A stretch of DNA of 31,162 bases. Origin: a virus. Lineage: Duplodnaviria > Heunggongvirae > Uroviricota > Caudoviricetes. Both the position numbers and the translations under genes were made by a program. A model generated the notes under the pieces. That model worked only from the letters and a program-made list of their open reading frames with translations. It was not told the origin of the DNA and did no database searches. Numbering within the stretch: position 1 is the first letter of the stretch; every line of letters begins with the position of its first letter. The stretch lies in IMG/VR virus record IMGVR_UViG_2582580984_000003, one strand, 5' to 3'. Positions 1 through 31,162 of this stretch are shown one piece after another.

Positions 1-59
1 AAGGTGGATGAACCTGCGTATCATAACAATATTTACAGAAGATAAATCGGCGTCTGTTG

Positions 60-659
60 TCAGAAACGGTATCCGATACCAACAATAAATGCATCCGTTC
101 GCCAGTCGCCACTACCGGAACCTTCATAAGCAAGGTCAATGGTCACGGATTCGGTCGGGTTAAACTGCACGCCAGCCCCCCACGCCAGAGACGTGTTGCT
201 GTGGCGACCGTCATCACTTCCGGTCAGCACATCGTGCGTTTTCCCCTTGTTGTCAGTTACGCGGAGATAATCCCCGGAGAAAGTCGATACACGGCTGTAA
301 GCCACACCCGCCATCGCATACGCGCTGAACCATTCATTCACGCGTACAGACGGCCCCGCCATCACGCTGAACCAGCGGTTACGCACGGAATCTTCATGCC
401 AGCGGGTATCGCTGTAGCGCGTTTTTTGCTCATCCTCAGCATTGGCATAACTGAAGGACGTAATCAGCCCCAGCGCGTCCGTAAACTCATAACGGTATTT
501 CACGTTAATCCCGTTCAGATCATCACTACCGGGAACGTTCGTCGAGGCATGGAGATACCCCGCGCTCAGCGTGGACTGATGTTCTGCTGCACTCGCTGGC
601 GTAGCAGCGGCGACCTGCCAGACTACTGCGGACAAAATAACAGCACATAATTTACGCAT
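60..659 (-). CDS. lom: Lom-like outer membrane beta-barrel protein (Ail/Lom/PagC family)
   Basis: 199-aa ORF with ATG at 659..657, signal peptide MRKLCAVILSAVVWQVAAA and C-terminal aromatic residue (..GIGYRF); sits directly downstream of J as in lambda. Confidence 0.85.
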   Translation of the reverse strand: MRKLCAVILSAVVWQVAAATPASAAEHQSTLSAGYLHASTNVPGSDDLNGINVKYRYEFTDALGLITSFSYANAEDEQKTRYSDTRWHEDSVRNRWFSVMAGPSVRVNEWFSAYAMAGVAYSRVSTFSGDYLRVTDNKGKTHDVLTGSDDGRHSNTSLAWGAGVQFNPTESVTIDLAYEGSGSGDWRTDAFIVGIGYRF

Positions 660-680
660 AATTACCTCTAGCTTTTCTGC

Positions 681-708
681 AATAAAAAAGGCGCCATTTC
701 TGGCGCCC
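681..708 (-). terminator. Intrinsic terminator-like hairpin downstream of J
   Basis: Minus-strand GGCGCC-AGAAAT-GGCGCC stem-loop followed by TTTTTTATT, between the J stop and the lom RBS. Confidence 0.5.
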
Positions 709-726
709 GTATCTGGGTTATAAAAT

Positions 727-3700
727 TCAGCTAATCGTGATGCCTGCAGTGGCTTTCTTCATCACCACAACCAGCAAATCGCTGATACTTGCTGTGGGAT
801 ACCAGTTATTTACCAGCCATGCTGACACCGAAAACTCCAGTGTCATGTGACCGTGACCGGCAGGCATATCAATAACACCACTGTAAATCAGCGTATTATC
901 CAGCGCGGTACGGTTATAAATTTCAGCACCGTTTTTCCGCACTATCAGACGGCATGAGGAGTAAATATCAGTATGCTCTTTCTCATGTTTAGCGCCGCTG
1001 AATGCCACCGCCGGAATAACAATCTGCCGGTCAAACGGCTGATCGTCATAAACCCTGACGGTAATGGTTCCTGATGGCCACCGCTCCGGTGCACGGGAGT
1101 CCCGGGGGAAAGCTTTGCCCACTGTTTTAACGAGATCGCCTTCAATCTGGTTCGCGGACAATTTTCCCAGAACCCGGCAGTTCTCGTTAATCGTGACGTT
1201 GTTGAGCGTCCCGGAGTTCGCATTCACGTTACCGCTGATATCGGCATTTTTCGCCGTCAGCCGCCCGTCCGGTGTCAGGGAAAATGCCGGAGGATTACCG
1301 CCGCTGGTAATGGTGGGAGCCGTCAGATATTTCAGGAACACTTCATTCATAAATATCTGATCGCCCTGACCAACAAACATCGGCTTTGTGTTGCCATTCG
1401 CAGGATTAATCATCGCAATCCTGTCTGCCGCCAGCAGCACCTGACTCTGCATGCCGTCAGGGGTGTTTTCAATACCGGCACCAATACCCGCGATATAAAG
1501 GCGTCCGTCCTGCATCTGCTGCAGCTTCACAGCCCACATGCTGTTCAGGTTATTATTTGTATCAACCTGAACCTTCTGTATCTGCTGGATCGCTGCACTC
1601 TGGTCTTCCAGTTTCTTATTGACGGTCTGCGTGATTTCATTACTGACATCCGTGATGGACGTTCTGATTTCCGCCAGGTCAGGCGCAAGCTGACCGTTAT
1701 CAATCTGCGTCCACAACTCCTGAGCCAGATGGGTTTTCCCTATCTCTCCTTTGAAAAAATCCAGATAGCCGGATGCATCATCACTCGGCTGGCCAACAGC
1801 CTCCACGAATGCCGATTTGCCAACGGTGTTCACACTGCGGATGTAAAAATAATAATCATGGCCCGGCTTGATATTGATACTGGCAGCTATCCAGTACAGC
1901 GCCGTGCCAAGATAGCGGGCTGTGGTTTCAACCTGCCTGATATCCGCAATCCGCTTTTCCGAGAACCAGAACTCAAACTGTACCGTCGGATCATAAACCG
2001 CAAGATGCGGCGTGGCGGTTATCTGAAAATAGCCCGGCGTCAGCTTAATCCTCGACGGTGCTGCCGGTGCGGCAATCCGGAACGATACCGACGCCGGATC
2101 GCCCTGCTGCCCCCACGCATTTACCGCCCGGACTGTCAGCCTGTAGTTCCCCAGCGCCAGTTGCCTGAAGCGGTATGTGGTTTCCGCCGTCCGGGCCGTG
2201 CTGACCAGCAGCTCACTGCCGTCATCCGCTGCCACGGTCAGGCGAAGCAGGAAACTCACGCCCTTCACCACCTTCGGCGTGTCCCAGCGCGCCAGCACCT
2301 GATATTCCCCGCTGTCTGCGGTGACTTCGGCGGTCAGGTGCTGCACCGCTGGCGGCGTGACACCATTCACCGTGCCGCTCTGGTCGCCGTCAAAGTGCGC
2401 CCCGTTATCCACGATGGCCTCTTTTTCCGGTACATGCTGCACGGCGGTGATGGCATACGTGCCGTCGTCGTTCTCACGGATACTCACGCAGCGGAACAGG
2501 CGCTGGCGCAGCGTCGGCAGCTTCAGCCCCCACACGCTGTATTCAGCAACGCCGTCAGGAACACGGCTCACTTTTACCTTCACGCCGTCGGTGACGGACT
2601 GGACCTCCACGCTCACCGGATTACCCTGCCCGTCAACCAGGCTTATCAGCGTGGTACCGGAGGATGGCAGCGTGATTTCACGGTCGAGCGTCAGCGTCCG
2701 GGTCTGGCTGTTCACCGCCAGCACGCGCCCGCCGATGCTGATCCCCGCATAGTCATCATCGCAGATTTCAATAACATCACCCGGCACATGGCGAAGCCCT
2801 TCGGCACCCACGCTGAAGTCCACGGTCTGCGTTTCCAGCAGTTCCGTTTTAATCAGCCACAGCCCGGCGCGGTGTGCCTGCCCCCGGCTGGTACAGCCAA
2901 AAGCATCCATCTTCGTGACGTTACGACCGTAACGGGCAATGGCCTGCGTGTCCTCCACAAGCTCTGTTGCCGTCTCCCAGCCGTTATCCGGGTCAATCCA
3001 GTTCACCTCAACGGCATTATGGCGGTCTTTCAGGGCGCTGAAGCTGTAGCGGAACGGCGCGCCATCATCCGGCATCACCACATTACTGCGGTTATAGGTC
3101 CACACCTTATCCGACGGTCGGTCCTGCACGAACGTCAGCGTCTGCCCGTTCCATACCGGCATACAGCGCATCGCCGAGCAGAAATCACTGAGCACATCCC
3201 ACGCCTTACGCTGCGTGGTCAGCCAGGCATTACAGGTGATGCGCGGCTCCGTGCCGCCAAAACCGTCCGGCACTGACTGGTCGCAGTACTGGCCGATGAC
3301 ATACAGCGCCCATTTATCCACATCCGCCGCACCAAGACGTTTCCCCATGCCGTAGCGCGGGTGGGTCAGCATATCCCACAGACACCAGGCCATGTTGTTG
3401 CTGTATGCCGGTTTAAACGTTCCGTCCCAGATACCGCTGTATTGCCGCGTCTGCGGGTTATAATTCGACGGCACCTGCAGAATACGCCCGCGCAGATGAT
3501 AATTACGGCTCACCTGCTGGCTGCCGAACTGCTCCGAGTCCACCTGCACGCCGACCAGTGCCGTGTTCGGGTAGCACTGTTTCACATCGATAATTTCGGT
3601 GTATGACGACCAGAGCGTTTTGTTCTGCAGCTGGTCTGTGGTGCTGTCCGGCGTCATCCTGCGCATCCGGATATTAAACGGGCGCGGCGGCAGGTTATCC

Positions 3701-4206
3701 ACCACCACCGAGGCCAGATACTGTGAAGTGGTTTTACCCTTAATGGTGATGTCTTTTTCCGTCACCCAGCCACCGTTACGTTGTATCTGAACCAGCAGGC
3801 GGACTTCCGATGGATTCCTGTCCCCCTTTGAGGTGGTTTCCACCAGTGCCTGCACGCCGAAAGTAAAACGCAGACGGTCAATGTTTGCCGACGTGATGGT
3901 CCGGGTGATCGGAGTGTCATATTTCACTTCTGTACCGAGCACCGTCTCGGAGCCGGAGGATTCAAACCCCTCCGGCGGTGTCTGCTCCTGCTCACCGGCA
4001 CGGAACACCACCGTGACGCCGGATATATTGGTATTCCCCTCACTGTCCAGCACCGGCGTACTGTTCAGCAGCACGCTTTTTAATCTATCCACCGGACCTT
4101 CAACCGGCCCTTCGCTGATGGCATCGATCACACTCAGCAGCTGCGTGGACTTCAGGTTGTCCTTCGCTTCGCGCGGGGTATGCCCCTTACTGCTGCCTTT
4201 ACCCAT
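727..4206 (-). CDS. J: Tail tip / host specificity protein J (central tail fibre)
   Basis: 1159-aa ORF with ATG at 4206..4204 and GGAG RBS; N-terminus [40 protein letters not shown] as in lambda gpJ; position after I. Confidence 0.95.
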
Positions 4207-4227
4207 TCGTCATGCTCCATAAACGAT

Positions 4228-4248
4228 AAAACCGCCCGGAGGCGGTTT
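4228..4248 (-). other. GC-rich hairpin between I and J (AAACCGCC-TCCG-GGCGGTTT)
   Basis: Perfect 7-8 bp inverted repeat followed by a T-rich tract immediately upstream of the J RBS; possible attenuator or mRNA stability element. Confidence 0.3.
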
Positions 4249-4266
4249 CACATAAAACATTTTGCA

Positions 4267-4914
4267 TCAGCGACCAATCACCACAACCTGACCACCATCC
4301 CCTTCGTCTGCCGTGCTGATCTCCTGAGAAACCACGCGTGACCCCACGCGCATTTCACCGTACAGAACCGGCAGAACATTGCCCTGGGCAACCATGTTAT
4401 CCAGTGACGAGAAATAGGTGTTCTGTTTGCCGTTATCTGTACTGGCTGCCGTGGGCGTCCTGGCTTTCGGTGCCAGCATCTGCGCCACACCACCCAGGAT
4501 CATACTGGCCCCTGCTGCATACAGACCCGATACAGCCGCGGCCCCCAGCCAGCCAACAGGGTTCCACCATGCCACCGCAATCAGCGCCGCACCCAGCACC
4601 GCCTGAAACACACCGCCACTTTTGGCACCCGCCAGACGCGGAACGACGTGGATCACGGCACCATTTGCCAGCGGTTCATTAAGACGGGCAGATAATTCAT
4701 TTTCGCCTGCATCACGCCCGGAAATGCGCACCTGATACCAGCCCTCATTCAGTTTCTGGCGAAACGACGGAAGCTGTGTGGCCAGCGCCCGGATGGCTTC
4801 AGCCCCCGTTTTCACACGAAGGTCGATGCGGCGGCCAAATCGTTGTAAATCCCCGTAAAGGCAGATGCGTGCCATGCCCGGTGACGCCAGAGGGAGTGTG
4901 TGCGTCGCTGCCAT
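4267..4914 (-). CDS. I: Tail assembly protein I
   Basis: 215-aa ORF, ATG at 4914..4912; N-terminus MAATHTLPLASPGMARICLYGDLQRFGRR and C-terminus ..VVSQEISTADEGDGGQVVVIGR match lambda gpI as recalled. Confidence 0.9.
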   Translation of the reverse strand: MAATHTLPLASPGMARICLYGDLQRFGRRIDLRVKTGAEAIRALATQLPSFRQKLNEGWYQVRISGRDAGENELSARLNEPLANGAVIHVVPRLAGAKSGGVFQAVLGAALIAVAWWNPVGWLGAAAVSGLYAAGASMILGGVAQMLAPKARTPTAASTDNGKQNTYFSSLDNMVAQGNVLPVLYGEMRVGSRVVSQEISTADEGDGGQVVVIGR

Positions 4915-5555
4915 TTGTCGGTATACCTCTCTCGTTTGCTCAGTTGTTCAGGAATATGGTGCAGCAGCTCGCCGTCACCACAGTAAATGGCGGCATGATT
5001 CGGCACCGATGAACCAAAACAGCACAGCAGCACATCGCCCGGCTGCGCCGCTGACAACGGCACCTGATACAGCCCTGTGGCCTCCAGATTATCCAGATAG
5101 AGATTCTGACCGTGACGCCACCAGTCATCCTCGCGATGAAAATCCGGCATCTCAATCCCCGCCAGATGGTAAGCATCCCGGAACAGCGTGTAACAGTCCG
5201 TCACCCCGTGCTCAAAGCGCCGCCCGGTGAGATACGGCACACAGCGGAACTTGTGAATCGCCCCCCGGCAGACCAGCCACCACGGCAAATCACTCTGCAC
5301 CTGCAGCCGCCGGTCAGCCTCACTCAGCCAGGGCAGACCACCGGGATGACTGTGGACCAGTGCCACAATCTCACCCTGCATCTCTGCCTGCAGCCAGTCC
5401 TCCGGCGACATCCGGAAATACGCCTCCGGCTCACCGGAGATATTCACGCAGGGAAAATATCTTTCCCCTTCCGGCGTTCTCACCACGAAGCCGCACGACT
5501 CCGCTGGCGCACATCGCCGGGCGTGCGCCAGAATCGCTGATTCTGTCTCTGTCAT
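4812..5555 (-). CDS. K: Tail assembly protein K (JAMM/MPN plus NlpC/P60-like domains)
   Basis: 247-aa ORF, ATG at 5555..5553; JAMM motif HSHPGGLPWLSEAD (HxHx7Sx2D); overlaps the start of I as in lambda. Confidence 0.9.
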   Translation of the reverse strand: MTETESAILAHARRCAPAESCGFVVRTPEGERYFPCVNISGEPEAYFRMSPEDWLQAEMQGEIVALVHSHPGGLPWLSEADRRLQVQSDLPWWLVCRGAIHKFRCVPYLTGRRFEHGVTDCYTLFRDAYHLAGIEMPDFHREDDWWRHGQNLYLDNLEATGLYQVPLSAAQPGDVLLCCFGSSVPNHAAIYCGDGELLHHIPEQLSKRERYTDKWQRRTHSLWRHRAWHASAFTGIYNDLAAASTFV

Positions 5556-5560
5556 GGGAT

Positions 5561-6259
5561 TTACTGCGAAAGTTTGTTAATGGAAAGGAAGCCGCCAAAG
5601 TTGCCGACGTTATTGCGAAACTTACAGCCATTCAGGCATTTGCTGCATTTATCCTTCGTGATATCGGACGTCGGCTGATCATATTCATCCGCGACAGCCG
5701 GACCGTGATAACCGCACTCATCACCGCGATAGGTCCAGGTGCAGGTATTAGCCAGCATGATGCGCCCCGGAAAAACGGCACCATCCGTTTCCGTCGGTGT
5801 GGACAGTACAAAGGAGGCACTCACCGCACTCAGTTCGCTGCACTGCTCGATGCGCCAGCGGCTGATCACCTCCTGCTCCGGATCGGCGTCGCTGTTTCCG
5901 TTGACGAAGTTCACCGCATCCAGAAAACGGGCGTAAACCTTACGCCTGACCACCGTTCCGCCGACCAGACTCTGCAGGTCTTCCGCCATCCCGGTGACCA
6001 TGCCGTGCAGGTTAGAGACCGTCAGTGTCGGACGGGCAGCACTGCCCTTACCGTTCAGTTCAAATCCCGTCCCCTGAATGGGGTATGCCTGATACTGCCG
6101 CCCCTGCCAGGTGACCGGCTCACCTTTTTCGTTCTGCTCATTACAGAAAAAATAACGTTCACCACCGACCTCTGTCAGATCGATTTCCCAGAGCACCACC
6201 TGGGCTGACTGAGTGAGGCGTGTCGTCTCATGATGTGTTTCCTGTGGAATATCCTGCAT
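5561..6259 (-). CDS. L: Minor tail protein L
   Basis: 232-aa ORF with ATG start; sequence and position between M and K match lambda gpL; C-terminal Cys cluster (CSKCLNGCKF). Confidence 0.9.
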   Translation of the reverse strand: MQDIPQETHHETTRLTQSAQVVLWEIDLTEVGGERYFFCNEQNEKGEPVTWQGRQYQAYPIQGTGFELNGKGSAARPTLTVSNLHGMVTGMAEDLQSLVGGTVVRRKVYARFLDAVNFVNGNSDADPEQEVISRWRIEQCSELSAVSASFVLSTPTETDGAVFPGRIMLANTCTWTYRGDECGYHGPAVADEYDQPTSDITKDKCSKCLNGCKFRNNVGNFGGFLSINKLSQ

Positions 6260-6268
6260 CAGGGCCTC

Positions 6269-6598
6269 CTATGCCACGACCTGTTCAAAATCTGCCGTTA
6301 TGGTTACCCACAGCGCCCCCACGCTTGCCGACCATTTACGACAAACCACCCTGATCGGCTTCCAGTCATAAGGTGGCGTCCACTGAAATGCGCGGACGCC
6401 ACCGTGCCGTTCCAGAAAGGCTTTCAAAGATGGGTGTTCACATTTACGAACACGTATCGTCACGCTGTAAGTCGACAACTGGTTATTCAGTCCCGCCGCA
6501 CGACGCTGTTCATAACCATCGCCCAGCTTCACTGTCACCACTTTCGGCTCTGATACCACATTCATATCCGGGCGCACTTTCCAGTGAAACGTCTCCAT
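6269..6598 (-). CDS. M: Minor tail protein M
   Basis: 109-aa ORF; ATG overlaps the H stop (TAATG); lambda gpM-like sequence and size. Confidence 0.9.
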   Translation of the reverse strand: METFHWKVRPDMNVVSEPKVVTVKLGDGYEQRRAAGLNNQLSTYSVTIRVRKCEHPSLKAFLERHGGVRAFQWTPPYDWKPIRVVCRKWSASVGALWVTITADFEQVVA

Positions 6599-9500
6599 TA
6601 CCGATATGCTCCACTTAACCGACCACCATCACGGGCCTGCTGTTGCATAAAGTCCGCTGCCGCTTTTTTCCCAAGGTCATAAACCACCTTCAGGGCAGCC
6701 GGACCTATCTGCCCGTTCGTGCCATCGTTATTGATCTCGATGTTGTACTGCGGGGCAAACATCGCCATACCTGAACCACCAATATCCGCCACAACCCCCA
6801 GCTTACCGTCAGCACCACGACGCAGTGGCAGAATGGCTTCAGGTCCAGCTTCCCCCATCACACCCGCGCCTTTTGCAAAAGCAAAAAACGTCGGACGGTT
6901 AACCACCGTGCCACTGTAACGACTCAAATCAGCAGACTGATAAATCCCCCCATTGGCATTCAGGGAAAGGCTGCTGAGATCAAATCCCAGTACACTGCCA
7001 ATCCCTTTTATCGATTTCATCATGGTTGCCTGCGCCAGGATTTTCGCCATATCTGACAGCACAGAAGAGGTGAAGGATTTGAAATTGAGTTTGCCGGTAG
7101 TGACAAAAGTTGCCAGGCCATTTCCCATGTTGCTGAAGGCTGACGAGAACACCTGTTCTGCTGTTCCTGCCGTATTATCTGCATCCACGGTAAAATCCTG
7201 AAATGCACGCAGGACTCCGTTTTTCCAGTTACCCTGAGCAATTTCAAGCTGTTGCCAGTAACGGCGATTCTCATTCAGTTGTCGGTTCAGGCTCTCCGTC
7301 AGCGCCTGCTCGGCCTTTCTGTAGTCATCCGTGTTATATGTCCCTTTCTGCTCACTATCCCGCCTCAACTGCTCCAGCTGTTGCTGGTATTTCTGGCGAA
7401 GACTCAGTTGTACCTGATATCGCTGCCGCTGCTGATCACCCATACCCACCGTGGCGATATCCTGGTCATGTTGCTGACGCTGAGCGCGCTCTTCTTCAGC
7501 CAGTTGACTGGTCAGCTGAATTGTTTTTTTCTTCAGATCGTTGAGTGCCGTCTGTTTCTGAAGCTCCTGCTGTTTTACATCCAGCAGCGTCAGTGCCTGA
7601 ATCAGTTCATCTTTACGGGCCAGCACACTCTTTTCATCTGCCGTCAGTTTTTTCCCGTCCAGATCGCTGATGCGCTGCTGCAGAGCCAGAAGCTGTTTAT
7701 GCGCTTCTGTCATCCTGTCAGTGGCAATGCCTGCTGACTGTCTTGCAGCAGCAATCTGTCCTTCCACCTGTGCCTGTTGCTGGCTGTACTGCAGCAATAA
7801 CCGGGTGGCCTCATCATTACGGGTTTCGCGTGTTTTTTTCTTACCGGATGCCAGGGCTTTCTCGTAACGTTCATTTTCACGTTGTATCGCCGCATCCCTG
7901 ACAGCCTGATCGGCGTACTGCATGGCATTAATACGCGCAATTTCACGCTGATGTCGTGCAGCTTCCGTTTCATTCATCCGATTCAGTGCAGCATTTTCAG
8001 CATTACGGCGTTTCTGTTGCTCCTGATAATTCCGCTCTGCCTGCTCTTTTGCATCCTGCAAATCCTTCTGGCGTTTTTTCTCCTGAAGATCGTTAAGACG
8101 CTGCTGATCGTATTCAACCTGAGAAGATGATGCCGTCCAGGGGAGTCTTTTCGCCCGCGACACTTTCTCCTGCAAAGTGGCAATCTGCGCATCCAGCGAA
8201 TCTTCACGACCAATATTCATGGCCGCATCCCAGAAACGACTCCATAAATCAGACAGATACTTCAGCGTACTGCCCAGCGCATTGAGGTTATTATCAATAT
8301 CCGCAGTACGTCGACCGGTTTCCTCTGCCAGTGCAGACATGGCTATCCGTGCCGCATCACTGGACCGCCCCTGTTCCCCAAGGACGCGTATCTGCTCAAG
8401 CTGAGTGGCAGTAAGAAAATGCAGCTCATTGTCCAGAGCCTTCGCGGCATTTACAGGATCATCCTTCAGCCGCTTAAACTGACTTATGGTATCGCTGACC
8501 GACTGGCCAACCGATCGCTCCATCTGTGCGGCAGCTCTCGCCACCATACTGATATCGTTTCCACGAAATGCACCACTCCCCACCACCTGAGCCAGCGCAC
8601 CGACTGCAGCATGTTGCGTGATACCATTCCCGGAAATAGCACGACTGAGCGTCCACAGCTGCCCGGCAGTGACTCCGGCATAATGCCCCGTCAGCGACAG
8701 CTGGCGGTTAAATTCTTCCCCCTCCTTCTGACCGTCATACCAGGCTTTACCCAGACCATAGACAGCCGCGGCAATACCACCAATAACCCCGCCAAGCATC
8801 ATGCCTTTCGGTGACATCAGTGTGTCTATCCACCCGGCACGGTTAGCCAGCGTTATTCCGGATCCCCTCAGCGCACCTAAATTTCCGCGGGCCAGTTCAC
8901 CTATCAGAACGCCTATCTCCTGACGGGCCGCTGCACTTTTCAGACCCAGCGAATGCGTGGCTTTTCCTGCCTGCTCCATTTTGCGGATATACACTTCTGC
9001 AGCACTGCTTACCCCCAGCTGGGCAGCCCTGGCACGAAGCAACTCAGAAGAAGAAAGATTCTGGCGGGTTGCCTGCTCTTTAAGCTGACGGATAAACGCC
9101 ACTTTCTGTCGGGTAGCCTCTTCCTCAGCCTGTGTAAGAACACGGGTTTTCGCCGTAACCTCAGAAATCAGCGCCAGATAATCCTGCTGACCAATCCCGC
9201 CACTGTTTCTGGCCTGTCGGATCTGCTGCTGAATACGCTGTAATTCCTGCAGCCCCGCACTGGCCTGTTTCACACTGTCAATCTGACGATAAAACGCGGC
9301 AGCCGCTTTATCCTGAGCCTCCGCCAGAGCCATGGCCTGCGCCTGTTCCTCGCGTATTTTCTGGCTCAGTGCCTCCATACGCTGGCGGGTTTTCTCCACC
9401 TCGCGGGCCATGCGTTCATGAGCCTGTGCGTTCTTCTCCACCGTCTGCGCATGGACGGATGCGGCTGTTGCAGCCGAAGACGCCGCCTGCGTTGTCTGCC

Positions 9501-9663
9501 GGGCGGCCTGAGTCTGACGCTCCATAAAACGCTGCATACGGGCAGAAGACCGTTCTGCATCGCTGGCTGCACCATTCAGAAGGTTTTTGATACGGGGAAT
9601 TTCATTTTTAAACTCTGCCGCATCAATCCCCAAATCAATGACCAGGTTAGCTATCTGGTCCAT
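6598..9663 (-). CDS. H: Tail tape measure protein H
   Basis: ORF-track ORF is 1031 aa from a TTG; trimmed to ATG at 9663..9661, preceded by GGAGGTG (1021 aa). Coiled-coil Q/E/R/A-rich core; C-terminus NNDGTNGQIGPAALKVVYDLGKK..RDGG matches the lambda gpH C-terminal motif. Confidence 0.88.
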   Translation of the reverse strand: MDQIANLVIDLGIDAAEFKNEIPRIKNLLNGAASDAERSSARMQRFMERQTQAARQTTQAASSAATAASVHAQTVEKNAQAHERMAREVEKTRQRMEALSQKIREEQAQAMALAEAQDKAAAAFYRQIDSVKQASAGLQELQRIQQQIRQARNSGGIGQQDYLALISEVTAKTRVLTQAEEEATRQKVAFIRQLKEQATRQNLSSSELLRARAAQLGVSSAAEVYIRKMEQAGKATHSLGLKSAAARQEIGVLIGELARGNLGALRGSGITLANRAGWIDTLMSPKGMMLGGVIGGIAAAVYGLGKAWYDGQKEGEEFNRQLSLTGHYAGVTAGQLWTLSRAISGNGITQHAAVGALAQVVGSGAFRGNDISMVARAAAQMERSVGQSVSDTISQFKRLKDDPVNAAKALDNELHFLTATQLEQIRVLGEQGRSSDAARIAMSALAEETGRRTADIDNNLNALGSTLKYLSDLWSRFWDAAMNIGREDSLDAQIATLQEKVSRAKRLPWTASSSQVEYDQQRLNDLQEKKRQKDLQDAKEQAERNYQEQQKRRNAENAALNRMNETEAARHQREIARINAMQYADQAVRDAAIQRENERYEKALASGKKKTRETRNDEATRLLLQYSQQQAQVEGQIAAARQSAGIATDRMTEAHKQLLALQQRISDLDGKKLTADEKSVLARKDELIQALTLLDVKQQELQKQTALNDLKKKTIQLTSQLAEEERAQRQQHDQDIATVGMGDQQRQRYQVQLSLRQKYQQQLEQLRRDSEQKGTYNTDDYRKAEQALTESLNRQLNENRRYWQQLEIAQGNWKNGVLRAFQDFTVDADNTAGTAEQVFSSAFSNMGNGLATFVTTGKLNFKSFTSSVLSDMAKILAQATMMKSIKGIGSVLGFDLSSLSLNANGGIYQSADLSRYSGTVVNRPTFFAFAKGAGVMGEAGPEAILPLRRGADGKLGVVADIGGSGMAMFAPQYNIEINNDGTNGQIGPAALKVVYDLGKKAAADFMQQQARDGGRLSGAYR

Positions 9664-9964
9664 AACGCACACCTCCGGAAATACCTTCCCCAAGATGCAT
9701 CAGTTCTTCGTCCGTTCGCTCCGGTATCCCGTTCTCTTCCGGTAAAAGGCTGAAATCAGCCACCGCAGCATCACTGCTGCCGGACACCATTCTCACGATC
9801 AATGCCTTCAGCGAGGCAAACTGCGCATCCATCCACACATCACTGAAGCTCTGCATCCGGAAATAATCGCCCCACTCACCAAGCTCAGTGGCCGACATTT
9901 CCGACAGCATCCGCCGCCAGTCTGCCCGCCGGAACTCCCGGGCAAGCCGCATGACAAACTGCAT
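9647..9964 (-). CDS. T: T segment of tail assembly chaperone G-T (expressed by -1 frameshift from G)
   Basis: Open frame in the -1 frame relative to G, overlapping the G 3' end; slippery-like heptamer G GAA AAG (forward 9979..9985) lies just before the G stop; position between G and H as in lambda. Confidence 0.75.
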   Translation of the reverse strand: MQFVMRLAREFRRADWRRMLSEMSATELGEWGDYFRMQSFSDVWMDAQFASLKALIVRMVSGSSDAAVADFSLLPEENGIPERTDEELMHLGEGISGGVRYGPDS

Positions 9965-9972
9965 TTCCCGCG

Positions 9973-10362
9973 TCAGGACTTTTCCGGCGTCAGCACCTCA
10001 TGCTCCAAATCCCCGGCATTATCAATGGCCCCCATACCGCTCAGCGACAGAACCATCTCCGCCCCCGCACCCAGGGCATCATACGACCATGTTGTAATAA
10101 CGGATGCGTAAAGCGTCTCAACATCCTGAGACTGTTCCGCATTCCACAGTGAGCGGGAAACCAGCCAGGCATTGATATCCATCCCCATCCGCAGAAAAGC
10201 AATCTGTCGTTCAGCCTCCGGCAGTTCTCCCTCCCCGGCATCAAACTTTGCCGTTCGCTGCTGAACAAACGTCAGATATTCAATTCTCTGCAGCCCGGAC
10301 AGCTCACTGAGCACCACGGACTGTTTTTCATAATTAAACGTGTCCTGTTTCAGAAACATCAT
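9973..10362 (-). CDS. G: Tail assembly chaperone G
   Basis: ORF-track start (10401) lies inside a terminator-like hairpin; trimmed to ATGATG at 10362/10359 preceded by GGTGGAG. N-terminus MMFLKQDTF resembles lambda gpG MFLKTESF. Confidence 0.8.
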   Translation of the reverse strand: MMFLKQDTFNYEKQSVVLSELSGLQRIEYLTFVQQRTAKFDAGEGELPEAERQIAFLRMGMDINAWLVSRSLWNAEQSQDVETLYASVITTWSYDALGAGAEMVLSLSGMGAIDNAGDLEHEVLTPEKS

Positions 10363-10375
10363 GTTCTCCACCTGT

Positions 10376-10399
10376 AAAAAAGCCCCGAATAACCGGGGC
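10376..10399 (-). terminator. Intrinsic terminator-like hairpin between V and G
   Basis: Minus-strand GCCCCG-GTTATT-CGGGGC followed by TTTTTT, 20 nt after the V stop codon and just before the G RBS. Confidence 0.45.
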
Positions 10400-10419
10400 A
10401 AATGATGAGTATCGTCCTG

Positions 10420-11163
10420 TTAACCTGCTGCGCTGACAGTCACCGCAGCCACAGCCACAAAATTCCCGTCAGCGGTCATGCCCACAATGCTGACACTGCC
10501 CTGCTTCACGCCTTTCACCGTGGCCACAAGCCCGTTCAGGGTCACCGTGGCAGTCTGTGGATCTGTCGAATGCACACTGATCGCTTTGTCACTGGCTCCG
10601 TCAGGTTTTACTGTAAAGGTCAGCGTGGTGGTTGCTCCCACTTTTACACTGGCAGATGCCGGTGCCACCGTCAGCCCGGTAACGCTCACTGTTTCAGTGC
10701 CTTCCTCTGCCAGATACGGACGCCCCACACCGCTGATTTTCACTGTGCGGGTCATCACGTCTTTTGAGGCAATGGTTTTACCCAGTGAACTCAGCCAGCC
10801 ACGGAAAACATCAACAGTACCGTTGGGATATTTGATACGAAACGCGCAGACTTCACCGGAGTCGAACAACTGAACCAGTTTTTTCTGCCCGCTGTCACCC
10901 GGACGCCAGGCCAGCGTCGCCGAAGTATCACCAACGGATTTCTGCCCCTGGGTTGTCGTTTTCCAGTCTGCATCTTCATCATCGAGATAAGTGTCATCTT
11001 CTGCATCAGCGGTCATTTCGCCAGGTTGCAGATCCTTCACCATCGCAAGACGCAGCCAGTCAGTGTCCGACAAAGGATTCGCAAACGCATCGCCGTTGCC
11101 GGTATACATCCAGAACGTCGTCCCCGCACCTTTCGTCTTTGCCAGTGGATTTGGTGTGGTCAT
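10420..11163 (-). CDS. V: Major tail tube protein V with C-terminal Ig-like domain
   Basis: ORF-track N-terminal extension rejected; ATG at 11163..11161 preceded by AAGGAGGTG. N-terminus MTTPNPLAKTKGAGTTFWMYTGNGD..ANPLSD resembles lambda gpV; C-terminal ~90 aa is Thr/Val-rich Ig-like. Confidence 0.9.
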   Translation of the reverse strand: MTTPNPLAKTKGAGTTFWMYTGNGDAFANPLSDTDWLRLAMVKDLQPGEMTADAEDDTYLDDEDADWKTTTQGQKSVGDTSATLAWRPGDSGQKKLVQLFDSGEVCAFRIKYPNGTVDVFRGWLSSLGKTIASKDVMTRTVKISGVGRPYLAEEGTETVSVTGLTVAPASASVKVGATTTLTFTVKPDGASDKAISVHSTDPQTATVTLNGLVATVKGVKQGSVSIVGMTADGNFVAVAAVTVSAAG

Positions 11164-11173
11164 TACCACCTCC

Positions 11174-11575
11174 TTAATTCGTGTACGTGATCTGGTACGT
11201 GATTTCCGCCATCGCCCAGGTGGCCATCTCATTATCACGTTGATAGTTAAAACCGAGTGGGATCAGGGTGTCGATGAGTCCGGAAAGTGCCGGTATATCA
11301 TTCAGGGCAGGAAAAATGGTGCTCTCCATCCACATATCCAGCTCTGAATCCGGTGCCTGTGCCCGGATGAAGACGGCAATATGCAGAACAGCCTGCCAGT
11401 CATCTTCATCCGTCATTTTTCCGGTGTACTGAGCATCACTCAGCCACACCGCCACGGCAGGCAGTTCCTGCGCATCAATAAATGCCGGAAGCCCGTCAAA
11501 AAACGTGGCGCTGTCTCCACACTGTTCCCGAAGGCGTGCCAGTACGACCTGGCGGATTTGTGTATGTCGGTTCAT
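11174..11575 (-). CDS. U: Tail terminator protein U
   Basis: ATG at 11575 overlaps the Z stop (ATGA); motifs ATFFDG and PAVAVWL match lambda gpU (ATFFDG, PAVAVYL). Confidence 0.85.
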   Translation of the reverse strand: MNRHTQIRQVVLARLREQCGDSATFFDGLPAFIDAQELPAVAVWLSDAQYTGKMTDEDDWQAVLHIAVFIRAQAPDSELDMWMESTIFPALNDIPALSGLIDTLIPLGFNYQRDNEMATWAMAEITYQITYTN

Positions 11576-12162
11576 CGGGTCAGCCATAATCTCAGTTGTT
11601 GTTTCAGTGCATACCCCAGCTGTTTCGGCATTTCCGCAGCAATGATGCGGTCGCGGGCATCTTCAAATGCCTGTGTCAGCGGTCCGGACAGCGGGATTTT
11701 CACTACCTCCACAGGAAGACGATTTTTTCTTGGCCTGCCCTGATGGTCATGCCCTGTTGCAAAACGCGCTTCAGGAAGACGCCTAAGAACATGCCAGCGG
11801 CCATTCGCCAGTTGCTGAACAAATGCCCCCCGGAAAAAGTATTTTCCCACTCTCAGTCCTTCACCAGCACGCCGCCGTGTTGTGTTCAGTTTGATGGCGG
11901 GCAGATTGCCCCGGTTAACGCGGATCCTGGCCGTCATTTTTCCTGACGGACTGGCTTTAAACACCCGGACACGCTGACGTACCAGTTTCAGGGGGATCCC
12001 TTTCACCTGGTTATCTCCCGCAACGGTATTCCCGGCAACCTGCCGGGTGGCAACCGAGACCGCTTTCTGTGCCACACGGTTTATCGCCCATGCGCTGGCC
12101 TGTGGCACCATACGGGTATCAAGGCTGTTCAGATTGCGGATGGCATTCTCAAGCCCCTTCAT
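11572..12162 (-). CDS. Z: Tail completion protein Z
   Basis: 196-aa ORF, ATG start; N-terminus MKGLENAIRNLNSLDTR and motif VAGDNQVKGIPL..RVNRGNLPAIKL match lambda gpZ. Confidence 0.85.
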   Translation of the reverse strand: MKGLENAIRNLNSLDTRMVPQASAWAINRVAQKAVSVATRQVAGNTVAGDNQVKGIPLKLVRQRVRVFKASPSGKMTARIRVNRGNLPAIKLNTTRRRAGEGLRVGKYFFRGAFVQQLANGRWHVLRRLPEARFATGHDHQGRPRKNRLPVEVVKIPLSGPLTQAFEDARDRIIAAEMPKQLGYALKQQLRLWLTR

Positions 12163-12173
12163 CCCACACCTCT

Positions 12174-12449
12174 TTACTCAATAAAGATCATTGGCTTACC
12201 GTTAAAGCGTTCATGCCGTGTGACCGTCCATTGTTGTCCGTCATAAACAACGCGATCCCCGCGCCGTGGGCGGTATCCCGAAGAAAACACCACCAGAGAG
12301 ACCGCAGGTCCGGACAGAGCATTCAGCTCTGCCAGTGTTTCTCCCGGGATCACAGTCATATCGACATCATTAACCGAGGCTGTCTTTCCCATCTTTCTGA
12401 CCGTGATCGCATCCATACGCGCTGCCAGCCGGGAAAAGGGATCAGACAT
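12174..12449 (-). CDS. Head-tail joining protein (FII-like by position)
   Basis: 91-aa ORF with ATG start between the head genes and Z; the upstream gene's stop overlaps its start region. Assignment is by synteny only. Confidence 0.5.
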   Translation of the reverse strand: MSDPFSRLAARMDAITVRKMGKTASVNDVDMTVIPGETLAELNALSGPAVSLVVFSSGYRPRRGDRVVYDGQQWTVTRHERFNGKPMIFIE

Positions 12450-12765
12450 TGAGTTTTACCGGCACTTCTTCTGCACTGGTTCCGGCATCTGCCCAGACAA
12501 CCCCGACCAGCGGATCAGAGCCACTGTTAGTCAGCTGAACTTTTCCGGACTTCAGATAAACCTTCTTACCCGTTTTCATATCATCCGTTTTCAGCTTAGG
12601 CAGCATAAACACACCTTCGGTCATGCCGTCGCCTGTTTCACCCTGTGGAATATCGGTCAGCGCCACCGCAAAAACATCACCCACCTGCACCAGATCTCCG
12701 CTGCTGATGGCTGCACTGGCAACAATCGCCACCGTTTTTCCTTCTTCTACAAAATTCTTTGCCAT
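12442..12765 (-). CDS. Small head-associated protein (DUF2190-like; possible decoration or cement protein)
   Basis: ORF trimmed to ATG at 12765..12763 preceded by GGAGACAGTT; 107 aa, Gly/Val-rich, immediately downstream of the capsid gene. Confidence 0.5.
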   Translation of the reverse strand: MAKNFVEEGKTVAIVASAAISSGDLVQVGDVFAVALTDIPQGETGDGMTEGVFMLPKLKTDDMKTGKKVYLKSGKVQLTNSGSDPLVGVVWADAGTSAEEVPVKLNV

Positions 12766-12850
12766 AACTGTCTCCGCACTGCCCCGTTCAGGGGCTGATT
12801 TCAGGTACAAAAAAAGCCCTTACGGGCATCAGAGTTGTTGTCTGCGACGT

Positions 12851-14809
12851 TTACGCCGTACATTTCACCAGACCGCGGTGATCAACTGGCGCGACACCGG
12901 CGTCAATACGCACTTTCGTTGTCACGCCATCCACACTGAAGCCCTCCATCTGATCAATATATGGCGTATCCACACCGTTGAGATAAGCCACTTCAATCGT
13001 ATCGGAGCCTTTTGACGCAGCCAGGTAGAAGGTGGTCTGGCTGTTATCATCAAGACGAGGCTCTGCAATAACGGTCGCAAAATCTTTCACCGGGTTAATA
13101 ATACCGGCGTTAATGTCAGCCCCCTTGACACTTGAGGAGCGAATGACCTGGTTAGCAACAGACTCCATCGCCGTCGGTACCAGTACGAACGCAGGACGAA
13201 TATTCAGATGACGCTCCCCCTCTTTCTGAACGCGCATCAACTGGCGGGCTTTATCCAGCGATGCCACGTCCATTGCAGCGCTCTCCAGTACGTTTGCATG
13301 TTTCGCTTTATCGAACAGACTTACATTATCTGTGGAGATTTTCGGGTTAGACGTCAGAATGGCATAAACCAGATCGGCAATAGTGGATTTCGCCGCACGG
13401 CCCAGTTTCATCGGGACATCGGTCAGCATATTCAGATCATCATTGATAATGGCCTGACGGGTGATACTGAACAGCTCGCCATAGGTCGCCAGTGCAATAG
13501 TGGCCTGTTTATCTCCGGTGGTGACGTATTTATATTCCGCCCCTTCACGCACCTGACGCAGAGCACTGAAGCCCCCCATACCCACACGATGGGCAATTTT
13601 AAAATCAGACAACTGACCTTTCCGCGTCCACTGTTCATAGGTTTCAGGAGCATCTTCCCAGCCCTGCAGAATGGCTTTGTTCGCAACATCCAGCAGAATA
13701 TTACCGAAGTCAGACGTACTGTGTGTGAACGCCGCACCGACCATCTGCATCGGGTTATAACTGGAAACACCAATACCACGTTCAGTCAGTGACATACGGG
13801 CATATTCACGCAGGGTCATCCCGTTGTAGACATTATCACGTTCAGTTTTTTCAAACCCGGCGCGCGCCATCAGCGCCTGGCGGATCCCGTCCCCCACAAA
13901 ATTACCGTTACCGGCATAAATATGAGCCGGGGTATTTTTATTGGATGGCGTGGACTCGCGCCCCATCTCGTTCAACAGCTTTTCGCGGGCCTGCTCCAGC
14001 GAACATTCAGGATCGGCAAGACACTGAGCCTGCAACGACTGATAACGCCCGCCAAACATGGCAAACAGATCATTAATACCGTTTACACGCGCTTTTTGCT
14101 CTGCCAGGACCTGCGCACGGATGCTGTTTTCATCCACCACGGGTGCTGCTGCCTGCACTGGCGTCCGGGAGGCTGCAGGTCCATCATCCTGTACGCGTGG
14201 AGCACTGTTGCGTGGCGGAGTAATCATATTTCGAATGGATTCCGGCATCTTTTTAAATTCCTCTGTACGTTTTGACTGAATACATGCCATTGCCTTAACG
14301 GCTGGTGTCACCTGATCAGCAAATCCCTGTGCCAGACATTCGGCACCGGACATCCAGGTCTCATCCGCCAGCATGGCAGCAATTTCATCGGTGGTTTTCC
14401 CGGTTTTCTGTGCATAAGCGGGTAACAGAACCGCCTCAACTTTATCGAGCAGGTCGGCATAGGTGCGCATGTCCTCCGCATCACCGCCCGTAAAGCCAAA
14501 TGGTTTATGAATCATCATGAAGGAGTTTTCCGGCATAATGACCGGGTTTCCCACCATCGCAATGACCGACGCCATTGACGCCGCCACACCGTCGACATAA
14601 ACGGTAATGGACGCACCATGTGTTTTCAGTGCATTAAAAATGGCGATGCCTTCAAAGACATCGCCACCCGGTGAATTAATATGGAGATTAATGTGGGTGA
14701 TATCGCCCAGTGCATTCAGATCACTGATAAACTGCTTCGCCGTAACACCCCAGAAACCAATCTCGTCATAAATATAAATATCCGCGTCACTCTGGTGACC
14801 TGCCTGCAT
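12851..14809 (-). CDS. Prohead protease (ClpP/S14-like) fused to HK97-fold major capsid protein
   Basis: Single 652-codon frame from ATG at 14809 (14 nt after the portal stop). N-terminal domain carries ClpP-like active-site motifs (GVAASMAS, MMIHKP); C-terminal ~300 aa looks like a major capsid protein. No stop separates the two parts. Confidence 0.8.
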   Translation of the reverse strand: MQAGHQSDADIYIYDEIGFWGVTAKQFISDLNALGDITHINLHINSPGGDVFEGIAIFNALKTHGASITVYVDGVAASMASVIAMVGNPVIMPENSFMMIHKPFGFTGGDAEDMRTYADLLDKVEAVLLPAYAQKTGKTTDEIAAMLADETWMSGAECLAQGFADQVTPAVKAMACIQSKRTEEFKKMPESIRNMITPPRNSAPRVQDDGPAASRTPVQAAAPVVDENSIRAQVLAEQKARVNGINDLFAMFGGRYQSLQAQCLADPECSLEQAREKLLNEMGRESTPSNKNTPAHIYAGNGNFVGDGIRQALMARAGFEKTERDNVYNGMTLREYARMSLTERGIGVSSYNPMQMVGAAFTHSTSDFGNILLDVANKAILQGWEDAPETYEQWTRKGQLSDFKIAHRVGMGGFSALRQVREGAEYKYVTTGDKQATIALATYGELFSITRQAIINDDLNMLTDVPMKLGRAAKSTIADLVYAILTSNPKISTDNVSLFDKAKHANVLESAAMDVASLDKARQLMRVQKEGERHLNIRPAFVLVPTAMESVANQVIRSSSVKGADINAGIINPVKDFATVIAEPRLDDNSQTTFYLAASKGSDTIEVAYLNGVDTPYIDQMEGFSVDGVTTKVRIDAGVAPVDHRGLVKCTA

Positions 14810-14822
14810 CCTGAACCAAGAA

Positions 14823-16331
14823 TTATTCTTCGGACTGGTCGTCGGTGTGCTGCGGCTCCTGTCGTTTCGTTGCGGCACTGCTGCCTCCTTTATCACTGGC
14901 CGGATCGGTATCAAATACCAGATCCAGCTTGCGGTTTTCATCAATTTCGGCCTTGCGCCGACGTTTGACATCATCTGGATTACGACCACCTGCACGTACC
15001 CAGTCTGATTCTGTCGCCGCTCCACCACGAATCTGAATTTTCCAGGCCTCAGCCTCCTTAACAGGGTCAATCCACGGCATCACCGGTCCGGAATACACCG
15101 CGGTATACAGTGAAGATCGGTCCAGATCGCGGGGTAGCCTGATAACACCGGATACCACAGCCTGTTTCAGCCAGGCACGGTACATCGGGCGGGTGACGGC
15201 ACCAATAAACCAGTCCTGCAGGATCAGGTAGCCATCAGTAGATTCAACCAGCTCCTGACGCTGGGCGCTGTAAGTGCCGTTATAGTTGCGCGCTGTACTG
15301 GAAAAACTCAGACGACTGCCCGCAGCCACGGCACGCAACTGACCATTACGAAAAGTTTCAAGGTTAGGATTGGGGCGATCCGACTTCACCATTCCGATTT
15401 CTTCGCCGGGTTTCAGATCGTCGTAAATAATGCCTGGCTGAATGGTAAGCTCGCGTTCATTCTCCTTGCTGTCATTACCATCCGTTTCATAGCTCTGTCC
15501 GTCGCCTTTCCGGATGTACATCCCCAGAGCAGCGGCGATCCTTGCTGCAGTCAGCTCAGAATCTTCATACTCTTTCAGAGCACTGAGGCGGATCAGCACA
15601 CCGGACAACAAAGACGTCCCGCGCATCTGGTGCAGACGGCGAACAAATTTAAGATGCAGCATTCGCTCTGCATCCACTTCTTTGGTTTCCATCTGCCGCC
15701 CGGATACGGGACGGCTTTTATACACCAGATATTTTTCGGGACGCCCCCAGTCATCAACAAACACGCCCTGATTCAGCCTGTTGCTCTCATCACTGGTCAT
15801 GGGAATAAAGTCCGGCTCGAGCGCCTCCAGCCAGAAATGAACACCGGCAGAAGGCGTCAGGCTGTTTATGCGCCCGGAAACCATCTGGGCAAACACCTCA
15901 CCATCGCGCAGCCAGGTACGCAGCATCAGACGTTCCAGCATCGGACGGGTAAACTGCCCGGTGACCTCCGGACTGACAGACCATTCACTCCATCGGGTAC
16001 GTATCTCCGCTGCCAGATCACGGGCAATGGCCCCATTGCGTAATACCGGATGTGGCTCGACAATAATCCCGTTTTTCCCCACCACCCGTTCTTCCAGCTT
16101 GTCAAATACACCAATGACCAGATCGTGGTTGTTATCAAGGTAACGAGCCTGCTCACGTAACGACACGGCCCCGTACTGGCTTAACTGGTCGGCAGTTCGG
16201 TTCTCCCGTCGGGCTTTGTGTGTCCGCGTCGTTTTTACGGCCTCATAAGCCTGGATCACCGCACGGGAACGCAGCCTTGCCGCTTTCCATCCTGGTGAAA
16301 AAACGCCAATCACATCATCAAGAATTGCCAT
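14823..16331 (-). CDS. B: Portal protein
   Basis: ORF trimmed to ATG at 16331..16329, overlapping the W stop (TGATG); 502 aa with acidic C-terminus; position between W and the protease. Confidence 0.85.
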   Translation of the reverse strand: MAILDDVIGVFSPGWKAARLRSRAVIQAYEAVKTTRTHKARRENRTADQLSQYGAVSLREQARYLDNNHDLVIGVFDKLEERVVGKNGIIVEPHPVLRNGAIARDLAAEIRTRWSEWSVSPEVTGQFTRPMLERLMLRTWLRDGEVFAQMVSGRINSLTPSAGVHFWLEALEPDFIPMTSDESNRLNQGVFVDDWGRPEKYLVYKSRPVSGRQMETKEVDAERMLHLKFVRRLHQMRGTSLLSGVLIRLSALKEYEDSELTAARIAAALGMYIRKGDGQSYETDGNDSKENERELTIQPGIIYDDLKPGEEIGMVKSDRPNPNLETFRNGQLRAVAAGSRLSFSSTARNYNGTYSAQRQELVESTDGYLILQDWFIGAVTRPMYRAWLKQAVVSGVIRLPRDLDRSSLYTAVYSGPVMPWIDPVKEAEAWKIQIRGGAATESDWVRAGGRNPDDVKRRRKAEIDENRKLDLVFDTDPASDKGGSSAATKRQEPQHTDDQSEE

Positions 16332-16543
16332 CAGAACCTCGCCAGCCGGTACCCGGGATGCCCCCGTCGTCGTGTAATCAGAGCCGCAAGGCGGCGCTCC
16401 CACTCCTGCCGCCCCTGCCGGATCTCAGATAAGTTTTCCATGGTCATCTGCTGACCATTAAAAGTGACGGATTTTCCGTCCAGCACCGCCATTTCAGCTT
16501 CCGTATAACGCTGAATCATGGCTTCAATATCATTCTGATTCAT
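16331..16543 (-). CDS. W: Head-tail joining protein W-like
   Basis: ATG at 16543 overlaps the terminase stop (ATGA) with GGAGG 6 nt upstream; C-terminus ..TRRRGHPGYRLARF resembles lambda gpW ..RRRGPAGFYV. Confidence 0.7.
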   Translation of the reverse strand: MNQNDIEAMIQRYTEAEMAVLDGKSVTFNGQQMTMENLSEIRQGRQEWERRLAALITRRRGHPGYRLARF

Positions 16544-18642
16544 AACCATCCTCCGGAAGTCAGCCAGGGGTTAACATCGTCAGTTACTGTTTTCTTCCGT
16601 TTTTGTTTTTTAACAGGCGTGGGTACCGGTTCCGGTGAGGGTGACGGTTCGGTACTGTCCGGGACACACTCCAGCCAGGTTTCCCGGCTCGCCCACTCCG
16701 GTGCATCCGGCCAGCGGATCTTTTCGTATCCATGCAGAATGACCAGAGCCTCGGCATACACCATCAGGTCAAAAGCTTCGTTGGCACCGCGACCCGGCTT
16801 ACTCCATTTCCCGTCACTGCTCCGCTCTTCATACGTCAGTTCGTCGTAAAACCAGCTCCCCAGCCAGTCAGGGAAATGCACATAGCCGGGACCTGGCGAG
16901 TCACGCCATAACGCGTTATTCACCCGGTCTTTCAGGGCATCCGTCTGAAGAAGCCAGAGCGGCACATCACCTGCGGCCTGCGCCCGTCGGCCCGTTCGTC
17001 CGGTGTTATCAGGGAATGTACGGGTGATCAGTTTTGCTCGCCGGATGCTGTCGCCCTTAAACAGGTAAATACGTTTACCAAGGCCATCACGACGGCAACG
17101 ACGCCAGAATTTATAGGCATTATCAGTGACCCCGTCTTCACCGCCGGAGTCCACCGCCATTGCCATCAGTCGCATTTGTTGAGAAGGGTCGGAGGCCAGC
17201 GGCCAGCTTTTATGAAAAACATCCGTCAGCAGGACATCCCAGTCTTCCGGATAGCTGGCCGGATCAATTCGCTGGCTCTCCCCGTCGCTGTCACCGCGCA
17301 ATGACTGCGTGATGTTGTAACGATCAATAATCCAGCGTTCGCCACGGCTGCCATAGCCCGTTACCTGAACCACAAAACGGCGATGACGTCCCGCCTGCAC
17401 ATCCACTGTCGCCACAAGGAAATTAACGCCATCCGGCACACTGCGGGAAGGAACTGGCTCTGCCCGCTGCTCAAGCAATTCACTTTTTCGTTGCTCCATG
17501 CTGGCGCGGGGAAGATAAGGTAATCCCCAGTCGGTATTGATAACCGTCTTGAGTGTCTCTTCACTTCCGGTTGTCTCGTATTCCTGTTCTGCAGTAAGCA
17601 GTTTGTAAACGAGTTGCGAGAGTGTCTGATAAGCAGCTGCCGGACCCTCCATCCAGAATGACGCAATACGTGAACGCCGGGGATCACCATAACGACTGCC
17701 ATCTGCATTGATGGATTCACCATCCCGTAACCAGACCCCACGTCCGTTCAGCTCGCGTTTTTGTTCAGGCAAAATCCGTCCTGAACAGGAAGGACACTGA
17801 ATATAAGCCGCCTCACTTGCCAGCACAGGATCGGCAATATCACGGAAACCAGCAACCACATCGCCGCAGGGCTGAAAATACTCACCACAGTGTGGACAGG
17901 GCCAGTACCAGCGACGGCGATCGCCACGGTTATAGAGCGACAGGATCCCCGTGGTTGGTGGAGCCTCATGCGGTGAAGTCCGTCGCCATTTCACATCCTT
18001 CACATCCCTGCCGGGGGAACTCTCCACCAGCGTCATACCACTGGACATAAATGTGGTGGTACGTTTTGAGGCAAGAGAGAAGGCATCCCCCTCACCATCA
18101 ATATCTTCCGGAAAACGGTCATAATCCGTCAGCGCCACGCATTTATAATCTGATGAAGACATGATATTGACTGACGGCCAGCCGATTTTCAGGTAGTTGC
18201 CAGCAAGGAATGTTCTGTCATAAACGTTGTTGTCATTTTTGTTCGGACTCAGGCGACTGACCACTTCCGGGCTGACGCGAAACGTTCTGGCGAGTCGTTT
18301 TTTGGAGTGTTCGCGGGCTTTTTCCTCCGTCATCTGAATGATCAGCATATCAGCAGGATCGCAAATCACGTTGTAAATCACCCAGCCGTCAATCAGGCCG
18401 ATAGTCTTGCCGGTTCGTGCCGGGCCAACAAATATCACTGCGTCGTATTCACGCGAGGCCAGGCAGTTCATAGGCTCAATAACATACGGTGCCACCAGCG
18501 GATCCCATGGGACTGAGTTCCCTGCCCCCATGGGCACCCGCATATACTGAGCAACGGCATCAGCAACCCGCATTCGTCTCGGTGCGCGAAGGATATAACC
18601 TGAATCGGTTCGTGCTGCCTTTGCGGTTTCCTGATTCAGCAT
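16540..18642 (-). CDS. A: Terminase large subunit (GpA family)
   Basis: 700-aa ORF; Walker A motif GPARTGKT; ATG overlaps the Nu1 stop (TAATG). Confidence 0.9.
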   Translation of the reverse strand: MLNQETAKAARTDSGYILRAPRRMRVADAVAQYMRVPMGAGNSVPWDPLVAPYVIEPMNCLASREYDAVIFVGPARTGKTIGLIDGWVIYNVICDPADMLIIQMTEEKAREHSKKRLARTFRVSPEVVSRLSPNKNDNNVYDRTFLAGNYLKIGWPSVNIMSSSDYKCVALTDYDRFPEDIDGEGDAFSLASKRTTTFMSSGMTLVESSPGRDVKDVKWRRTSPHEAPPTTGILSLYNRGDRRRWYWPCPHCGEYFQPCGDVVAGFRDIADPVLASEAAYIQCPSCSGRILPEQKRELNGRGVWLRDGESINADGSRYGDPRRSRIASFWMEGPAAAYQTLSQLVYKLLTAEQEYETTGSEETLKTVINTDWGLPYLPRASMEQRKSELLEQRAEPVPSRSVPDGVNFLVATVDVQAGRHRRFVVQVTGYGSRGERWIIDRYNITQSLRGDSDGESQRIDPASYPEDWDVLLTDVFHKSWPLASDPSQQMRLMAMAVDSGGEDGVTDNAYKFWRRCRRDGLGKRIYLFKGDSIRRAKLITRTFPDNTGRTGRRAQAAGDVPLWLLQTDALKDRVNNALWRDSPGPGYVHFPDWLGSWFYDELTYEERSSDGKWSKPGRGANEAFDLMVYAEALVILHGYEKIRWPDAPEWASRETWLECVPDSTEPSPSPEPVPTPVKKQKRKKTVTDDVNPWLTSGGWL

Positions 18643-19136
18643 TACTCCTCCTGCTGTAATTCCTCCTCATCATCCGCACCTGGTTCAGTCACCCGCAGGG
18701 CTATCTGATCGCGCAGATCATCAATAATGGACTGAACACGGCTCACAGCGGCAGGCTGCAGACCGCAGTCACGTTCAAGAATATCCGGTAATGTCTCCAG
18801 CACCTGCACGACCGCTTTTGCCCAGATGGCAAACTCCCGTCTGACATCACTGGCCGGAATGAGTTGTGCCGTTTCCTGTTCGAACTTAAGACGCTCACGT
18901 TCAGACTGATACCAGGCTTTGCGCTCATGTGCGTCCATTTCGCCTTCTGCAACCGGCGGTGGTAATGCCAGAAATGCCGACACAATATCAACCACCCGAT
19001 AAAGCTTGAGGTTGCTTTCATGCCCCCCTGCAACGGGTAGATTTTGCAGCCTTGCCGCAGCAGTCTGGCGATGTACACCTGACAGTGCCGCCAATTGACT
19101 GATATTCAGCGTCAGATTTTTTAACTCTCGATCCAT
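18642..19136 (-). CDS. nu1: Terminase small subunit (Nu1-like)
   Basis: 164-aa ORF, ATG at 19136 with GGAG RBS; N-terminal helix-turn-helix-like segment LNISQLAALSGVHRQTAAARLQN; acidic C-terminus; ~170 bp downstream of the cos-like sequence. Confidence 0.85.
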   Translation of the reverse strand: MDRELKNLTLNISQLAALSGVHRQTAAARLQNLPVAGGHESNLKLYRVVDIVSAFLALPPPVAEGEMDAHERKAWYQSERERLKFEQETAQLIPASDVRREFAIWAKAVVQVLETLPDILERDCGLQPAAVSRVQSIIDDLRDQIALRVTEPGADDEEELQQEE

Positions 19137-19306
19137 ACCCGCTCCAGAATGTTTTAAACATGCATCTTGCGAACGACTTTAGGCAAACGGTGTTAGTGAT
19201 GAACAAAAAACAATCAAAATCGACACCACAAAAATAAATATACTGTAATATCAATCTATTACAGTAGTGGTGATGACGAATGAAATTTCAAAAACTAGCC
19301 TTTTTC

Positions 19307-19324
19307 CGCGACGCTCCCGCCCCG
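19307..19324. other. Candidate cosN (cohesive-end site)
   Basis: Minus-strand GGGGCGGGAGCGTCGCGG followed by an A/T-rich tract resembles lambda cosN (GGGCGGCGACCTCGCGGG TTTTCG..); lies ~170 bp upstream of Nu1, as in lambda. Confidence 0.45.
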
Positions 19325-19688
19325 TGGCAGGGACCCCCACTGGGAGGACCCGACAGCCTGACAACCGTGACGAGCATCTGAAACAGAGCGTTACATAATG
19401 GCATGGGTATAATTCAGAAGGACATCACAGCATGCCCACACAAATTAGTGTGAGTGTCCTGTTTCTTACTACGCGCAGGACTGACGAGCATGAGGGGAAA
19501 ATACGCGAACCGAAATGCCTTATCTTCAGAAATGCAGCCGGCATCCGAACTGGACGATATTGTAAATTCACCTAAATACGAGGCATTGCTGTAGTTGAAT
19601 TGCAGTACTGTATTAGCCTTACAGTGACAGAATACGATATTGACTCTGTCACTTGTGAAATGGTCAGAATGGTTAGCAGTTATGGTGA

Positions 19689-19895
19689 TCAGTCAACCAC
19701 CAGGGAATAATCCTTCGTATTCTTATCGTGCTTTACTAACGCGGCCTCAATTGCCCTGAATGCTTCCAGAGATACTTGATGTTCTATACATGCAATTACA
19801 ACATCCGGGTAACCCATCGAAATGGTGCTATTAAGCATAGTTTTTACACGAACCTGCTCCTGGGAGGGGGCATCAGTGTATTGATCTTTATGCAT
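19689..19895 (-). CDS. Hypothetical 68-aa protein
   Basis: ATG at 19895 with GGAG 8 nt upstream; last gene before cos; no recognisable family. Confidence 0.5.
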
Positions 19896-20100
19896 TTTGT
19901 CGCTCCATTCGTTTGCTCTTCACTTGCGGCTAAAAATATAACGTCAAATCACTCAGCATGAAAGAGTGAAAGTTTCAGCGCGTTTCCCTTACATAATCTG
20001 TCGTTTGTATTCTCTTCAGGCATACCGGAAAGACTAGGTATTGTCACACAACCAATACCATCGACAATCGAGATTTATATCTATTCGGTAATGTTTAAAT

Positions 20101-20125
20101 ATAACAAAACCCCGTAAAAACGAGG
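20101..20125 (-). terminator. Possible intrinsic terminator downstream of gnsB
   Basis: Minus-strand CCTCG-TTTTTA-CGGGG stem (one G-U pair) followed by TTTTGTTAT. Confidence 0.3.
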
Positions 20126-20190
20126 TTTATGGGTAATTTGTATTGTTGAATAGCATCTGATGAGAAATTGATGCTAATACTATAAACATG

Positions 20191-20364
20191 CTAGATTAAA
20201 TCAATCTTGATATCATAGCTTTCAAGACCAGTCATTTTTTCCCGTGCAGTAAACTGGATACTGGTAACTTCTTTCCCGGTCTTTTTCTTAAGCTCAATGA
20301 TTTTTTTTGTTATATATTCAGAAATATCTGCTTCTGTTTTTGTTTTTAACTCTTCAATGTTCAT
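20191..20364 (-). CDS. gnsB: GnsA/GnsB-family small protein
   Basis: ORF trimmed to ATGATG at 20367/20364 preceded by AGAGGAA; 57-58 aa (MMNIEELKTKTEADISEYITKK..FTAREKMTGLESYDIKIDLI), matching the GnsB family as recalled. Confidence 0.8.
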   Translation of the reverse strand: MNIEELKTKTEADISEYITKKIIELKKKTGKEVTSIQFTAREKMTGLESYDIKIDLI

Positions 20365-20536
20365 CATTTCCTCTTTTAGTCTGTTATGACTGTCCTGGTA
20401 CACAGTAGTGTCAATTATATGGAGCAAACGTATAAAAGATAAGATGAAACATCGCAATAATCAACATACGACGGTCTAAATTTCACACAAACAGATAAAG
20501 ATGATTATCATTTATTATCAATGCATTAGAATCAAA

Positions 20537-20806
20537 TCAATTCAAGAGTCTCATTGCTGCTTCCAGAATTTCTTCTGAAGTTACATGTCGATCCGCTGCT
20601 ACATAAATGACTTTATGATCTCCGGTCAGAGATGGAAACCCTGCAGCCATTACAGTGAGGTGTGTTGTTTCGCCATTTGGATATTCACGCATGATGGTGT
20701 TAACTCCGGTCATCACTGGCACTACCATTGCTGGTTCAGAGTTAAAAAAAACTATTATTTTTTTCATAATGTTACCGTAATATGTGAGTATCCATCGACT
20801 AGACAC
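20537..20806 (-). CDS. Hypothetical protein
   Basis: ORF-track start is GTG at 20806; an internal ATG at 20767 would give 76 aa (MKKIIVFFNSEP..); weak RBS; no family assignment. Confidence 0.35.
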   Translation of the reverse strand: MSSRWILTYYGNIMKKIIVFFNSEPAMVVPVMTGVNTIMREYPNGETTHLTVMAAGFPSLTGDHKVIYVAADRHVTSEEILEAAMRLLN

Positions 20807-20811
20807 TAAGC

Positions 20812-20831
20812 AAAAAAGCTCCCGAAGGAGC
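20812..20831 (-). terminator. Intrinsic terminator downstream of cspI
   Basis: Minus-strand GCTCC-TTCG-GGAGC hairpin followed by TTTTTTGC. Confidence 0.5.
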
Positions 20832-21038
20832 CTTCATTTTCACTTTCTTAAATCTAACGACAGATGGCTAACATTTAAGTATTGTGAAATATTATCAAAT
20901 GTAATCATCATTGATTTACAAAAGATACATTTTGCCCCGAAAGGATTTCTGTCAGAAACATCAAAAGATGATGTTCTATACTGAGAACCATGGCAACACG
21001 GGCATCTAAAGTGAATATGGTTTGTAATATTTTCTACC

Positions 21039-21251
21039 TCAAAGTGCCACTACATGAACAGCTGCAGGGCCTTTAGGTCCGTTCTCAATACCAAATTCGA
21101 CTTCCTGATTCTCAGTTAACGTTTTGAAATCGTTGCTCTGAATAGCTGAGAAATGCACAAACACATCTTTGCTACCATCTTTCGGCGTGATGAAACCAAA
21201 ACCTTTTTCAGGGTTAAACCATTTCACTAAACCAGTCATTTTGTTAGACAT
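21039..21251 (-). CDS. cspI: Cold-shock protein (CspA family, CspI-like)
   Basis: 70 aa from ATG at 21251; RNP1 KGFGFI and RNP2 VFVHF motifs; ~360 bp AT-rich upstream leader typical of csp genes. Confidence 0.9.
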
Positions 21252-21614
21252 CATTATTACCTTTTGAAGAAGTTAGCCCTTGGGCAGAATGGTCCGAAAA
21301 AAAATATCAGAGAGAAAAACCAACAAGGAAATCTCAAGAGGTACAAATAATAAAATTATAACAATGACTGCTTCAGATAATTTTGTAACAAACCAGAACA
21401 CCATTAACGCATGATTAACCAACCATAGCAAGGATTACTTTTGTAAAGAAAAACACACGAATGAAACAATAGCTTTATTTATTAATAAAACGTGTCATTC
21501 TGTCTAATGACCTTTTATCTTACCCTTAAGATTTCAAGGATTTTGACTCATGGAAGAGTCCTTTTTATTTAAATTTCACATTCAGCGCTAAAAATAATCC
21601 GATTTAATATTAAT

Positions 21615-22638
<1,024 letters not shown>

Positions 22639-22642
<4 letters not shown>

Positions 22643-22950
22643 AGATATTTATGATGAGGACGCTCGTGCTTATTGGCAGGATTTTCAATCTTAAAGGAGT
22701 ACTGATGCTGCAGATAAGACTCAACTTTTTCTGACAATTTTTCTGCTACTTCCAGGAAGACTTGCCGGACGCTCATTCTGGCTGCTGCCTCATAAAACTC
22801 CAGCGCAGCTCCTTCAACACGGTCCATGGCGACATCCAGGCCAAAAATTTCACCGTCAAAGCGTTCTTTGTCCTGTAAGGCTACAGTTACCGTAACTTTA
22901 TTCTCAAAATTACGGACTCCTTTCACAACCAGTTCATAGTATTGAGTCAT
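22639..22950 (-). CDS. ydfR: YdfR-like protein (DUF1327)
   Basis: 103 aa; ATG with GAGGAG RBS; sits between holin and endolysin as in the Qin prophage. Confidence 0.7.
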
Positions 22951-22954
22951 TGGA

Positions 22955-23170
22955 TTACTCTCCTCTCGCAGCCTTACGCCTGTCTTCTTTAATCTTGAAA
23001 TAAAGATTTGTCAGGTACGTCAGCAGGCCAAATACCAGGCTACCCAGCACACCTATTGCTGCCCACTGTGAGGGCGTGACTTTATCGAGCAGCTGTAAAA
23101 ACCAGTAGCCAGCACTGCCTGCGGAGGTGCCGTAGGCAATGCCTGTTGAAATTTTGTCCATGGATTTCAT
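22955..23170 (-). CDS. S: Pinholin (phage 21 S-type) with dual-start motif
   Basis: ORF trimmed to MKSMDK..: ATG at 23170 and ATG at 23161 (antiholin/holin dual start), GGAGGTG RBS; two transmembrane segments; C-terminus ..[13 protein letters not shown]. Confidence 0.85.
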
Positions 23171-23274
23171 AGCCTCACCTCCGCACGGAACGGATGGCAT
23201 AGTTATTATGTGTAGGCTTCCAGACACATCAATCAGAGCCTTAATTGATATATATGCTGGAGACGATGCAATAT

Positions 23275-23296
23275 AAAAAGCTCGCCGTAGCGAGCT
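23275..23296 (-). terminator. Intrinsic terminator downstream of the lipoprotein cargo genes
   Basis: Minus-strand AGCTCGC-TACG-GCGAGCT hairpin followed by TTTTTAT. Confidence 0.5.
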
Positions 23297-23421
23297 AATA
23301 AAATGTATTTCTCTGATATTATGTTTATTTGTATTAGCTCAGACTTGACATCACAGGTTTCGTATATAGAACATCATCAAATCTGTCAGTTTGCTATGAA
23401 TGAGATATAGTAATTGAAGAG

Positions 23422-23817
23422 CTAACCTCGCATGTCAAAGCCAGATTTCTGAAAATCTCTGTAGACTTCCGGATTGTTGAAGGCCGGAAATTTGGCTTTA
23501 TGAGCTGCGGACTTTATCGCTTCGCAATAGGCTTTATCACCGTTACTGGTAGATATTTTTAACGCCGTGCCATCCTGAGAGAATTCCATATGCAACCTGC
23601 ATTTTTTCCCTTTCCAGTTATGCGGCTCATCAAGTTTGGCATTAATTGCAGCTCTGATTCCCCGCGCTTGCGCCCCCCATTCATCCTGATCATCCCAGCG
23701 TCCTGAACTGCAACTACCTGTAGCAGTAGTTTTGTGGCAATCTGAAGGGTGTAAAGGTGTGCATCCCGCAACAAAACCGACCCAAAAAGTCAACATAACG
23801 ATTTTCTTTAATCCCAC
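23422..23817 (-). CDS. Lipoprotein with TolA C-terminal (domain III)-like domain
   Basis: 131 aa; GTG start at 23817 with GAGGAG 6 nt upstream; signal peptide with lipobox VAGC; C-terminal region (GKKCRLHMEFSQDGTALKI..GD..YCEAI..A..KA.FP....PEVYRDF) resembles the TolA C-terminal domain and its paralog at 23968. Confidence 0.75.
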   Translation of the reverse strand: MGLKKIVMLTFWVGFVAGCTPLHPSDCHKTTATGSCSSGRWDDQDEWGAQARGIRAAINAKLDEPHNWKGKKCRLHMEFSQDGTALKISTSNGDKAYCEAIKSAAHKAKFPAFNNPEVYRDFQKSGFDMRG

Positions 23818-23967
23818 TTCTTGCTCCTCAATCCATTAAAATCTCAGCAATAGTAGTTGTTACGTCCGCCACTGGCTCAGAGCTGACTATCCGCTAAATT
23901 TAGCTCAGTGCCGTAGTTGTGTCAGAACAAACCTAAGCCGAAACCGTTTATTACAAAACAATAAATA

Positions 23968-24396
23968 TCAGGGTTTAAAATCCAGCACCCCATTTTGAAA
24001 TACTTTATATACTTCCGGCGAAGGGGGGGCAGGTATATCAACATTCTTTATCGCATTCATCGCTTCACGACATAAATCGAGGTCTCCACTTTCTCTTTTA
24101 ACCTCCAGTAGAAGGCCATTCGGGGCCATATGCATTCTCAGTGTACACTCTTTTCCTGAATACTTACTCGCATCCCCGAACTGTTTTTCGATGGCGCTCT
24201 TGATTTGATGGGCATACAGACGGATATCCTCACTAACATCAGAAGTACGTTCAGATGAACTCACATACTGTGTCTCTATTGCTTTATCGGAGTAATATGA
24301 TGTACGGTCATGATAATTTGTCGATACAGCATCAGTGCACCCGATAATAATCCCACTAATAATCAACGTAAGAATTGATGCGCTACGAAAACCCAT
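23968..24396 (-). CDS. Lipoprotein with TolA C-terminal (domain III)-like domain
   Basis: 142 aa; ATG with GAGGAAAA RBS; lipobox IIGC. C-terminal 80 aa (YAHQIKSAIEKQFGDASKYSGKECTLRMHMAPNGLLLEVKRESGDLDLCREAMNAIKNVDIPAPPSPEVYKVFQNGVLDFKP) closely matches the E. coli TolA C-terminus as recalled (YAGQIKSAIESKFYDASSYAGKTCTLRIKLAPDGMLLDIKPEGGDPALCQAALAAAKLAKIPKPPSQAVYEVFKNAPLDFKP). Confidence 0.8.
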   Translation of the reverse strand: MGFRSASILTLIISGIIIGCTDAVSTNYHDRTSYYSDKAIETQYVSSSERTSDVSEDIRLYAHQIKSAIEKQFGDASKYSGKECTLRMHMAPNGLLLEVKRESGDLDLCREAMNAIKNVDIPAPPSPEVYKVFQNGVLDFKP

Positions 24397-24425
24397 TTTT
24401 CCTCACATATGTCATATAGTAAAGG

Positions 24426-24455
24426 ATTATATATACCGTTGTTTTGGACGCTCAA
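24426..24455 (-). promoter_or_regulatory. Candidate sigma70 promoter for the TolA-like lipoprotein gene
   Basis: Minus-strand TTGAGC-N16/18-TATATAAT about 30 nt upstream of the RBS. Confidence 0.35.
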
Positions 24456-24929
24456 ACAGCGAATCAGATCAAATAAAACGCACATTTGTTAACATTTACA
24501 CAAAGTCTGCGTGGGATATTCTGAAAGAATATCCATAATGTGGAGAGAATCTATTGAAGTGCATGGTGCCGGGTGCCTCCCGGTGAATTCAGTACCAGCA
24601 CCTGAATCCGCGATTATCCCATATACCTACTCGCTGATTGCCCCTCCGCACAGGGGGATTCACCATGCCAGTTTCTTTTAACAAACTCCCCGCAAACCAG
24701 AGAACAGTCAACCGCCTGAATTGTGAAGTATTTAAAAATTTCTCCCGCTAACTGATACCCGGCTAACAGTCTGGCGTTTTCTTTTTCAGCAACGGGAAAG
24801 CAACAACCACCACACCCGCCACCAGCACACCGTCAGCCAGCACTGACATTATCCGGCTGCTGCAATGCCATTCACAAAAACAGTAAGCAATCACTTTTTA
24901 CCGTAACAGGTGATAATCCAGATATGTAT

Positions 24930-25283
24930 CTACCCCAGATGAGTAATCCGAAGTTCATCCATACCACAGGTCCTGGCTATTCTGTTGTACTCCTGAACAA
25001 GAGCAAATAATTCTGAATTAGCAACCATGAACTCATCGCAAACCCTCTGTATAGCATCACTATTCAGAATAATAACGTCTCTTCCCGAAAGACGATCAGG
25101 AGCACAGAACAAAACTGTCAAACGGCTGAAGGCCTTTGCTCGTGCTGCATTGACTATATCAATACGCTGCCTAAGGATGAAACACCCCGACGCCTCATCA
25201 ATATTCACTCTACCCACACCATATGAATGATAAATATTTAATGCTGAAAAAACCATTAGACCGTATAACAAACACTCAATCAA
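24930..25283 (-). CDS. Hypothetical protein (uncertain coding status)
   Basis: 117-codon ORF beginning with TTG; first ATG at 25256 has no clear RBS; lies immediately downstream of the tRNA genes in the Q-S cargo slot. Confidence 0.3.
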   Translation of the reverse strand: MIECLLYGLMVFSALNIYHSYGVGRVNIDEASGCFILRQRIDIVNAARAKAFSRLTVLFCAPDRLSGRDVIILNSDAIQRVCDEFMVANSELFALVQEYNRIARTCGMDELRITHLG

Positions 25284-25393
25284 TACTTAACAGAACTTTT
25301 ATTTTTGACAAACATATTATGTTTTCAACAATATCCTGAGCCAGGTATATTCCAGTATAAGGCTCTGCCGGAAGGAATCTGGAAGAATGAATA

Positions 25394-25470
25394 TGGCGCG
25401 CTGTACTGGATTCGAACCAGTGACCGATTGCTTAGAAGGCAATTGCTCTGTCCGGCTGAGCTAACAACGC
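25394..25470 (-). tRNA. tRNA-Arg (anticodon UCU)
   Basis: 77-nt cloverleaf read from the minus strand: acceptor GCGTTGT/ACAGCGC, D-stem GCTC/GAGC, anticodon stem ATTGC/GCAAT with loop CTTCTAA, T-arm ACTGG-TTCGAAT-CCAGT, 3' CCA. Confidence 0.9.
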
Positions 25471-25570
25471 TGAATACCGATAATGGACCGCCATCGGGGA
25501 CCCGCCCCCGCACCAACAACCCTGTTATCGTGTCGTCTGCTCTTCCTGATAAGCTAATGGCGGTTTGTGA

Positions 25571-25646
25571 TGGTGGCCCTTGCTGGATTTGAACCAGCGA
25601 CCTGGCGATTATGAGTCGCTCGCTCTCACCACTGAGCTAAAGGGCC
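25571..25646 (-). tRNA. tRNA with anticodon CAU (ileX/ileZ-like tRNA-Ile2; Met not excluded)
   Basis: 76-nt cloverleaf: acceptor GGCCCTT/AAGGGCC, anticodon loop CTCATAA, T-arm GCTGG-TTCAAAT-CCAGC, 3' CCA; very similar to E. coli ileX as recalled. Confidence 0.85.
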
Positions 25647-25685
25647 GGGAGCAGAATAATAACGGTCCGTAATTAATTCCGCAAT

Positions 25686-25707
25686 AAAAAACCCGCTCGG
25701 CGGCGGG
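25686..25707 (-). terminator. tR'-like intrinsic terminator downstream of the late promoter
   Basis: Minus-strand CCCGC-CGCCGA-GCGGG hairpin followed by TTTTTT, ~45-60 nt downstream of the pR'-like promoter. Confidence 0.6.
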
Positions 25708-25756
25708 TTGTAGAAACTCTTCTAACGTCAGGCATAAAAAGCCCATCATTATGACG

Positions 25757-25784
25757 AATTTACCACAGATTCCGGAAAAATCAA
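25757..25784 (-). promoter_or_regulatory. pR'-like late promoter (Q-modified transcription start region)
   Basis: Minus-strand TTGATT-N16-TAAATT immediately downstream of the Q stop codon, followed by a short leader and the tR'-like terminator. Confidence 0.5.
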
Positions 25785-25789
25785 CCTTG

Positions 25790-26611
25790 TTACCTAGTTA
25801 CCTTTTTTAACTGCCGCTCAGCCCATGCTTCTTCAATATCAAACCGGGTCACCAGCGCATCATAGAATTTCTTAACTGTTTTTTCCCATGACGCGCGTGT
25901 TATCTGGTTTGTCACCTCGCATATAGCATTAAATGCCTCCGTTGATGGTAGTCTTTCATAGCCACGACCACCACAACGCTGGCAGTCTCTGACAACAGGC
26001 ATACCACGTTTTACCGACTCTTCACGATGAATGGCGACACCACGCCCACGGCAATCCTTACAGGCGGTGGAAACCTCACCCTTTCCGCCACACTCCGGAC
26101 AGGCAACTTTTACCACCTCCCTGACTTTTTTCCATTCTTCCCAGTAAGACGGATACACACCTTTCGTACACTTTGCCCATACCGGCGGCTTACCATCCGG
26201 ATACTGGACCTTGTTTGTAAAAACTATGCTTTCAATAAATTTTTCCCCATAGCAACAAGGGCACTGCTTTTTACTCGCTGCGCTGCGGGCATAATCCTCA
26301 AAAGCGTACGAAGCCATAATGCGCATCACTACCGGTTTTATTTCTGCCGGAAGTTTTCTCAACGCCGCCACACGATCGCACCGACTGAGTGCATAATCTG
26401 CCAGTAATTCTGTTGCCCGCGCCCTGTCATTCATACTGATGCCCATTTTCCCCAGGAACGCAGAAAAACCCATCTCAGCCCGATTCTGTGTCATGCCCTG
26501 CGCGGCCATCACATCAGTGATACTCAGCGCATCTTTTGACGTTGAGGCCGATGCATCGGTCAGGCCAGGGGATTTTGGGGAGTAGTATTTCGGTAAATCT
26601 TCCAGTTTCAT
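25790..26611 (-). CDS. Q: Late-gene antiterminator Q (QuuQ-like)
   Basis: 273 aa; four Cys pairs (CPCC, CPEC, CKDC, CQRC) forming zinc-finger-like clusters; located directly upstream of the pR'/tR' pair. Confidence 0.8.
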   Translation of the reverse strand: MKLEDLPKYYSPKSPGLTDASASTSKDALSITDVMAAQGMTQNRAEMGFSAFLGKMGISMNDRARATELLADYALSRCDRVAALRKLPAEIKPVVMRIMASYAFEDYARSAASKKQCPCCYGEKFIESIVFTNKVQYPDGKPPVWAKCTKGVYPSYWEEWKKVREVVKVACPECGGKGEVSTACKDCRGRGVAIHREESVKRGMPVVRDCQRCGGRGYERLPSTEAFNAICEVTNQITRASWEKTVKKFYDALVTRFDIEEAWAERQLKKVTR

Positions 26612-26625
26612 TTTTTGACCTGCTC

Positions 26626-26982
26626 TTAATGCATTATGGGGTAAATCTTCACCCCCAGACGTCCGCCAGATACTGGCTGACCACGAACGATATTGATTTC
26701 ATCAAACTGCTCATCGTCCATTAACACTCCCGCATGCGTCAGCGCATCCAGCGGTGCTTTCAGGATATTGTCCAGGTCGCGACGACGCTTATCCGGTGGC
26801 TCTGCAATCACCTTTATCGCCAGCCTTCCGGACAGGCTTAATTTCAGCCGCTGCTGGCGAACAATAAGCGCCACAGCCCGGCGATAACGCTTTCCCTCCT
26901 CCGAGATAAAATATGTGCTGCCACGGCGTCGCCAGTAAGTGTTCACCGTCGGCGGGTAAGGTAAAACCAAATCTATGAGCAT
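26626..26982 (-). CDS. rusA: Holliday junction resolvase RusA
   Basis: 118 aa; acidic motif RRRDLDNILKAPLDAL; typical nin-region position upstream of Q. Confidence 0.9.
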   Translation of the reverse strand: MLIDLVLPYPPTVNTYWRRRGSTYFISEEGKRYRRAVALIVRQQRLKLSLSGRLAIKVIAEPPDKRRRDLDNILKAPLDALTHAGVLMDDEQFDEINIVRGQPVSGGRLGVKIYPIMH

Positions 26983-26994
26983 CAGTCACCTCTT

Positions 26995-28083
26995 TTACCC
27001 AAGCACGCCAGTTGCAAAGGCGTGATCAAGAAAACGAAAAATTAAATCAACCTGAGAACCATGCTTTTCTTCGAACGCCAGAGGATCCGCATGAAGCTCG
27101 TTGTGATGCTCCCGACACAGCGGTAGCGTGAAAATATCGTGAGATTTTGTCCCCATTCCGCCCTGACCATGACCAATCAGGTGATGGGGATCGTCGGCTG
27201 GCTTACCACAACACGCACACGGCTGTGTCTTCACCCAGCGTTTGTATTTCTCGTTAACCCAGCGGCGACGTTTAGGTCGTTTCATGAAAGATTCCGGAGA
27301 CTCAGGATCAACGGCAATGCTGACCACCGTCTTTTCCTGTGGTGGGTTCTGTTGCTGGTGGGCGTGAGGCAGCGGCGCAAGATTTTTTGTGCGCTGTTTC
27401 AGTATGCTGGTGGCGGTCTGCTCTCCCGGTACGATGTCGCTTTCGCGGTACACCGAGCAGATTTTTTCCGCTGGTAATCCCAGCGAACGACGCGATACAG
27501 CCTCAGGTAGTGCATCCACCACCTGATTGCAGACCGCCCACCAGGATAATTCAGCCAAAGATAATTCCCGCTCCTGCGTACCGCTTATTGCGTGACGGAT
27601 GACGTCAATCACCCATGCTGTCAGATTTTGTTGAGCAAGCAGCTCCAGTGATTCCGATGTCTGGTCACGCAGTTGGTTGTCGCAGTGCCAACACAACACC
27701 ATTGCGCCGGTACCATAACGGTGAATGACTGTTTCAGTGTGATGGTAATCTCCATTAGGCCACTGGCAGGATGTAACATGACGTAATAGCCAGTCAGACA
27801 ATGCGCCAACGCCGCCAGCAGCACGAATCACCCGTTCGTTACTAAAAAACGGCAGCAATGTTTTGTCTTCCGCCAGCGGCTGGCCAACGGCAGGAACGAC
27901 TCCGGATGGCAGATTACGCATGCTTTTTGGTTCCGGTTCCACCAGCACTCGAGGATTATGAAATATCTGTATGGATTCACGGCCCGGCTTAAGGACCACC
28001 AGCCCAAGCTCAGGCACCAGAACAGGTCTAAGTAATACCCGCACGTTACCTCCAGATCCGTTGCTGGAAAGTGCGGGACGCAC
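26995..28083 (-). CDS. ydfU: DUF968 family protein (YdfU-like) with C-terminal HNH-like Cys/His motif
   Basis: 362-codon ORF (track start is GTG; true start uncertain); C-terminal QPCACCGKPADDPHHLIGHG..CREHHNELH Cys/His cluster. Confidence 0.7.
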   Translation of the reverse strand: MRPALSSNGSGGNVRVLLRPVLVPELGLVVLKPGRESIQIFHNPRVLVEPEPKSMRNLPSGVVPAVGQPLAEDKTLLPFFSNERVIRAAGGVGALSDWLLRHVTSCQWPNGDYHHTETVIHRYGTGAMVLCWHCDNQLRDQTSESLELLAQQNLTAWVIDVIRHAISGTQERELSLAELSWWAVCNQVVDALPEAVSRRSLGLPAEKICSVYRESDIVPGEQTATSILKQRTKNLAPLPHAHQQQNPPQEKTVVSIAVDPESPESFMKRPKRRRWVNEKYKRWVKTQPCACCGKPADDPHHLIGHGQGGMGTKSHDIFTLPLCREHHNELHADPLAFEEKHGSQVDLIFRFLDHAFATGVLG

Positions 28084-28324
28084 GTGGTGGGCGTTCGGAG
28101 TAAGGCAATCTGACTGAGATTATCCAGTGACGGTAGTCGAGACTAAGGGCTTTCTTAACCTCGTATCCGCGCCTGCGGTAACACTGAATTATCCATTCAG
28201 CCTGCTCTTCAGTGCATGGAGGGTGTTGGAACCATTCAGACTTGAATGCGTGAGAATACCGCTCGTGCGTGCAGGCAAGAACGGGCGAATTATCAGAATT
28301 GTAATATTTTACGTTGCGTGCCAT
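28046..28324 (-). CDS. Hypothetical 92-aa protein
   Basis: ATG at 28324 with GGAGAAAA RBS; overlaps the start of the DUF968 ORF in another frame. Confidence 0.5.
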   Translation of the reverse strand: MARNVKYYNSDNSPVLACTHERYSHAFKSEWFQHPPCTEEQAEWIIQCYRRRGYEVKKALSLDYRHWIISVRLPYSERPPRASRTFQQRIWR

Positions 28325-28390
28325 CGGTTTTCTCCGGTGGCACGGTGTTACTCAGCGGGAGTTCAGCCCCGCGCAAGATTGTAGATGAGT

Positions 28391-28642
28391 TTATTCTTCT
28401 GCAAAAGCTGAAAAGCCTGCTTTTATTCCGATCTCTTTCAGTGCCTGTAATGAAGTGACAAACTCACCTTCGCGCAAGATAAATCCGTCTGTCACTCGAC
28501 CATCCACAAAATTAATTAACGCAGCCCCATTCTTTCGCAAACACATAATGCGGTAATGACTAACAAGATTTCCATTTTCAACGCACACCGCATAGAGGCC
28601 ATCTTCACAAAAAATTTTACGCAGTTCTTCGATGTTCATCAT
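28391..28642 (-). CDS. rem: Rem-like small prophage protein
   Basis: 83 aa; ATGATG start with GGAAGGA RBS; matches the Qin Rem protein as recalled (unknown function). Confidence 0.65.
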   Translation of the reverse strand: MMNIEELRKIFCEDGLYAVCVENGNLVSHYRIMCLRKNGAALINFVDGRVTDGFILREGEFVTSLQALKEIGIKAGFSAFAEE

Positions 28643-28760
28643 CAGAATCCTTCCGGATAATTAGCTCTCCCCTTTAAGGGACCATCCCTCTTATCCCTGC
28701 GCGCTACTTAAGTATTTTTGATTCTATTCCGGCACCGTCCAGAACTTCAAACGCGTTGAA

Positions 28761-28789
28761 AATAAAAACAAAAACCCGCCGAAGCGGGT
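28761..28789 (-). terminator. Intrinsic terminator downstream of hok
   Basis: Minus-strand ACCCGC-TTCG-GCGGGT hairpin followed by TTTTTGTTTTTATTTT. Confidence 0.65.
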
Positions 28790-28858
28790 TAAGTGCGGGT
28801 GCGTTGAGGATGCCTGCCACATCAGAGGTGGCGAGGGATTTCTCCCTCGCCGGGTCTC

Positions 28859-29014
28859 TTACTCCTCAGGTTCGTAAGCTGTGAAGACAGCGACCTCCGT
28901 CTGCCCGGTTCGGATTCGTACCTCGCAGAGGTCTTTCCTCGTTACCAGTGCCGTCACTATGACGGTTAAACAGATGACGATCAGGGCGATTAACATCGCC
29001 TTTTGCTGCTTCAT
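28859..29014 (-). CDS. hokD: Hok/Gef-family membrane toxin (HokD/RelF-like)
   Basis: 51 aa from ATG at 29014 with AAGGAG RBS: MKQQKAMLIALIVICLTVIVTALVTRKDLCEVRIRTGQTEVAVFTAYEPEE. The ORF-track in-frame 5' extension is not used. A GGCGAGGGA..TCCCTCGCC hairpin sits just 3' of the stop. Confidence 0.9.
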   Translation of the reverse strand: MKQQKAMLIALIVICLTVIVTALVTRKDLCEVRIRTGQTEVAVFTAYEPEE

Positions 29015-30085
29015 AGCCTGCTTCTCCTTGCCTTTCGGCACGTAAGAGGCTAACCTACATGTGTCTAGCATGAAATTGGCCTCAGATTAATGTTAAGCGT
29101 CTTGCAGGACGCGTAATGTTAACTGGGGCTTTTCTCTATCTGCCGTTGGTGTTCATGCCCGAGGCAGATAGCCTCAAGCACCCGCAGCCATTCTACTTAA
29201 CTACCGTTACCTCGCCAATGTGAAATCAGTCAGAAAGGCGATCCATAAGAACAATAGCAAGACAATAAATCGCCATTACAGCCGTAATAGCCAGCGCACA
29301 TTTGAGAACCAGCACCACAACCTCCTGTATTGGACGTACACCAGTCCTGATGAATATGAGGCTGTCTCGTCAGTGATTCAATACAACTATTGGGTATAGT
29401 TTCTCTGATTTTTTCTGTGGAAATGGGGCTCAACCACTAGTCATTTAATACGCAAAGTCCGACACAAGCTAACCTTCTAGTCCGCTTTGAGCGATGAGCG
29501 GACATCGACTTTAAAAAACACTAGCGTAAACAGGAAGGCAGTTATGATCCAGAATGAATACTCACTACCTCTTTGACTAAAATGATGATAAGTGCTCATT
29601 TGATGATAATTAACATGTTTTTTAATAATTAAAGCTAACATAATAATTTAACGAATATTCTTTGCTTTCTGAATAATAAACCTAGAGCAAACTAAATGAC
29701 ATCACCAGGACTTAACACCATAGGGTTGGTTTCGAATATTCTTGGCGTGATATTAATTTTTCTTTTGATTACCACAATCCTCTCATAATGAGGGAGTGTC
29801 ACTGGCATTGGAAGATAATACGCAATTGAATGATGGAACTACTGTCAAATAAAAGAACTTAAAAACAAAAAAAGAAGTATATTTACAATATCTTTCGTAT
29901 ACTTAGCGTTAGCATTAATGTTCACGGATTCGTATTGCAATTCTTATCAATTCTACCTGACTTGCAAATTTAATTGACTCGTAACATCTGCAACCCCACA
30001 TTTAACAAAAAGCAGATAGAATAATTGAAGGATATAGTCTAGCTAAGTTAAATGTGGGTGCGTTTTATTTTACATCAATATATTT

Positions 30086-30928
30086 TTAATTTACAAAACC
30101 GAAATCCAGACACTTTTTATAGCTGTTAGGGTGAAGATCTTTAAGGTCTTTTAAAAAACCTTTATCAAGTGTTAAAATCAAAGTGTCTGGCATATTTAGA
30201 GAAATAACTATTAGAAAGTCAAATATGTCATTTTTTCGTAATTTACGACCATTTTTATATGCATCCTCAACCTTGCTCATTAGAAAGCTCAACGAATTCT
30301 TAGTAAGCCCACGAGCGCCAGAAATCCCCTCCTCCATTTCTTTCAGGTAGTTATCAACTACTGATTCGTGTTTTTTTTTGCAGGCAAGGGATATTGGATT
30401 CTCCATATATTTTTTAAACTTTTTATCAAAATTATCATTTTTTATACTATCATACAGATTTTTGAGTCTGTCTTGGCTTCCGGAAATGTTAACTGTGTCA
30501 GTTTTAATCATATGATAGTTGACATGAAAAGCATGTAGGAGTCCGATAAGCATGGTTTCAAAAGCTTTCAAAGCTGATTGCTGCTCATTTCCATTAATAT
30601 ATCCATTCCGCAACTCATCTTTAAAGAAGTCTAAAATTAATTCCATATTAGATTCAAGTAGAGTCTGCACAAGACTAAGTTGACTTTGATTTTGTACATC
30701 GTTATCAAACTTGTATCCATCTTCTCTAATAACCTCAAACAAACCAGAGACAACCAGTATGAGTATGAACCTATAAAACTCAGCCTCTCTAGATATTTTT
30801 AGTGCTCTAACATTATCAATAATATCTTTTACTTCGTCTATTTTGTCTGAAAAATGCAACCTATAAAGAAATTCATTTGAGATTGGAGTATAGACTGGCC
30901 CCCTGAATCTCCAGACAACCAATATCAC
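30086..30928 (-). pseudogene. AT-rich ORF of unknown function, 5' end interrupted by IS2
   Basis: 280-codon frame with low GC; its first 13 codons (30891..30928) are encoded by the IS2 terminal sequence, so the native 5' end is displaced. No recognisable domain. Confidence 0.45.
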
Positions 30929-31162
30929 TTAAATAAGTGATAGTCTTAATACTAGTTTTTAGACTAGTCATTGGAGAGCAGATGATTGATGTCTTAGGAC
31001 CGGAGAAACGCAGACGGCGTACTACACAGGAAAAGATCGCTATTGTTCAGCAGAGTTTTGAACCGGGAATGACGGTCTCCCTTGTTGCCCGGCAACACGG
31101 TGTGGCAGCCAGCCAGTTATTTCTCTGGCGCAAGCAATACCAGGAGGGAAGTCTTACTGCTG
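30891..31162 (+). mobile_element. IS2 (IS3 family) left end, truncated by the window edge
   Basis: Sequence from TAGACTGGCCCCCTGAATCTCCAGACAACC through the insC start matches the IS2 left terminus as recalled. Confidence 0.9.
30982..31162 (+). CDS. insC: IS2 transposase OrfA (InsC), N-terminal part
   Basis: ATG at 30982; translation [60 protein letters not shown]; runs off the window end. Confidence 0.9.

What the first reader, a model, noticed from the sequence alone, without database searches (positions are those of the whole stretch)
9647..10362. G / G-T programmed -1 frameshift with a non-canonical slippery heptamer
The T frame is -1 relative to G and overlaps its 3' end, as in the conserved tail assembly chaperone frameshift. 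The only slippery-like sequence just before the G stop is G GAA AAG (forward 9979..9985, minus strand) rather than the lambda-type G GGA AAG. The A-site Lys codon can re-pair (AAG to AAA), but the P-site Glu tRNA would re-pair imperfectly (GAA to GGA). An alternative shift site further upstream in the overlap cannot be excluded.
Basis: partly seen in the sequence, partly recalled or inferred. Interest (0 to 1): 0.45.

Follow-up and report, generated by a model that had tools for sequence, protein, structure and literature searches.

The report
Lambda-type G/GT tail chaperone frameshift site
This is the ordinary lambda-style tail-assembly-chaperone frameshift of an E. coli lambdoid prophage, and its "odd" slip sequence G GAA AAG is the commonest version in this gene family and is already annotated as the slip site in phage N15.

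Summary
On the minus strand, G (10359/10362..9973) is followed by a T-frame ORF (..9647) in the -1 frame. They lie between the major tail gene V and the tape-measure gene H of an mEp460/cdtI-like E. coli prophage.

The -1 frame is closed by a TGA at 10000..9998. G and the T frame therefore overlap by only 25 nt, and G GAA AAG (9985..9979) is the only shift-prone sequence in that overlap.

I compared 25 lineages of the lambda-G family with less than 80% GT identity:
- Six of the seven heptamer positions are invariant, inside a very variable region.
- The third position is A in 21 lineages and G (lambda-type G GGA AAG) in 4.
- AAG is never AAA, GAA is never GAG, and the preceding codon always ends in G.

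T-domain homology begins right after the junction Lys, and the ATG at 9964 is not conserved.

The GenBank record of phage N15 marks the same GGAAAAG as "slippery sequence for -1 translational frameshift". The site is real and almost certainly functional, but it is already known in kind. No stimulatory RNA structure was found. An SD-like GAGGTG lies 8 nt upstream but is not conserved across the family. No experimental measurement for this heptamer in a phage context was found.

The parts
10382..10399 (-). Terminator-like hairpin (GCCCCGGTTATTCGGGGC followed by TTTTTT) between V and G
   Evidence: The same position is annotated 'terminator' in Ayreon and mEp460 and 'putative rho-indep. transcription terminator' in N15.
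9973..10362 (-). Gene G, the tail assembly chaperone. There are two adjacent ATGs (10362 and 10359). Homologues and PGAP start at MFLK (10359), and the stop TGA is at 9975..9973.
   Evidence: Pfam PF06894 at 1.4e-40. TIGR01674 equivalog at 185 bits. Alignment with the G proteins of Gifsy-2, phi80 and lambda.
9994..9999 (-). SD-like GAGGTG, 8 nt upstream of the heptamer. It is a possible but unproven stimulator.
   Evidence: Sequence. GAGG is kept in 84/84 close relatives, but an SD-like 4-mer is present in only about 10 of 21 G GAA AAG lineages.
9998..10000 (-). TGA stop in the -1 (T) frame. It is the upstream limit of the G/T-frame overlap.
9979..9985 (-). Shift heptamer G GAA AAG. The zero-frame codons are GAA 9984..9982 and AAG 9981..9979. 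After the -1 slip they are read as GGA AAA.
   Evidence: Invariant in 84/84 close relatives. Conserved in 21 of 25 diverged lineages, with G GGA AAG in the other 4. The identical heptamer is annotated as the slippery sequence in N15.
9647..9979 (-). T-frame segment read after the shift. It runs from GTC (9979..9977) to the TAA stop (9649..9647) and encodes 110 aa. The predicted GT fusion has 237 aa (127 aa of G followed by VLTREMQFVMRLAREF...).
   Evidence: Pfam PF06223. TIGR01715 at 133 bits on residues 132-237 of the fusion. PHROG 32165 matches residues 1-236 of the fusion in one stretch. The junction alignment shows homology beginning right after the Lys.
6598..9663 (-). Gene H, the tape measure protein and binding partner of G/GT. 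Its start overlaps the end of the T frame.
   Evidence: Pfam TMP_2, Tape_meas_lam_C and TMP_4. Annotated as tape measure in all related records.

Best explanation
Most ribosomes translating G stop at the TGA at 9975..9973 and make free G (128 aa). A small fraction slip back one nucleotide on G GAA AAG (9985..9979). After decoding Glu (GAA) and Lys (AAG), the single enterobacterial tRNA-Lys re-pairs from AAG to the cognate AAA. The tRNA-Glu re-pairs from GAA to GGA, giving two Watson-Crick pairs and a G-U pair at the middle position. Translation then continues with GTC CTG ACG..., producing a 237-aa G-T fusion with the junction ...TPEK|VLTREMQF.... By analogy with lambda, the G part binds the tape measure H and the T part recruits the tail tube protein V, and the low GT:G ratio is set by the shift frequency. 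What is shown here: the frame geometry, the uniqueness of the site, domain identity, nucleotide-level conservation of the heptamer, and the absence of a conserved start codon for T. What is inferred: that the slip actually occurs, its frequency, and that the P-site tRNA-Glu contributes (tandem slippage) rather than tRNA-Lys slipping alone.
For: The 25-nt overlap contains a single shifty site. The gene order is V-G-T-H and the domain matches are equivalog level. The fusion matches a PHROG of full-length GT proteins end to end. In 25 representatives with less than 80% GT identity, heptamer positions 1, 2 and 4-7 are 25/25 invariant. Position 3 is A in 21 and G in 4. Neighbouring third-codon positions carry about 0.1 bit of information. 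AAG is used 25/25 although only 27% of Lys codons in this window's structural genes are AAG. GAA is used 21/21 against a 54% background. The codon before the heptamer varies (CCG, GCG, CTG, ACG) but always ends in G, as P-site re-pairing to GGA/GGG requires. Only GAA and GGA occur as the P-site codon, and this Glu/Gly swap argues for a nucleotide constraint rather than an amino-acid constraint. The base 3' of the heptamer is always a pyrimidine. T-domain homology starts immediately after the junction Lys, and the Met of ATG 9964 aligns with L, R, H or V in other lineages. The N15 record marks the same GGAAAAG as 'slippery sequence for -1 translational frameshift'. The Atkins 2016 review lists G_GA-type P-site codons and NNA_AAG motifs as known intermediates between hexamer and heptamer shifting (PMC5009743). 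Lambda G-T shifting gives a 30:1 ratio that is needed for tail assembly.
Against: I found no direct measurement for this heptamer in any phage G-T context. In a reconstituted E. coli system, AUG GAA AAG was used as the 'less slippery' control and gave mainly zero-frame product (PMC6924986). A_AAG-type single-tRNA shifting is about 10-fold weaker than the best heptamers and is barely above background without a stimulator (PMC4066793). No significant downstream structure was found in this window (z = -1.09, z = +0.84), and there was no Rfam match. The SD-like element upstream is not conserved family-wide. No public record of this phage group annotates a joined CDS.
Confidence: 0.85

Rival explanations
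1. The shift occurs at the same site but by single-tRNA slippage. Only tRNA-Lys moves from AAG to AAA (an A_AAG tetramer or NNA_AAG hexamer mechanism). The tRNA-Glu does not re-pair productively, so the 'heptamer' is really a tetramer in context.
For: A_AAG is the most shift-prone tetramer in E. coli (PMC4066793). NNA_AAG hexamers are used naturally, for example in IS1222 and B. subtilis cdd (PMC5009743). Peng et al. treat GAA-to-GGA as a non-cognate second-position mismatch.
Against: If only A_AAG mattered, any NNA codon and any preceding base would do. Yet across 25 lineages the P-site codon is only GAA or GGA, and the preceding base is always G even though that codon's identity changes. This pattern is what P-site re-pairing to GGA/GGG predicts. 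Some of the conservation could still come from other context effects.
Confidence: 0.3
2. T is made as a free 105-aa protein. It would start either by independent initiation or by termination-reinitiation at ATG 9964, 8 nt after the G stop, as public annotations (PGAP 'phage tail assembly protein T') imply. No frameshift would be needed.
For: An ATG is present at 9964 in this clade, close to the G stop. All related records annotate T as a separate CDS.
Against: That ATG is not conserved. Gifsy-2, phi80, N15, lambda, Proteus, Erwinia and others have L, R, H or V at this position and no start codon between the heptamer and the conserved F..LAREF motif. T homology extends upstream of the ATG to the junction. 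There is no well-spaced SD, because the GGGAA abuts the ATG. This model cannot explain the nucleotide-level conservation of the heptamer. In lambda, T is made only as GT (established knowledge: Levin, Hendrix and Casjens 1993; review).
Confidence: 0.07
3. Transcriptional slippage on the A run adds or removes a base in some mRNAs and so produces the fusion.
For: The site contains an A4 run.
Against: Known bacterial transcriptional slippage needs much longer homopolymer runs, roughly 7-9 or more (established knowledge; the review treats it as a separate class). The conserved features are G at position 1 and AAG rather than AAA at the end. AAA would lengthen the A run, yet it is never seen in 25/25 lineages. 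That is the signature of tRNA re-pairing, not of RNA polymerase slippage.
Confidence: 0.01

Closest known systems
Phage lambda G / G-T programmed -1 frameshift (G GGA AAG)
   Same: Same gene family for both halves (TIGR01674 and TIGR01715 equivalogs). Same gene order V-G-T-H. The shift site sits at the homologous position just before the G stop, and the A-site codon AAG is the same. A short overlap and the lack of an obvious stimulatory structure are also shared.
   Different: The P-site codon is GAA (Glu) instead of GGA (Gly). After the slip, the non-Watson-Crick G-U pair therefore falls at the middle anticodon position rather than the wobble position. The heptamer lies 10 nt from the G stop rather than 22 nt, and the overlap is 25 nt rather than 64 nt. 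G is only 31% identical to lambda G.
Phage N15 genes 14/15 (also phi80 genes 13/14 and Gifsy-2 STM1039/STM1041.1n)
   Same: The heptamer G GAA AAG is identical and at the homologous site. The N15 record explicitly annotates it as 'slippery sequence for -1 translational frameshift'. The Gifsy-2 record describes its T homologue as 'part of G+G' frameshift hybrid protein'.
   Different: The proteins are diverged: the G protein is 57-59% identical to Gifsy-2 G (57% by tblastn, 59% in the alignment) and 35% identical to phi80 G. The distance to the G stop is 22 nt in N15 and phi80, against 10 nt here. The N15/phi80/lambda clade has a GC-rich hairpin about 40 nt downstream that this window lacks.
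NNA_AAG hexamer and A_AAG tetramer -1 shift sites of bacteria (IS1222 G_CGA_AAG, B. subtilis cdd A_CGA_AAG)
   Same: The shift is driven by tRNA-Lys moving from AAG to AAA, with an imperfectly re-pairing P-site tRNA (PMC5009743).
   Different: In those cases the P-site codon is CGA, read by an inosine tRNA. Here it is GAA, and position 1 of the heptamer does match (G), so re-pairing is closer to cognate.
G_GA(U)_UUN shift sites of dianthoviruses, umbraviruses, mesoniviruses and insect-specific flaviviruses
   Same: They have the same non-canonical 'G_GA' first half of the heptamer (PMC5009743).
   Different: They are translated by eukaryotic ribosomes, have a different A-site codon, and depend on strong downstream RNA structures.
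E. coli dnaX A AAA AAG frameshift
   Same: The AAG A-site codon is decoded by the single tRNA-Lys. An SD-like element lies upstream at a comparable spacing: GAGGTG 8 nt upstream here, against AGGGAG 10 nt upstream in dnaX (one search gives the dnaX construct).
   Different: dnaX has a fully cognate tandem site and a strong downstream stem-loop, and it shifts at about 50%. Here there is no significant downstream structure. By analogy with lambda, the expected frequency is a few percent or less.

Membership tests
Lambda-type G/GT tail assembly chaperone with programmed -1 frameshift | Two ORFs lie between the major tail (tube) gene and the tape measure gene. | tested here: met
   V is Phage_TTP_12 at 1.2e-66. 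H is TMP_2 / Tape_meas_lam_C. G and T lie between them.
Lambda-type G/GT tail assembly chaperone with programmed -1 frameshift | The upstream ORF is homologous to lambda G. | tested here: met
   PF06894 at 1.4e-40. TIGR01674 equivalog at 185 bits against a cutoff of 74.
Lambda-type G/GT tail assembly chaperone with programmed -1 frameshift | The downstream ORF is homologous to lambda T, lies in the -1 frame, and overlaps the 3' end of G. | tested here: met
   PF06223 at 3.4e-15. TIGR01715 at 133 bits against a cutoff of 77. The -1 frame and the 25-nt overlap are shown.
Lambda-type G/GT tail assembly chaperone with programmed -1 frameshift | A conserved slippery sequence lies in the overlap. 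| tested here: met
   G GAA AAG is present in 84/84 close relatives. It is present in 21 of 25 diverged lineages, with G GGA AAG in the other 4.
Lambda-type G/GT tail assembly chaperone with programmed -1 frameshift | The fusion protein GT is actually produced at a low ratio to G and is required for tail assembly. | not testable with these tools
   This needs a reporter assay, a western blot or mass spectrometry, plus genetics.
Canonical X XXY YYZ tandem-slippage heptamer | Positions 1-3 are identical and positions 4-6 are identical, so both tRNAs keep their first two base pairs after the slip. | tested here: not met
   Positions 1-3 are G, G, A. After the slip, tRNA-Glu would face GGA with a G-U pair at the middle position.
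A_AAG tetramer / NNA_AAG hexamer -1 shift motifs of bacteria | An in-frame AAG codon is preceded by A, in a host with a single tRNA-Lys (UUU). | tested here: met
   GAA AAG is in the zero frame. The host is E. coli (100% identical copies in many E. coli chromosomes). That E. coli has a single tRNA-Lys comes from the literature.
dnaX/IS-type stimulated -1 frameshift signal | An SD-like sequence lies 6-17 nt upstream of the motif. | tested here: inconclusive
   GAGGTG lies 8 nt upstream in this window, and GAGG is kept in 84/84 close relatives. However, only 11 of 25 family representatives have any SD-like 4-mer there, and the region is rich in Glu codons.
dnaX/IS-type stimulated -1 frameshift signal | A stable hairpin or pseudoknot lies 5-9 nt downstream. 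| tested here: not met
   The downstream 99 nt give z = -1.09 and the downstream 67 nt give z = +0.84. There is no Rfam match.

The most novel reading that the evidence does not exclude
G GAA AAG is a genuine tandem-slippage heptamer. In it, E. coli tRNA-Glu tolerates a middle-position G-U pair in the P site. It, and not lambda's textbook G GGA AAG, is the ancestral and majority shift signal of the lambda-G chaperone family. The canonical form appears to have arisen at least three times by a single A-to-G transition (rough NJ tree). Because the same sequence was used in vitro as a 'non-slippery' control, its pervasive natural use would mean one of two things. Either the P-site mismatch costs much less in vivo than assumed, or these phages run on a markedly lower GT:G ratio than lambda, perhaps tuned by the 3' pyrimidine and, in some clades, by an upstream SD-like element.
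Probability: 0.35. Interest if true: 0.4.

Novelty: already known. Interest (0 to 1): 0.2.

Why it matters
There are three practical consequences:
- **Annotation.** Every related public record I inspected lists G and T as separate proteins, without the joined GT product: Ayreon, Tritos, PhiR40_1 and one E. coli chromosome annotated by PGAP. A near-identical copy of this locus occurs in 1,848 of 5,426 complete E. coli genomes.
- **Detection.** Searches restricted to strict X XXY YYZ motifs will miss this site. The genomic search of Sharma et al. 2014 was restricted in this way.
- **Mechanism.** The family offers a natural paired comparison, G GAA AAG against G GGA AAG at one homologous site. 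It could be used to measure how much a second-position G-U pair in the P site costs in vivo.

None of this changes the understanding of the system.

Tried and rejected
- **Alternative shift sites upstream.** Rejected. The -1 frame is closed by TGA at 10000..9998, and the 25-nt overlap holds no other Z_ZZN or X_XXY_YYZ motif.
- **Downstream stimulatory structure.** Folding the 99 nt and 67 nt after the site gave nothing better than shuffles (z = -1.09, z = +0.84). The Rfam scan was empty.
- **Family-wide upstream SD-like stimulator.** It is present here but in only 11 of 25 lineages, and the region is rich in Glu codons. I did not accept it as a conserved element.
- **Enrichment of the bare motif.** Not significant (8 matches against 4.9 expected).
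- **Literature.** Full-text searches for 'GGAAAAG' with 'frameshift' and for 'G GAA AAG' found no phage paper on this heptamer. Xu, Hendrix and Duda 2004 (Mol Cell) is not in the held library, so I could not check whether it tabulates this variant. A search for N15/phi80 frameshift papers gave nothing relevant.
- **Solved structures.** No PDB sequence match to the GT fusion.
- **First viral-contig scan.** It returned only relatives 95-100% identical. These were useful for showing invariance but not for showing diversity.
- **GC-rich hairpin downstream in the lambda/phi80/N15 clade.** It is built from the LAR and WRA codons, shows only G-C/G-U changes, breaks when the protein changes, and is absent from this window. 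I did not pursue it as a stimulator.

Full report
**1. What is in the sequence**

The G zero frame ends ...GAG GTG CTG ACG CCG GAA AAG TCC TGA, with the stop at 9975..9973. The T ORF runs from ATG 9964 to the stop at 9649..9647 and is in the -1 frame relative to G. The heptamer G GAA AAG occupies 9985..9979.

The neighbouring genes identify the locus:
- G matches Pfam Phage_TAC_2 (lambda gpG) at 1.4e-40.
- T matches Phage_tail_T at 3.4e-15.
- The upstream gene is a lambda-type tail tube protein with a Big_2 domain.
- The downstream gene is a lambda-type tape measure protein.

The segment is 100% identical to prophages in many E. coli chromosomes. It is found in 1,848 of 5,426 complete E. coli genomes. 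It is 98% identical to phages mEp460, cdtI, Ayreon and Tritos.

**2. Only one site is possible**

The -1 frame carries a TGA at 10000..9998. A ribosome can therefore pass from G into the T frame only within 25 nt (-1 frame: GGT GCT GAC GCC GGA AAA GTC C). That stretch has no X XXY YYZ motif and only one A-site-slippery sequence, G GAA AAG.

The word GGAAAAG is not itself over-represented in the window (8 matches against 4.9 expected). The signal lies in its position and its conservation.

**3. Comparative evidence**

- **Named phages.** Gifsy-2 (57% identical G by tblastn, 59% in the alignment), phi80 (35%) and N15 carry the same G GAA AAG at the homologous place. Lambda has G GGA AAG there.
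- **One genome per species.** A scan with an alignment of four G proteins returned 69 loci. In every usable locus, the heptamer just before the G stop is either G GAA AAG or G GGA AAG.
  - G GAA AAG occurs in Escherichia, Citrobacter, Proteus, Xenorhabdus, Symbiopectobacterium, Erwinia, Enterobacter, Atlantibacter, Phytobacter, Leclercia, Buttiauxella, Kosakonia, Yokenella, Kluyvera, Superficieibacter and Entomohabitans.
  - G GGA AAG occurs in lambda and its relatives, a Serratia/Symbiopectobacterium group, and Edwardsiella.
- **Diverged representatives.** In 25 representatives with less than 80% GT identity, heptamer positions 1, 2, 4, 5, 6 and 7 are invariant. Position 3 is A in 21 and G in 4. 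Flanking third-codon positions are almost random, at about 0.1 bit.
- **Codon choice.** The codon before the heptamer changes identity (CCG, GCG, CTG, ACG) but always ends in G. AAG is never AAA, although AAG makes up only 27% of Lys codons in this window's structural genes. GAA is never GAG, against a 54% background. The base after the heptamer is always a pyrimidine.
- **Close relatives.** All 84 sampled relatives keep the heptamer.
- **Tree.** A rough NJ tree of the GT proteins places the G GGA AAG lineages in three separate clades among G GAA AAG lineages. Lambda's canonical heptamer therefore looks like the minority, derived state.

**4. T is read as a continuation of G**

In an alignment of conceptual fusions, the C-terminus of G is highly variable up to the dipeptide E-K (or G-K). 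Conservation then starts at once: V/A-L-x-x-E-x-x-F-x-x-x-L-A-R-E-F-R-R-P-D-W-R.

The Met encoded by ATG 9964 aligns with L, R, H or V in other lineages. A separate start for T is therefore not a family feature.

The 237-aa conceptual fusion scores as follows:
- TIGR01674, 185 bits, on residues 1-128.
- TIGR01715, 133 bits, on residues 132-237.
- A PHROG of full-length GT proteins (phrog_32165), matched in one stretch over residues 1-236.

**5. Mechanism**

The A-site part is standard for E. coli. The single tRNA-Lys reads AAG weakly and re-pairs cognately on AAA. A_AAG is the most shift-prone tetramer, and X_XXA_AAG heptamers are the best heptamers (PMC4066793; PMC5009743).

The P-site part is near-cognate. 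The tRNA-Glu (anticodon UUC) on GGA keeps G:C and A:U pairs and has a G-U pair in the middle position. In lambda, tRNA-Gly on GGG has its G-U pair at the wobble position.

The review by Atkins et al. lists such intermediates between hexamer and heptamer sites, including 'G_GA' first halves in several eukaryotic virus groups. It also notes that shifting on NNA_AAG depends on the identity of the 5' codon.

Two family-wide patterns suggest that the P-site tRNA does contribute: the invariance of the first G, and the restriction of the P-site codon to GAA or GGA. This is an inference, not a demonstration.

Some evidence points to low efficiency:
- Peng et al. used AUG GAA AAG as their 'less slippery' control and obtained mainly zero-frame product in vitro (PMC6924986).
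- Without stimulators, even the best heptamers give about 0.3% in vivo.

Lambda needs only about one GT per 30 G, so a weak site is compatible with the function.

**6. Stimulators**

The downstream sequence does not fold better than shuffled sequences (z = -1.09, z = +0.84). No Rfam family matches.

An SD-like GAGGTG lies 8 nt upstream (9999..9994), a spacing within the range used for SD-like stimulators. GAGG is kept in all 84 close relatives. However, only 11 of 25 family representatives have any SD-like 4-mer there, and the region is rich in Glu codons. I record it as a possibility only.

**7. What is already known**

The GenBank/RefSeq record of N15 carries a misc_feature 'slippery sequence for -1 translational frameshift' whose bases are GGAAAAG. 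The Gifsy-2 record calls its T homologue 'part of G+G' frameshift hybrid protein'. The variant is therefore already recognised.

The related records I inspected for this phage group annotate G and T separately, without a join. I found no paper that measures shifting on this heptamer in a phage context. I could not read Xu, Hendrix and Duda 2004.

**8. Rivals**

- **Independent initiation or reinitiation of T at ATG 9964.** This cannot be excluded as a side route in this clade. It does not explain the conserved heptamer or the homology upstream of the ATG.
- **Transcriptional slippage.** The A4 run is too short. The consistent avoidance of AAA, which would lengthen the A run, also argues against it.
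- **Single-tRNA slippage.** This is a variant of the same explanation. It differs only in whether tRNA-Glu re-pairs, and a synonymous change of G9985 would decide between them.

**9. Verdict**

The feature is an ordinary member of the lambda G/GT frameshift family, using the family's commonest heptamer. Interest is low.

One modest point may deserve an experiment. A sequence used as a non-slippery control in vitro is the predominant natural shift site of this gene family.

Noticed in passing
window 10382..10399 (minus strand), followed by a T run: There is a terminator-like hairpin, GCCCCGGTTATTCGGGGC followed by TTTTTT, in the V-G intergenic space. The same spot is annotated as a terminator in mEp460, Ayreon and N15. 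It probably lowers transcription of G/T/H relative to the abundant tube protein V.
   Followed up: partly
window 9647..9662 (minus strand), end of the T frame overlapping the start of H: The T frame of this window ends 4 codons early (...GPDS*) compared with 82 of the 84 close relatives sampled (...GPDSQPGH*). A CAA-to-TAA change causes this, and it is a synonymous GCC-to-GCT change in the overlapping H frame. The same allele is present in E. coli chromosomes that are 100% identical to the window.
   Followed up: partly
window 12384..12390 (minus strand), inside the 91-aa ORF 12174..12449: This ORF contains an in-frame canonical G GGA AAG heptamer (codons 21-22). The -1 frame closes after 4 codons, so a slip would only truncate the protein. 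This is probably a chance occurrence.
   Followed up: partly
L004 (lambda) 1146-1189, L007 (phi80) 1244-1287, L157 (N15) 2064-2107 and relatives: In the lambda/phi80/N15 clade, a GC-rich hairpin (CTGGCGCG...CGCGCCAG) lies about 40-75 nt after the heptamer. Its folding z-scores range from -2.4 to -4.3. It is formed by the LAR and WRA codons of the conserved T motif. It shows only G-C/G-U changes, breaks where the protein changes, and is absent from this window.
   Followed up: partly
L134-L146 (genome-contig hits): Exact lambda G-T sequence occurs on short, roughly 1x-coverage contigs in assemblies labelled Kitasatospora, Paenibacillus, Shewanella, Pseudomonas, Oceanobacillus, Leeuwenhoekiella and others. 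These are almost certainly lambda spike-in or cloning contamination, not prophages.
   Followed up: no
window 9647..10362; public records L001, L002, L003, L006: None of the related records inspected (three phage records and one PGAP-annotated E. coli chromosome) annotates the GT fusion as a joined CDS. T is listed as a free protein, with start codons that differ between records (positions 1957, 2023 or 1187 in the respective loci).
   Followed up: yes
window 9994..9999 (minus strand): An SD-like GAGGTG lies 8 nt upstream of the heptamer, and its spacing resembles that of the dnaX stimulator. It overlaps the -1-frame TGA. Its GAGG core is conserved in close relatives, but the element is not conserved across the family.
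   Followed up: partly

Follow-up and report, generated by a model that had tools for sequence, protein, structure and literature searches.

Intrinsic terminators within antiterminated late operons are a long-noted oddity without a known function (PMC8022706). Casjens and colleagues found them to be common, stated that 'their roles are not known' and named as candidate roles partial termination or the blocking of non-antiterminated transcription (PMC8022706). In P22-like phages such as phage L, intrinsic terminators are predicted at the ends of structural modules in an antiterminated late operon served by a single promoter (Zaworski et al., PMC8022706). In the Cluster O mycobacteriophages, which are siphoviruses, a stem-loop directly follows the major tail subunit gene (PMC4351075). 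As for the antiterminator, Q-lambda is described as blocking the formation of the terminator hairpin (PMC9388147).

The closest annotated counterparts of the element described here lie between gene V, for the major tail protein, and gene G, for the tail assembly chaperone. The same V-G site is labelled 'rho-independent terminator' in the records of mEp460 (JQ182728, 8751-8774) and Ayreon (MF807953, 8742-8782), in both cases as a computational annotation, and these records label further terminators after the protease/scaffold/capsid gene, J and lom. In N15, gene 13 (major tail) and gene 14 (the G homologue) are separated by a stem_loop at 9596-9613, which the Hendrix laboratory annotated as a 'putative rho-indep. 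transcription terminator'. A V-G terminator is already known as an annotation, hence ordinary.

The window, that is, the whole stretch of 31,162 nucleotides analysed here, is an mEp460/cdtI-like lambdoid prophage of E. coli, 95-98% identical over ~19 kb to mEp460, Ayreon, cdtI, PhiR55_1 and others. At the V-G locus itself, the identity to mEp460 and Ayreon is 96-98%, with the same hairpin, T tract and flanking genes and nothing material different. The loop-closing base is T (a G·U pair) in the window and in mEp460, and C (a G-C pair) in Ayreon and most other relatives. The V-G junction sequence occurs in 1833 of 5426 complete E. coli genomes (34%). The features that define its operon are the following.

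25790-26611, minus strand: antiterminator gene of the Q family, heading the late unit (PF03589 Antiterm, E 1e-54)
Just upstream of 25709-25690, directly after the Q stop, minus strand: candidate pR', TTGATT ... TAAATT (pattern match only)
25690-25709, minus strand: tR'-like intrinsic terminator, 81 nt past the stop codon of Q (pattern match only)
10420-11163, minus strand: gene V, major tail tube protein of 247 aa (PF16461 Phage_TTP_12, E 1e-66, plus Big_2)
9973-10362, minus strand: gene G, tail assembly chaperone (PF06894, E 1e-40)
9979-9985, minus strand: probable G-T -1 frameshift heptamer G GAA AAG, from the sequence (G GGA AAG in lambda)
9647-9964, minus strand: T ORF (PF06223)

A first, sequence-only reading of this DNA had placed the hairpin in a Q-antiterminated late operon, between V and G. 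Both parts of that claim stand, the first as far as pattern evidence goes. The PF03589 gene and the tR'-like terminator upstream on the same strand are pattern evidence for the Q-antiterminated context, and the flanking genes, with T, are identified by their Pfam matches. The Q-family gene is annotated Q in mEp460_ev081, and the V homologue is annotated major tail protein in mEp460 and Ayreon. The candidate pR' would lie only ~45 nt before the tR'-like terminator, which implies a very short leader RNA. A consensus scan of the minus strand from 20968 to 6178, which weak promoters could escape, returned no sigma-70-like site. The -1 frame entered at the heptamer runs into the T ORF, and the tape-measure gene comes after G/T; by analogy with the lambda paradigm (PMC5009743), G-T frameshifting probably takes place here too. 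In the mEp460 and Ayreon records, G and T are two distinct genes and no frameshift is annotated.

The V-G spacer corresponds exactly to positions 10363-10419 and is read on the minus strand. Its elements are listed below in the order of the RNA; the V stop, the spacer, the U tract and the Shine-Dalgarno (SD) sequence are direct readings.

10422-10420, minus strand: V stop codon, TAA
10419-10400, minus strand: 20-nt spacer from the V stop to the hairpin
10401-10399, minus strand: TTG start chosen for G by the ORF-listing program, not a real start
10399-10382, minus strand: hairpin GCCCCGG-UUAU-UCGGGGC, 7 pairs (6 G-C and an inner G·U)
10399-10393, minus strand: 5' arm, GCCCCGG
10392-10389, minus strand: 4-nt loop, TTAT
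10388-10382, minus strand: 3' arm, TCGGGGC
10381-10376, minus strand: U6 tract directly 3' of the stem
10373-10366, minus strand: SD sequence of G, AGGTGGAG

The element has the genuine, canonical shape of an intrinsic terminator: its stem and loop fall within the usual bounds (~5-14 bp, GC-rich, with a loop of 3-8 nt) and a U tract adjoins them. Taken alone, the hairpin has a free energy of -12.6 kcal/mol (RNAfold). Both predicted folds of its 101-nt context, MFE and centroid, contain the hairpin, and the overall structure of this context is not unusual (z = -0.8). In a consensus terminator scan over 19 kb, the hairpin was the top-ranked match. It is non-coding, located past the V stop codon, and co-oriented with the late genes on the minus strand. 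Read on the plus strand, the palindrome precedes AAATGA instead of a T tract, and the element is thus unidirectional. The 20-nt spacer should be long enough to leave the stem free when a ribosome terminates at the end of V. The sequence-only reading had described a terminator-like hairpin with a T6 tract, 20 nt past the V stop and before the ribosome-binding site of G; the coordinates match exactly, and folding of the minus-strand RNA, the check that it proposed, does yield the hairpin.

Downstream of U6, the RNA reads ACAGGUGGAG (the SD), AAC and AUGAUG (10362-10357). The end of the GGAG core is 3 nt from the first ATG and 6 nt from the second, and the 6-nt spacing of the second (10359) is the better of the two. 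The G starts annotated in mEp460 and Ayreon correspond to ATG 10362; ATG 10359 aligns with the MFL start of the G proteins of lambda, Gifsy-1, Fels-1 and N15, and the match to the Pfam G model begins at residue 2 of MMFLKQ. The homologues, the Pfam match and the two phage records thus agree with the earlier preference for a downstream ATG. As for the claim that the listed start of G lies inside the hairpin, the TTG does overlap the first base of the stem but is not wholly inside. The 13 codons that this TTG would add, MPRLFGAFLQVEN, coincide with the hairpin, the U tract and the SD; the extension is absent from homologues, and it was rejected. We also tested across clades whether the flanks of the hairpin consistently mask the SD and AUG of G, and such masking was not found. 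In practical terms, the start of G is settled, and caution is called for with the TTG-extended ORF.

Terminator-shaped sites are not restricted to the V-G junction. A strict scan (perfect stem of at least 6 pairs, of which at least 5 G-C; loop of 3-8 nt; at least 5 T in the next 6 positions) returned 6 sites in the 31-kb window, all 6 on the minus, coding strand. By chance, 0.37 +/- 0.59 such sites would be expected, with a maximum of 3 in 200 dinucleotide-preserving shuffles. Two further terminator-shaped elements of the window are the following.

12827-12809, minus strand: sister element GCCC-GUAA-GGGC + U7, after the protease/scaffold/capsid gene (stop at 12853-12851)
708-689, minus strand: post-J terminator site of the strict scan

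The mEp460 and Ayreon records annotate a terminator at the same post-capsid place as the sister element. A second post-capsid hairpin, GCCCC-UGAAC-GGGGC (12795-12781, minus strand), is found shortly before the start codon of the cement-protein gene (ATG at 12765). The strongest strict terminator-shaped site of the window (14641-14666, minus strand) has an 11-bp perfect stem of -17 kcal/mol followed by TTTTTAAT; it is found inside the protease/scaffold/capsid coding sequence, ~145 nt from the gene start, and is unannotated in mEp460 and Ayreon. Another strict terminator (23296-23279, minus strand) follows two moron-like ORFs and immediately precedes the holin gene. Upstream of the Q region, a hok/mok-like (MokW) gene (28859-29071, minus strand) has a strict terminator of its own (28773-28790, minus strand).

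To compare the element among phages, we collected ~330 V-G junctions, using as queries V of the window, Gifsy-1, Fels-1 and N15 and adding individual phage records, and we extracted and compared the sequence after each V stop. A scan of genome contigs with G found close relatives only. A MAFFT alignment of the hairpins shifted the 3' arms at unequal loop lengths, and pairs were instead counted inward from the termini of the stem. Immediately behind V, a GC hairpin turned out to be widespread where V is 60-100% identical, in the following forms.

mEp460 clade: GCCCCGG-UUAU-YCGGGGC + U5-7
Locus L173: ACCCCGG-UAUG-CCGGGGU + U6-7
Locus L171: GCCUCG-GAAA-CGGGGC + U6
Gifsy-1: GCCCCG-GUUC-CGGGGC + UUCUAU
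Fels-1: GCCCCG-GCUC-CGGGGC + UUUGCG
L215 group: GCCCCG-UCUGU-CGGGGC + AUCUUC
N15 clade: a different stem, CGGGGC-GNRA-GCCCCG + UUCC

What is conserved among these junctions is the pairing. The six outer pairs of 26 distinct hairpins make up 156 cells, only 1 of which is non-standard and 7 of which are G·U wobbles; a double change has turned G-C into A-U in one lineage, and pairing breaks only at the innermost pair, beside the loop. The tolerance of G·U in the stem indicates that the constraint bears on the sense RNA, not on the DNA. Between clades, the stem is conserved and the flanks of the spacer are not: where V identity drops to 60-77%, the flanks have diverged past alignment and the 12 stem bases are intact. 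Conservation says little within the close clade, which is ~97% identical overall, and because the stems are nearly invariant, true covariation is thin, amounting to the one double change and the one clade with a different stem. In that N15 clade, the loops vary but are always of the GNRA type (GCGA, GUGA, GAAA, GGGA, GCAA). The N15 hairpin shares its position with ours, 4 nt after the stop of the V homologue and before the SD of G, and likewise has a 6-bp GC stem and a stable tetraloop. It differs in the stem itself (CGGGGC/GCCCCG), in its GNRA loop and in having no U tract (UUCCCC), which makes efficient termination unlikely. The N15-clade stem may be of independent origin, and the presence of two different stems at the same junction argues for selection at that place.

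The U tract has a different distribution. All close relatives have T5-T7, yet among the ~330 junctions the full tract is confined to the mEp460 clade, L171, L173 and L162, and we did not find it conserved alongside the hairpin in the distant relatives Gifsy-1, Fels-1, the L215 group and N15. That clades with a degraded U tract still keep the hairpin suggests that it is selected even where efficient intrinsic termination is unlikely. One clade of 12 loci (L158-L168, including L162) shows the reverse, a stem weakened to -4 kcal/mol with U7 kept, and it does not fit neatly with a purely hairpin-centred role. The hairpin is absent from lambda, phi80, mEp043, a Klebsiella phage and the Stx phages, including an Stx2 phage, in which the V-G gap is 10-15 nt. 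A Vibrio phage junction has no hairpin either, and hairpin-less gaps overall span 4-15 nt. As these sister phages build the same tail, the element must be modulatory and dispensable for V/G/GT assembly. From these comparisons, the conserved unit appears to be the hairpin and not the whole terminator, which is the modest added value of the survey.

The N15-type junctions (L095 1443-1475; L273, L275, L284, L297) have a peculiarity of their own. Their 5' arm, CCGGGG, has two possible partners, the adjacent GCCCCG or a downstream CCCCGG that overlaps the SD of G (GGAG). The alternative fold is predicted to be slightly more stable in several variants, at -14 to -15 versus -12.4 kcal/mol, and this alternative pairing could be a translational switch.

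We propose that the V-G hairpin is a functional RNA element of the Q-dependent late operon that favours V over G/GT/H, a reading to which we assign a probability of about 55%. An RNA polymerase without the Q modification would stop at the hairpin. The Q-modified enzyme would mostly read through it, Q preventing formation of the hairpin at the RNA exit channel; we expect read-through because of the mechanism of Q (PMC9388147) and because essential tail genes are located downstream. Once the RNA is clear of the polymerase, the hairpin would fold, and it might then act as a barrier to 3'-to-5' exonucleases. An mRNA ending after V, produced by a minority of termination events or by downstream cleavage, could thus outlive the G/T/H segment. 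The net effect would be an excess of V over G/GT/H, and the hairpin does sit directly after the tail gene needed in the largest amount.

The sequence-only reading had offered two roles, setting a high ratio of V to G/G-T expression or stabilising the 3' end of a processed V transcript, and the comparative data lean towards the second. The main reason for weighting 3'-end protection above pure termination is that the hairpin is retained without a U tract; conservation at the RNA level that is independent of termination signals is what would be expected of an mRNA-stabilising hairpin. Our literature search for a 3'-end study of the lambda late operon found none. It is tempting to go further and to speculate that the hairpin is primarily not a terminator but a conserved RNA element of at least two origins with different stems, which sets the V : G/GT stoichiometry post-transcriptionally across a large share of enterobacterial lambdoid prophages. 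It would do so by protecting the 3' end of a processed V mRNA, perhaps together with alternative pairing to the ribosome-binding site of G in N15- and Fels-1-types. We regard this broader version as a tentative possibility, on balance rather doubtful.

Other explanations of the hairpin have to be weighed against this proposal. It might serve as an insulator only, keeping transcription not licensed by Q, whether from read-in, spurious initiation or prophage leakage, from the tail-assembly genes, without any quantitative effect on late expression. This is one of the two options named in PMC8022706. The full U6 tract and strong stem of the mEp460 clade would suit such a function, as would the string of several co-oriented terminators along the unit, passable only to Q-modified polymerase. 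The hairpin is, however, kept in clades devoid of the U tract, where termination should be poor, and insulation alone leaves unexplained why the element is placed directly after V and, in parallel, after the capsid gene. We therefore consider insulation as the sole role unlikely. A role in translation was also envisaged, in which initiation at G depends on the hairpin and its flanks; these would uncouple G from ribosomes that finish V or partly mask its SD and start codon, so that the amount of G is set at translation. In the MFE fold of the window, the AUGAUG start is paired with a CAUCAU located upstream of the hairpin; in Fels-1, an upstream UCCU pairs with a GGGA SD-like motif, and in N15-type junctions the 5' arm may pair with the SD-overlapping segment. 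The tight 10-15-nt V-G gap of hairpin-less phages is also compatible with coupling. Nevertheless, the pairing partners are different in every clade, the probability that the SD/AUG is unpaired ranges from 0.24 to 0.66 across clades with no consistent pattern, and the extra helices are missing from the centroid fold of a region whose z is -0.8. Control of G at translation is thus quite improbable as an explanation.

The hairpin could instead be a neutral leftover, the remnant of a module exchange or of an old operon end that persists through recent common copies. Its absence from several well-functioning sister lineages and the ~97% overall identity of the close clade are in line with this idea, to which we give little credence, as the stem is intact between clades of 60-77% V identity despite their diverged flanks, all stem changes preserve pairing and the loop changes preserve GNRA. 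Alternatively, the V message might give rise, from its 3' end, to an Hfq-type small RNA that ends in the hairpin and its U tail. Hfq usually binds through just such a module, a terminator hairpin followed by U residues, and the late regions of E. coli prophages do encode the small RNAs HnrS (PMC13502914) and StxS (PMC7547250). Another small RNA, sRNA-17, is encoded by an mEp460-like prophage of E. coli K1 RS218; it is 193 nt long and regulated by ArcA (PMC7719688). As it was found in an 'intergenic' stretch of >1 kb, it is not the V-G spacer. A pattern scan detected no promoter-like site inside V on the minus strand, and HnrS is nearly confined to EHEC and EPEC, whereas the V-G junction is found in about a third of complete E. 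coli genomes. An Rfam search of 10150-10650 with E up to 10 gave noise only, its best hit, RyhB, scoring 18 bits where the gathering score is 55. Neither a promoter of its own or a defined processing site nor a described family was thus identified for such an RNA, which we hold to be very improbable.

If the V-G hairpin does favour V as we propose, the tuning of V versus G/GT would add to the well-known G-T frameshift a second level at which stoichiometry is controlled, and it might provide a useful design rule for engineered phages.

How does this element compare with better known ones? The REP sequence between malE and malF, the puf operon of Rhodobacter and the T-phi terminator after gene 10 of T7 are cases in which a stable 3' hairpin or a partial terminator behind the cistron required in excess brings about differences in amount between segments of an mRNA. 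They have no sequence relationship to the V-G hairpin, and their effect on mRNA was measured, whereas for the V-G hairpin we infer it. The terminators of P22-like phages resemble it in lying within an antiterminated late operon but belong to podovirus virion modules with non-homologous genes. The stem-loop of the Cluster O mycobacteriophages occupies the same place, directly after the major tail subunit gene, but has a 12-bp stem and is found in an unrelated host and phage, where no Q-type antitermination is known. In lambda, a hairpin of full terminator shape, GGCCGC-CUGU-GCGGCC + U7, is present after D, between D and E (L003 590-625), and another, AUGGCCC-UUCG-GGGCCAU, after E, between E and FI (L003 1664-1681). 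The lambda hairpins differ in that they follow head genes, the V-G gap of lambda being only 15 nt long and having no hairpin. Like that of the window, they are terminator-like, are situated inside the Q-antiterminated late operon and come directly after genes for the most abundant virion proteins; lambdoid late operons thus generally have hairpins behind the genes for their most abundant structural proteins.

Follow-up and report, generated by a model that had tools for sequence, protein, structure and literature searches.

We found that a single unbroken reading frame on the minus strand of the stretch of viral DNA analysed here (the window; 31,162 nt, IMG/VR record IMGVR_UViG_2582580984_000003, Caudoviricetes) encodes both a ClpP-like head-maturation protease and a major capsid protein (MCP). 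The gene is very probably the orthologue, in an E. coli prophage, of the Gifsy-2 tripartite capsid gene, and is most likely translated from a GTG codon into a 675-aa polyprotein that would act as its own scaffold and process itself. The architecture is already known, having been published and named in public annotation. The fusion had been proposed in the original prediction, and profile searches with each half and with the full-length protein, an AlphaFold model, the continuity of the frame in relatives and the identity to Gifsy-2 all agree with it. The coordinates of the gene, its parts and its neighbours are collected in Table 1.

Table 1. Features of the fusion gene and its surroundings, in window coordinates.
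Feature	Position	Strand	Evidence or remark
Lambda-family portal gene	14823..16331	-	Phage_portal_2 5.6e-82; RefSeq CDS
Maximal ORF	12851..15070	-	739 codons from TTG; ORF coordinates, not gene
5' extension of the mechanical ORF	14879..15070	-	Inside portal gene, other frame; probably untranslated
Shine-Dalgarno AAGGAGG	14884..14890	-	5 nt upstream of GTG start codon 14878-14876
Protease-scaffold-major capsid fusion CDS	12851..14878	-	675 aa, 73.4 kDa; RefSeq WP_001136588.1 CDS; NF045540
N-terminal leader			Residues 2-23 of the 675-aa version, PQRNDRSRSTPTTSPKNNSWFR
ATG of the original prediction	14807..14809	-	Met24 here, most likely internal
ClpP-like (S14-type fold) head-maturation protease domain	14303..14815	-	Residues ~22-192
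Catalytic candidates	Ser101 codon 14576-14578; His124 codon 14507-14509; Glu173 codon 14360-14362	-	
Conserved junction	14210..14302	-	Residues 193-223 (KAMACIQSKRTEEFKKMPESIRNMI); two short helices
Met211, then nearly invariant Pro212	14246-14248 (Met211)	-	Within junction segment
Disordered, hypervariable Pro/Ala/Gln-rich linker	14138..14209	-	Residues 224-247
Three-helix module	13958..14137	-	Residues 248-307; putative scaffolding (delta-domain/Nu3-like) segment
Low-confidence loop	13904..13957	-	Residues 308-325 (GRESTPSNKNTPAHIYAG); candidate maturation cleavage zone (inferred)
HK97-fold MCP domain	12854..13903	-	Residues ~326-675
Fusion-gene stop codon	12851-12853	-	
Terminator-like hairpin	12809..12827	-	GCCC-GTAA-GGGC then T7; between fusion and decoration genes; read from sequence
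Head decoration/cement protein gene	12442..12765	-	107 aa; Phage_cement_2 1.4e-20; PHROG 122 'head decoration' 2.9e-47; RefSeq CDS

The protein is identical to RefSeq WP_001136588.1, whose CDS sits in a 100% identical genome region, and it matches NCBIfam NF045540 ('ClpP-like prohead protease/major capsid protein fusion protein', scaf_prot_MCP1) over its full length: the score of 984 bits (E = 3.9e-296) lies well above the curated cut-off of 475, and the match covers profile positions 2-651 of 652. When the two halves were searched separately against Pfam, the N-terminal half matched CLP_protease (E = 4.6e-36) and the C-terminal half Phage_capsid_4 (E = 6e-55), which are the families expected of them and lie far beyond chance. 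The motifs GVAASMAS and MMIHKP, both named in the prediction, are present in the ORF translation, and the frame runs without an intervening stop from these protease motifs to the capsid-like C-terminus. Among NCBIfam models, NF045542 ('head maturation protease, ClpP-related') scored 217 bits against a cut-off of 120; the ClpP equivalog TIGR00493 scored 60 bits against 308.6, and the remaining ClpP models stayed far under their cut-offs. By the ClpP equivalog cut-offs the protease domain would thus not be a bona fide ClpP (MEROPS S14), and, being fixed to a capsid subunit, it would not be expected to form a tetradecameric barrel docking ClpX/ClpA ATPases. On the capsid side, PF25209 (Phage_capsid_4) spans the full capsid domain and is a better match than the Mu-like gpT model PF10124, which passed its gathering threshold (33.5 bits against 20.1) over residues 535-607 of the 675-aa protein only (512-584 when numbered from ATG 14809). 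Mu-GpT-type capsids in the PDB were matched at 4.8e-8. Fusions of this kind have two curated NCBI family models; through NF045541, residues 197-649 in ATG-14809 numbering (~220-672 of 675 aa) are shared with a family that bears a different protease.

The AlphaFold model, built from a 51-sequence alignment of 34-53% identical representatives, has a mean pLDDT of 86.9 and consists of two well-folded domains with a disordered linker; by structure comparison, the modelled domains match ClpP and HK97-fold capsid proteins. An earlier model from 13 close homologues (75-95% identity) was unusable (mean pLDDT 35.7) and was superseded. Across the 51 diverse homologues Ser101, His124 and Gly71-Gly72 are invariant, and the third catalytic position is Glu173 and not the Asp of ClpP, with 41 Glu and 6 Asp, i.e. 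Glu or Asp in 47 of the 51. Residues 193-325, lying between protease and MCP, comprise the junction, the disordered linker and the three-helix module, as expected of a middle segment of ~120-200 residues. The linker has a pLDDT below 50, an identity of 0.25 among 8 homologues and a length that varies among close relatives, while the helices of the module (250-273, 280-288 and 294-307) are modelled at pLDDT 84-96. This module is a putative scaffold, judging from where it lies, from its helices and from a weak resemblance to lambda gpC/Nu3. The loop that follows it is variable in sequence and length, with a pLDDT of ~50 that falls below 50 at residues 316-318.

The surroundings of the gene run in the order portal, fusion gene, cement protein, then head-tail and tail genes, with the last 56 nt of the portal gene overlapping the start of the fusion gene. 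RefSeq annotation and Pfam and PHROG profile searches revealed no separate scaffold or MCP gene in the module, in keeping with the earlier proposal that a separate scaffold gene is missing among the neighbours. The terminator-like hairpin downstream of the fusion gene was missed by a simple terminator scan because its stem is only 4 bp; mEp460 and mEp213 have a rho-independent terminator annotated at this position.

Among the closest described systems is Gifsy-2, whose protein (YP_001700678.1) is 70% identical over 669 aligned residues and collinear over the full length. Both have the order protease, middle segment and MCP in one ORF, the same upstream neighbours (lambda-type terminase, W-like gene and portal) and the same downstream ones (cement-protein gene, PF13856 gene and gpZ/U/V-like tail genes). 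Of the features that define the Gifsy-2 type, the window has a ClpP-like domain with its Ser and His, a middle segment of the expected length, an HK97-fold MCP in the same unbroken ORF, and the homology and neighbourhood just described. Gifsy-2 differs in its N-terminal leader and start context, having neither the GTG/AAGGAGG arrangement nor an ATG at the 14809 position, in the disordered linker, which differs in sequence and length, and in a 7-residue insertion before the capsid domain. PMC8814770 and PMC8538268, with reference to Effantin 2010 (doi 10.1016/j.virol.2010.03.041), give the Gifsy-2 capsid as T=7 with a trimeric decoration protein, and by homology the E. coli allele would be expected to form the same. 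The gp5 of Pseudomonas phage MD8 (F10/JBD68 group) is 57% identical and has the same three parts in a single gene; its authors, on bioinformatic grounds only, assign all three functions, protease, scaffold and MCP, to this one gene (PMC8508860). MD8 differs in its host, its GC-rich gene and its longer N-terminal leader.

More distant systems share parts of this layout. The lambda C/Nu3/D/E module sits at the corresponding place in the genome, behind a lambda-family portal, and has a protease followed by an in-frame scaffold segment as well as a decoration gene. In lambda, however, the protease is of the S49 type, unlike the ClpP-like domain here, an internal start yields Nu3 as a separate product too, capsid protein E has a gene to itself, and D precedes E, whereas here the cement gene follows the MCP. 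No S49/SppA-type protease domain of the lambda gpC type was found in the fusion protein. [quoted passage not shown] HK97, with its gp4 protease and its gp5 (delta domain plus MCP), is alike in having no free scaffold protein (PMC8508860); as is well established and summarised in the same source, an N-terminal helical segment is fused to its HK97-fold MCP and removed by the phage protease. It differs in that the protease is a separate gene of another family and covalent cross-links take the place of a cement protein. The same three-function fusion in a single gene is reported from small actinobacteriophages (Microbacterium cluster EE, Arthrobacter AN/AX/FE and Gordonia CW/DM; PMC7302621), which belong to unrelated hosts and lineages and are likened here by description.

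A protease-capsid fusion in one frame, without a separate scaffold, implies self-processing, as had been suggested, and we infer the following pathway by homology. One mRNA and one reading frame would give a 675-aa (73 kDa) polyprotein of four sections, i.e. a ClpP-like serine protease, the junction with the disordered linker, a three-helix scaffold-like module and the HK97-fold MCP. By co-assembly the polyprotein would build a T=7 procapsid around the portal, its N-terminal parts pointing inward and every subunit supplying its own scaffold and protease. The protease would then cut away everything N-terminal to the capsid domain, with the cut probably within the flexible 308-325 loop or close to it, so that a shell protein of ~33-39 kDa remains. 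DNA packaging would expand the shell, and the downstream cement/decoration protein, instead of a separate scaffold or cross-links, would stabilise it. Maturation along these lines would leave only the MCP part in a decorated T=7 capsid, with the middle segment having served as scaffold. The gene would be a compact example of a capsid subunit that brings both scaffold and protease with it.

The start of the gene is where our reading departs from the original prediction, which had placed it at ATG 14809. Judging from sequence conservation, translation most likely begins at GTG 14878, behind a perfect AAGGAGG; this is the RefSeq/PGAP start and, in this window, the sole start codon available ahead of Trp21 within the plausible stretch of the frame. 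The arrangement (A/G)AGGAGG-N5-GTG is conserved in Stx2d phage, Kp4865-4 and mEp213. A start at ATG 14809 would give a 652-aa protein beginning 14 nt past the portal stop codon, with translational coupling, and we consider it unlikely. In its favour, no start codon is commoner than ATG, the portal stop is close upstream, the authors of mEp460, cdtI and PSTCR8lys annotated this ATG as the start, and the Pfam and NCBIfam profiles align only from about residue 9 of the 652-aa version. Against it, no Shine-Dalgarno precedes this ATG, and the five codons upstream of it are under protein-level selection. Specifically, among 8 homologues these codons are conserved as protein (S-W-F/Y), with six-fold codon switching for Ser (TCT/TCC/TCG/AGT/AGC) and Arg (AGG/CGT/CGC) and a Trp that is invariant in 8 of 8. 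The codon aligned to the ATG is itself ATC or ATT in Gifsy-2, Fels-1 and MD8, and the residue aligned to Met24 is Ile in 36 of the 51 diverse homologues. Gifsy-2, Fels-1 and MD8 are without the GTG/SD arrangement and, as far as their sequences indicate, must use other upstream ATGs. With the start at GTG 14878, the predicted overlap of the 5' extension with the portal gene stands, and the part described as untranslated shrinks to 14879-15070. This remainder is only probably untranslated, since the median number of residues ahead of Trp21 in the 51 diverse homologues is just ~5-6 and the extension contains no convincing ribosome-binding site.

A second question is whether the gene is expressed in nested form, as are lambda C/Nu3 or Mu I/Z. 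An internal start at Met211 (ATG 14248-14246) would yield a 465-aa protease-less scaffold-MCP beside the full-length protein, with the shell built mainly from the shorter form and the protease brought in by a full-length minority. Met211-Pro212 is invariant in 8 enterobacterial and pseudomonad homologues, all 8 of which have an SD-like (G/C)AGGA(A/G) 9-11 nt upstream of the ATG, GAGGA being placed 10-11 nt ahead of it; lambda has such a nested gene, nu3 within C, and a gene caller restarts at Met211 in a frameshifted copy. Against this, the 51 diverse fused homologues have Ile, Val, Ala or Thr at position 211 and 49 of them keep Pro212, and this family-wide replacement of Met211 beside a retained Pro212 explains the local conservation as that of a protein motif. 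The SD-like motif is moreover weak, stands at a long distance from the ATG and is made up of conserved Glu-Glu codons. We therefore regard nested expression as very improbable, and give an equally slim chance to the narrower version in which two products, from GTG 14878 and from Met211 behind GAGGA, would be made within the enterobacterial/pseudomonad clade. If true, the nested products would set the protease:shell stoichiometry as lambda C and Nu3 do, which would add a level of regulation as yet undescribed for Gifsy-2-type capsid genes.

The polyprotein reading is borne out by the distribution of the frame. Of the 5,426 complete genomes of E. coli, 2,017 contain at least 80% of the gene, and the records sampled from them annotate it as one fusion CDS. 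The frame is unbroken in 74 phage records, including the cultured mEp460 (99.7% identical protein), cdtI, Ayreon and phi458, and plaque-forming phages carry it uninterrupted at 99% identity. It is likewise unbroken in 80 IMG/VR loci (the whole protein being on the contig in 74 of them), which are nearly all 98-100% identical (four at 88-92%) and are informative on continuity and not on the start-codon or internal-start questions. The fused architecture is also shared, in end-to-end alignment, by more than 100 representatives of 50%-identity clusters, and it reaches lineages down to 35% identity. Related prophages thus have no general stop or frameshift between the two domains, only sporadic defects (IS629, draft frameshifts and PAN70). 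A rival reading, in which separate protease-scaffold and capsid genes were joined by sequencing error or by mutation in a defective prophage, so that the fusion would be artefactual or the gene decayed, has next to no chance of being correct and is already effectively refuted. The window is a prophage, and disrupted copies do occur in databases: VT1-Sakai carries an IS629 insertion, the frame is broken in PAN70, and GCA_000755365.1 has a frameshift. Such copies are exceptional, however, and break at differing places, the frame is uninterrupted in ~2,000 complete genomes, in plaque-forming phages and in those distant lineages, and both NCBI-curated models cover such fusions. Two further candidates were rejected. 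P0166, which appeared to be a natural split relative (201-aa protease and 443-aa capsid), has a frameshift within the conserved junction of a draft genome, and the portal-protease-capsid proteins of 1,080-1,159 aa, considered as products of a programmed frameshift, have junctions that differ in position, each a singleton.

As a discovery the gene carries little weight: the Gifsy-2 tripartite capsid gene was reportedly described experimentally by Effantin et al. in 2010 (Virology 402:355), MD8 and the actinobacteriophages provide other cases, and a dedicated NCBI family name stands on thousands of E. coli genomes. Its practical value lies in annotation. Phage GenBank records label the gene inconsistently as 'head maturation protease', 'Major head protein', 'Nu3' or 'protease/scaffold', and three N-termini circulate, giving proteins of 652, 675 and 707 aa; the sequence comparisons favour the 675-aa GTG start over the ATG of the original prediction and of several phage submitters.

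We found that the gene joining a ClpP-like protease, a scaffold-like segment and the major capsid protein (MCP) belongs to the NCBIfam family NF045540, 'ClpP-like prohead protease/major capsid protein fusion protein' (full-length match, 984 bits against a cut-off of 475), and is an orthologue of the tripartite capsid gene of the Salmonella phage Gifsy-2. The original prediction of a single protease-capsid reading frame is correct, yet already known; published work describes the three-way fusion for MD8-like phages of Pseudomonas (PMC8508860) and for several small-actinobacteriophage clusters (PMC7302621). What the analysis usefully adds is evidence for where translation truly starts and for how inconsistently phage records name the product. 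The open reading frame was recovered as predicted, with both the GVAASMAS and MMIHKP motifs in its translation, and each half matches the expected Pfam family: CLP_protease at residues 23-168 (E=4.6e-36) and Phage_capsid_4 at residues 354-649 (E=6e-55), the latter alongside a partial Mu-like_gpT match (numbered from ATG 14809, 652 aa; elsewhere from GTG 14878, 675 aa). Additionally, PHROG 133 matches end to end. On the NCBIfam domain model NF045542, 'head maturation protease, ClpP-related', the protein reaches 217 (cut-off 120), and all genuine ClpP equivalog models in NCBIfam fall far below their cut-offs, so the protein is not a genuine ClpP.

An AlphaFold run with 13 close homologues gave a pLDDT of 35.7 and was replaced by one with 51 homologues of 34-53% identity (mean pLDDT 86.9), from which the predicted segments in the table are taken. 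Ser101 and His124 align to ClpP Ser111 and His136 and, together with Gly71-Gly72, are invariant across 51 diverse homologues; the position of ClpP Asp185 is Glu173, with Glu or Asp there in 47 of the 51. Protease and helical module are joined by a linker rich in Pro, Ala, Gln and Thr, whose sequence and length are hypervariable, even between alleles 90-95% identical elsewhere (e.g. the database homologues P0022 and P0042).

Features of the window and predicted segments of the fusion protein
Feature	Position	Strand	Remarks
Two prophage tRNA genes	25394-25470 and 25571-25646	-	between Q antiterminator gene and lysis cassette
Low-GC stretch	~19100-25000	-	between lysis and terminase genes
Open reading frame	12851-15070	-	739 codons; first codon TTG
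Portal gene end	14823	-	stop TAA 14825-14823
SD-like GAGGAA and in-frame ATG (Met211)	14246-14266	-	
Alpha/beta domain	residues ~22-192		AlphaFold
Two short helices	residues 193-223		AlphaFold
Disordered segment (linker)	residues 224-247; 14138-14209	-	AlphaFold
Three confident helices	residues 250-307		AlphaFold
Low-confidence loop	residues 308-325		AlphaFold
Mixed domain with long spine helix	residues 326-675		AlphaFold
Terminator-like hairpin GCCC-GTAA-GGGC + T7	12827-12809	-	directly after fusion gene, before decoration gene
Cement gene			107 aa; Phage_cement_2 / 'head decoration'; next after hairpin
91-aa gene	12174-12449	-	after cement gene; Pfam PF13856 'Gifsy-2'

Upon examining the start codon, we observed that ATG 14809, the proposed start, is codon 88 of the open reading frame and lacks a Shine-Dalgarno sequence. 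GTG 14878, the RefSeq start (675 aa, 56-nt overlap with the portal gene), has AAGGAGG 5 nt upstream, an arrangement kept in the Stx2d phage, Kp4865-4 and mEp213. The codons from the portal stop to ATG 14809 are conserved at the protein level, not in DNA; among eight lineages Ser20 is encoded by TCT, TCC, TCG, AGT and AGC and Arg23 by AGG, CGT and CGC, with Trp21 invariant in all eight. Since the codon aligned to ATG 14809 is ATC or ATT in Gifsy-2, Fels-1 and MD8, these phages cannot start there. Of the 51 diverse homologues, 41 retain Trp21, 46 have Tyr or Phe at position 22, and 36 have Ile at position 24 against only 8 with Met. Their N-termini lie a median of ~5-6 residues before Trp21; no ATG, GTG or TTG lies between GTG 14878 and Trp21 in the window. 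Because of the Shine-Dalgarno sequence, the protein-level conservation upstream of the ATG and the homologue N-termini, we take the gene as 12851-14878. Judged from sequence, translation quite probably begins at GTG 14878, and initiation at ATG 14809 is unlikely. The 5' extension, predicted to be untranslated, is probably so for 14879-15070, a part of the mechanical open reading frame only; the codons from 14878 to ATG 14809 are taken as coding. Database versions of the protein have 652, 675 or 707 aa, with RefSeq/PGAP using GTG 14878, the submitters of mEp460, cdtI and PSTCR8lys ATG 14809, and some further records ATG 14974; the product goes by 'Nu3', 'protease C', 'Major head protein' or even 'terminase protein'.

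Nested initiation at Met211, yielding a second product from within the gene, is very improbable. Met-Pro (211-212) is invariant, with an SD-like GAGGA upstream, in eight enterobacterial and pseudomonad homologues, but in the wider family Met211 becomes Ile, Val, Ala or Thr while Pro212 is kept. Conservation there is limited to Phe208 and Pro212, an F-x3-P motif that closes the protease domain.

That the fusion is an artefact is effectively excluded by the continuity of the frame. Of 5,426 complete E. coli genomes, 2,017 hold the 1,959-nt core at ≥80% coverage, with 100% identity in many copies, and almost all of 60 records taken evenly down the ranking annotate one 'fusion protein' CDS. Furthermore, 74 phage records carry it at full length in a single tblastn segment, for instance at 99% in the plaque-forming phages mEp460, cdtI, Ayreon, phi458 and HannyBb, 77% in Stx-converting phages, 74% in mEp213, mEp043 and LLS, 72% in Fels-1, 70% in Gifsy-2, 64% in Providencia PSTCR8lys and 57% in the Pseudomonas MD8/F10 group. 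The frame is uninterrupted in all eight phage lineages retrieved for inspection and in 80/80 IMG/VR loci (whole protein on the contig in 74), and a search of 1.8 billion cluster representatives returned >100 proteins of 640-740 aa aligning from ~16-20 to 672 at 35-60% identity. The interruptions in related prophages are sporadic defects, namely IS629 inserted in VT1-Sakai, a broken frame in PAN70 and one draft genome; the single frame therefore stands. In that draft genome (GCA_000755365.1; locus L092, 2411-4386) a protease gene of 201 aa and a capsid gene of 443 aa seem to be separate, but the split is a frameshift within the conserved junction of the fused gene, with the conserved Met-Pro taken by the gene caller as a new start. 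Separately, ~15 singleton database proteins of 1,080-1,159 aa (P0003-P0006, P0013, P0043, P0070) join the portal to the protease-capsid in one open reading frame. In the window, neither frame has a stop for about 250 nt (14823-15070, minus strand), and the junctions differ between entries; separate 1-nt indels or errors of assembly, rather than programmed frameshifting, seem to account for these proteins.

When comparing known systems, we find that the protease is not of the S49 type used by lambda, and that Mu-gpT-type proteins are nearest to the capsid domain. Residues 120-324 align collinearly, though weakly, to lambda gpC 191-425, a span including the Nu3 scaffold part (BLASTP and hhalign; E=0.007 and 0.01; low hhalign probability), in agreement with the HHpred result reported for MD8 gp5 (PMC8508860). 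NF045541, a family with a different protease on the same scaffold-plus-capsid body, also matches from about residue 197 onward (ATG-14809 numbering), middle helical module included; as a unit, this module and the capsid domain are thus the analogue of HK97 gp5 with its delta domain and MCP. Functionally, the gene unites two solutions: that of HK97, in which the scaffold is fused to the capsid protein, and that of lambda, in which a protease is fused to the scaffold and a cement protein is used. By homology, the mechanism is most likely that proposed for Gifsy-2; PMC12315714, PMC8538268 and PMC8814770, each of which cites Effantin et al. 2010, lend support. In this scheme, the polyprotein would build a T=7 procapsid on the portal. 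Its tethered protease would next cleave off itself, the linker and the helical module, at a site that probably falls within the flexible 308-325 loop or close to it, and the expanded shell would lastly be cemented by the decoration protein.

Every gene of the window lies on the minus strand. From 3851 to 23809 the sequence matches the RefSeq chromosome of E. coli FDAARGOS_497 at 100% identity, and a lambdoid prophage is annotated there in the order Q antiterminator, tRNAs, lysis genes, small 'moron' genes, terminase, portal, fusion gene, cement protein, tail genes, J and Lom. All 338 mismatches fall in the flanks (1-3850 and 23810-31162; J/Lom and Q/hokD sides), consistent with mosaic lambdoid prophages. 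As predicted, no separate scaffold gene accompanies the fusion; annotation, Pfam and PHROG gave no other scaffold or capsid candidate between portal and tail genes. The hairpin after the fusion gene has a GTAA tetraloop; the records of mEp460 and mEp213 list the same hairpin as a rho-independent terminator, and it might lower transcription of the decoration and tail genes. The PF13856 gene is followed by homologues of lambda Z, U and V; its Pfam description, 'ATP-binding sugar transporter from pro-phage', fits neither the gene's location amid head-tail joining genes nor the 'minor tail protein' label from PHROG. One of the prophage tRNAs is tRNA-Arg(TCT); the other, with anticodon CAT, is Met per ARAGORN and Ile per RefSeq, in the latter case presumably lysidine-modified. 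Finally, the low-GC stretch (35-45% versus about 54% in the structural genes) carries small accessory genes, annotated as cspI, ymcF, ynfN and gnsB, as two genes for TolA C-terminal-domain proteins and as a DUF3927 gene.

Follow-up and report, generated by a model that had tools for sequence, protein, structure and literature searches.

Tandem lipoproteins carrying a TolA domain III in the late region of a lambdoid prophage and their possible role as decoys for TolA ligands

A stretch of 31,162 nucleotides of phage DNA (hereafter the window) carries, between tRNA genes and the holin gene of an mEp460/Qin-like lambdoid prophage, two adjacent minus-strand genes, here called P1 and P2, which raise the question of what lipoproteins built on a host periplasmic domain, the C-terminal domain III of TolA (TolAIII), could be doing there. 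The first-pass annotation of this DNA knew of no characterised function for such proteins, in agreement with a full-text literature search that returned nothing on TolA-domain lipoproteins of prophages or plasmids and no characterised mobile-element gene copying the TolA tip. The features of the two precursors are as follows.

23968..24396, minus strand: P1, lipoprotein precursor of 142 aa, ATG start (open reading frame and Pfam TolA_C)
24396..24337 (codons), minus strand: P1 signal peptide and lipobox IIGC, Cys20 (sequence)
P1 residues 21-50, minus strand: disordered linker (AF2 pLDDT <50)
24246..23971 (residues 51-142), minus strand: P1 TolA domain III (Pfam, phmmer, AF2/Foldseek)
23818..23967, minus strand: P1-P2 intergenic spacer of 150 nt, holding the P2 Shine-Dalgarno sequence and a weak promoter-like site
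23422..23817, minus strand: P2, lipoprotein precursor of 131 aa, GTG start (open reading frame and Pfam TolA_C)
Within 23422..23817, minus strand: P2 lipobox VAGC, Cys19 (sequence)
Before residue 40 of P2, minus strand: conserved Cys-containing linker (C27...C36, GRWDDQDEWG; sequence)
23700..23425 (residues 40-131), minus strand: P2 TolA domain III (Pfam, phmmer, AF2/Foldseek)

Both reading frames lie where they had first been placed, each with the ribosome-binding site of its own that had been claimed (as read from the sequence, TGAGG at 24405..24401 with the ATG 4 nt further for P1, and GAGGAG at 23829..23824 with the GTG 6 nt further for P2), and the reported lipoboxes and lipoprotein-type precursors can be seen in both translations. 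In each precursor the lipoprotein signal peptide is followed by a disordered tether of 20-30 residues, which leads to a single globular TolA domain III. The signal peptides display a positively charged n-region, a hydrophobic h-region and a lipobox of the form [LVI][ASTVI][GAS]C, which reads MGFRSASILTLIISGIIIG-C20 in P1 (preceding residues ...IISGIIIG) and MGLKKIVMLTFWVGFVAG-C19 in P2 (preceding residues ...FWVGFVAG). Retention of lipoproteins in the inner membrane follows the rule of an Asp at position +2. Because the +2 residue is Thr and not Asp in both proteins, P1 and P2 are predicted to be outer-membrane lipoproteins subject to Lol-dependent sorting, which makes the initial description "membrane-anchored" more precise. 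A lipobox is likewise present in 58 of the 78 short representatives of the TolAIII family, with Asp at +2 in 0/58 of these.

The reported resemblance of the C-terminal portions to TolAIII (PF06519; PDB 1TOL, 1S62, 3QDP/3QDR, 2X9A) was borne out by both profile and structure. Against Pfam PF06519 (TolA_C), whose gathering cut-off of 25 bits is exceeded by both proteins, P1 scored 80.9 bits (E 8e-23) and P2 54.6 bits (E 1.3e-14), and phmmer searches of the TolA chains in the PDB gave E-values of 1.9e-27 and 5e-9, respectively. The AF2 models, with a domain pLDDT of about 90 for both proteins and the secondary-structure order H-E-E-H-H-E, were clearly similar to TolAIII in Foldseek superpositions (P1 with 3qdr_A, rmsd 1.0 A; P2 with 3qdp, rmsd 1.1 A; target-normalised TM 0.92 in each case), and both Cys columns that form the disulfide pair of TolAIII are invariant in the alignment. 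[quoted passage not shown] The two proteins are paralogues (28% identical) that stand at different distances from TolA. Residues 55-142 of P1 align without gaps with residues 334-421 of E. coli TolA (51/88 identical, 58%), confirming the colinearity noticed at first for the upstream copy, with 12/17 identities in helix 1, 10/14 in the C-terminal helix-strand and the same LDFKP end. For P2, 27/88 positions (31%) are identical over the same TolA segment.

Neither protein is a TolA proper, however. TolA is anchored in the inner membrane, whereas in P1 and P2, which are predicted to be anchored in the outer membrane, domain I (the membrane anchor) and the long helical domain II are absent, being replaced by the lipoprotein signal and the short disordered tether. 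Accordingly, the full-length TolA profile PRK09510 was matched only over positions 293-386 of 387, with scores of 105 (P1) and 54 (P2) against a cut-off of 213. The location also differs, since TolA belongs to the tol-pal operon and the family of P1 and P2 occupies prophage, plasmid or orphan chromosomal positions; in the window they do not lie in a tolQRA-tolB-pal-cpoB cluster but between Q, the tRNA genes and DUF3927 on one side and the genes for holin, lysozyme and Rz on the other. Wrongly placed and devoid of a TolQR-coupled anchor, P1 and P2 would consequently not be energised by the proton-motive force. PGAP's misleading name "TolA" for P1 results from a score above the TIGR02794 cut-off (73.9 vs 59.45). 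That name, together with the frameshifted or truncated P1 alleles found in databases (e.g., P0130, P0151, P0160), could be taken to mean that the two genes are functionless tolA fragments, generated by illegitimate recombination and passively carried. This reading is already strongly disfavoured and is regarded here as highly improbable. A blastn search with the P1 gene retrieved only the 898 P1-family genomes and never the ubiquitous host tolA, meaning that P1 is no recent tolA fragment. In addition, intact lipoprotein signals are joined to the domain in two independent lineages as well as in the lipobox-bearing short representatives, 774 of the 5426 complete E. coli genomes have retained an identical P1+P2 module, and both genes are maintained by purifying selection (dN/dS of 0.28 for the P1 domain and of 0.07-0.15, about 0.1, for P2).

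The genes are thus common, and their distribution also qualifies the initial picture of a tandem pair of prophage lipoproteins. P1 and P2 are adjacent in the window, and a 99%-identical P2 allele has P1 upstream in 80/80 viral contigs, but they do not form a dedicated pair: divergent P1 alleles (65% identical) stand without P2 in other prophages and P2 relatives occur alone, ruling out an obligate two-gene system. The prophage label holds for the P1 family, which was found in 898/5426 complete genomes and is confined to E. coli/Shigella prophages, but not for the P2 family, whose members are for the most part encoded on chromosomes and plasmids of Enterobacterales. P2 relatives are stand-alone chromosomal genes in many members of this order, being unpaired in 28/28 chromosomal loci outside E. 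coli/Shigella, and likewise unpaired on plasmids, about 600 of which (pO157 and I-complex resistance plasmids included) were found to encode one. Six conjugative plasmids of the I-complex were inspected (IncK2/Z, IncI1/B/O; five typed MPF_I); in every one the P2 relative lies immediately 3' of the relaxase gene, from which it is separated by 67 nt, and a third lineage with the lipoprotein-plus-TolAIII architecture is carried by a Klebsiella IncF (MPF_F) conjugative plasmid. One chromosomal P2 relative adjoins GmrSD and HEPN genes. The new element in these data is that P1 and P2 are neither an obligate pair nor phage-specific. Among 50,697 phage records the sole tblastn match was mEp460_ev081, a fold search of BFVD with a limit of E <= 1e-3 brought up no viral protein resembling TolAIII, the PADLOC defence library gave no match for P1 or P2, and the sole PHROGs match was family 5772, of "unknown function".

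The setting of the two genes in this prophage is the following.

Minus strand, in order: Q antiterminator (25790..26611), two tRNAs, DUF3927, P1, P2, P21-type holin, DUF1327, lysozyme, Rz-like protein
23162..24556, minus strand: cargo module P1+P2, ~1.4 kb (limits from comparison with related prophages)

When the window is compared with other lambdoid prophages, among them Stx phage 75/02 and one of the EDL933 prophages, the common flanks stop at ~24557 on the upstream side and restart at ~23161 on the holin side, and the segment in between has a GC fraction of 0.412 vs 0.503 for the whole window. Sister prophages present the same lysis cassette and lack the module, whose place is occupied by a nanS-p esterase gene. 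As a discrete insert of deviating composition that is missing from otherwise syntenic relatives, P1+P2 constitutes a moron-like unit of the late-operon Q-to-holin cargo region, which upholds what had been proposed for the segment between the tRNA genes and the holin. The accompanying statement that Stx phages carry stx in this slot applies to the region but not to the exact place. In Stx phage 75/02 the conserved junction (24668..24557 in the window) is found downstream of stxB and is followed by nanS-p; the module therefore lies in the cargo region of stx but replaces the esterase in this backbone. With lambdoid late morons in general (stx, nanS-p, bor, lom) the module shares the Q-to-holin region, differing from them in gene content; it has a low GC and is flanked by promoter- and terminator-like sites, independent expression in the lysogen being putative.

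24426..24455, minus strand: sigma-70 promoter-like site upstream of P1 (TTGAGC, 18-nt spacer, TATAAT; 10/12 consensus, best score in the scan)
23925..23897, minus strand: weak promoter-like site in the P1-P2 spacer (9/12 consensus)
23279..23296, minus strand: intrinsic-terminator-like hairpin AGCTCGC-TACG-GCGAGCT followed by TTTTATATTG (T-run), between P2 and the holin (consensus scan)

The promoter and terminator initially assigned to 24426..24455 and 23275..23296 correspond to sites that are indeed present there, but these are consensus matches only and their numbers in the region are close to those of shuffled sequences, with 11 promoter-like sites vs 6.3 +/- 2.9 and four terminator-like sites vs 2.0 +/- 1.6 (neither significant). 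The consensus scan detected no terminator-like site between P1 and P2.

Lying directly ahead of the lysis genes, the module could equally well act late in the lytic cycle, a point that speaks against the function favoured below. According to the main rival to that function, the tethered TolAIII domain would bind Pal or the TolA box at the N-terminus of TolB and block the TolQRA-driven release of TolB from Pal; upon activation of the late operon by Q, the link between outer membrane and peptidoglycan would be loosened, making rupture easier at lysis or increasing vesiculation, and tolerance to colicins or phages would be a side effect. The module is indeed part of the Q-dependent late transcript, directly 5' of the holin, endolysin and spanin genes, and textbook lambdoid biology has the Q-modified polymerase passing through hairpins such as the terminator-like one after P2. 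Conservation of the TolB N-terminus in enterobacteria would, moreover, account for the strong purifying selection acting on P2 across genera. It has also been shown that the TolB N-terminus binds TolAIII through strand augmentation (PMC7066135), and the matching C-terminal region is the best conserved in P1. Nevertheless, the absence of the module from sister prophages with the same lysis cassette indicates that it is dispensable for lysis, no lysis genes are found near the chromosomal and plasmid P2 relatives, the promoter- and terminator-like sites suggest non-lytic expression, and, for a gene belonging to a plasmid backbone, constitutive poisoning of Tol-Pal would come at a cost. Sabotage or modulation of Tol-Pal is considered somewhat unlikely.

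The function tentatively favoured, with a confidence that falls short of calling it probable, is that P1 and P2 are un-energised, outer-membrane-tethered mimics of TolAIII, which would compete for TolA ligands and so protect the cell from group A colicins and from filamentous phages that depend on Tol. The TolA tip is the common entry handle of filamentous phages of the Ff, If1 and CTX type and of many colicins. In the proposed mechanism, the lipidated proteins, neither of which has Asp at +2, would be delivered to the outer membrane and reside in its inner leaflet, placing the TolAIII-like domain just beneath this membrane and uncoupled from the TolQR proton-motive-force motor. There it would capture the ligands of the TolA tip: in pilus-specific filamentous phages this is the g3p-N1 domain, and in group A colicins the TolA-binding epitopes that appear in the periplasm when the colicin comes through the outer membrane. 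A ligand held by an un-energised and wrongly anchored copy would not be pulled across the periplasm, and the lysogen (or the plasmid host, in the case of the relatives) would become tolerant to Tol-dependent phages and bacteriocins.

Competition at this interface is known to be effective. The production of g3p-N1 or full-length pIII in the periplasm confers colicin A resistance and lowers phage uptake by 4 logs, effects attributed to TolA sequestration (PMC10424213). As proposed for P1 and P2, a mobile-element gene here interferes with the TolAIII-ligand interface in the periplasm, but whereas the Ff protein is a ligand mimic that masks the receptor, P1 and P2 would work the other way round, imitating the receptor and titrating the ligand. 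P1 is the stronger candidate for a genuine mimic of TolA, because it keeps most of the TolA ligand-binding edges and evolves faster. On alignment it conserves the regions bearing the known binding sites of TolA, including L375, L376, K379 and K396 of the colicin A edge (contacts from PMC3365938); the opposite side of TolAIII, a hydrophobic cavity, serves g3p, colicin N and the TolB N-terminus (PMC3365938; PMC7066135). The affinity of TolAIII is ~1.3 uM for colicin A (PMC3365938) and 40-250 uM for TolB (PMC7066135). With affinities this modest, a decoy would have to be abundant or well placed. It may also be costly, as soluble periplasmic TolAIII is said to have produced a leaky tol phenotype in the work of Levengood-Freyermuth et al. 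in 1993.

For P2 the situation is less favourable to a decoy. Its surface is unlike that of TolA at most mapped contact positions and lacks most of the residues contacting colicin A, with three contacts lost, among them all three cation-pi lysines; a simple TolA-mimic decoy is therefore plausible for P1 but less so for P2. Two further points weigh against the decoy: the very strong conservation of P2 across genera is easier to reconcile with a conserved ligand of the host than with a variety of invaders, and some P2 relatives are found in ordinary metabolic surroundings, unlike defence islands. From its sequence, P2 probably recognises one conserved ligand with a surface that has diverged. In an explanation outside Tol, the TolA/TonB-type fold would serve as a general strand-augmentation peptide binder and P2 especially might dock on some other conserved part of the envelope, for instance a peptidoglycan enzyme, a protein of the outer membrane or a component of conjugation or secretion, with a benefit to fitness that has nothing to do with Tol-dependent invaders, P1 being a separate, more TolA-like lineage that is adjacent by chance. 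Besides the divergent surface, such a ligand would be in keeping with the near invariance across genera of the whole mature P2, Cys-containing linker included (family alignment columns), with the breadth of the short lipoprotein-plus-TolAIII architecture and, if a transfer role is envisaged, with the short distance to the relaxase gene in I-complex plasmids. Yet the alternative ligand has no positive support, the domain is closest to TolAIII and not to TonB, and the joint occurrence in prophages, plasmids and chromosomes argues against a conjugation-specific role. This explanation is judged unlikely.

The decoy function draws on the fold and architecture of the two proteins, the Thr at +2, the conserved edges of P1, the known competition at the TolAIII interface, the distribution on mobile elements, the moron features of the module and the selection acting on both genes. 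The hosts of the elements carrying P2 relatives or the third lineage would be exposed to TolA-dependent phages, which is also counted in its favour, as is the chromosomal P2 relative beside GmrSD and HEPN genes. One such phage is If1, whose g3p was co-crystallised with its coreceptor TolAIII (PDB 2x9a, among the Foldseek matches). Small outer-membrane lipoproteins by which phages and plasmids protect their carrier are well represented by T5 Llp, lambdoid Cor and F-plasmid TraT, which shield the cell from incoming phages or DNA and bind or mask outer-membrane receptors (FhuA, OmpA). These are, however, unrelated to P1 and P2 in sequence, and none of them copies a periplasmic hub domain of the host. 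It is conceivable, if still rather doubtful, that stand-alone TolAIII outer-membrane lipoproteins represent widespread, unrecognised "hub-domain decoys" that Enterobacterales carry on prophages, on chromosomal islands and on conjugative plasmids of the I and F types. They would confer broad tolerance to group A colicins/klebicins and to pilus-specific filamentous phages, to which a conjugative plasmid exposes its host, by capturing the TolA-binding epitopes of these invaders on the periplasmic side of the outer membrane. If they were decoys, they would account for some of the natural differences in sensitivity to colicins and filamentous phages, would give conjugative plasmids a means of compensating for the phage susceptibility that comes with their pili, and would be relevant to phage- and bacteriocin-based therapeutics against E. 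coli and Klebsiella. If they were Tol-Pal poisons instead, they would offer natural probes of the TolA-TolB force-transduction step. Overall, the initial interpretation of this locus is partly supported.

Two observations concern the surroundings of the module. The CP-933O gene EDL933_2012, designated "tail fiber ... (TolA)", was reported to be 32-fold up on ciprofloxacin (PMC11125564); it was set aside as expression evidence for the module, the inspected 50-kb EDL933 prophage stretch being without a TolA-like gene. Directly upstream of the module lies the following element, which is given as context, its membership in the unit being only putative.

24507..24697, minus strand: STnc100 sRNA-like element (Rfam; cmscan 114 bits vs a gathering score of 47)

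The 5' part of this element (24686..24557) is the junction conserved in the Stx and EDL933 prophages.

P1 and P2, two minus-strand genes of the prophage, encode predicted lipoproteins with a C-terminus resembling domain III of TolA (TolAIII). They lie in a cargo module between the Q/tRNA region and the holin gene, with these features in the window:

24507..24697, minus strand: STnc100 sRNA match (Rfam, 114 bits; gathering score 47), immediately upstream of the module
24455..24426, minus strand: promoter-like site (consensus match, 10/12)
23968..24396, minus strand: P1, ORF with ATG start, 142 aa
23422..23817, minus strand: P2, ORF with GTG start, 131 aa
23296..23279, minus strand: terminator-like hairpin (consensus match)

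Both ORFs are found where the first-pass annotation had placed them, each with the ribosome-binding site assigned to it (TGAGG, 4 bases 5' of the ATG of P1; GAGGAG, 6 bases 5' of the GTG of P2). Their N-termini comprise a short charged n-region, a hydrophobic core and the lipobox already recognized at that stage (IIG-C20 in P1, VAG-C19 in P2), with Thr after the lipobox Cys. Sites also exist at the positions of the proposed promoter and terminator, but as consensus matches only, without statistical weight. The RefSeq model of P2 begins at a later ATG (124 aa, 23422..23796), which removes the Lys-Lys charged n-region of the signal peptide, and the GTG start is therefore the better model.

The TolA likeness of P1 and P2, which are 28% identical to each other, is not in doubt. 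The TolA C-terminus claimed for both was recovered by the Pfam TolA_C profile (PF06519) far above its cut-off of 25 bits, with 80.9 bits for P1 (E 8e-23) and 54.6 bits for P2 (E 1.3e-14). In phmmer searches of PDB sequences, residues 55-142 of P1 aligned with E. coli TolA 334-421 (E 1.9e-27) over 88 residues without gaps, bearing out the suggested near-colinearity, and residues 51-129 of P2 aligned with TolA at E 5e-9; of the 88 residues of TolA 334-421, P1 shares 51 and P2 shares 27. AlphaFold2 models of both proteins present 40-50 disordered residues followed by a helix-strand-strand-helix-helix-strand domain (residues 51-142 in P1, 40-131 in P2; pLDDT ~90), and their superposition on E. coli TolAIII crystal structures, a check proposed at the outset, gave an rmsd of 1.0-1.1 A (Foldseek, target-normalised TM 0.92 for both). 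These results go against the refuting case named in the first-pass annotation, a lack of significant profile or structural similarity to TolAIII. Nevertheless, neither P1 nor P2 is TolA: domains I and II are missing, both genes lie outside the TolA operon context, and both proteins fall below the PRK09510 cut-off. P1 does score above the TIGR02794 cut-off, hence its misleading RefSeq name ('tolA: cell envelope integrity protein TolA') with only domain III present.

Colicin A docks as an added strand beside residues 375-380, a beta-strand of TolA, with cation-pi contacts to K368, K379 and K396, according to a study that also stressed the importance of the TolA C-terminus (PMC3365938). The g3p, colicin N and TolB N-terminus bind on the opposite side, at a conserved hydrophobic cavity (PMC3365938, PMC7066135), TolB by parallel strand augmentation once a C-terminal TolA element is displaced (PMC7066135). 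P1 retains L375, L376, K379 and K396 of TolA, with K368H and P380R changes. Its likeness to TolA is greatest in helix 1 (12/17) and the C-terminal helix-strand (10/14, LDFKP identical) and least in the exposed helix 2, the pattern that would be expected of a protein that functionally mimics the binding edges of TolA. Of the colicin A contacts, P2 has just L376 and I378 left, and its C-terminal segment VYRDFQKSGFDM has diverged from TolA yet is invariant within the P2 family, suggesting that the same site may be tuned to another, conserved ligand. That the proteins, P2 above all, bind a ligand outside the Tol system is an unlikely explanation.

Because neither protein has Asp at +2, established rules predict lipidation and Lol-dependent outer-membrane sorting for both. 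A tether of 20-30 residues would keep the TolAIII-like domain close to the outer membrane on its periplasmic side, without coupling to TolQR, where it would compete for TolAIII ligands and shield the cell that carries it from Tol-dependent filamentous phages and from group A colicins. We tentatively favour P1 and P2 as such putative competitors, a reading that stays short of probable and that draws support from plasmid carriage and from two experimental precedents. Soluble periplasmic TolAIII reportedly conferred colicin and phage tolerance, with leakiness (Levengood-Freyermuth et al., 1993). In the mirror-image case, periplasmic g3p-N1 or pIII gave colicin A resistance and 4 logs less phage uptake, effects attributed to TolA sequestration (PMC10424213). 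The first-pass annotation knew of no characterised function for such prophage proteins, and none was found in the literature; PADLOC has no model for P1/P2, their phage-family match, PHROG 5772, has no assigned function, and the exclusion lipoproteins Llp, Cor and TraT resemble them only as small lipoproteins encoded by mobile elements. The domain annotation is already in public databases; what P1 and P2 represent is a hub domain familiar from the host, redeployed in lipoprotein form by mobile elements. Clinically relevant E. coli and plasmids commonly carry the genes, and the putative competitor role is a precise hypothesis that would cost little to test.

The window is 100% identical to E. 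coli chromosomes and 99.9% identical to phage mEp460_ev081. On the minus strand, the Q antiterminator (PF03589) is followed by tRNA-Ile2, tRNA-Arg, a 117-codon ORF, DUF3927, the STnc100 match, P1, P2, the hairpin, a P21-type holin, DUF1327, lysozyme and a DUF2514 Rz-like gene. The 5' part of the STnc100 match (24686..24557) is 91-99% identical to the segments that come right after stxB in Stx phage 75/02 and right before nanS-p in an EDL933 prophage, and marks a conserved junction beyond which late-region cargo varies; the element may be a separate sRNA, a leader or a linker for recombination. In blastn comparisons with Stx phage 75/02, one EDL933 prophage and two other lambdoid prophages, the common backbone includes the tRNA block, this STnc100 part and the holin, while ~24556 to 23162 is a unique cargo stretch (GC 0.412 vs 0.503 for the window). 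Since the nanS-p (SASA) esterase gene follows the same junction in sister prophages, and a P1 variant lies upstream of nanS-p in one prophage lineage, the module is exchangeable late-region cargo; its assignment to the stx slot thus holds in a broad sense, but precisely it takes the place of the nanS-p esterase in this backbone. The position just ahead of the lysis genes would suit the main rival explanation, that the proteins target host TolB or Pal and loosen the envelope in the late phase, which we consider rather unlikely given that sister phages lyse without the module and that homologues occur on plasmids and chromosomes.

The P1 family is narrow (46 clusters, named members all E. coli or Shigella). 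A search of 5426 complete E. coli genomes located the gene in 898, nearly always on the chromosome, without detecting host tolA, and P1 is therefore not a recent DNA copy of tolA. A 65%-identical allele, without P2, is found in the Q-to-holin region of other lambdoid prophages, neighboured by TfpB, an AraC-type regulator and nanS-p. Among other P1-family clusters, P0130, P0151 and P0160 have a frameshift near the C-terminus or a replaced N-terminus, and P0143 combines a divergent N-terminal half with a C-terminal half one residue off the window P1, a mosaic that suggests intragenic recombination.

The P2 family is broad and tightly conserved, with 370 clusters at 78-89% identity in Citrobacter, Enterobacter, Klebsiella, Raoultella, Serratia, Leclercia, Pantoea, Rouxiella and others. 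Conservation spans the entire mature protein, including the linker (residues 19-48), whose motif C-x-PLHPS-x-CHKTTA-x-G-x-C-x-SG-x-W-x-D-x-DEWG, with an additional Cys pair (C27, C36), is invariant across genera, although AlphaFold2 models the linker as disordered; it is more than a spacer. In those genera the P2 gene occurs by itself on the chromosome in diverse surroundings (for example after nrdDG beside GmrSD/HEPN, by an ars operon, or between ordinary regulators and enzymes), with no P1-like gene near it. An 88%-identical copy is carried by ~600 plasmids (tblastn), and ~310 more, mostly from Klebsiella, have a distant match (35% identity, tblastn), one of which was inspected as a third lineage. 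The plasmid loci are:

L050 6965-7396, L053-L056 and L045 8001-8432: P2 homologue (88% identity) on I-complex plasmids
L049 6965-7396: P2-family gene on pO157 of E. coli O157:H7 SS52
L051 6217-7246: third-lineage locus on the Klebsiella pneumoniae IncFIB/FII plasmid pMR0617ctx (conjugative, MPF_F)

All six conjugative plasmids inspected for the 88% copy belong to the I-complex (IncK2/Z or IncI1/B/O; five typed MPF_I) and carry it 67 nt 3' of a nikB-type relaxase gene; a variable, resistance-gene-rich region comes after it. On pO157 the gene lies beyond ssb-psiB-psiA-hok and upstream of toxB, and no literature on it was found. The third lineage has the same design of lipoprotein plus TolAIII: the pMR0617ctx product (144 aa, lipobox ITAC, Ser at +2, TolAIII domain ending in LDFRL) is encoded directly after a secreted thioredoxin-fold (CxxC) protein gene. 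I-type and F-type conjugative pili attract filamentous phages, and carriage by such plasmids is suggestive of protection. The g3p of If1 has been crystallised with TolAIII as coreceptor (PDB 2x9a). Two 8-kb contigs from Lachnospiraceae and Treponemataceae MAG bins (L004, L005) carry a P2-family gene at 89% identity, which is also the level of the plasmid allele, and may be mis-binned.

When 1.84 billion representatives were searched exhaustively with a profile, 579 proteins reached E <= 1e-3; among the best 150, 58 of the 78 short proteins (100-170 aa) have a lipobox, none of these with Asp at +2. The architecture is rare in isolated and predicted phages: it was found only in mEp460_ev081 among 50,697 phage records, a BFVD fold search yielded no TolAIII-like fold, and the 80 IMG/VR matches looked at, of 152 confirmed, are all the same prophage, with P1 directly upstream of P2 in every one.

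Both genes are kept by purifying selection, P2 under strong constraint (Nei-Gojobori dN/dS 0.07-0.15 against eleven homologues, dS 0.5-1.4) and P1 evolving faster (0.37 overall against the 65% allele; 0.28 in the domain, 0.45 in signal peptide plus linker). That they are inert relics is essentially excluded.

Elsewhere in the window, ARAGORN calls the tRNA at 25571..25646 (minus strand) Met, with a CAT anticodon, and an identical gene is tRNA-Ile in RefSeq, a label that would agree with the lysidine-modified Ile2 type, which lambdoid late regions typically carry. The 117-codon ORF (24930..25283, minus strand), between the tRNAs and DUF3927, is 100% conserved in relatives, has no match in Pfam or PADLOC and is absent from the PGAP annotation. 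A cspA thermoregulator match (Rfam, 110 bits; 20993..21409, minus strand) lies upstream of a prophage cspI-like cold-shock gene, which is followed, as in Qin, by ymcF, ynfN and gnsB homologues.

Follow-up and report, generated by a model that had tools for sequence, protein, structure and literature searches.

The window, a 31,162-nucleotide stretch of DNA assigned to the Caudoviricetes (IMG/VR record IMGVR_UViG_2582580984_000003), carries on its minus strand a Q antiterminator gene followed by a putative late promoter (pR′) with a pause element and a terminator (tR′), a gene for a tRNA with the anticodon CAU, a degenerate tRNA-like element, a gene for tRNA-Arg(UCU), and a first cargo ORF (Table 1). 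The stxAB genes are missing downstream, where the order is the phrog_2873 ORF, a DUF3927 gene, an STnc100-like RNA, two TolA-C-like genes, and the lysis genes.

Table 1. Features of the late-control and tRNA region, listed in the direction of transcription
Feature	Position	Strand	Basis
Q antiterminator gene, 273 aa, lambda Q family	25790–26611	−	Pfam PF03589, E = 1.4e-54
pR′ late promoter (putative): −35 TTGATT (25784–25779), 16-nt spacer, extended −10 TGgTAAATT (25762–25757)	25757–25784	−	Hexamer and spacing match to lambda, P22, and phi80
Sigma-dependent pause element (putative), −10-like AATGAT, predicted +1 to +6	25745–25750	−	Aligns with AACGAT-GGG of lambda, P22, mEp237, and mEp460
Short pR′ transcript (predicted), ~65 nt, lysogen-made; analogue of lambda 6S, StxS, and IsrK	25686–25750	−	Positions of promoter and terminator
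tR′ intrinsic terminator, AACCCGC-CGCCGA-GCGGGTT and T run	25684–25709	−	Terminator scan
Mobile tRNA cassette common to Stx phages, ~308 bp	25379–25686	−	Megablast matches to Stx2 phages and phiP27 at query 215–522 only
tRNA-cassette promoter (putative): TTGCGG (25684–25679), 17 nt, TATTAT (25661–25656)	25656–25684	−	Kept in Stx2 phage and phiP27; ends 9 nt before the tRNA
ileZ-type tRNA-Ile2, anticodon CAU	25571–25646	−	ARAGORN; Rfam RF00005, 72.5 bits
Degenerate tRNA-like gene in the argN slot	25484–25563	−	argN alignment; covariance-model match, 52.5 bits
argO-type tRNA-Arg, anticodon UCU, reads AGA/AGG	25394–25470	−	ARAGORN; Rfam RF00005, 68 bits
First cargo ORF, 108 aa, phrog_2873, stxA-equivalent position; no RefSeq annotation	24930–25256	−	End-to-end PHROG match, E = 2e-69

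The Q ORF, which is labeled "antitermination protein" in RefSeq, is 100% identical to the Q of phage mEp460_ev081, 54% identical to that of mEp237, and, by tblastn, 29% identical to the Q proteins of lambda and P22 along their entire length. We compared the region behind it with the pR′ promoters that are annotated in the records of lambda, P22, and phi80. The minus strand reads TTGATT-16 nt-TG-n-TAAATT, followed by CGTCAT, AATGAT (25750 to 25745), and GGG, an order that corresponds to TTGACT-17-TAAATT-TGACTC-AACGAT-GG in lambda and P22 and that is common, as a sequence match only, to mEp237, mEp460, and phi80. Extended through the start region, TTGATT-16-TAAATT-6 nt-AATGATGGG stands opposite TTGACT-17-TAAATT-6 nt-AACGATGG of lambda/P22. 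The spacer between the −35 and −10 elements, TTTCCGGAATCTGTG, sits where lambda has its Q-binding element and is kept in mEp237 as TTTCCCGAATCTGTG. A generic promoter scan called neither pR′ nor the promoter of the tRNA cassette, pR′ being missed because it matches the consensus at only 8 of 12 positions. Transcription is predicted from the alignment to start at A25750; in the P22 record, the 5′ nucleotide of the late RNA is the first A of the pause motif.

The terminator scan placed tR′ at a hairpin (25709 to 25690) with a 7-bp stem that includes five G-C pairs, a 6-nt loop, and a T run behind it. The hairpin is also present in the minimum-energy fold, its location 40 to 65 nt past the predicted start resembles that of the annotated P22 tR′, and both the leader and the terminator have homologous counterparts in mEp460. 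The homology with lambda and P22 suggests that RNA polymerase would start constitutively at pR′ near 25750 and then pause at the −10-like AATGAT; without Q it would halt at tR′ and release an RNA of ~65 nt, and with Q bound it would continue past tR′ into the tRNAs and then the cargo, lysis, and structural genes. The concept of a short pR′-derived RNA that is made in lysogens comes from earlier work (PMC7547250). At the exact bounds of the leader, the Rfam isrK model gave a full-length match that is weak (18.1 bits, E = 0.02 to 0.13, with a threshold of 50 bits) and that we take as a hint only. Matches to Trp_leader and other Rfam families at the leader were rejected as terminator-driven noise, and the difference in stability between the leader fold and shuffled sequence was not significant (z = −1.32).

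Both tRNAs had been proposed from the letters alone in the first-pass annotation, and both cloverleaves were recovered on the minus strand by ARAGORN and by the Rfam tRNA model. The identical sequence carries the labels tRNA-Ile and tRNA-Arg in RefSeq/PGAP, a 701-bp region is present at 100% identity in hundreds of E. coli genomes with both tRNAs annotated, and the homologues of tRNA(CAU) in AP012540 and AJ298298 bear the name ileZ. The locus itself is not new: records of the same sequence already list both tRNAs, and it is long established that lambdoid prophages, some with stx and some without it, carry tRNA genes in the interval from Q to the late genes. Our literature search found no paper that names ileZ, argN, or argO or that describes the element between the two tRNAs. 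Among related loci, the T stem of the argO-type tRNA shows a compensatory change from C-G to G-C, which shows that argO is under structural constraint.

The first-pass annotation had described the whole arrangement as a Stx-phage-like late locus without stx. The order of Q, pR′, tR′, tRNA-Ile2(CAU), and tRNA-Arg(UCU) with no stx was confirmed, but only the cassette of ~308 bp is common to Stx phages; pR′ and tR′, which had been taken as part of the likeness, belong to the phage's own lambda-family Q and are unrelated to the 933W-type module. Within the cassette, the proposed relationship to the ileZ-argN-argO region was borne out by alignment, with 88% identity of the block to that of Stx2 phages and 92% to ileZ-argO of phiP27. 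The cassette occurs with varying upstream and downstream modules.

The cassette also appears to bring its own promoter, which overlaps the T run of tR′. Among 119 loci, TTGNNN stands at −38 to −33 in 104 and TATTAT at −15 to −10 in 104, and upstream of −40 the similarity among the loci collapses. In O157 Sakai, a primary start site that drives the tRNAs has been reported between tR′ and stx2 (PMC7547250). Since the cassette has a conserved promoter of its own, the tRNAs are probably made in lysogens too, rather than arising only from the late transcript; from this sigma-70 promoter, tRNA-Ile2(CAU) and tRNA-Arg(UCU) would be supplied in the lysogen and boosted upon induction.

What the two tRNAs might be for was addressed through codon usage, with 35 host core genes as the comparison. 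In pR′-proximal genes, ATA occurred at 18.2 vs 3.6 per 1,000 (odds ratio, 5.1; p = 3e-8), AGA at 14.2 vs 1.3 per 1,000 (odds ratio, 11; p = 3e-10), and AGG at 5.5 vs 0.5 per 1,000. The earlier suggestion that rare-codon tRNAs at this site serve the cargo genes is in line with this 5- to 11-fold enrichment of AUA, AGA, and AGG in the downstream cargo and lysis genes. The first cargo ORF, which had close relatives only and no match in Pfam, NCBIfam, or PADLOC, uses ATA, AGA, or AGG for 9 of its 108 codons. The codons that the lost argN would have read, CGA and CGG, were not enriched in pR′-proximal genes. The enrichment of AUA, AGA, and AGG is equally strong in the early genes, which precede pR′ activation, and the structural genes are enriched in CGG though argN is dead, so that the match between codons and cassette is a loose one. 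The Ile2 anticodon CAU decodes AUA once it is modified with lysidine, and the two tRNAs would add AUA and AGA/AGG decoding capacity for AT-rich accessory, lysis, and early genes. As far as codon counts go, the enrichment fits a supply of rare-codon tRNAs by the cassette.

Recent work has shown that several prophage nucleases (P2 OLD, PARIS, and HepS) target the anticodon arms of tRNAs and that tRNAs from lambdoid phages can offer protection from them. For the tRNA cassettes of lambdoid phages, counter-defense against nucleases that cleave tRNAs currently has the same standing as codon supply: the tRNA-Thr(UGU) of phage 21 protects against P2 OLD (PMC12445682), and PARIS is neutralized by the tRNA-Lys of T5 (PMC11464382). 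The cassette might accordingly serve mainly to provide cleavage-resistant copies of tRNAs that are cut during infection by nucleases of the host or of rival prophages, and not to compensate for codon usage, an explanation that we regard as possible but rather unlikely. Thr(UGU), Lys(UUU), and Gly(UCC) are found in the same slots of sister cassettes, and the anticodon in the middle slot differs among phages (UCG, UGG, UCU, CCG, and UUU), both of which speak for this explanation. Against it, no nuclease is known for tRNA-Ile2(CAU) or tRNA-Arg(UCU) specifically in such a context, the codon enrichment is real, and tRNA(CAU) is identical to the host chromosomal tRNA-Ile(CAU) at 70 of 76 positions, with none of the six differences in the anticodon loop. 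The two roles, codon supply and counter-defense, are compatible and not mutually exclusive.

Between the two tRNAs lie 100 nt (25471 to 25570) that, as had been noticed at first reading, have acceptor-like ends and no canonical T loop. We built a covariance model from intact tRNAs of the argN family, and it matched within this spacer over the full model, with E = 8e-12. A chance likeness to a tRNA is ruled out at 52.5 bits and E of ~1e-11; a cryptic canonical tRNA is ruled out as well, as ARAGORN made no call and Rfam gave no match at E ≤ 10. The element retains a 7-bp acceptor stem, a D stem, a 5-bp T stem, and CCA, forms a four-armed cloverleaf in both the minimum-energy fold and the covariance-model alignment, and is separated from its neighbors by 7 and 13 nt. 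Its anticodon arm is aberrant: in the covariance-model register, the stem ACGAC/GUUGU carries an 11-nt loop, ACGAUAACAGG, and in the minimum-energy fold, an alternative arm, CGAUAAC/GUUGUUG, carries a 3-nt loop. There is no 7-nt anticodon loop with U33 and a purine at position 37, and the T loop is GCGGGU (6 nt), compared with TTCGAGT in argN and phiP27, and has no T54-psi55-C56/A58. Having neither a usable anticodon loop nor a T-psi-C loop, the element cannot decode, and the 11-nt loop and the lost T loop are two independent lesions.

The second gene of the cassette, an intact argN tRNA-Arg(UCG), is therefore missing, and a noncanonical homologue stands in its place. The proposal that the spacer is a decayed third tRNA held to the extent that the element is a tRNA derivative that aligns with argN, but it is not a recent decay product of argN(UCG), because its remodeled arm is common to phiP27 and because it has derived characters of a tRNA-like lineage with noncanonical anticodon loops. 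No donor of the remodeled arm was found outside the cassette in the window and the phages searched. When IMG/VR was searched for an undamaged ancestral form, in which the same stem would bear a 7-nt loop, only chance matches within coding sequence came up, and a contig scan with GTCCYCGRTGGCGGTCCA was too unspecific, with hits mostly in Actinobacteria and other unrelated DNA and one useful match, a degenerate element in Salmonella diarizonae (L200).

The tRNA-like lineage, which we call type R, is defined here as the "tRNA-OTHER" or "tRNA-Pseudo" genes that follow Q in the Yersinia phages YeP1 and YeP3 and in IMG/VR prophages. These genes lie in or beside post-Q tRNA cassettes, usually directly after tRNA(CAU). 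In the alignment, the middle element shares with them the argN-like chassis, the 8-nt D loop ..GGAAGAGC, the anticodon stem NNRAC/GUUGU, and the acceptor stem CCGCCAY/RUGGCGG, and the 5′ strand CGATAAC of YeP1 is identical to that of its hairpin. The short (5- to 8-nt) variable loop and intact T arm that characterize type-R copies are absent from the middle element, which has a loop of 11 nt (or 3 nt) and a damaged T loop and which, unlike the type-R copies, contains what appear to be two tandem copies of the 5′ stem strand. Judged by these sequence characters, the middle element is an aberrant derivative of the type-R lineage.

The type-R pattern, with a cloverleaf conserved as tightly as that of the neighboring tRNAs and a loop that varies in both sequence and length, is not one of neutral decay. 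Tentatively, type R could represent an undescribed prophage family of nondecoding tRNA-like RNAs, in which a constant cloverleaf with a hypervariable 5- to 8-nt loop would be the specificity signature of an arms race, as in a decoy or inhibitor of anticodon-arm nucleases, and to which the allele common to the window and phiP27 would belong as a derived form, inactivated or repurposed; as a whole, we think this proposal unlikely.

The middle element might itself be a functional nondecoding tRNA-like RNA, either a decoy or inhibitor of a nuclease or other enzyme or another structured RNA with the variable loop as its determinant of specificity. The 26 distinct type-R alleles do have 98.4% standard pairs, and the five positions of the anticodon stem are paired in all 26 despite changes; acceptor pair 7-66 switches between C-G and U-A; and in 21 distinct contexts of one subfamily, the 5- to 6-nt loop has 11 haplotypes and the chassis has only 8 variable columns of 66, compared with 15 of 77 in the neighboring tRNA(CAU). 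The DNA that flanks these loci is unrelated from one locus to another, and most alleles keep the canonical T loop, G18G19, and CCA. However, the alleles were gathered by patterns that require a conserved chassis, so that the apparent conservation is inflated, and decayed members are known at other loci. The allele in the window, moreover, has no T loop and an 11-nt anticodon loop, and its variants carry uncompensated stem-breaking changes and deletions, in contrast to argO with its compensatory pair change; its minimum-energy fold is not significantly more stable than shuffled sequence (z = −1.25). On balance, we consider a functional RNA at this position improbable.

A 44-nt core of the element that includes the remodeled arm is present in 1,253 of 5,426 complete E. 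coli genomes (23%), in which it is never annotated. The core is 100% identical in 1,221 of the 1,253 genomes, whereas in a control, a 44-nt noncoding stretch just downstream with differences counted against the window, 770 of 1,074 differ at one or two positions, a gap that a single ancestral polymorphism could explain. Within IMG/VR, the differences to be expected are too few for a selection test. It is very improbable that the element is kept as processing punctuation, with its acceptor-stem/CCA mini-helix allowing RNase P and 3′ exonucleases to separate and mature the flanking tRNAs: the retained 7-bp acceptor stem, 5-bp T stem, and CCA and the short spacers would suit such a role, but a deletion variant (L042) lacks the 3′ end of the element and yet has argO, the 5′ half of argN is fused to the 3′ half of argO at three loci (L022, L049, and L095), and in E. 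coli RNase P needs no helper of this kind to mature tRNAs that lie side by side.

The middle element is most likely a dead gene, a pseudogene between two selected tRNAs; it would be the remnant of the gene that once occupied the middle of the cassette, and RNase P may still process it. Its relatives in other prophages look constrained and not decaying, an observation that we count against the pseudogene reading. Taken together, these results suggested, with a probability that we put at roughly three in four, that the DNA is an ordinary lambdoid E. coli prophage of the Qin/mEp460-like kind, that the locus is its late-control junction, and that a small mobile tRNA cassette has been inserted behind this junction; the tRNAs would be self-promoted, and the middle element is most likely a pseudogene.

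A self-promoted mobile tRNA cassette of ~300 bp that is distinct from pR′/tR′ bears on models of how Stx and other cargo are expressed in lysogens. The middle element adds an unannotated tRNA-derived element, carried by phiP27 and by almost one in four complete E. coli genomes, and its family is a modest new lead: the frozen cloverleaf and hypervariable noncanonical loop of its relatives point toward a possible new RNA-based counter-defense or decoy.

The late-control module resembles that of lambda and P22 in having a Q of the same family, an identical −10 element (TAAATT), and an AAYGATGGG pause motif at equal distance, and the P22 tR′ likewise lies close downstream of the start. It differs in the length of Q (273 aa, compared with 207 aa), in the identity of only 29%, and in the −35/−10 spacer, the putative Q-binding element, which is unlike that of lambda/P22 and like that of mEp237. 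The lambda pR′ leader is 194 nt long. The predicted leader of ~65 nt is also shorter than the 258-nt leader of Stx phages (PMC7547250).

Like the cassette tRNAs, the tRNA-Lys of T5 that acts against PARIS and the tRNA-Thr of phage 21 that acts against P2 OLD are carried by phages, lambdoid ones included, and changes in the anticodon arm matter in such conflicts. Those two tRNAs still decode, whereas the middle element cannot, and ileZ and argO have been linked to no nuclease.

Stx2 phages (Stx2a_WGPS8, AP012540; 933W/Sakai Sp5 type) carry the cassette in the same slot, after Q and a terminator and before the cargo, with homologous ileZ and argO, the 88% identity extending over ~306 bp, and the upstream promoter hexamers kept. 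They have stx and argN(UCG), whereas the window has other cargo and, in the argN slot, an element that does not decode; the terminator that follows argO in Stx2 phages (3303 to 3322 of L001) is absent from the window, and their Q/pR′/tR′ module comes from another family. Stx2e phages have been described as carrying only tRNA-Met (= Ile2) and tRNA-Arg (PMC7366253). One of them, phiP27 (AJ298298), is the closest published relative of the cassette (92%), with the same two annotated tRNAs, a gap of ~100 nt between them, and stx2e downstream. The element in that gap has a remodeled anticodon-arm sequence identical to that in the window but a canonical T loop, TTCGAGT, and the Rfam tRNA model, which gives no match to the allele in the window, recognizes the phiP27 allele at 26.4 bits.

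The window is a Qin/mEp460-like lambdoid prophage with the gene order hokD, rem, ydfU, rusA, Q, tRNAs, cargo, lysis genes, cspI cluster, terminase, head and tail genes, lom, and E. coli FDAARGOS_497 is collinear with it (338 mismatches in 31 kb). Phage mEp460_ev081 and hundreds of E. coli chromosomes share the 701 bp around the locus at 100% identity, and the chromosomal copies already carry the PGAP labels "antitermination protein, tRNA-Ile, tRNA-Arg." The features of interest are all on the minus strand, and ARAGORN called exactly two tRNAs in the whole window. The tRNA(CAU) matches the host chromosomal tRNA-Ile(CAU) at 70/76 positions, so that its reading as Ile2 (ileZ) is right and the ARAGORN "Met" label, a usual artefact, is ruled out. 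Taken alone, the locus is ordinary: its layout is already known, and the prophage that carries it is very common. What the first-pass annotation observed here was borne out, and its interpretation was largely right, with corrections concerning the decay of argN and the extent of what is shared with Stx phages.

Features of the late locus and its surroundings
Feature	Position	Strand	Evidence
Q gene	25790-26611	-	PF03589 protein
Short pR' transcript (predicted)	25750 to about 25686	-	about 65 nt
tR' terminator	25709-25690 + T run	-	terminator scan; also forms in minimum-energy fold
Cassette promoter (second at locus)		-	TTGCGG-17-TATTAT
tRNA(CAU)	25571-25646	-	ARAGORN; Rfam 72.5 bits
tRNA-like relic	25484-25563	-	whole covariance model, 52.5 bits, E=8e-12 (44 kb searched)
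tRNA-Arg(UCU)	25394-25470	-	ARAGORN; Rfam 68 bits
Antisense promoter match	25305-25332	+	TTGACA-16-AACAAT, 10/12
Unannotated ORF, 108 aa	24930-25256	-	phrog_2873 (function unknown), end to end, E=2e-69
DUF3927 protein (43 aa) and two paralogous TolA C-terminal-domain proteins (142, 124 aa)	23422-24894	-	
sRNA STnc100 match	24507-24697	-	Rfam 114 bits (gathering score 47)
hok/sok type I toxin-antitoxin pair	29009-29183 and 28859-29014	-	sok RNA 115 bits, hokD adjoining
cspA-type thermoregulator 5' UTR	20993-21409	-	110 bits

The 100-nt gap between the two tRNAs had been proposed to be a decayed third tRNA. It aligns to argN, the tRNA-Arg(UCG) of Stx2a_WGPS8, with the 5' acceptor strand, D arm, T stem, 3' acceptor strand, and CCA in register, but a longer and different sequence has taken the place of the anticodon arm, and the T loop reads GCGGGT instead of TTCGAGT. 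A covariance model trained on 18 intact middle-slot tRNAs matched the relic and aligned a stem, ACGAC/GUUGU, enclosing an 11-nt loop; the minimum-energy fold is also a cloverleaf, in which a 7-bp hairpin with a 3-nt loop replaces the anticodon arm. The window copy carries two lesions, each incompatible with decoding, because the Rfam tRNA model gave no match to it, even at E<=10, while the phiP27 allele, with the same remodelled arm and an intact T loop, scores 26.4 bits, just below threshold. Among 29 loci with the window allele, the changes seen in the relic comprise a G>C that breaks a stem, a G>A in the acceptor, a one-base insertion (G), and two deletions. The argO genes of these loci show a compensatory change from C-G to G-C. 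The relic is thus a genuine, unannotated tRNA derivative and in this phage most likely a dead gene. Two IMG/VR loci with the window-type allele carry deletions here: in one (L103), the relic's GGTTGTTG is joined to the same octamer near 24795-24803, with loss of argO and the first cargo genes, and in the other (L042), 17 nt are missing between the relic 3' end and argO.

The tRNA origin of the spacer therefore stands, but the relic is not simply a decayed argN, since it shares derived characters with a separate lineage of tRNA-like genes with noncanonical anticodon loops, which we call type-R. These characters are a D loop that is shorter by one base (..GGAAGAGC) and the anticodon stem NNRAC/GUUGU. 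What is worth following up lies outside the window: the relic's family combines a conserved tRNA body with a hypervariable, noncanonical loop. Members were found in a second IMG/VR scan, in a Salmonella diarizonae remnant, and in Yersinia phages YeP1 and YeP3, the YeP1 gene having been labelled "tRNA-OTHER / tRNA-Pseudo-TTG" by its depositors. Collected with patterns that demanded a conserved chassis (the element minus its loop), 26 distinct alleles align cleanly, with standard pairs at 98.4% of stem positions. Changes of the A-U/G-U and C-G/U-G/U-A kind leave the anticodon stem paired in 26/26, acceptor pair 7-66 takes the form C-G in 17 alleles and U-A in 9, and TTCGAGG, G18G19, and CCA are retained in most. 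Loop lengths are 5, 6, 7, 8, or 11 nt, and almost every allele has a loop sequence of its own (e.g., CCAGGT, CCAGAT, TAAAT, TTAAT, TTTAT, ATGAT, CATAGT, CTTGGT, CACGGT, CTCAGT, CACGCT, CATTAA, and CGGGAT). In counts that ignore relatedness, one subfamily in 21 distinct genomic contexts has 11 loop haplotypes and variation in 6/6 loop columns, compared with a median over the tRNA cluster of 3 haplotypes for windows of 7 columns; 8/66 columns vary in the rest of the element versus 15/77 in the adjoining tRNA(CAU), and the flanking DNA of these loci is unrelated (~50% identity).

This pattern is not the product of uniform neutral decay, although clearly decayed members also occur. It suggests one of two things: a cloverleaf under constraint whose loop undergoes diversifying change, or a loop that is a hot spot for mutation. 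The window allele, with its truncated loop and broken T loop, looks like an aberrant product of the lineage: it apparently contains two versions of the 5' stem strand in tandem, GACGAC (as in the Salmonella allele) and then CGATAAC (as in YeP1). In a remnant island of S. enterica subsp. diarizonae (NZ_VXJV01000009.1, 2680-2835) that also holds pieces of integrase and transposase genes, a heavily decayed tRNA(CAU) adjoins a type-R element with perfect acceptor, D, and T arms and a 6-nt loop, a contrast that would be odd if both had decayed neutrally. A related IMG/VR prophage cassette (L262-L380) reads Ile2(CAU), Arg(UCU) or a type-R element, Thr(UGU), and Gly(UCC); its Thr(UGU) belongs to a type for which protection against P2 OLD has been demonstrated in other work.

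A 44-nt core of the remodelled arm occurs in 1253/5426 complete E. coli genomes, at 1392 places, none of which is annotated over the core; the only deposited phages with it are phiP27, mEp460_ev081, and four vB_EcoS phages. The occupant of the middle slot changes readily in evolution: of 122 loci, 60 have Arg(UCG) there, ~31 have no callable tRNA, and ~15 have a Lys(UUU)-like gene, with single cases of UGG (phage TL-2011c), UCU, and CCG and argN/argO fusions, and many "intact" argN alleles have acceptor or T-arm mismatches. The anticodon shifts between phages by point mutation (L127, L031, L021, and L340), from UCG to UGG and elsewhere to UCU and CCG. The UGG tRNA of TL-2011c (L127; JQ011318, 24180-24256) is called tRNA-Pro, and argO of this phage has G in place of A at position 37. 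In three IMG/VR loci (L022, L049, and L095), the 5' half of argN and the 3' half of argO are fused in the anticodon loop, with anticodon UCU, which indicates recombination between two paralogous tRNAs.

The suggestion that the tRNAs may boost translation of cargo rich in rare codons found support downstream. Compared with 35 core genes of a host carrying this prophage (10,042 codons), the 13 pR'-proximal genes between the tRNAs and terminase are enriched in ATA (18.2 versus 3.6 per 1000; odds ratio, 5.1; p=3e-8), AGA (14.2 versus 1.3; odds ratio, 11; p=3e-10), and AGG (5.5 versus 0.5; odds ratio, 11; p=1e-4), with no enrichment of CGA or CGG; ATA, AGA, and AGG together make up 9/108 codons in the first ORF past argO. 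This pattern fits retention of ileZ and argO and loss of argN. Against a tight match, however, early genes are equally enriched, and structural genes are enriched in CGG and AGG but not ATA. Recent literature suggests that such a cassette may serve in counter-defence against tRNA nucleases, a role that could coexist with codon supply, and sister cassettes carry exactly the tRNAs of that kind (Thr UGU, Lys UUU, and Gly UCC).

The 108-aa ORF occupies exactly the place of stxA in Stx phages; it has no match in Pfam, NCBIfam, or PADLOC, its homologues are all close, and no terminator separates it from the tRNA promoter. PHROG labels the DUF3927 protein [quoted passage not shown] and the proteins encoded at 23422-24894 might act as decoys for Tol-dependent colicins or filamentous phages. 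The STnc100 match falls in the stretch that separates the DUF3927 gene from the TolA-like genes, where RefSeq has a pseudogene fragment on the opposite strand. The thermoregulator precedes the prophage cold-shock gene cspI, which is followed by ymcF, ynfN, and gnsB.

The Stx-phage-like arrangement that had been claimed holds for the tRNA cassette: similarity to Stx2 phages (88%) and to Stx2e phage phiP27 (92%) is confined to 25379-25686 and is absent beyond. Its start coincides precisely with the cassette promoter; the promoter stops 9 nt short of the first tRNA, and its -35 shares bases with the T run of tR'. Among 119 IMG/VR loci with this tRNA(CAU), TTGNNN and TATTAT are each at the same position in 104, and in the upstream direction the similarity to the window breaks down past -40. 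With at least two unrelated modules upstream and at least three downstream in the loci compared, the cassette is a mobile unit separate from the late control module. No terminator was found between argO and the first cargo ORF; in the Stx2 phage a terminator follows argO, whereas in the window homology stops 15 nt past it. The best consensus promoter match in the region is antisense, pointing to argO, and may be a chance match in AT-rich DNA.

The pR' and tR' elements reported downstream of Q were confirmed by homology. Along its full length Q shares 29% identity with the Q proteins of lambda and P22, and directly 3' of its stop codon lies TTGATT-16 nt-TGgTAAATT-CGTCAT-AATGATGGG, equivalent to TTGACT-17-TAAATT-TGACTC-AACGATGG in lambda and P22. 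The matching stretch is named P late in the P22 record, which puts the RNA 5' end on the first A of AACGAT and a qut-like site across it. Three phages with closer Q relatives share this layout: in mEp237 (Q 54% identical), the -35/-10 spacer TTTCCCGAATCTGTG is also kept, at the position of the Q-binding element in lambda; mEp460 has a homologous leader and terminator, and the phi80 pR' hexamers are annotated at the equivalent place. A generic promoter scan of the region did not call pR' because only 8/12 consensus positions match. We infer from these similarities that pR' would be active and Q dependent. The bounds of the predicted short transcript are exactly those of a subthreshold Rfam isrK match, and this RNA would be the analogue of lambda 6S RNA and of StxS, the short RNA of Stx phages (PMC7547250).

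Follow-up and report, generated by a model that had tools for sequence, protein, structure and literature searches.

A hokD gene in a lambdoid, Qin-like E. coli prophage very probably belongs to a complete hok/mok/sok type I toxin-antitoxin cassette

In the window, i.e., the whole 31,162-nt stretch of DNA analyzed here, the minus-strand ORF at 28859..29014 encodes the 51-aa peptide MKQQKAMLIALIVICLTVIVTALVTRKDLCEVRIRTGQTEVAVFTAYEPEE. This product is a small membrane toxin of the Hok/Gef type with the typical length of about 50 aa, as can be deduced from its match to Pfam HOK_GEF (PF01848; E = 3e-23, 81.6 bits at a cut-off of 22) and from a tblastn search in which all 51 residues are identical to HokD of E. 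coli K-12. Scores against the NCBIfam Hok models all stayed below the respective curated cut-offs, with 48.5 bits versus 73 for the Hok family toxin model NF007279. The latter is evidently tuned to a different Hok subgroup, and the Pfam membership is unambiguous. In RefSeq, the gene in the identical DNA is named hokD, and neither a sok nor a mok feature is annotated there. An earlier note on this DNA had already described a HokD-like gene with ribosome-binding site, 3′ hairpin and terminator, all of which are borne out (AAGGAG at 29029..29024, stem-loop at 28851..28830 and terminator stem at 28790..28773). Listed in the direction of the hok mRNA, the features assigned at the locus are as follows, with the two Shine-Dalgarno sequences, the sok promoter and the Tyr47 codon read directly from the sequence.

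29190..29218, minus strand: hok/mok promoter, TTGGCG, 17-nt spacer, TAGAAT; 9/12 in a consensus scan; −10 hexamer and flanks conserved in 933W, Rac and hokC
29172..29183, minus strand: tac element at the mRNA 5′ end, GGGUGCUUGAGG; pairs with fbi in the predicted minimum free energy (MFE) and centroid structures
29125..29131, minus strand: ucb (anti-SD) box, from predicted folds; 16/16 identical to 933W
29080..29083, minus strand: mok Shine-Dalgarno sequence GAGG, 8 nt 5′ of the ATG at 29071
28859..29071, minus strand: mok ORF, 70 aa in the hok frame, MLDTCRLASYVPKGKEKQA followed by Hok
29028..29056, plus strand: sok promoter, TTGCCT (29028-29033), 17-nt spacer, TAACCT (29051-29056); 29/29 identical to the stretch upstream of 933W sokW
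29063..29139, plus strand: predicted Sok antisense RNA of about 71-77 nt, from the annotated ends of sokW and sokC; 5′ tail, hairpin and U-run
29024..29029, minus strand: hok Shine-Dalgarno sequence AAGGAG, 9 nt 5′ of the ATG; invariant in all aligned hok loci
28859..29014, minus strand: hok toxin CDS, 51 aa, identical to HokD, from Pfam, tblastn and RefSeq naming
28874..28876, minus strand: Tyr47 codon TAC within UACG (28876..28873), the reported TadA A-to-I site of the hokD mRNA (Tyr to Cys)
28830..28851, minus strand: 3′ stem-loop GGCGAGGGA-GAAA-TCCCTCGCC, 9 bp with a GAAA loop, from predicted folds
28797..28809, minus strand: fbi (fold-back inhibition) element CCUCAACGCACCC; predicted to pair with tac; 13/13 identical in 933W and Rac
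28764..28790, minus strand: intrinsic terminator of the hok mRNA, stem 28790..28773 of 7 bp with 5 GC pairs, followed by the T-run TTTGTTTTT

In K-12, 6% A-to-I editing of the hokD mRNA recodes a conserved C-terminal Cys position (PMC12214031). The stem-loop downstream of the stop codon is presumed to shield the 3′ end after mRNA processing, by analogy with plasmid R1 (PMC9841398). The 3′ untranslated region of hok with 3′ hairpin, fbi and terminator (28769..28850, minus strand) also shows a sub-threshold Rfam match to the Salmonella Hfq-binding sRNA isrK (25.7 bits versus a gathering score of 50, E = 0.004), which is probably due to a generic two-hairpin resemblance. Across 28600..30100, further RNA families were considered, and isrK, rsmX and ceN48, all of them sub-threshold, were set aside as fortuitous or as reflecting the general likeness of hairpin-terminator structures.

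A 701-nt segment around the locus recurs with 100% identity in many E. coli chromosomes, in which the gene order is dicB, DUF1391, HTH repressor, Cro/CI, YdaT, replication-region genes, a 340-aa hypothetical protein and hokD, followed by rem, a hypothetical protein, ydfU (DUF968), rusA, antiterminator Q, tRNA-Ile and tRNA-Arg. From cro onward, all genes run in the hok direction.

The 170 nt 5′ of hok represent a full hok leader. Rfam family RF01794 (“sok”) matches at 29009..29183 over its full length (model 1-157) with 115.3 bits (gathering score 59, E = 7.7e-26), and since the matching strand is the hok-sense one and the match stops at the hok AUG, the matched part is the hok mRNA leader with the Sok-complementary region. 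Model position 1 coincides with the predicted start of the hok mRNA at about 29183. Within this leader, a mok frame with its own Shine-Dalgarno sequence runs across the hok start, an arrangement suggestive of translational coupling. Its start at 29071 corresponds column for column to the annotated starts of mokW from 933W and mokC from K-12, with the annotated hokW and hokC starts both falling at 29014 in the multiple alignment. The mok product is assigned to PHROG 251, ‘MokW-like host killing’ (7.7e-33), and the exact 70-aa sequence was found on at least 1000 contigs. As mok is in the hok frame in the window as well as in 933W and K-12 hokC, initiation at 29071 would yield a 70-aa extended Hok, as for mokW and mokC. 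In the Rac-type phage MN652886 (locus L007, 1631..1844; 93% identical), one extra base 5′ of the hok Shine-Dalgarno sequence shifts mok out of the hok frame, which fits the view that it is the translating of mok that counts and not the Mok sequence.

On the opposite strand, an antisense sok gene can be proposed that is encoded in cis, overlaps the mok start and has a promoter of its own. A simple consensus promoter scan did not call this promoter because the weak −10 hexamer TAACCT matches at just three of six positions; instead, it was accepted because it is identical to the sokW promoter. Position 29063 on the plus strand corresponds to the annotated 5′ end of both sokW (933W) and sokC (K-12), whose annotated 3′ ends correspond to 29133 and 29139, respectively. 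The RNA is predicted to fold into a 15-nt single-stranded 5′ tail, a long hairpin (29078..29130) and a U-run, with energies of −28.7 to −30.5 kcal/mol.

The predicted 420-nt hok mRNA (29183..28764) has a folding energy of −174 kcal/mol (z = −7.0), and none of 100 shuffled sequences was as stable. The MFE and centroid structures of the full-length mRNA agree in predicting long-range pairing of the mRNA ends, with a 12-bp helix between tac (29183-29172) and fbi (28797-28809), about 375 nt apart, whose duplex energy of −21.5 kcal/mol was reached in no more than 3 of 500 shuffled 3′ untranslated regions. The same helix is retained in K-12 hokB by two compensatory changes (U7-A to C7-G and G12-C to A12-U). 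In the full-length fold, the mok Shine-Dalgarno sequence (29083..29080) is predicted to be sequestered by part of ucb (29125..29128). When the 3′ end is trimmed to 28820, predicted pairings are those of tac with ucb (29125..29131) and of the mok Shine-Dalgarno sequence with dcb (29046..29049). Assuming 3′ ends at 28826 or 28812, tac is predicted to reside in a local metastable 5′ hairpin. The post-processing state thus varies with the assumed 3′ end, and the tac/ucb pairing is not present in all 3′-truncated folds. For the R1 hok mRNA, three states have been described (PMC9841398) which are the counterparts of the folds predicted here.

Identical or near-identical copies of the locus are found in sequenced phages, i.e., mEp460_ev081 (100% identical at the locus, from the phage collection), HannyBb, Tritos and Stx phages. 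Among the characterized systems, the hokW/mokW/sokW locus of the Stx2 phage 933W and the Sakai prophage Sp5 (AF125520; Takada et al., 2021, PMC8621323) shares 94% DNA identity over 416 nt, and the same value was obtained with VT2-Sakai; in both the 933W and the VT2-Sakai record, hokW, an in-frame mokW of 213 nt and an antisense sokW are annotated. The 933W locus likewise comprises an in-frame 70-aa mok, a 51-aa hok and a Sok of about 71 nt with the extended hairpin, and is identical to the window in the sok promoter (29/29), tac with the 5′ hairpin (48/48), ucb (16/16) and fbi (13/13). It differs, however, in five C-terminal Hok residues (TAYEPEE in the window, VDYESEK in 933W) and in 7 of 71 Sok positions, which lie at 29067-29079 in or next to the single-stranded 5′ tail opposite the mok start and would limit cross-talk between paralogous copies. 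Terminator and flanks also differ, and the 933W locus is found close to the genome end (58.4-58.8 kb of 61.7 kb) next to other genes, whereas in the window it sits between replication genes and rem/ydfU/Q.

With the more distant hok/mok/sok (parB) system of plasmid R1, the window locus shares the complete order of promoter, tac, ucb, mok Shine-Dalgarno sequence, Sok target, dcb/sok promoter, hok Shine-Dalgarno sequence, hok, 3′ hairpin, fbi and terminator, as well as the conserved tac core GCUUGAGGCU and the block AGCCUCUUAC / CAAGGAGAAG. In contrast, hok identity amounts to only about 53% (83/156), the Sok hairpin in the window is about 20 nt longer, mok of the window is in the hok frame, and the carrier is a prophage and not a plasmid. 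The K-12 hokC/mokC/sokC (gef) locus resembles the window in its in-frame mok of about 70 codons, the equivalent Sok 5′ end and the conserved leader, but is without the 18-nt extension of the Sok hairpin and carries IS186 only 20 bp past the stop codon.

Every sequence element is present, aligns to its annotated counterparts and is predicted to pair as required. Hence, 28764..29218 is very probably a type I toxin-antitoxin cassette of the canonical hok/mok/sok kind, complete and belonging to the hokD/hokW subtype, in the early-right region (replication to nin/Q) of a lambdoid, Qin-like E. coli prophage. As such, it is an ordinary, already-known system. The Sok RNA, the mRNA ends and the 3′ processing are predictions for the window locus, and 3′ processing, mok-hok coupling, cleavage by RNase III and the trigger are transferred from experiments on R1 and Sp5. 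By this analogy, an mRNA of about 420 nt would be made from the promoter at 29218..29190, with tac at its extreme 5′ end pairing with fbi near the 3′ end in an inert form in which ucb holds the mok Shine-Dalgarno sequence. Slow 3′ trimming would strip off fbi, allowing tac to pair with ucb and exposing the mok start region, and ribosomes proceeding from the mok ATG at 29071 would read across the start of hok, thereby allowing Hok to be made. Convergent transcription from 29063 on the plus strand would supply the short, unstable Sok RNA, which is expected to pair with the mok start region, resulting in block of translation and cleavage of the duplex. Once the supply of Sok ends, for example, upon loss or induction of the prophage, Hok would be made and depolarize the inner membrane. 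For Sp5, it has been established that HokW is toxic and is neutralized by sokW expressed from its own promoter, which defines a type I system, that a sokW promoter mutant releases HokW toxicity and that sokW's activity as an antitoxin depends in part on RNase III and Hfq (PMC8621323).

The earlier note had regarded hok as an orphan or remnant and the relB-relE-hokD (relF) operon of K-12 Qin as the normal state. A toxin gene left without cognate antitoxin after loss of a relBE module would be in line with the RefSeq annotation, which gives hokD alone at this place and no sok or mok, and with the lack of RelE- and RelB-like sequence, likewise pointed out in that note and corroborated by tblastn searches with the K-12 proteins over the whole 31-kb window (best E = 5.6 and 1.1, respectively); accordingly, an operon with relB and relE directly upstream of and co-transcribed with hokD is not present in the window. 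Nevertheless, this interpretation is refuted by the full mok/sok leader, i.e., the very sok/mok arrangement that the note itself had named as decisive against it. The note had suspected, as an alternative, a Sok-like antisense RNA on the plus strand around 29015..29130 and a control function of the in-frame ATG at 29071, and in these two respects, though not in its orphan reading, it was right, as a putative promoter at 29028..29056 precedes a predicted RNA at about 29063..29133 and the ATG is the mok start aligned with mokW and mokC. Also the alignment with complete hok/sok loci that it had proposed retrieved all of the elements concerned, i.e., mok, sok promoter, tac and fbi.

The comparison with K-12 is equally at odds with an orphan. 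The K-12 Qin locus encodes a 100% identical Hok in a shared rem-ydfU neighborhood, with the order rem-hokD-relE-relB at the equivalent place, and is near-identical to the window from 29028 through hok, 3′ hairpin, fbi, terminator and rem, whereas the sequence upstream of 29028 is unrelated, so that a relE fragment upstream of hok, also considered in the note, is not found. Homology breaks 14 nt before the hok ATG, within the −35 hexamer of sok, and in K-12 relE ends 71 nt upstream of hokD; only the hok Shine-Dalgarno sequence is kept there, while hok promoter, tac, ucb, mok and sok have all been lost. As the K-12 homology starts only inside the sok −35 box, it is the K-12 hokD that is a rearranged copy. 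In line with this, published work (PMC12214031 and PMC7232551, citing Pedersen and Gerdes, 1999) states that IS elements, point mutation or rearrangement have inactivated the hok loci of K-12 and that canonical components are missing from them. Among 5426 complete E. coli genomes, promoter, leader and hok 5′ end of the window are present in 4035 (at a coverage of at least 80%, which is out of reach for a K-12-type locus) and the relE-hokD junction in 1165, the complete form thus being about 3.5 times commoner; the wider 701-nt context occurs in 1887 of these genomes. The relation assumed in the note is therefore inverted, with the K-12 relBE-hokD arrangement being a derived, rearranged and truncated form and the complete form being common and ancestral-looking.

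Accepting a complete hok/mok/sok cassette, its role has to be considered. Chromosomal hok loci with all elements are reported to show no post-segregational killing, according to a summary of these findings in a preprint (bioRxiv 10.1101/2025.08.07.668861), and therefore structural completeness is no proof of activity. That the cassette is structurally intact but physiologically inert in a chromosomal prophage, with neither a killing nor a stabilization phenotype, is nevertheless unlikely, considering the identical and near-identical copies kept in phage genomes with all regulatory elements conserved, the toxicity, antitoxin activity and twofold higher phage release associated with the 94%-identical hokW-sokW, and the toxicity of the unedited HokD peptide on overexpression (bioRxiv 10.1101/2025.08.07.668861). 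Somewhat less doubtful, albeit still tentative, is a function chiefly as an induction-coupled lysis helper, with antiterminated early-right transcripts and those from a promoter of a small ORF upstream (about 29381..29353) colliding with the sok promoter, so that Sok vanishes and Hok aids lysis. As hok shares the early-right direction and Sok is convergent, read-through upon induction could indeed extinguish Sok by interference. Such a role would agree with the co-orientation of hok with cro, replication, rem, ydfU, rusA and Q genes, with the absence of a strong terminator between the upstream ORF and hok and with findings on Sp5, where after mitomycin C treatment sokW is gone and HokW appears at the inner membrane in a RecA-dependent manner, and where phage release is halved without the hokW-sokW locus (PMC8621323). 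The control would be indirect, as a LexA box is absent near the locus. However, for the window locus this scenario is purely inferential, the different genomic position of the 933W locus implies that early-right read-through cannot be the general trigger, and a 5′-extended read-through mRNA would have tac away from its 5′ end. Direct SOS control had been considered separately and was rejected, with no LexA-box-like site (CTGT-N8-ACAG, at most one mismatch) within 800 nt and a window-wide count of such sites at chance level.

The biological weight of the locus is small, since its toxin-antitoxin family is among the best studied and experiments have already characterized a copy with 94% identity. 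It rather holds a lesson for annotation, since a RefSeq entry with “hokD” only, omitting mok and sok, together with K-12 as reference gives a complete cassette the appearance of an orphan.

Directly 5′ of the hok promoter, an unannotated ORF for the 29-aa hydrophobic peptide MLVLKCALAITAVMAIYCLAIVLMDRLSD was noticed (minus strand, GTG at 29315, stop codon ending at 29226). Its Shine-Dalgarno sequence AGGAGG (29326-29321) lies 5 nt 5′ of the start, its stop codon is found 8 nt before the −35 box of hok, and upstream a promoter-like sequence is present (TTGAAT, 17-nt spacer, CATATT; 29381-29353, minus strand), with CATATT (29358..29353) being the sole invariant hexamer among 63 distinct upstream variants. 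The ORF is conserved, yet also unannotated, in four phages but absent from the 933W locus and is thus not required for hok/sok. In IMG/VR contigs retrieved by a DNA pattern inside the ORF, by which 20 nt were fixed, the hok ATG follows 210-212 nt past the stop codon in 91 of the 99 evaluable cases. None of the 27 distinct variants interrupts the frame; variable sites number 6, 6 and 14 at the three codon positions, and the codon variants comprise 13 synonymous and 14 conservative non-synonymous ones, a substitution pattern that fits a coding sequence. Searches against the Pfam, PHROGs and NCBIfam libraries did not recognize the peptide. That this ORF (29315..29226) is a functional partner of the hok subtype, either as a second small membrane peptide or as a source of read-through modulating the hok/Sok balance, appears quite improbable; if true, a subset of lambdoid phages would carry a three-gene module.

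Farther upstream, the final part of the window (30896..31162, plus strand) is one end of an insertion sequence of the IS3 family, resembling IS2, with an orfA product that matches Pfam HTH_Tnp_1 (1.4e-16). The insertion cuts off about 65 N-terminal codons of the gene for the 340-aa hypothetical protein, which is intact in other strains (equivalent to 30086..31108). The exact IS junction was sought in the complete-genome collection and not found, the best coverage being 86%. The disrupted gene (30086..30895, minus strand) gave no match in Pfam and PHROG searches; flanked by the replication genes and hok, it sits where accessory (‘moron’) genes are typically found. Downstream of hok, Rfam matches above threshold were obtained for the sRNA STnc100 (114 bits; 24507..24697, minus strand) and for a cspA-type thermoregulator leader (110 bits; 20993..21409, minus strand), marking a prophage cold-shock gene comparable to Qin cspB. 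Two tRNAs (25397..25470 and 25574..25646, minus strand) follow the Q antiterminator according to Rfam, annotated as tRNA-Ile and tRNA-Arg in the identical RefSeq record. Just past the hok terminator, a promoter-like sequence (TTGAAG, 18-nt spacer, TAGAAT; 28721..28750, minus strand) precedes the rem start at 28642 by about 80 nt and may be the promoter of rem itself.

Follow-up and report, generated by a model that had tools for sequence, protein, structure and literature searches.

At the right end of IMG/VR record IMGVR_UViG_2582580984_000003, a 31,162-nucleotide stretch of tailed-phage DNA that is referred to here as the window, an AT-rich open reading frame runs directly into an insertion sequence. 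This raises the question of what the gene was before the insertion and what has become of it since. The initial annotation had described a gene of unknown function at a prophage edge, interrupted by IS2, and had suggested that its intact form might be a defence gene acquired by horizontal transfer. We investigated the remnant in the window, the part of the gene that was displaced by IS2, the intact alleles in other genomes, and the prophage in which the gene resides.

A reading frame that begins inside IS2

The program-made list of open reading frames contains the minus-strand frame on which this description was built, at 30086-30928 and with a length of 280 codons. Its native part (30086-30890, minus strand) corresponds to residues 74-340 of a 340-aa protein together with the stop codon, and the chance of a stop-free run of 268 codons at the same base composition is approximately 1e-10. 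As had been claimed, the remnant is markedly AT-rich in comparison with the phage structural genes, with a GC content of 32.2% for 30086-30890 against 54.5% for window positions 1-19000, which hold the structural genes; the value for the whole window is 50.3%.

The left end of IS2, TAGACTGGCCCCCTG..., lies at 30891, and the sequence read onward from this position is TAGACTGGCCCCCTGAATCTCCAGACAACC.... The first 38 nt of IS2 (30891-30928) supply the GTG start and about 12.7 codons of the 280-codon ORF, confirming that the apparent N-terminus belongs to the insertion sequence. This false N-terminus (30890-30928, minus strand) consists of the GTG start and 13 junction codons (MILVVWRFRGPVY) that come from the left inverted repeat of IS2. 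Direct reading of the sequence upstream of this GTG revealed no visible Shine-Dalgarno motif.

IS2 and the displaced 5' part of the gene

The last 272 bp of the window (30891-31162, plus strand) are the left part of IS2, with the left inverted repeat at 30891 and the ATG of orfA (insC) at 30982. Copies with at least 99% identity to this segment are present in 1,997 records and, overall, in thousands of E. coli genomes; among the copies listed, the annotation is that of an IS3-family transposase, in one case 'IS3-like element IS2 family transposase'. A lookup of the chimeric 280-aa ORF led to scaffold KK736343.1, a 2.77-Mb scaffold of assembly GCA_000692515.1, on which IS2 carries ORFs with HTH_Tnp_1 and rve_3 domains; an exact-match scan of genome contigs for the IS2 junction gave no match. 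A scaffold gap of 832 Ns begins right after 31162, 272 bp into IS2, and the IS2 interior is unassembled. Past the gap, the right end of IS2 (...GGGGCAAATCCA) accounts for 351 bp and is followed by GAGTA and by the remainder of the gene, which reads TGACCAATG.... Since GAGTA also stands at 30886-30890, directly before the left end of IS2, the element is flanked by a perfect 5-bp target-site duplication, the right copy of which lies outside the window. The displaced 5' piece of the gene forms an 87-aa ORF that comprises residues 1-74 and 13 residues encoded by IS2. The second IS2 end, the 5-bp duplication and the missing 5' part, all of which had been expected beyond the window, were thus located on KK736343.1.

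Deletion in silico of IS2 and one copy of GAGTA produced 1,023 bp that are 100% identical to the intact gene, and the encoded protein is DS-3, the defence protein described below. IS2 was inserted at codon 74, in the orientation opposite to that of the gene. Both junctions, the perfect duplication and the exact restoration of the intact allele bear out the claim that IS2 split the gene. Judged from the sequence, they point to a simple and recent insertion without later decay, and no other change was seen in either half.

The intact gene is DS-3

Matches that cover at least 80% of window positions 29450-30890 were obtained in 72 complete E. coli genomes, and the 30 matches listed were 100% identical across the whole query. 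In the two genomes examined, the CDS extends for another 73 codons beyond the insertion point, and its product is the 340-aa hypothetical protein WP_022645725.1. The 3' fragment in the window (30086-30890, minus strand) shows 100% DNA identity to the intact alleles annotated under this accession. The ORF of the uninterrupted alleles therefore spans the site of the IS2 insertion, and distant relatives have kept the frame at full length, in line with the initial annotation.

Residue for residue, WP_022645725.1 is identical to system PIN8, which is DS-3 in Table S8 of the DefensePredictor study (DeWeirdt, Mahoney and Laub, Science 2026, PMC13092281; preprint January 2025, bioRxiv 10.1101/2025.01.08.631726), in which the source assembly is given as GCF_003892645.1. 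According to this study, DS-3 protects E. coli MG1655 against T4, RB69 and Candy, with -log10 EOP values of 3.48, 5.60 and 4.70, respectively, in the primary screen (PMC13092281). The cloned transcription unit is listed with a single CDS, that of DS-3, at 244326-245348, and the authors describe no cognate antitoxin (PMC13092281). Either of the substitutions D7A and E42A abolishes protection, and these two are the only DS-3 mutants in Table S11 (PMC13092281). This loss of defence supports a putative metal-dependent nuclease activity of the protein. The gene in the window is therefore a known and already published gene, DS-3, present as what is almost certainly an ordinary null allele. The suggestion of a defence gene proved correct, as the intact form is an experimentally validated one-gene anti-phage system, and the label of unknown function no longer applies. 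A literature search found no later papers on DS-3, and searches by the accession WP_022645725.1 and by P2-EC48, which carries a homologue described below, gave no result.

A whole-gene search detected the full-length locus in 71 of 5,426 complete E. coli genomes. One of these 71 loci (L022, NZ_CP104665.1 2817926-2818947; L numbers denote the loci compared here) contains a 1-bp deletion and is annotated as two CDS. This deletion is a second, independent inactivation of DS-3. Two independent inactivations against 71 full-length copies could mean that DS-3 is costly and is repeatedly lost.

Fold and relatives of the DS-3 protein

Searches of both the remnant and the intact protein against Pfam, PADLOC, PHROGs and NCBIfam returned nothing meaningful, and matches to TetR_C_8 and DUF1397 were discarded as noise, with E values of 0.05-0.09 that lie below the curated cut-offs. 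The E. coli 340-aa protein gave no Pfam PIN match even at E up to 10, and it matched no model of PADLOC-DB v2.0.0 (2023), a release that preceded the publication of DS-3. Among 58 relatives, the Pfam PIN family PF01850 was matched by 25 (best E 5.5e-7) and PIN_12 by 5, while PADLOC returned one marginal KwaA match (E 0.0077). A profile search of PDB sequences yielded chance matches only (E at least 0.2). With Foldseek, there was no match among the BFVD viral structures, and the matches to VapC in the PDB were weak (E >0.3) because the PIN domain is split.

An AlphaFold2 model of the 340-aa protein was built from 20 homologues and reached a pLDDT of 90.5 and a pTM of 0.85. In this model, strand-helix units at residues 3-69 and a helix at 78-86 are followed by an all-helical block from about residue 90 to 286, and the C-terminal part is formed by a helix at 293-305, a strand at 309-312 and two closing helices. 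The alpha/beta/alpha fold of PIN domains is present. The model thus presents DS-3 as a PIN nuclease with a predicted helical domain of about 200 residues inserted between the fifth and sixth helices. The catalytic domain lies in two stretches, residues 1 to about 86 (strands 1-3, with D7 and E42) and about 293-340 (with D294, D297 and D315), in agreement with the HHpred PIN domains at 1-75 and 276-327 given for DS-3 (PMC13092281). The 3' fragment at 30086-30890 holds the helical insertion domain and the C-terminal PIN half with its three aspartates. Although the direct profile searches were empty, the AlphaFold2 model and the PF01850 matches of the relatives together identified a PIN fold.

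An alignment of 58 relatives with 15-49% identity showed that D7, E42, E108, N293 and D297 are invariant, and that T8, N9, Y12, Y170, D294 and D315 are nearly invariant. The PIN acidic site is made up of D7, E42, D294/D297 and D315. N293 and two residues of the helical insert, E108 and Y170, may serve in regulation or belong to an extended active site. The family comprises 26 clusters at 90% identity among 5.8 billion clusters and 154 representatives at 50% identity among 1.84 billion, with only 5 loci among 185,579 species representatives; full-length members mostly have 330-365 aa. A tblastn search against plasmids found no match.

Auto-inhibition of DS-3 is offered by its authors as a proposal (PMC13092281). 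The helical insert would keep the nuclease off until a T-even-type infection is sensed, and the PIN site would then cleave RNA and abort the infection. Such a mechanism would require no antitoxin.

DS-3 occupies an internal slot of a lambda-like prophage

The window is a lambda-like (Qin/Rac-type) prophage read on the minus strand. Its structural genes encode the tip attachment protein J, the tape measure protein, a protease-capsid fusion, a lambda-family portal and the terminase gpA, and further genes encode a lysozyme, a DUF2514-family protein at the Rz position, the antiterminator Q and a DUF968 protein. Beyond IS2, scaffold KK736343.1 continues with DUF977, a replication gene, YdaT, Cro, a cI-like repressor, DicB, YdfD and an exonuclease, and intact prophages have the same gene order. 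The initial annotation had placed the gene at the prophage edge, but the prophage continues past IS2; the apparent edge arose because the window stops at the 832-N gap inside IS2, that is, at a contig end. DS-3 lies in the middle of the prophage, in a hypervariable cargo slot that is flanked by the replication module on one side and by hokD-rem-DUF968-rusA-Q on the other.

The DS-3 cassette is followed directly downstream by a hokD-like HOK_GEF ORF (28859-29071, minus strand), accompanied by a sok RNA (29009-29183, minus strand; Rfam RF01794, 115 bits). Together, they form a hokD/sok type I toxin-antitoxin locus at 28859-29183. Elsewhere in the prophage, an STnc100 sRNA (RF02076, 114 bits) and two prophage tRNA genes were found just downstream of Q (24507-24697 and 25394-25646, minus strand); one tRNA is an Arg tRNA (anticodon tct), and the other has a cat anticodon and is called Met by ARAGORN and Ile by RefSeq. 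A second AT-rich block at about 19500-21500 has 33-42% GC and no ORF of at least 100 aa. It includes a cspA-type thermoregulator 5' UTR (20993-21409, minus strand; RF01766), and the scaffold has cold-shock (CSD), YmcF-like and GnsAB genes in this block. Situated between the lysis genes and the terminase, the block resembles a further cargo region.

We compared the interval between DUF977 and hokD in seven E. coli prophages (L001, L020, L021 and L023-L026) and found seven different, unrelated cargos. These were DS-3; a DUF4209 protein (PADLOC candidate PDC-S39); HAD and NUDIX hydrolases; a HEPN protein; and three cargos of hypothetical proteins, namely a 484-aa protein, a 195-aa protein, and a beta-flower protein with a 471-aa protein. 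When two of the prophages with other cargo were aligned, their homology stopped at window positions 29494-29503 and resumed at position 7738 of the intact locus L001, and both breakpoints fall at similar hairpins of the form GTCCGCT...AGCGGAC. On the hokD side, the slot is bounded by the hairpin GTCCGCTTTGAGCGATGAGCGGAC (29481-29504); the partner hairpin, GTCCGCTTCTGGCACAAAGCGGAC, is located past IS2, upstream of the DS-3 start (7739-7762 in L001). These hairpins could be recombination or boundary signals. It is conceivable, though we are inclined to doubt it, that the DUF977-hokD interval of Qin/Rac-type lambdoid prophages is a dedicated exchange site for defence cassettes.

The DS-3 cassette and its homologues on other mobile elements

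The DS-3 cassette has a length of 1.68 kb and a GC content of 32%. Its 3' tail (29505-30085, minus strand) is an AT-rich segment of about 600 bp with 31% GC. The cassette recurs at about 87-88% identity in the tail-fibre region of an Enterobacter prophage and beside a P4-like satellite in Serratia, and the tail is likewise 87-88% identical to the tails of these two copies. The comparison suggests that the cassette moves as a unit between lambdoid prophages and the P4-like satellite region. The recurrence of this AT-rich cassette in Enterobacter and Serratia, together with a 62% homologue in the Z-region of P2-EC48, supports the separate horizontal acquisition that had been proposed for the gene.

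Within the tail, tblastn detected the decayed remnant of a small convergent gene at about 29696-29970 (plus strand), spread over three frames with in-frame stops. The gene encodes a protein of about 95 aa with two hydrophobic, probably membrane-spanning segments. Its ORF is intact in Enterobacter and Serratia (L005 1974-2261 and L008 1597-1887) and broken in the E. coli copies. As the E. coli allele is functional despite the decay of this ORF, the ORF is not needed for DS-3 function, and a conserved small partner gene in the 3' tail was rejected for this reason. A promoter and terminator scan of the cassette found 13 sites, which is no better than the 9.1 +/- 2.8 sites in shuffled sequence.

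The homologous loci have diverse surroundings. One copy lies directly after the Shango system SngA/B/C (L006), one near a MkoC (Mokosh)-like helicase (L015), one next to DarT-DarG (L014), and one is cargo of a Tn7-like transposon (L016). In Enterobacter hormaechei (L003), the gene is found near Dsr1, between tail-fibre genes and beside an HTH_7 gene, and a resolvase gene is nearby on a related contig (L004); the Serratia copy beside the P4-like satellite is L007. The homologue in the P2-EC48 Z-region is ORF1 of AJ512681.1 (L017, 298-1320). No neighbour gene is shared across the loci examined, and the neighbours differ in every one of them. The absence of a common neighbour fits a one-gene system, as does the decayed state of the downstream small ORF in E. 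coli. The defence genes next to several homologues support a role as defence cargo.

The deposited name of the P2-EC48 ORF1 product is 'putative lysogenic conversion protein'. Its D7 motif is cut off by a 1-nt frameshift that follows roughly codon 22, which reflects either an error in sequencing or a further inactive copy of the gene. In AJ512681.1, one annotated inverted repeat is found upstream of ORF1 and another within ORF3.

State of the allele and alternative explanations

Taken together, these results make it very likely that 30086-30890 represents the 3' three-quarters of DS-3, a split-PIN prophage defence gene, in a null allele that was split by IS2. Insertion at codon 74 has divided the gene into two ORFs, the 87-aa piece and the 280-codon chimera, of which the chimera has lost the native promoter, the ribosome-binding site, D7 and E42. 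The two PIN halves with D7 and E42 are not joined in one polypeptide here, as residues 1-74 are encoded by the separate 87-aa ORF. Because D7 and E42 are individually required, the split copy should be non-functional. The window copy thus appears to be a disrupted DS-3 allele and not a functional member of the system, and almost certainly the present allele is a recent null mutation. Of the claim that IS2 inactivated the gene, the interruption was established by finding both junctions, and the inactivation would follow from the separation of D7 and E42 from the rest of the protein.

Other explanations were weighed against this reading. The chimeric ORF might still be expressed and useful, either as a truncated regulator or decoy or, together with the 87-aa N-fragment, as a two-piece nuclease. 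Both fragments are intact ORFs with no further mutations, and the break at residue 74 falls just after PIN strand 3 and near the start of the helical insert, so that the pieces roughly correspond to structural units; breaking this close to a structural boundary, they could in principle reassemble. However, the C-fragment lacks D7 and E42, each of which is essential for defence (PMC13092281). The native promoter and start were cut off by IS2, the GTG lies in the inverted repeat and has no Shine-Dalgarno sequence, and the N-fragment carries 13 foreign residues. Moreover, the IS2 junction was absent from all 5,426 complete E. coli genomes, and the chimeric protein occurs on one contig, seen in two samples; the chimera is therefore not a maintained form. 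We regard a useful chimera as highly unlikely. An artefact of assembly or scaffolding, with the gene intact in the real genome, is exceedingly unlikely. The window does end at 832 Ns inside IS2, and the scaffold halves are 1,455 positions apart, whereas IS2 is 1,331 bp long. Nevertheless, the size of the N-run is only an estimate, and both junctions lie in assembled sequence in which DS-3 is joined directly to genuine IS2 termini. The junctions also share GAGTA, the 5-bp duplication expected for IS2, and a chimeric assembly would not create a target duplication.

It is also very unlikely that the intact gene is the toxin of a VapBC-like or addiction module, with an unrecognised small gene or RNA in the AT-rich tail, or else hok/sok, as its antitoxin and with defence as a side effect. 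The PIN fold is closest to that of VapC toxins, the 600-bp tail with its small convergent ORF accompanies the gene in Enterobacter and Serratia, and hok/sok lies immediately downstream. But in no E. coli copy is the small ORF undecayed, and this holds for the cloned allele that defends; distant homologues have no conserved neighbour, and hok/sok also adjoins unrelated cargos in the same slot. An adjacent, co-transcribed antitoxin gene, as in VapBC, was not seen at the intact loci, where the upstream gene is the DUF977 gene of the prophage, 200 bp away; at the intact E. coli loci, no gene is annotated downstream of DS-3. The single CDS of the cloned unit, for which the authors give no antitoxin, also speaks against such a module (PMC13092281). 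A DS-3 defence gene interrupted by IS2 is therefore the reading that we retain.

Significance

The intact gene is listed as a hypothetical protein in RefSeq and is invisible to Pfam, NCBIfam, PHROGs and PADLOC 2.0. In annotation, the intact gene should read DS-3, and the copy in the window should be given as a pseudogene split by IS2. The present allele is a natural knock-out without other changes, which makes it a possible control for DS-3 in its native prophage. It also illustrates that prophages lose defence cargo through IS traffic just as readily as they acquire it. The finding itself is nothing new, whereas its setting, the DUF977-hokD slot, might be: the prophage slot, the structure of the cassette and its spread across mobile elements were not found in the portion of the DS-3 paper available to us (PMC13092281) and were derived here. 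The variable slot, the mobile cassette with its tail, and the conserved E108 and Y170 constitute a natural history of DS-3 that could guide the search for its trigger.

Comparison with known systems

The closest known system is DS-3 (PIN8) itself, as residues 74-340 in the window are identical to it and the allele with IS2 excised gives the exact 340-aa protein. The published DS-3 is intact, whereas the present allele is cut by IS2 at codon 74, and D7 and E42 are parted from the rest. DS-5 (PN12), a two-protein PIN-based system from the same study, likewise depends for defence on its PIN catalytic residues, as examined with D7A and E44A (PMC13092281). In contrast to DS-3, it needs a second protein with a DUF5830 and an AcrIF4-like domain, and the authors consider the two systems not closely related (PMC13092281). 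VapC toxins (VapBC, PF01850) share the PIN fold. DS-3 differs from them in the helical insertion of about 200 residues inside the PIN domain and in the lack of an adjacent antitoxin gene, and the DS-3 protein itself remains below Pfam thresholds.

The insertion sequence has the common features of IS2 (IS3 family), namely both termini, an HTH_Tnp_1 orfA and a 5-bp duplication, and nothing about it is unusual. As for the slot, Rousset et al., cited as reference 9 in PMC13092281, reportedly described cargo hotspots of P2 phages and P4 satellites in 2022. K-12 Qin carries relBE in the position next to hokD. These sites resemble the DS-3 slot in that they, too, are places in temperate elements with interchangeable, AT-rich defence or toxin cargo. 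Unlike the P2 and P4 hotspots, the DS-3 slot is situated in a lambdoid prophage, between DUF977 and hokD, and is bounded by two similar hairpins.
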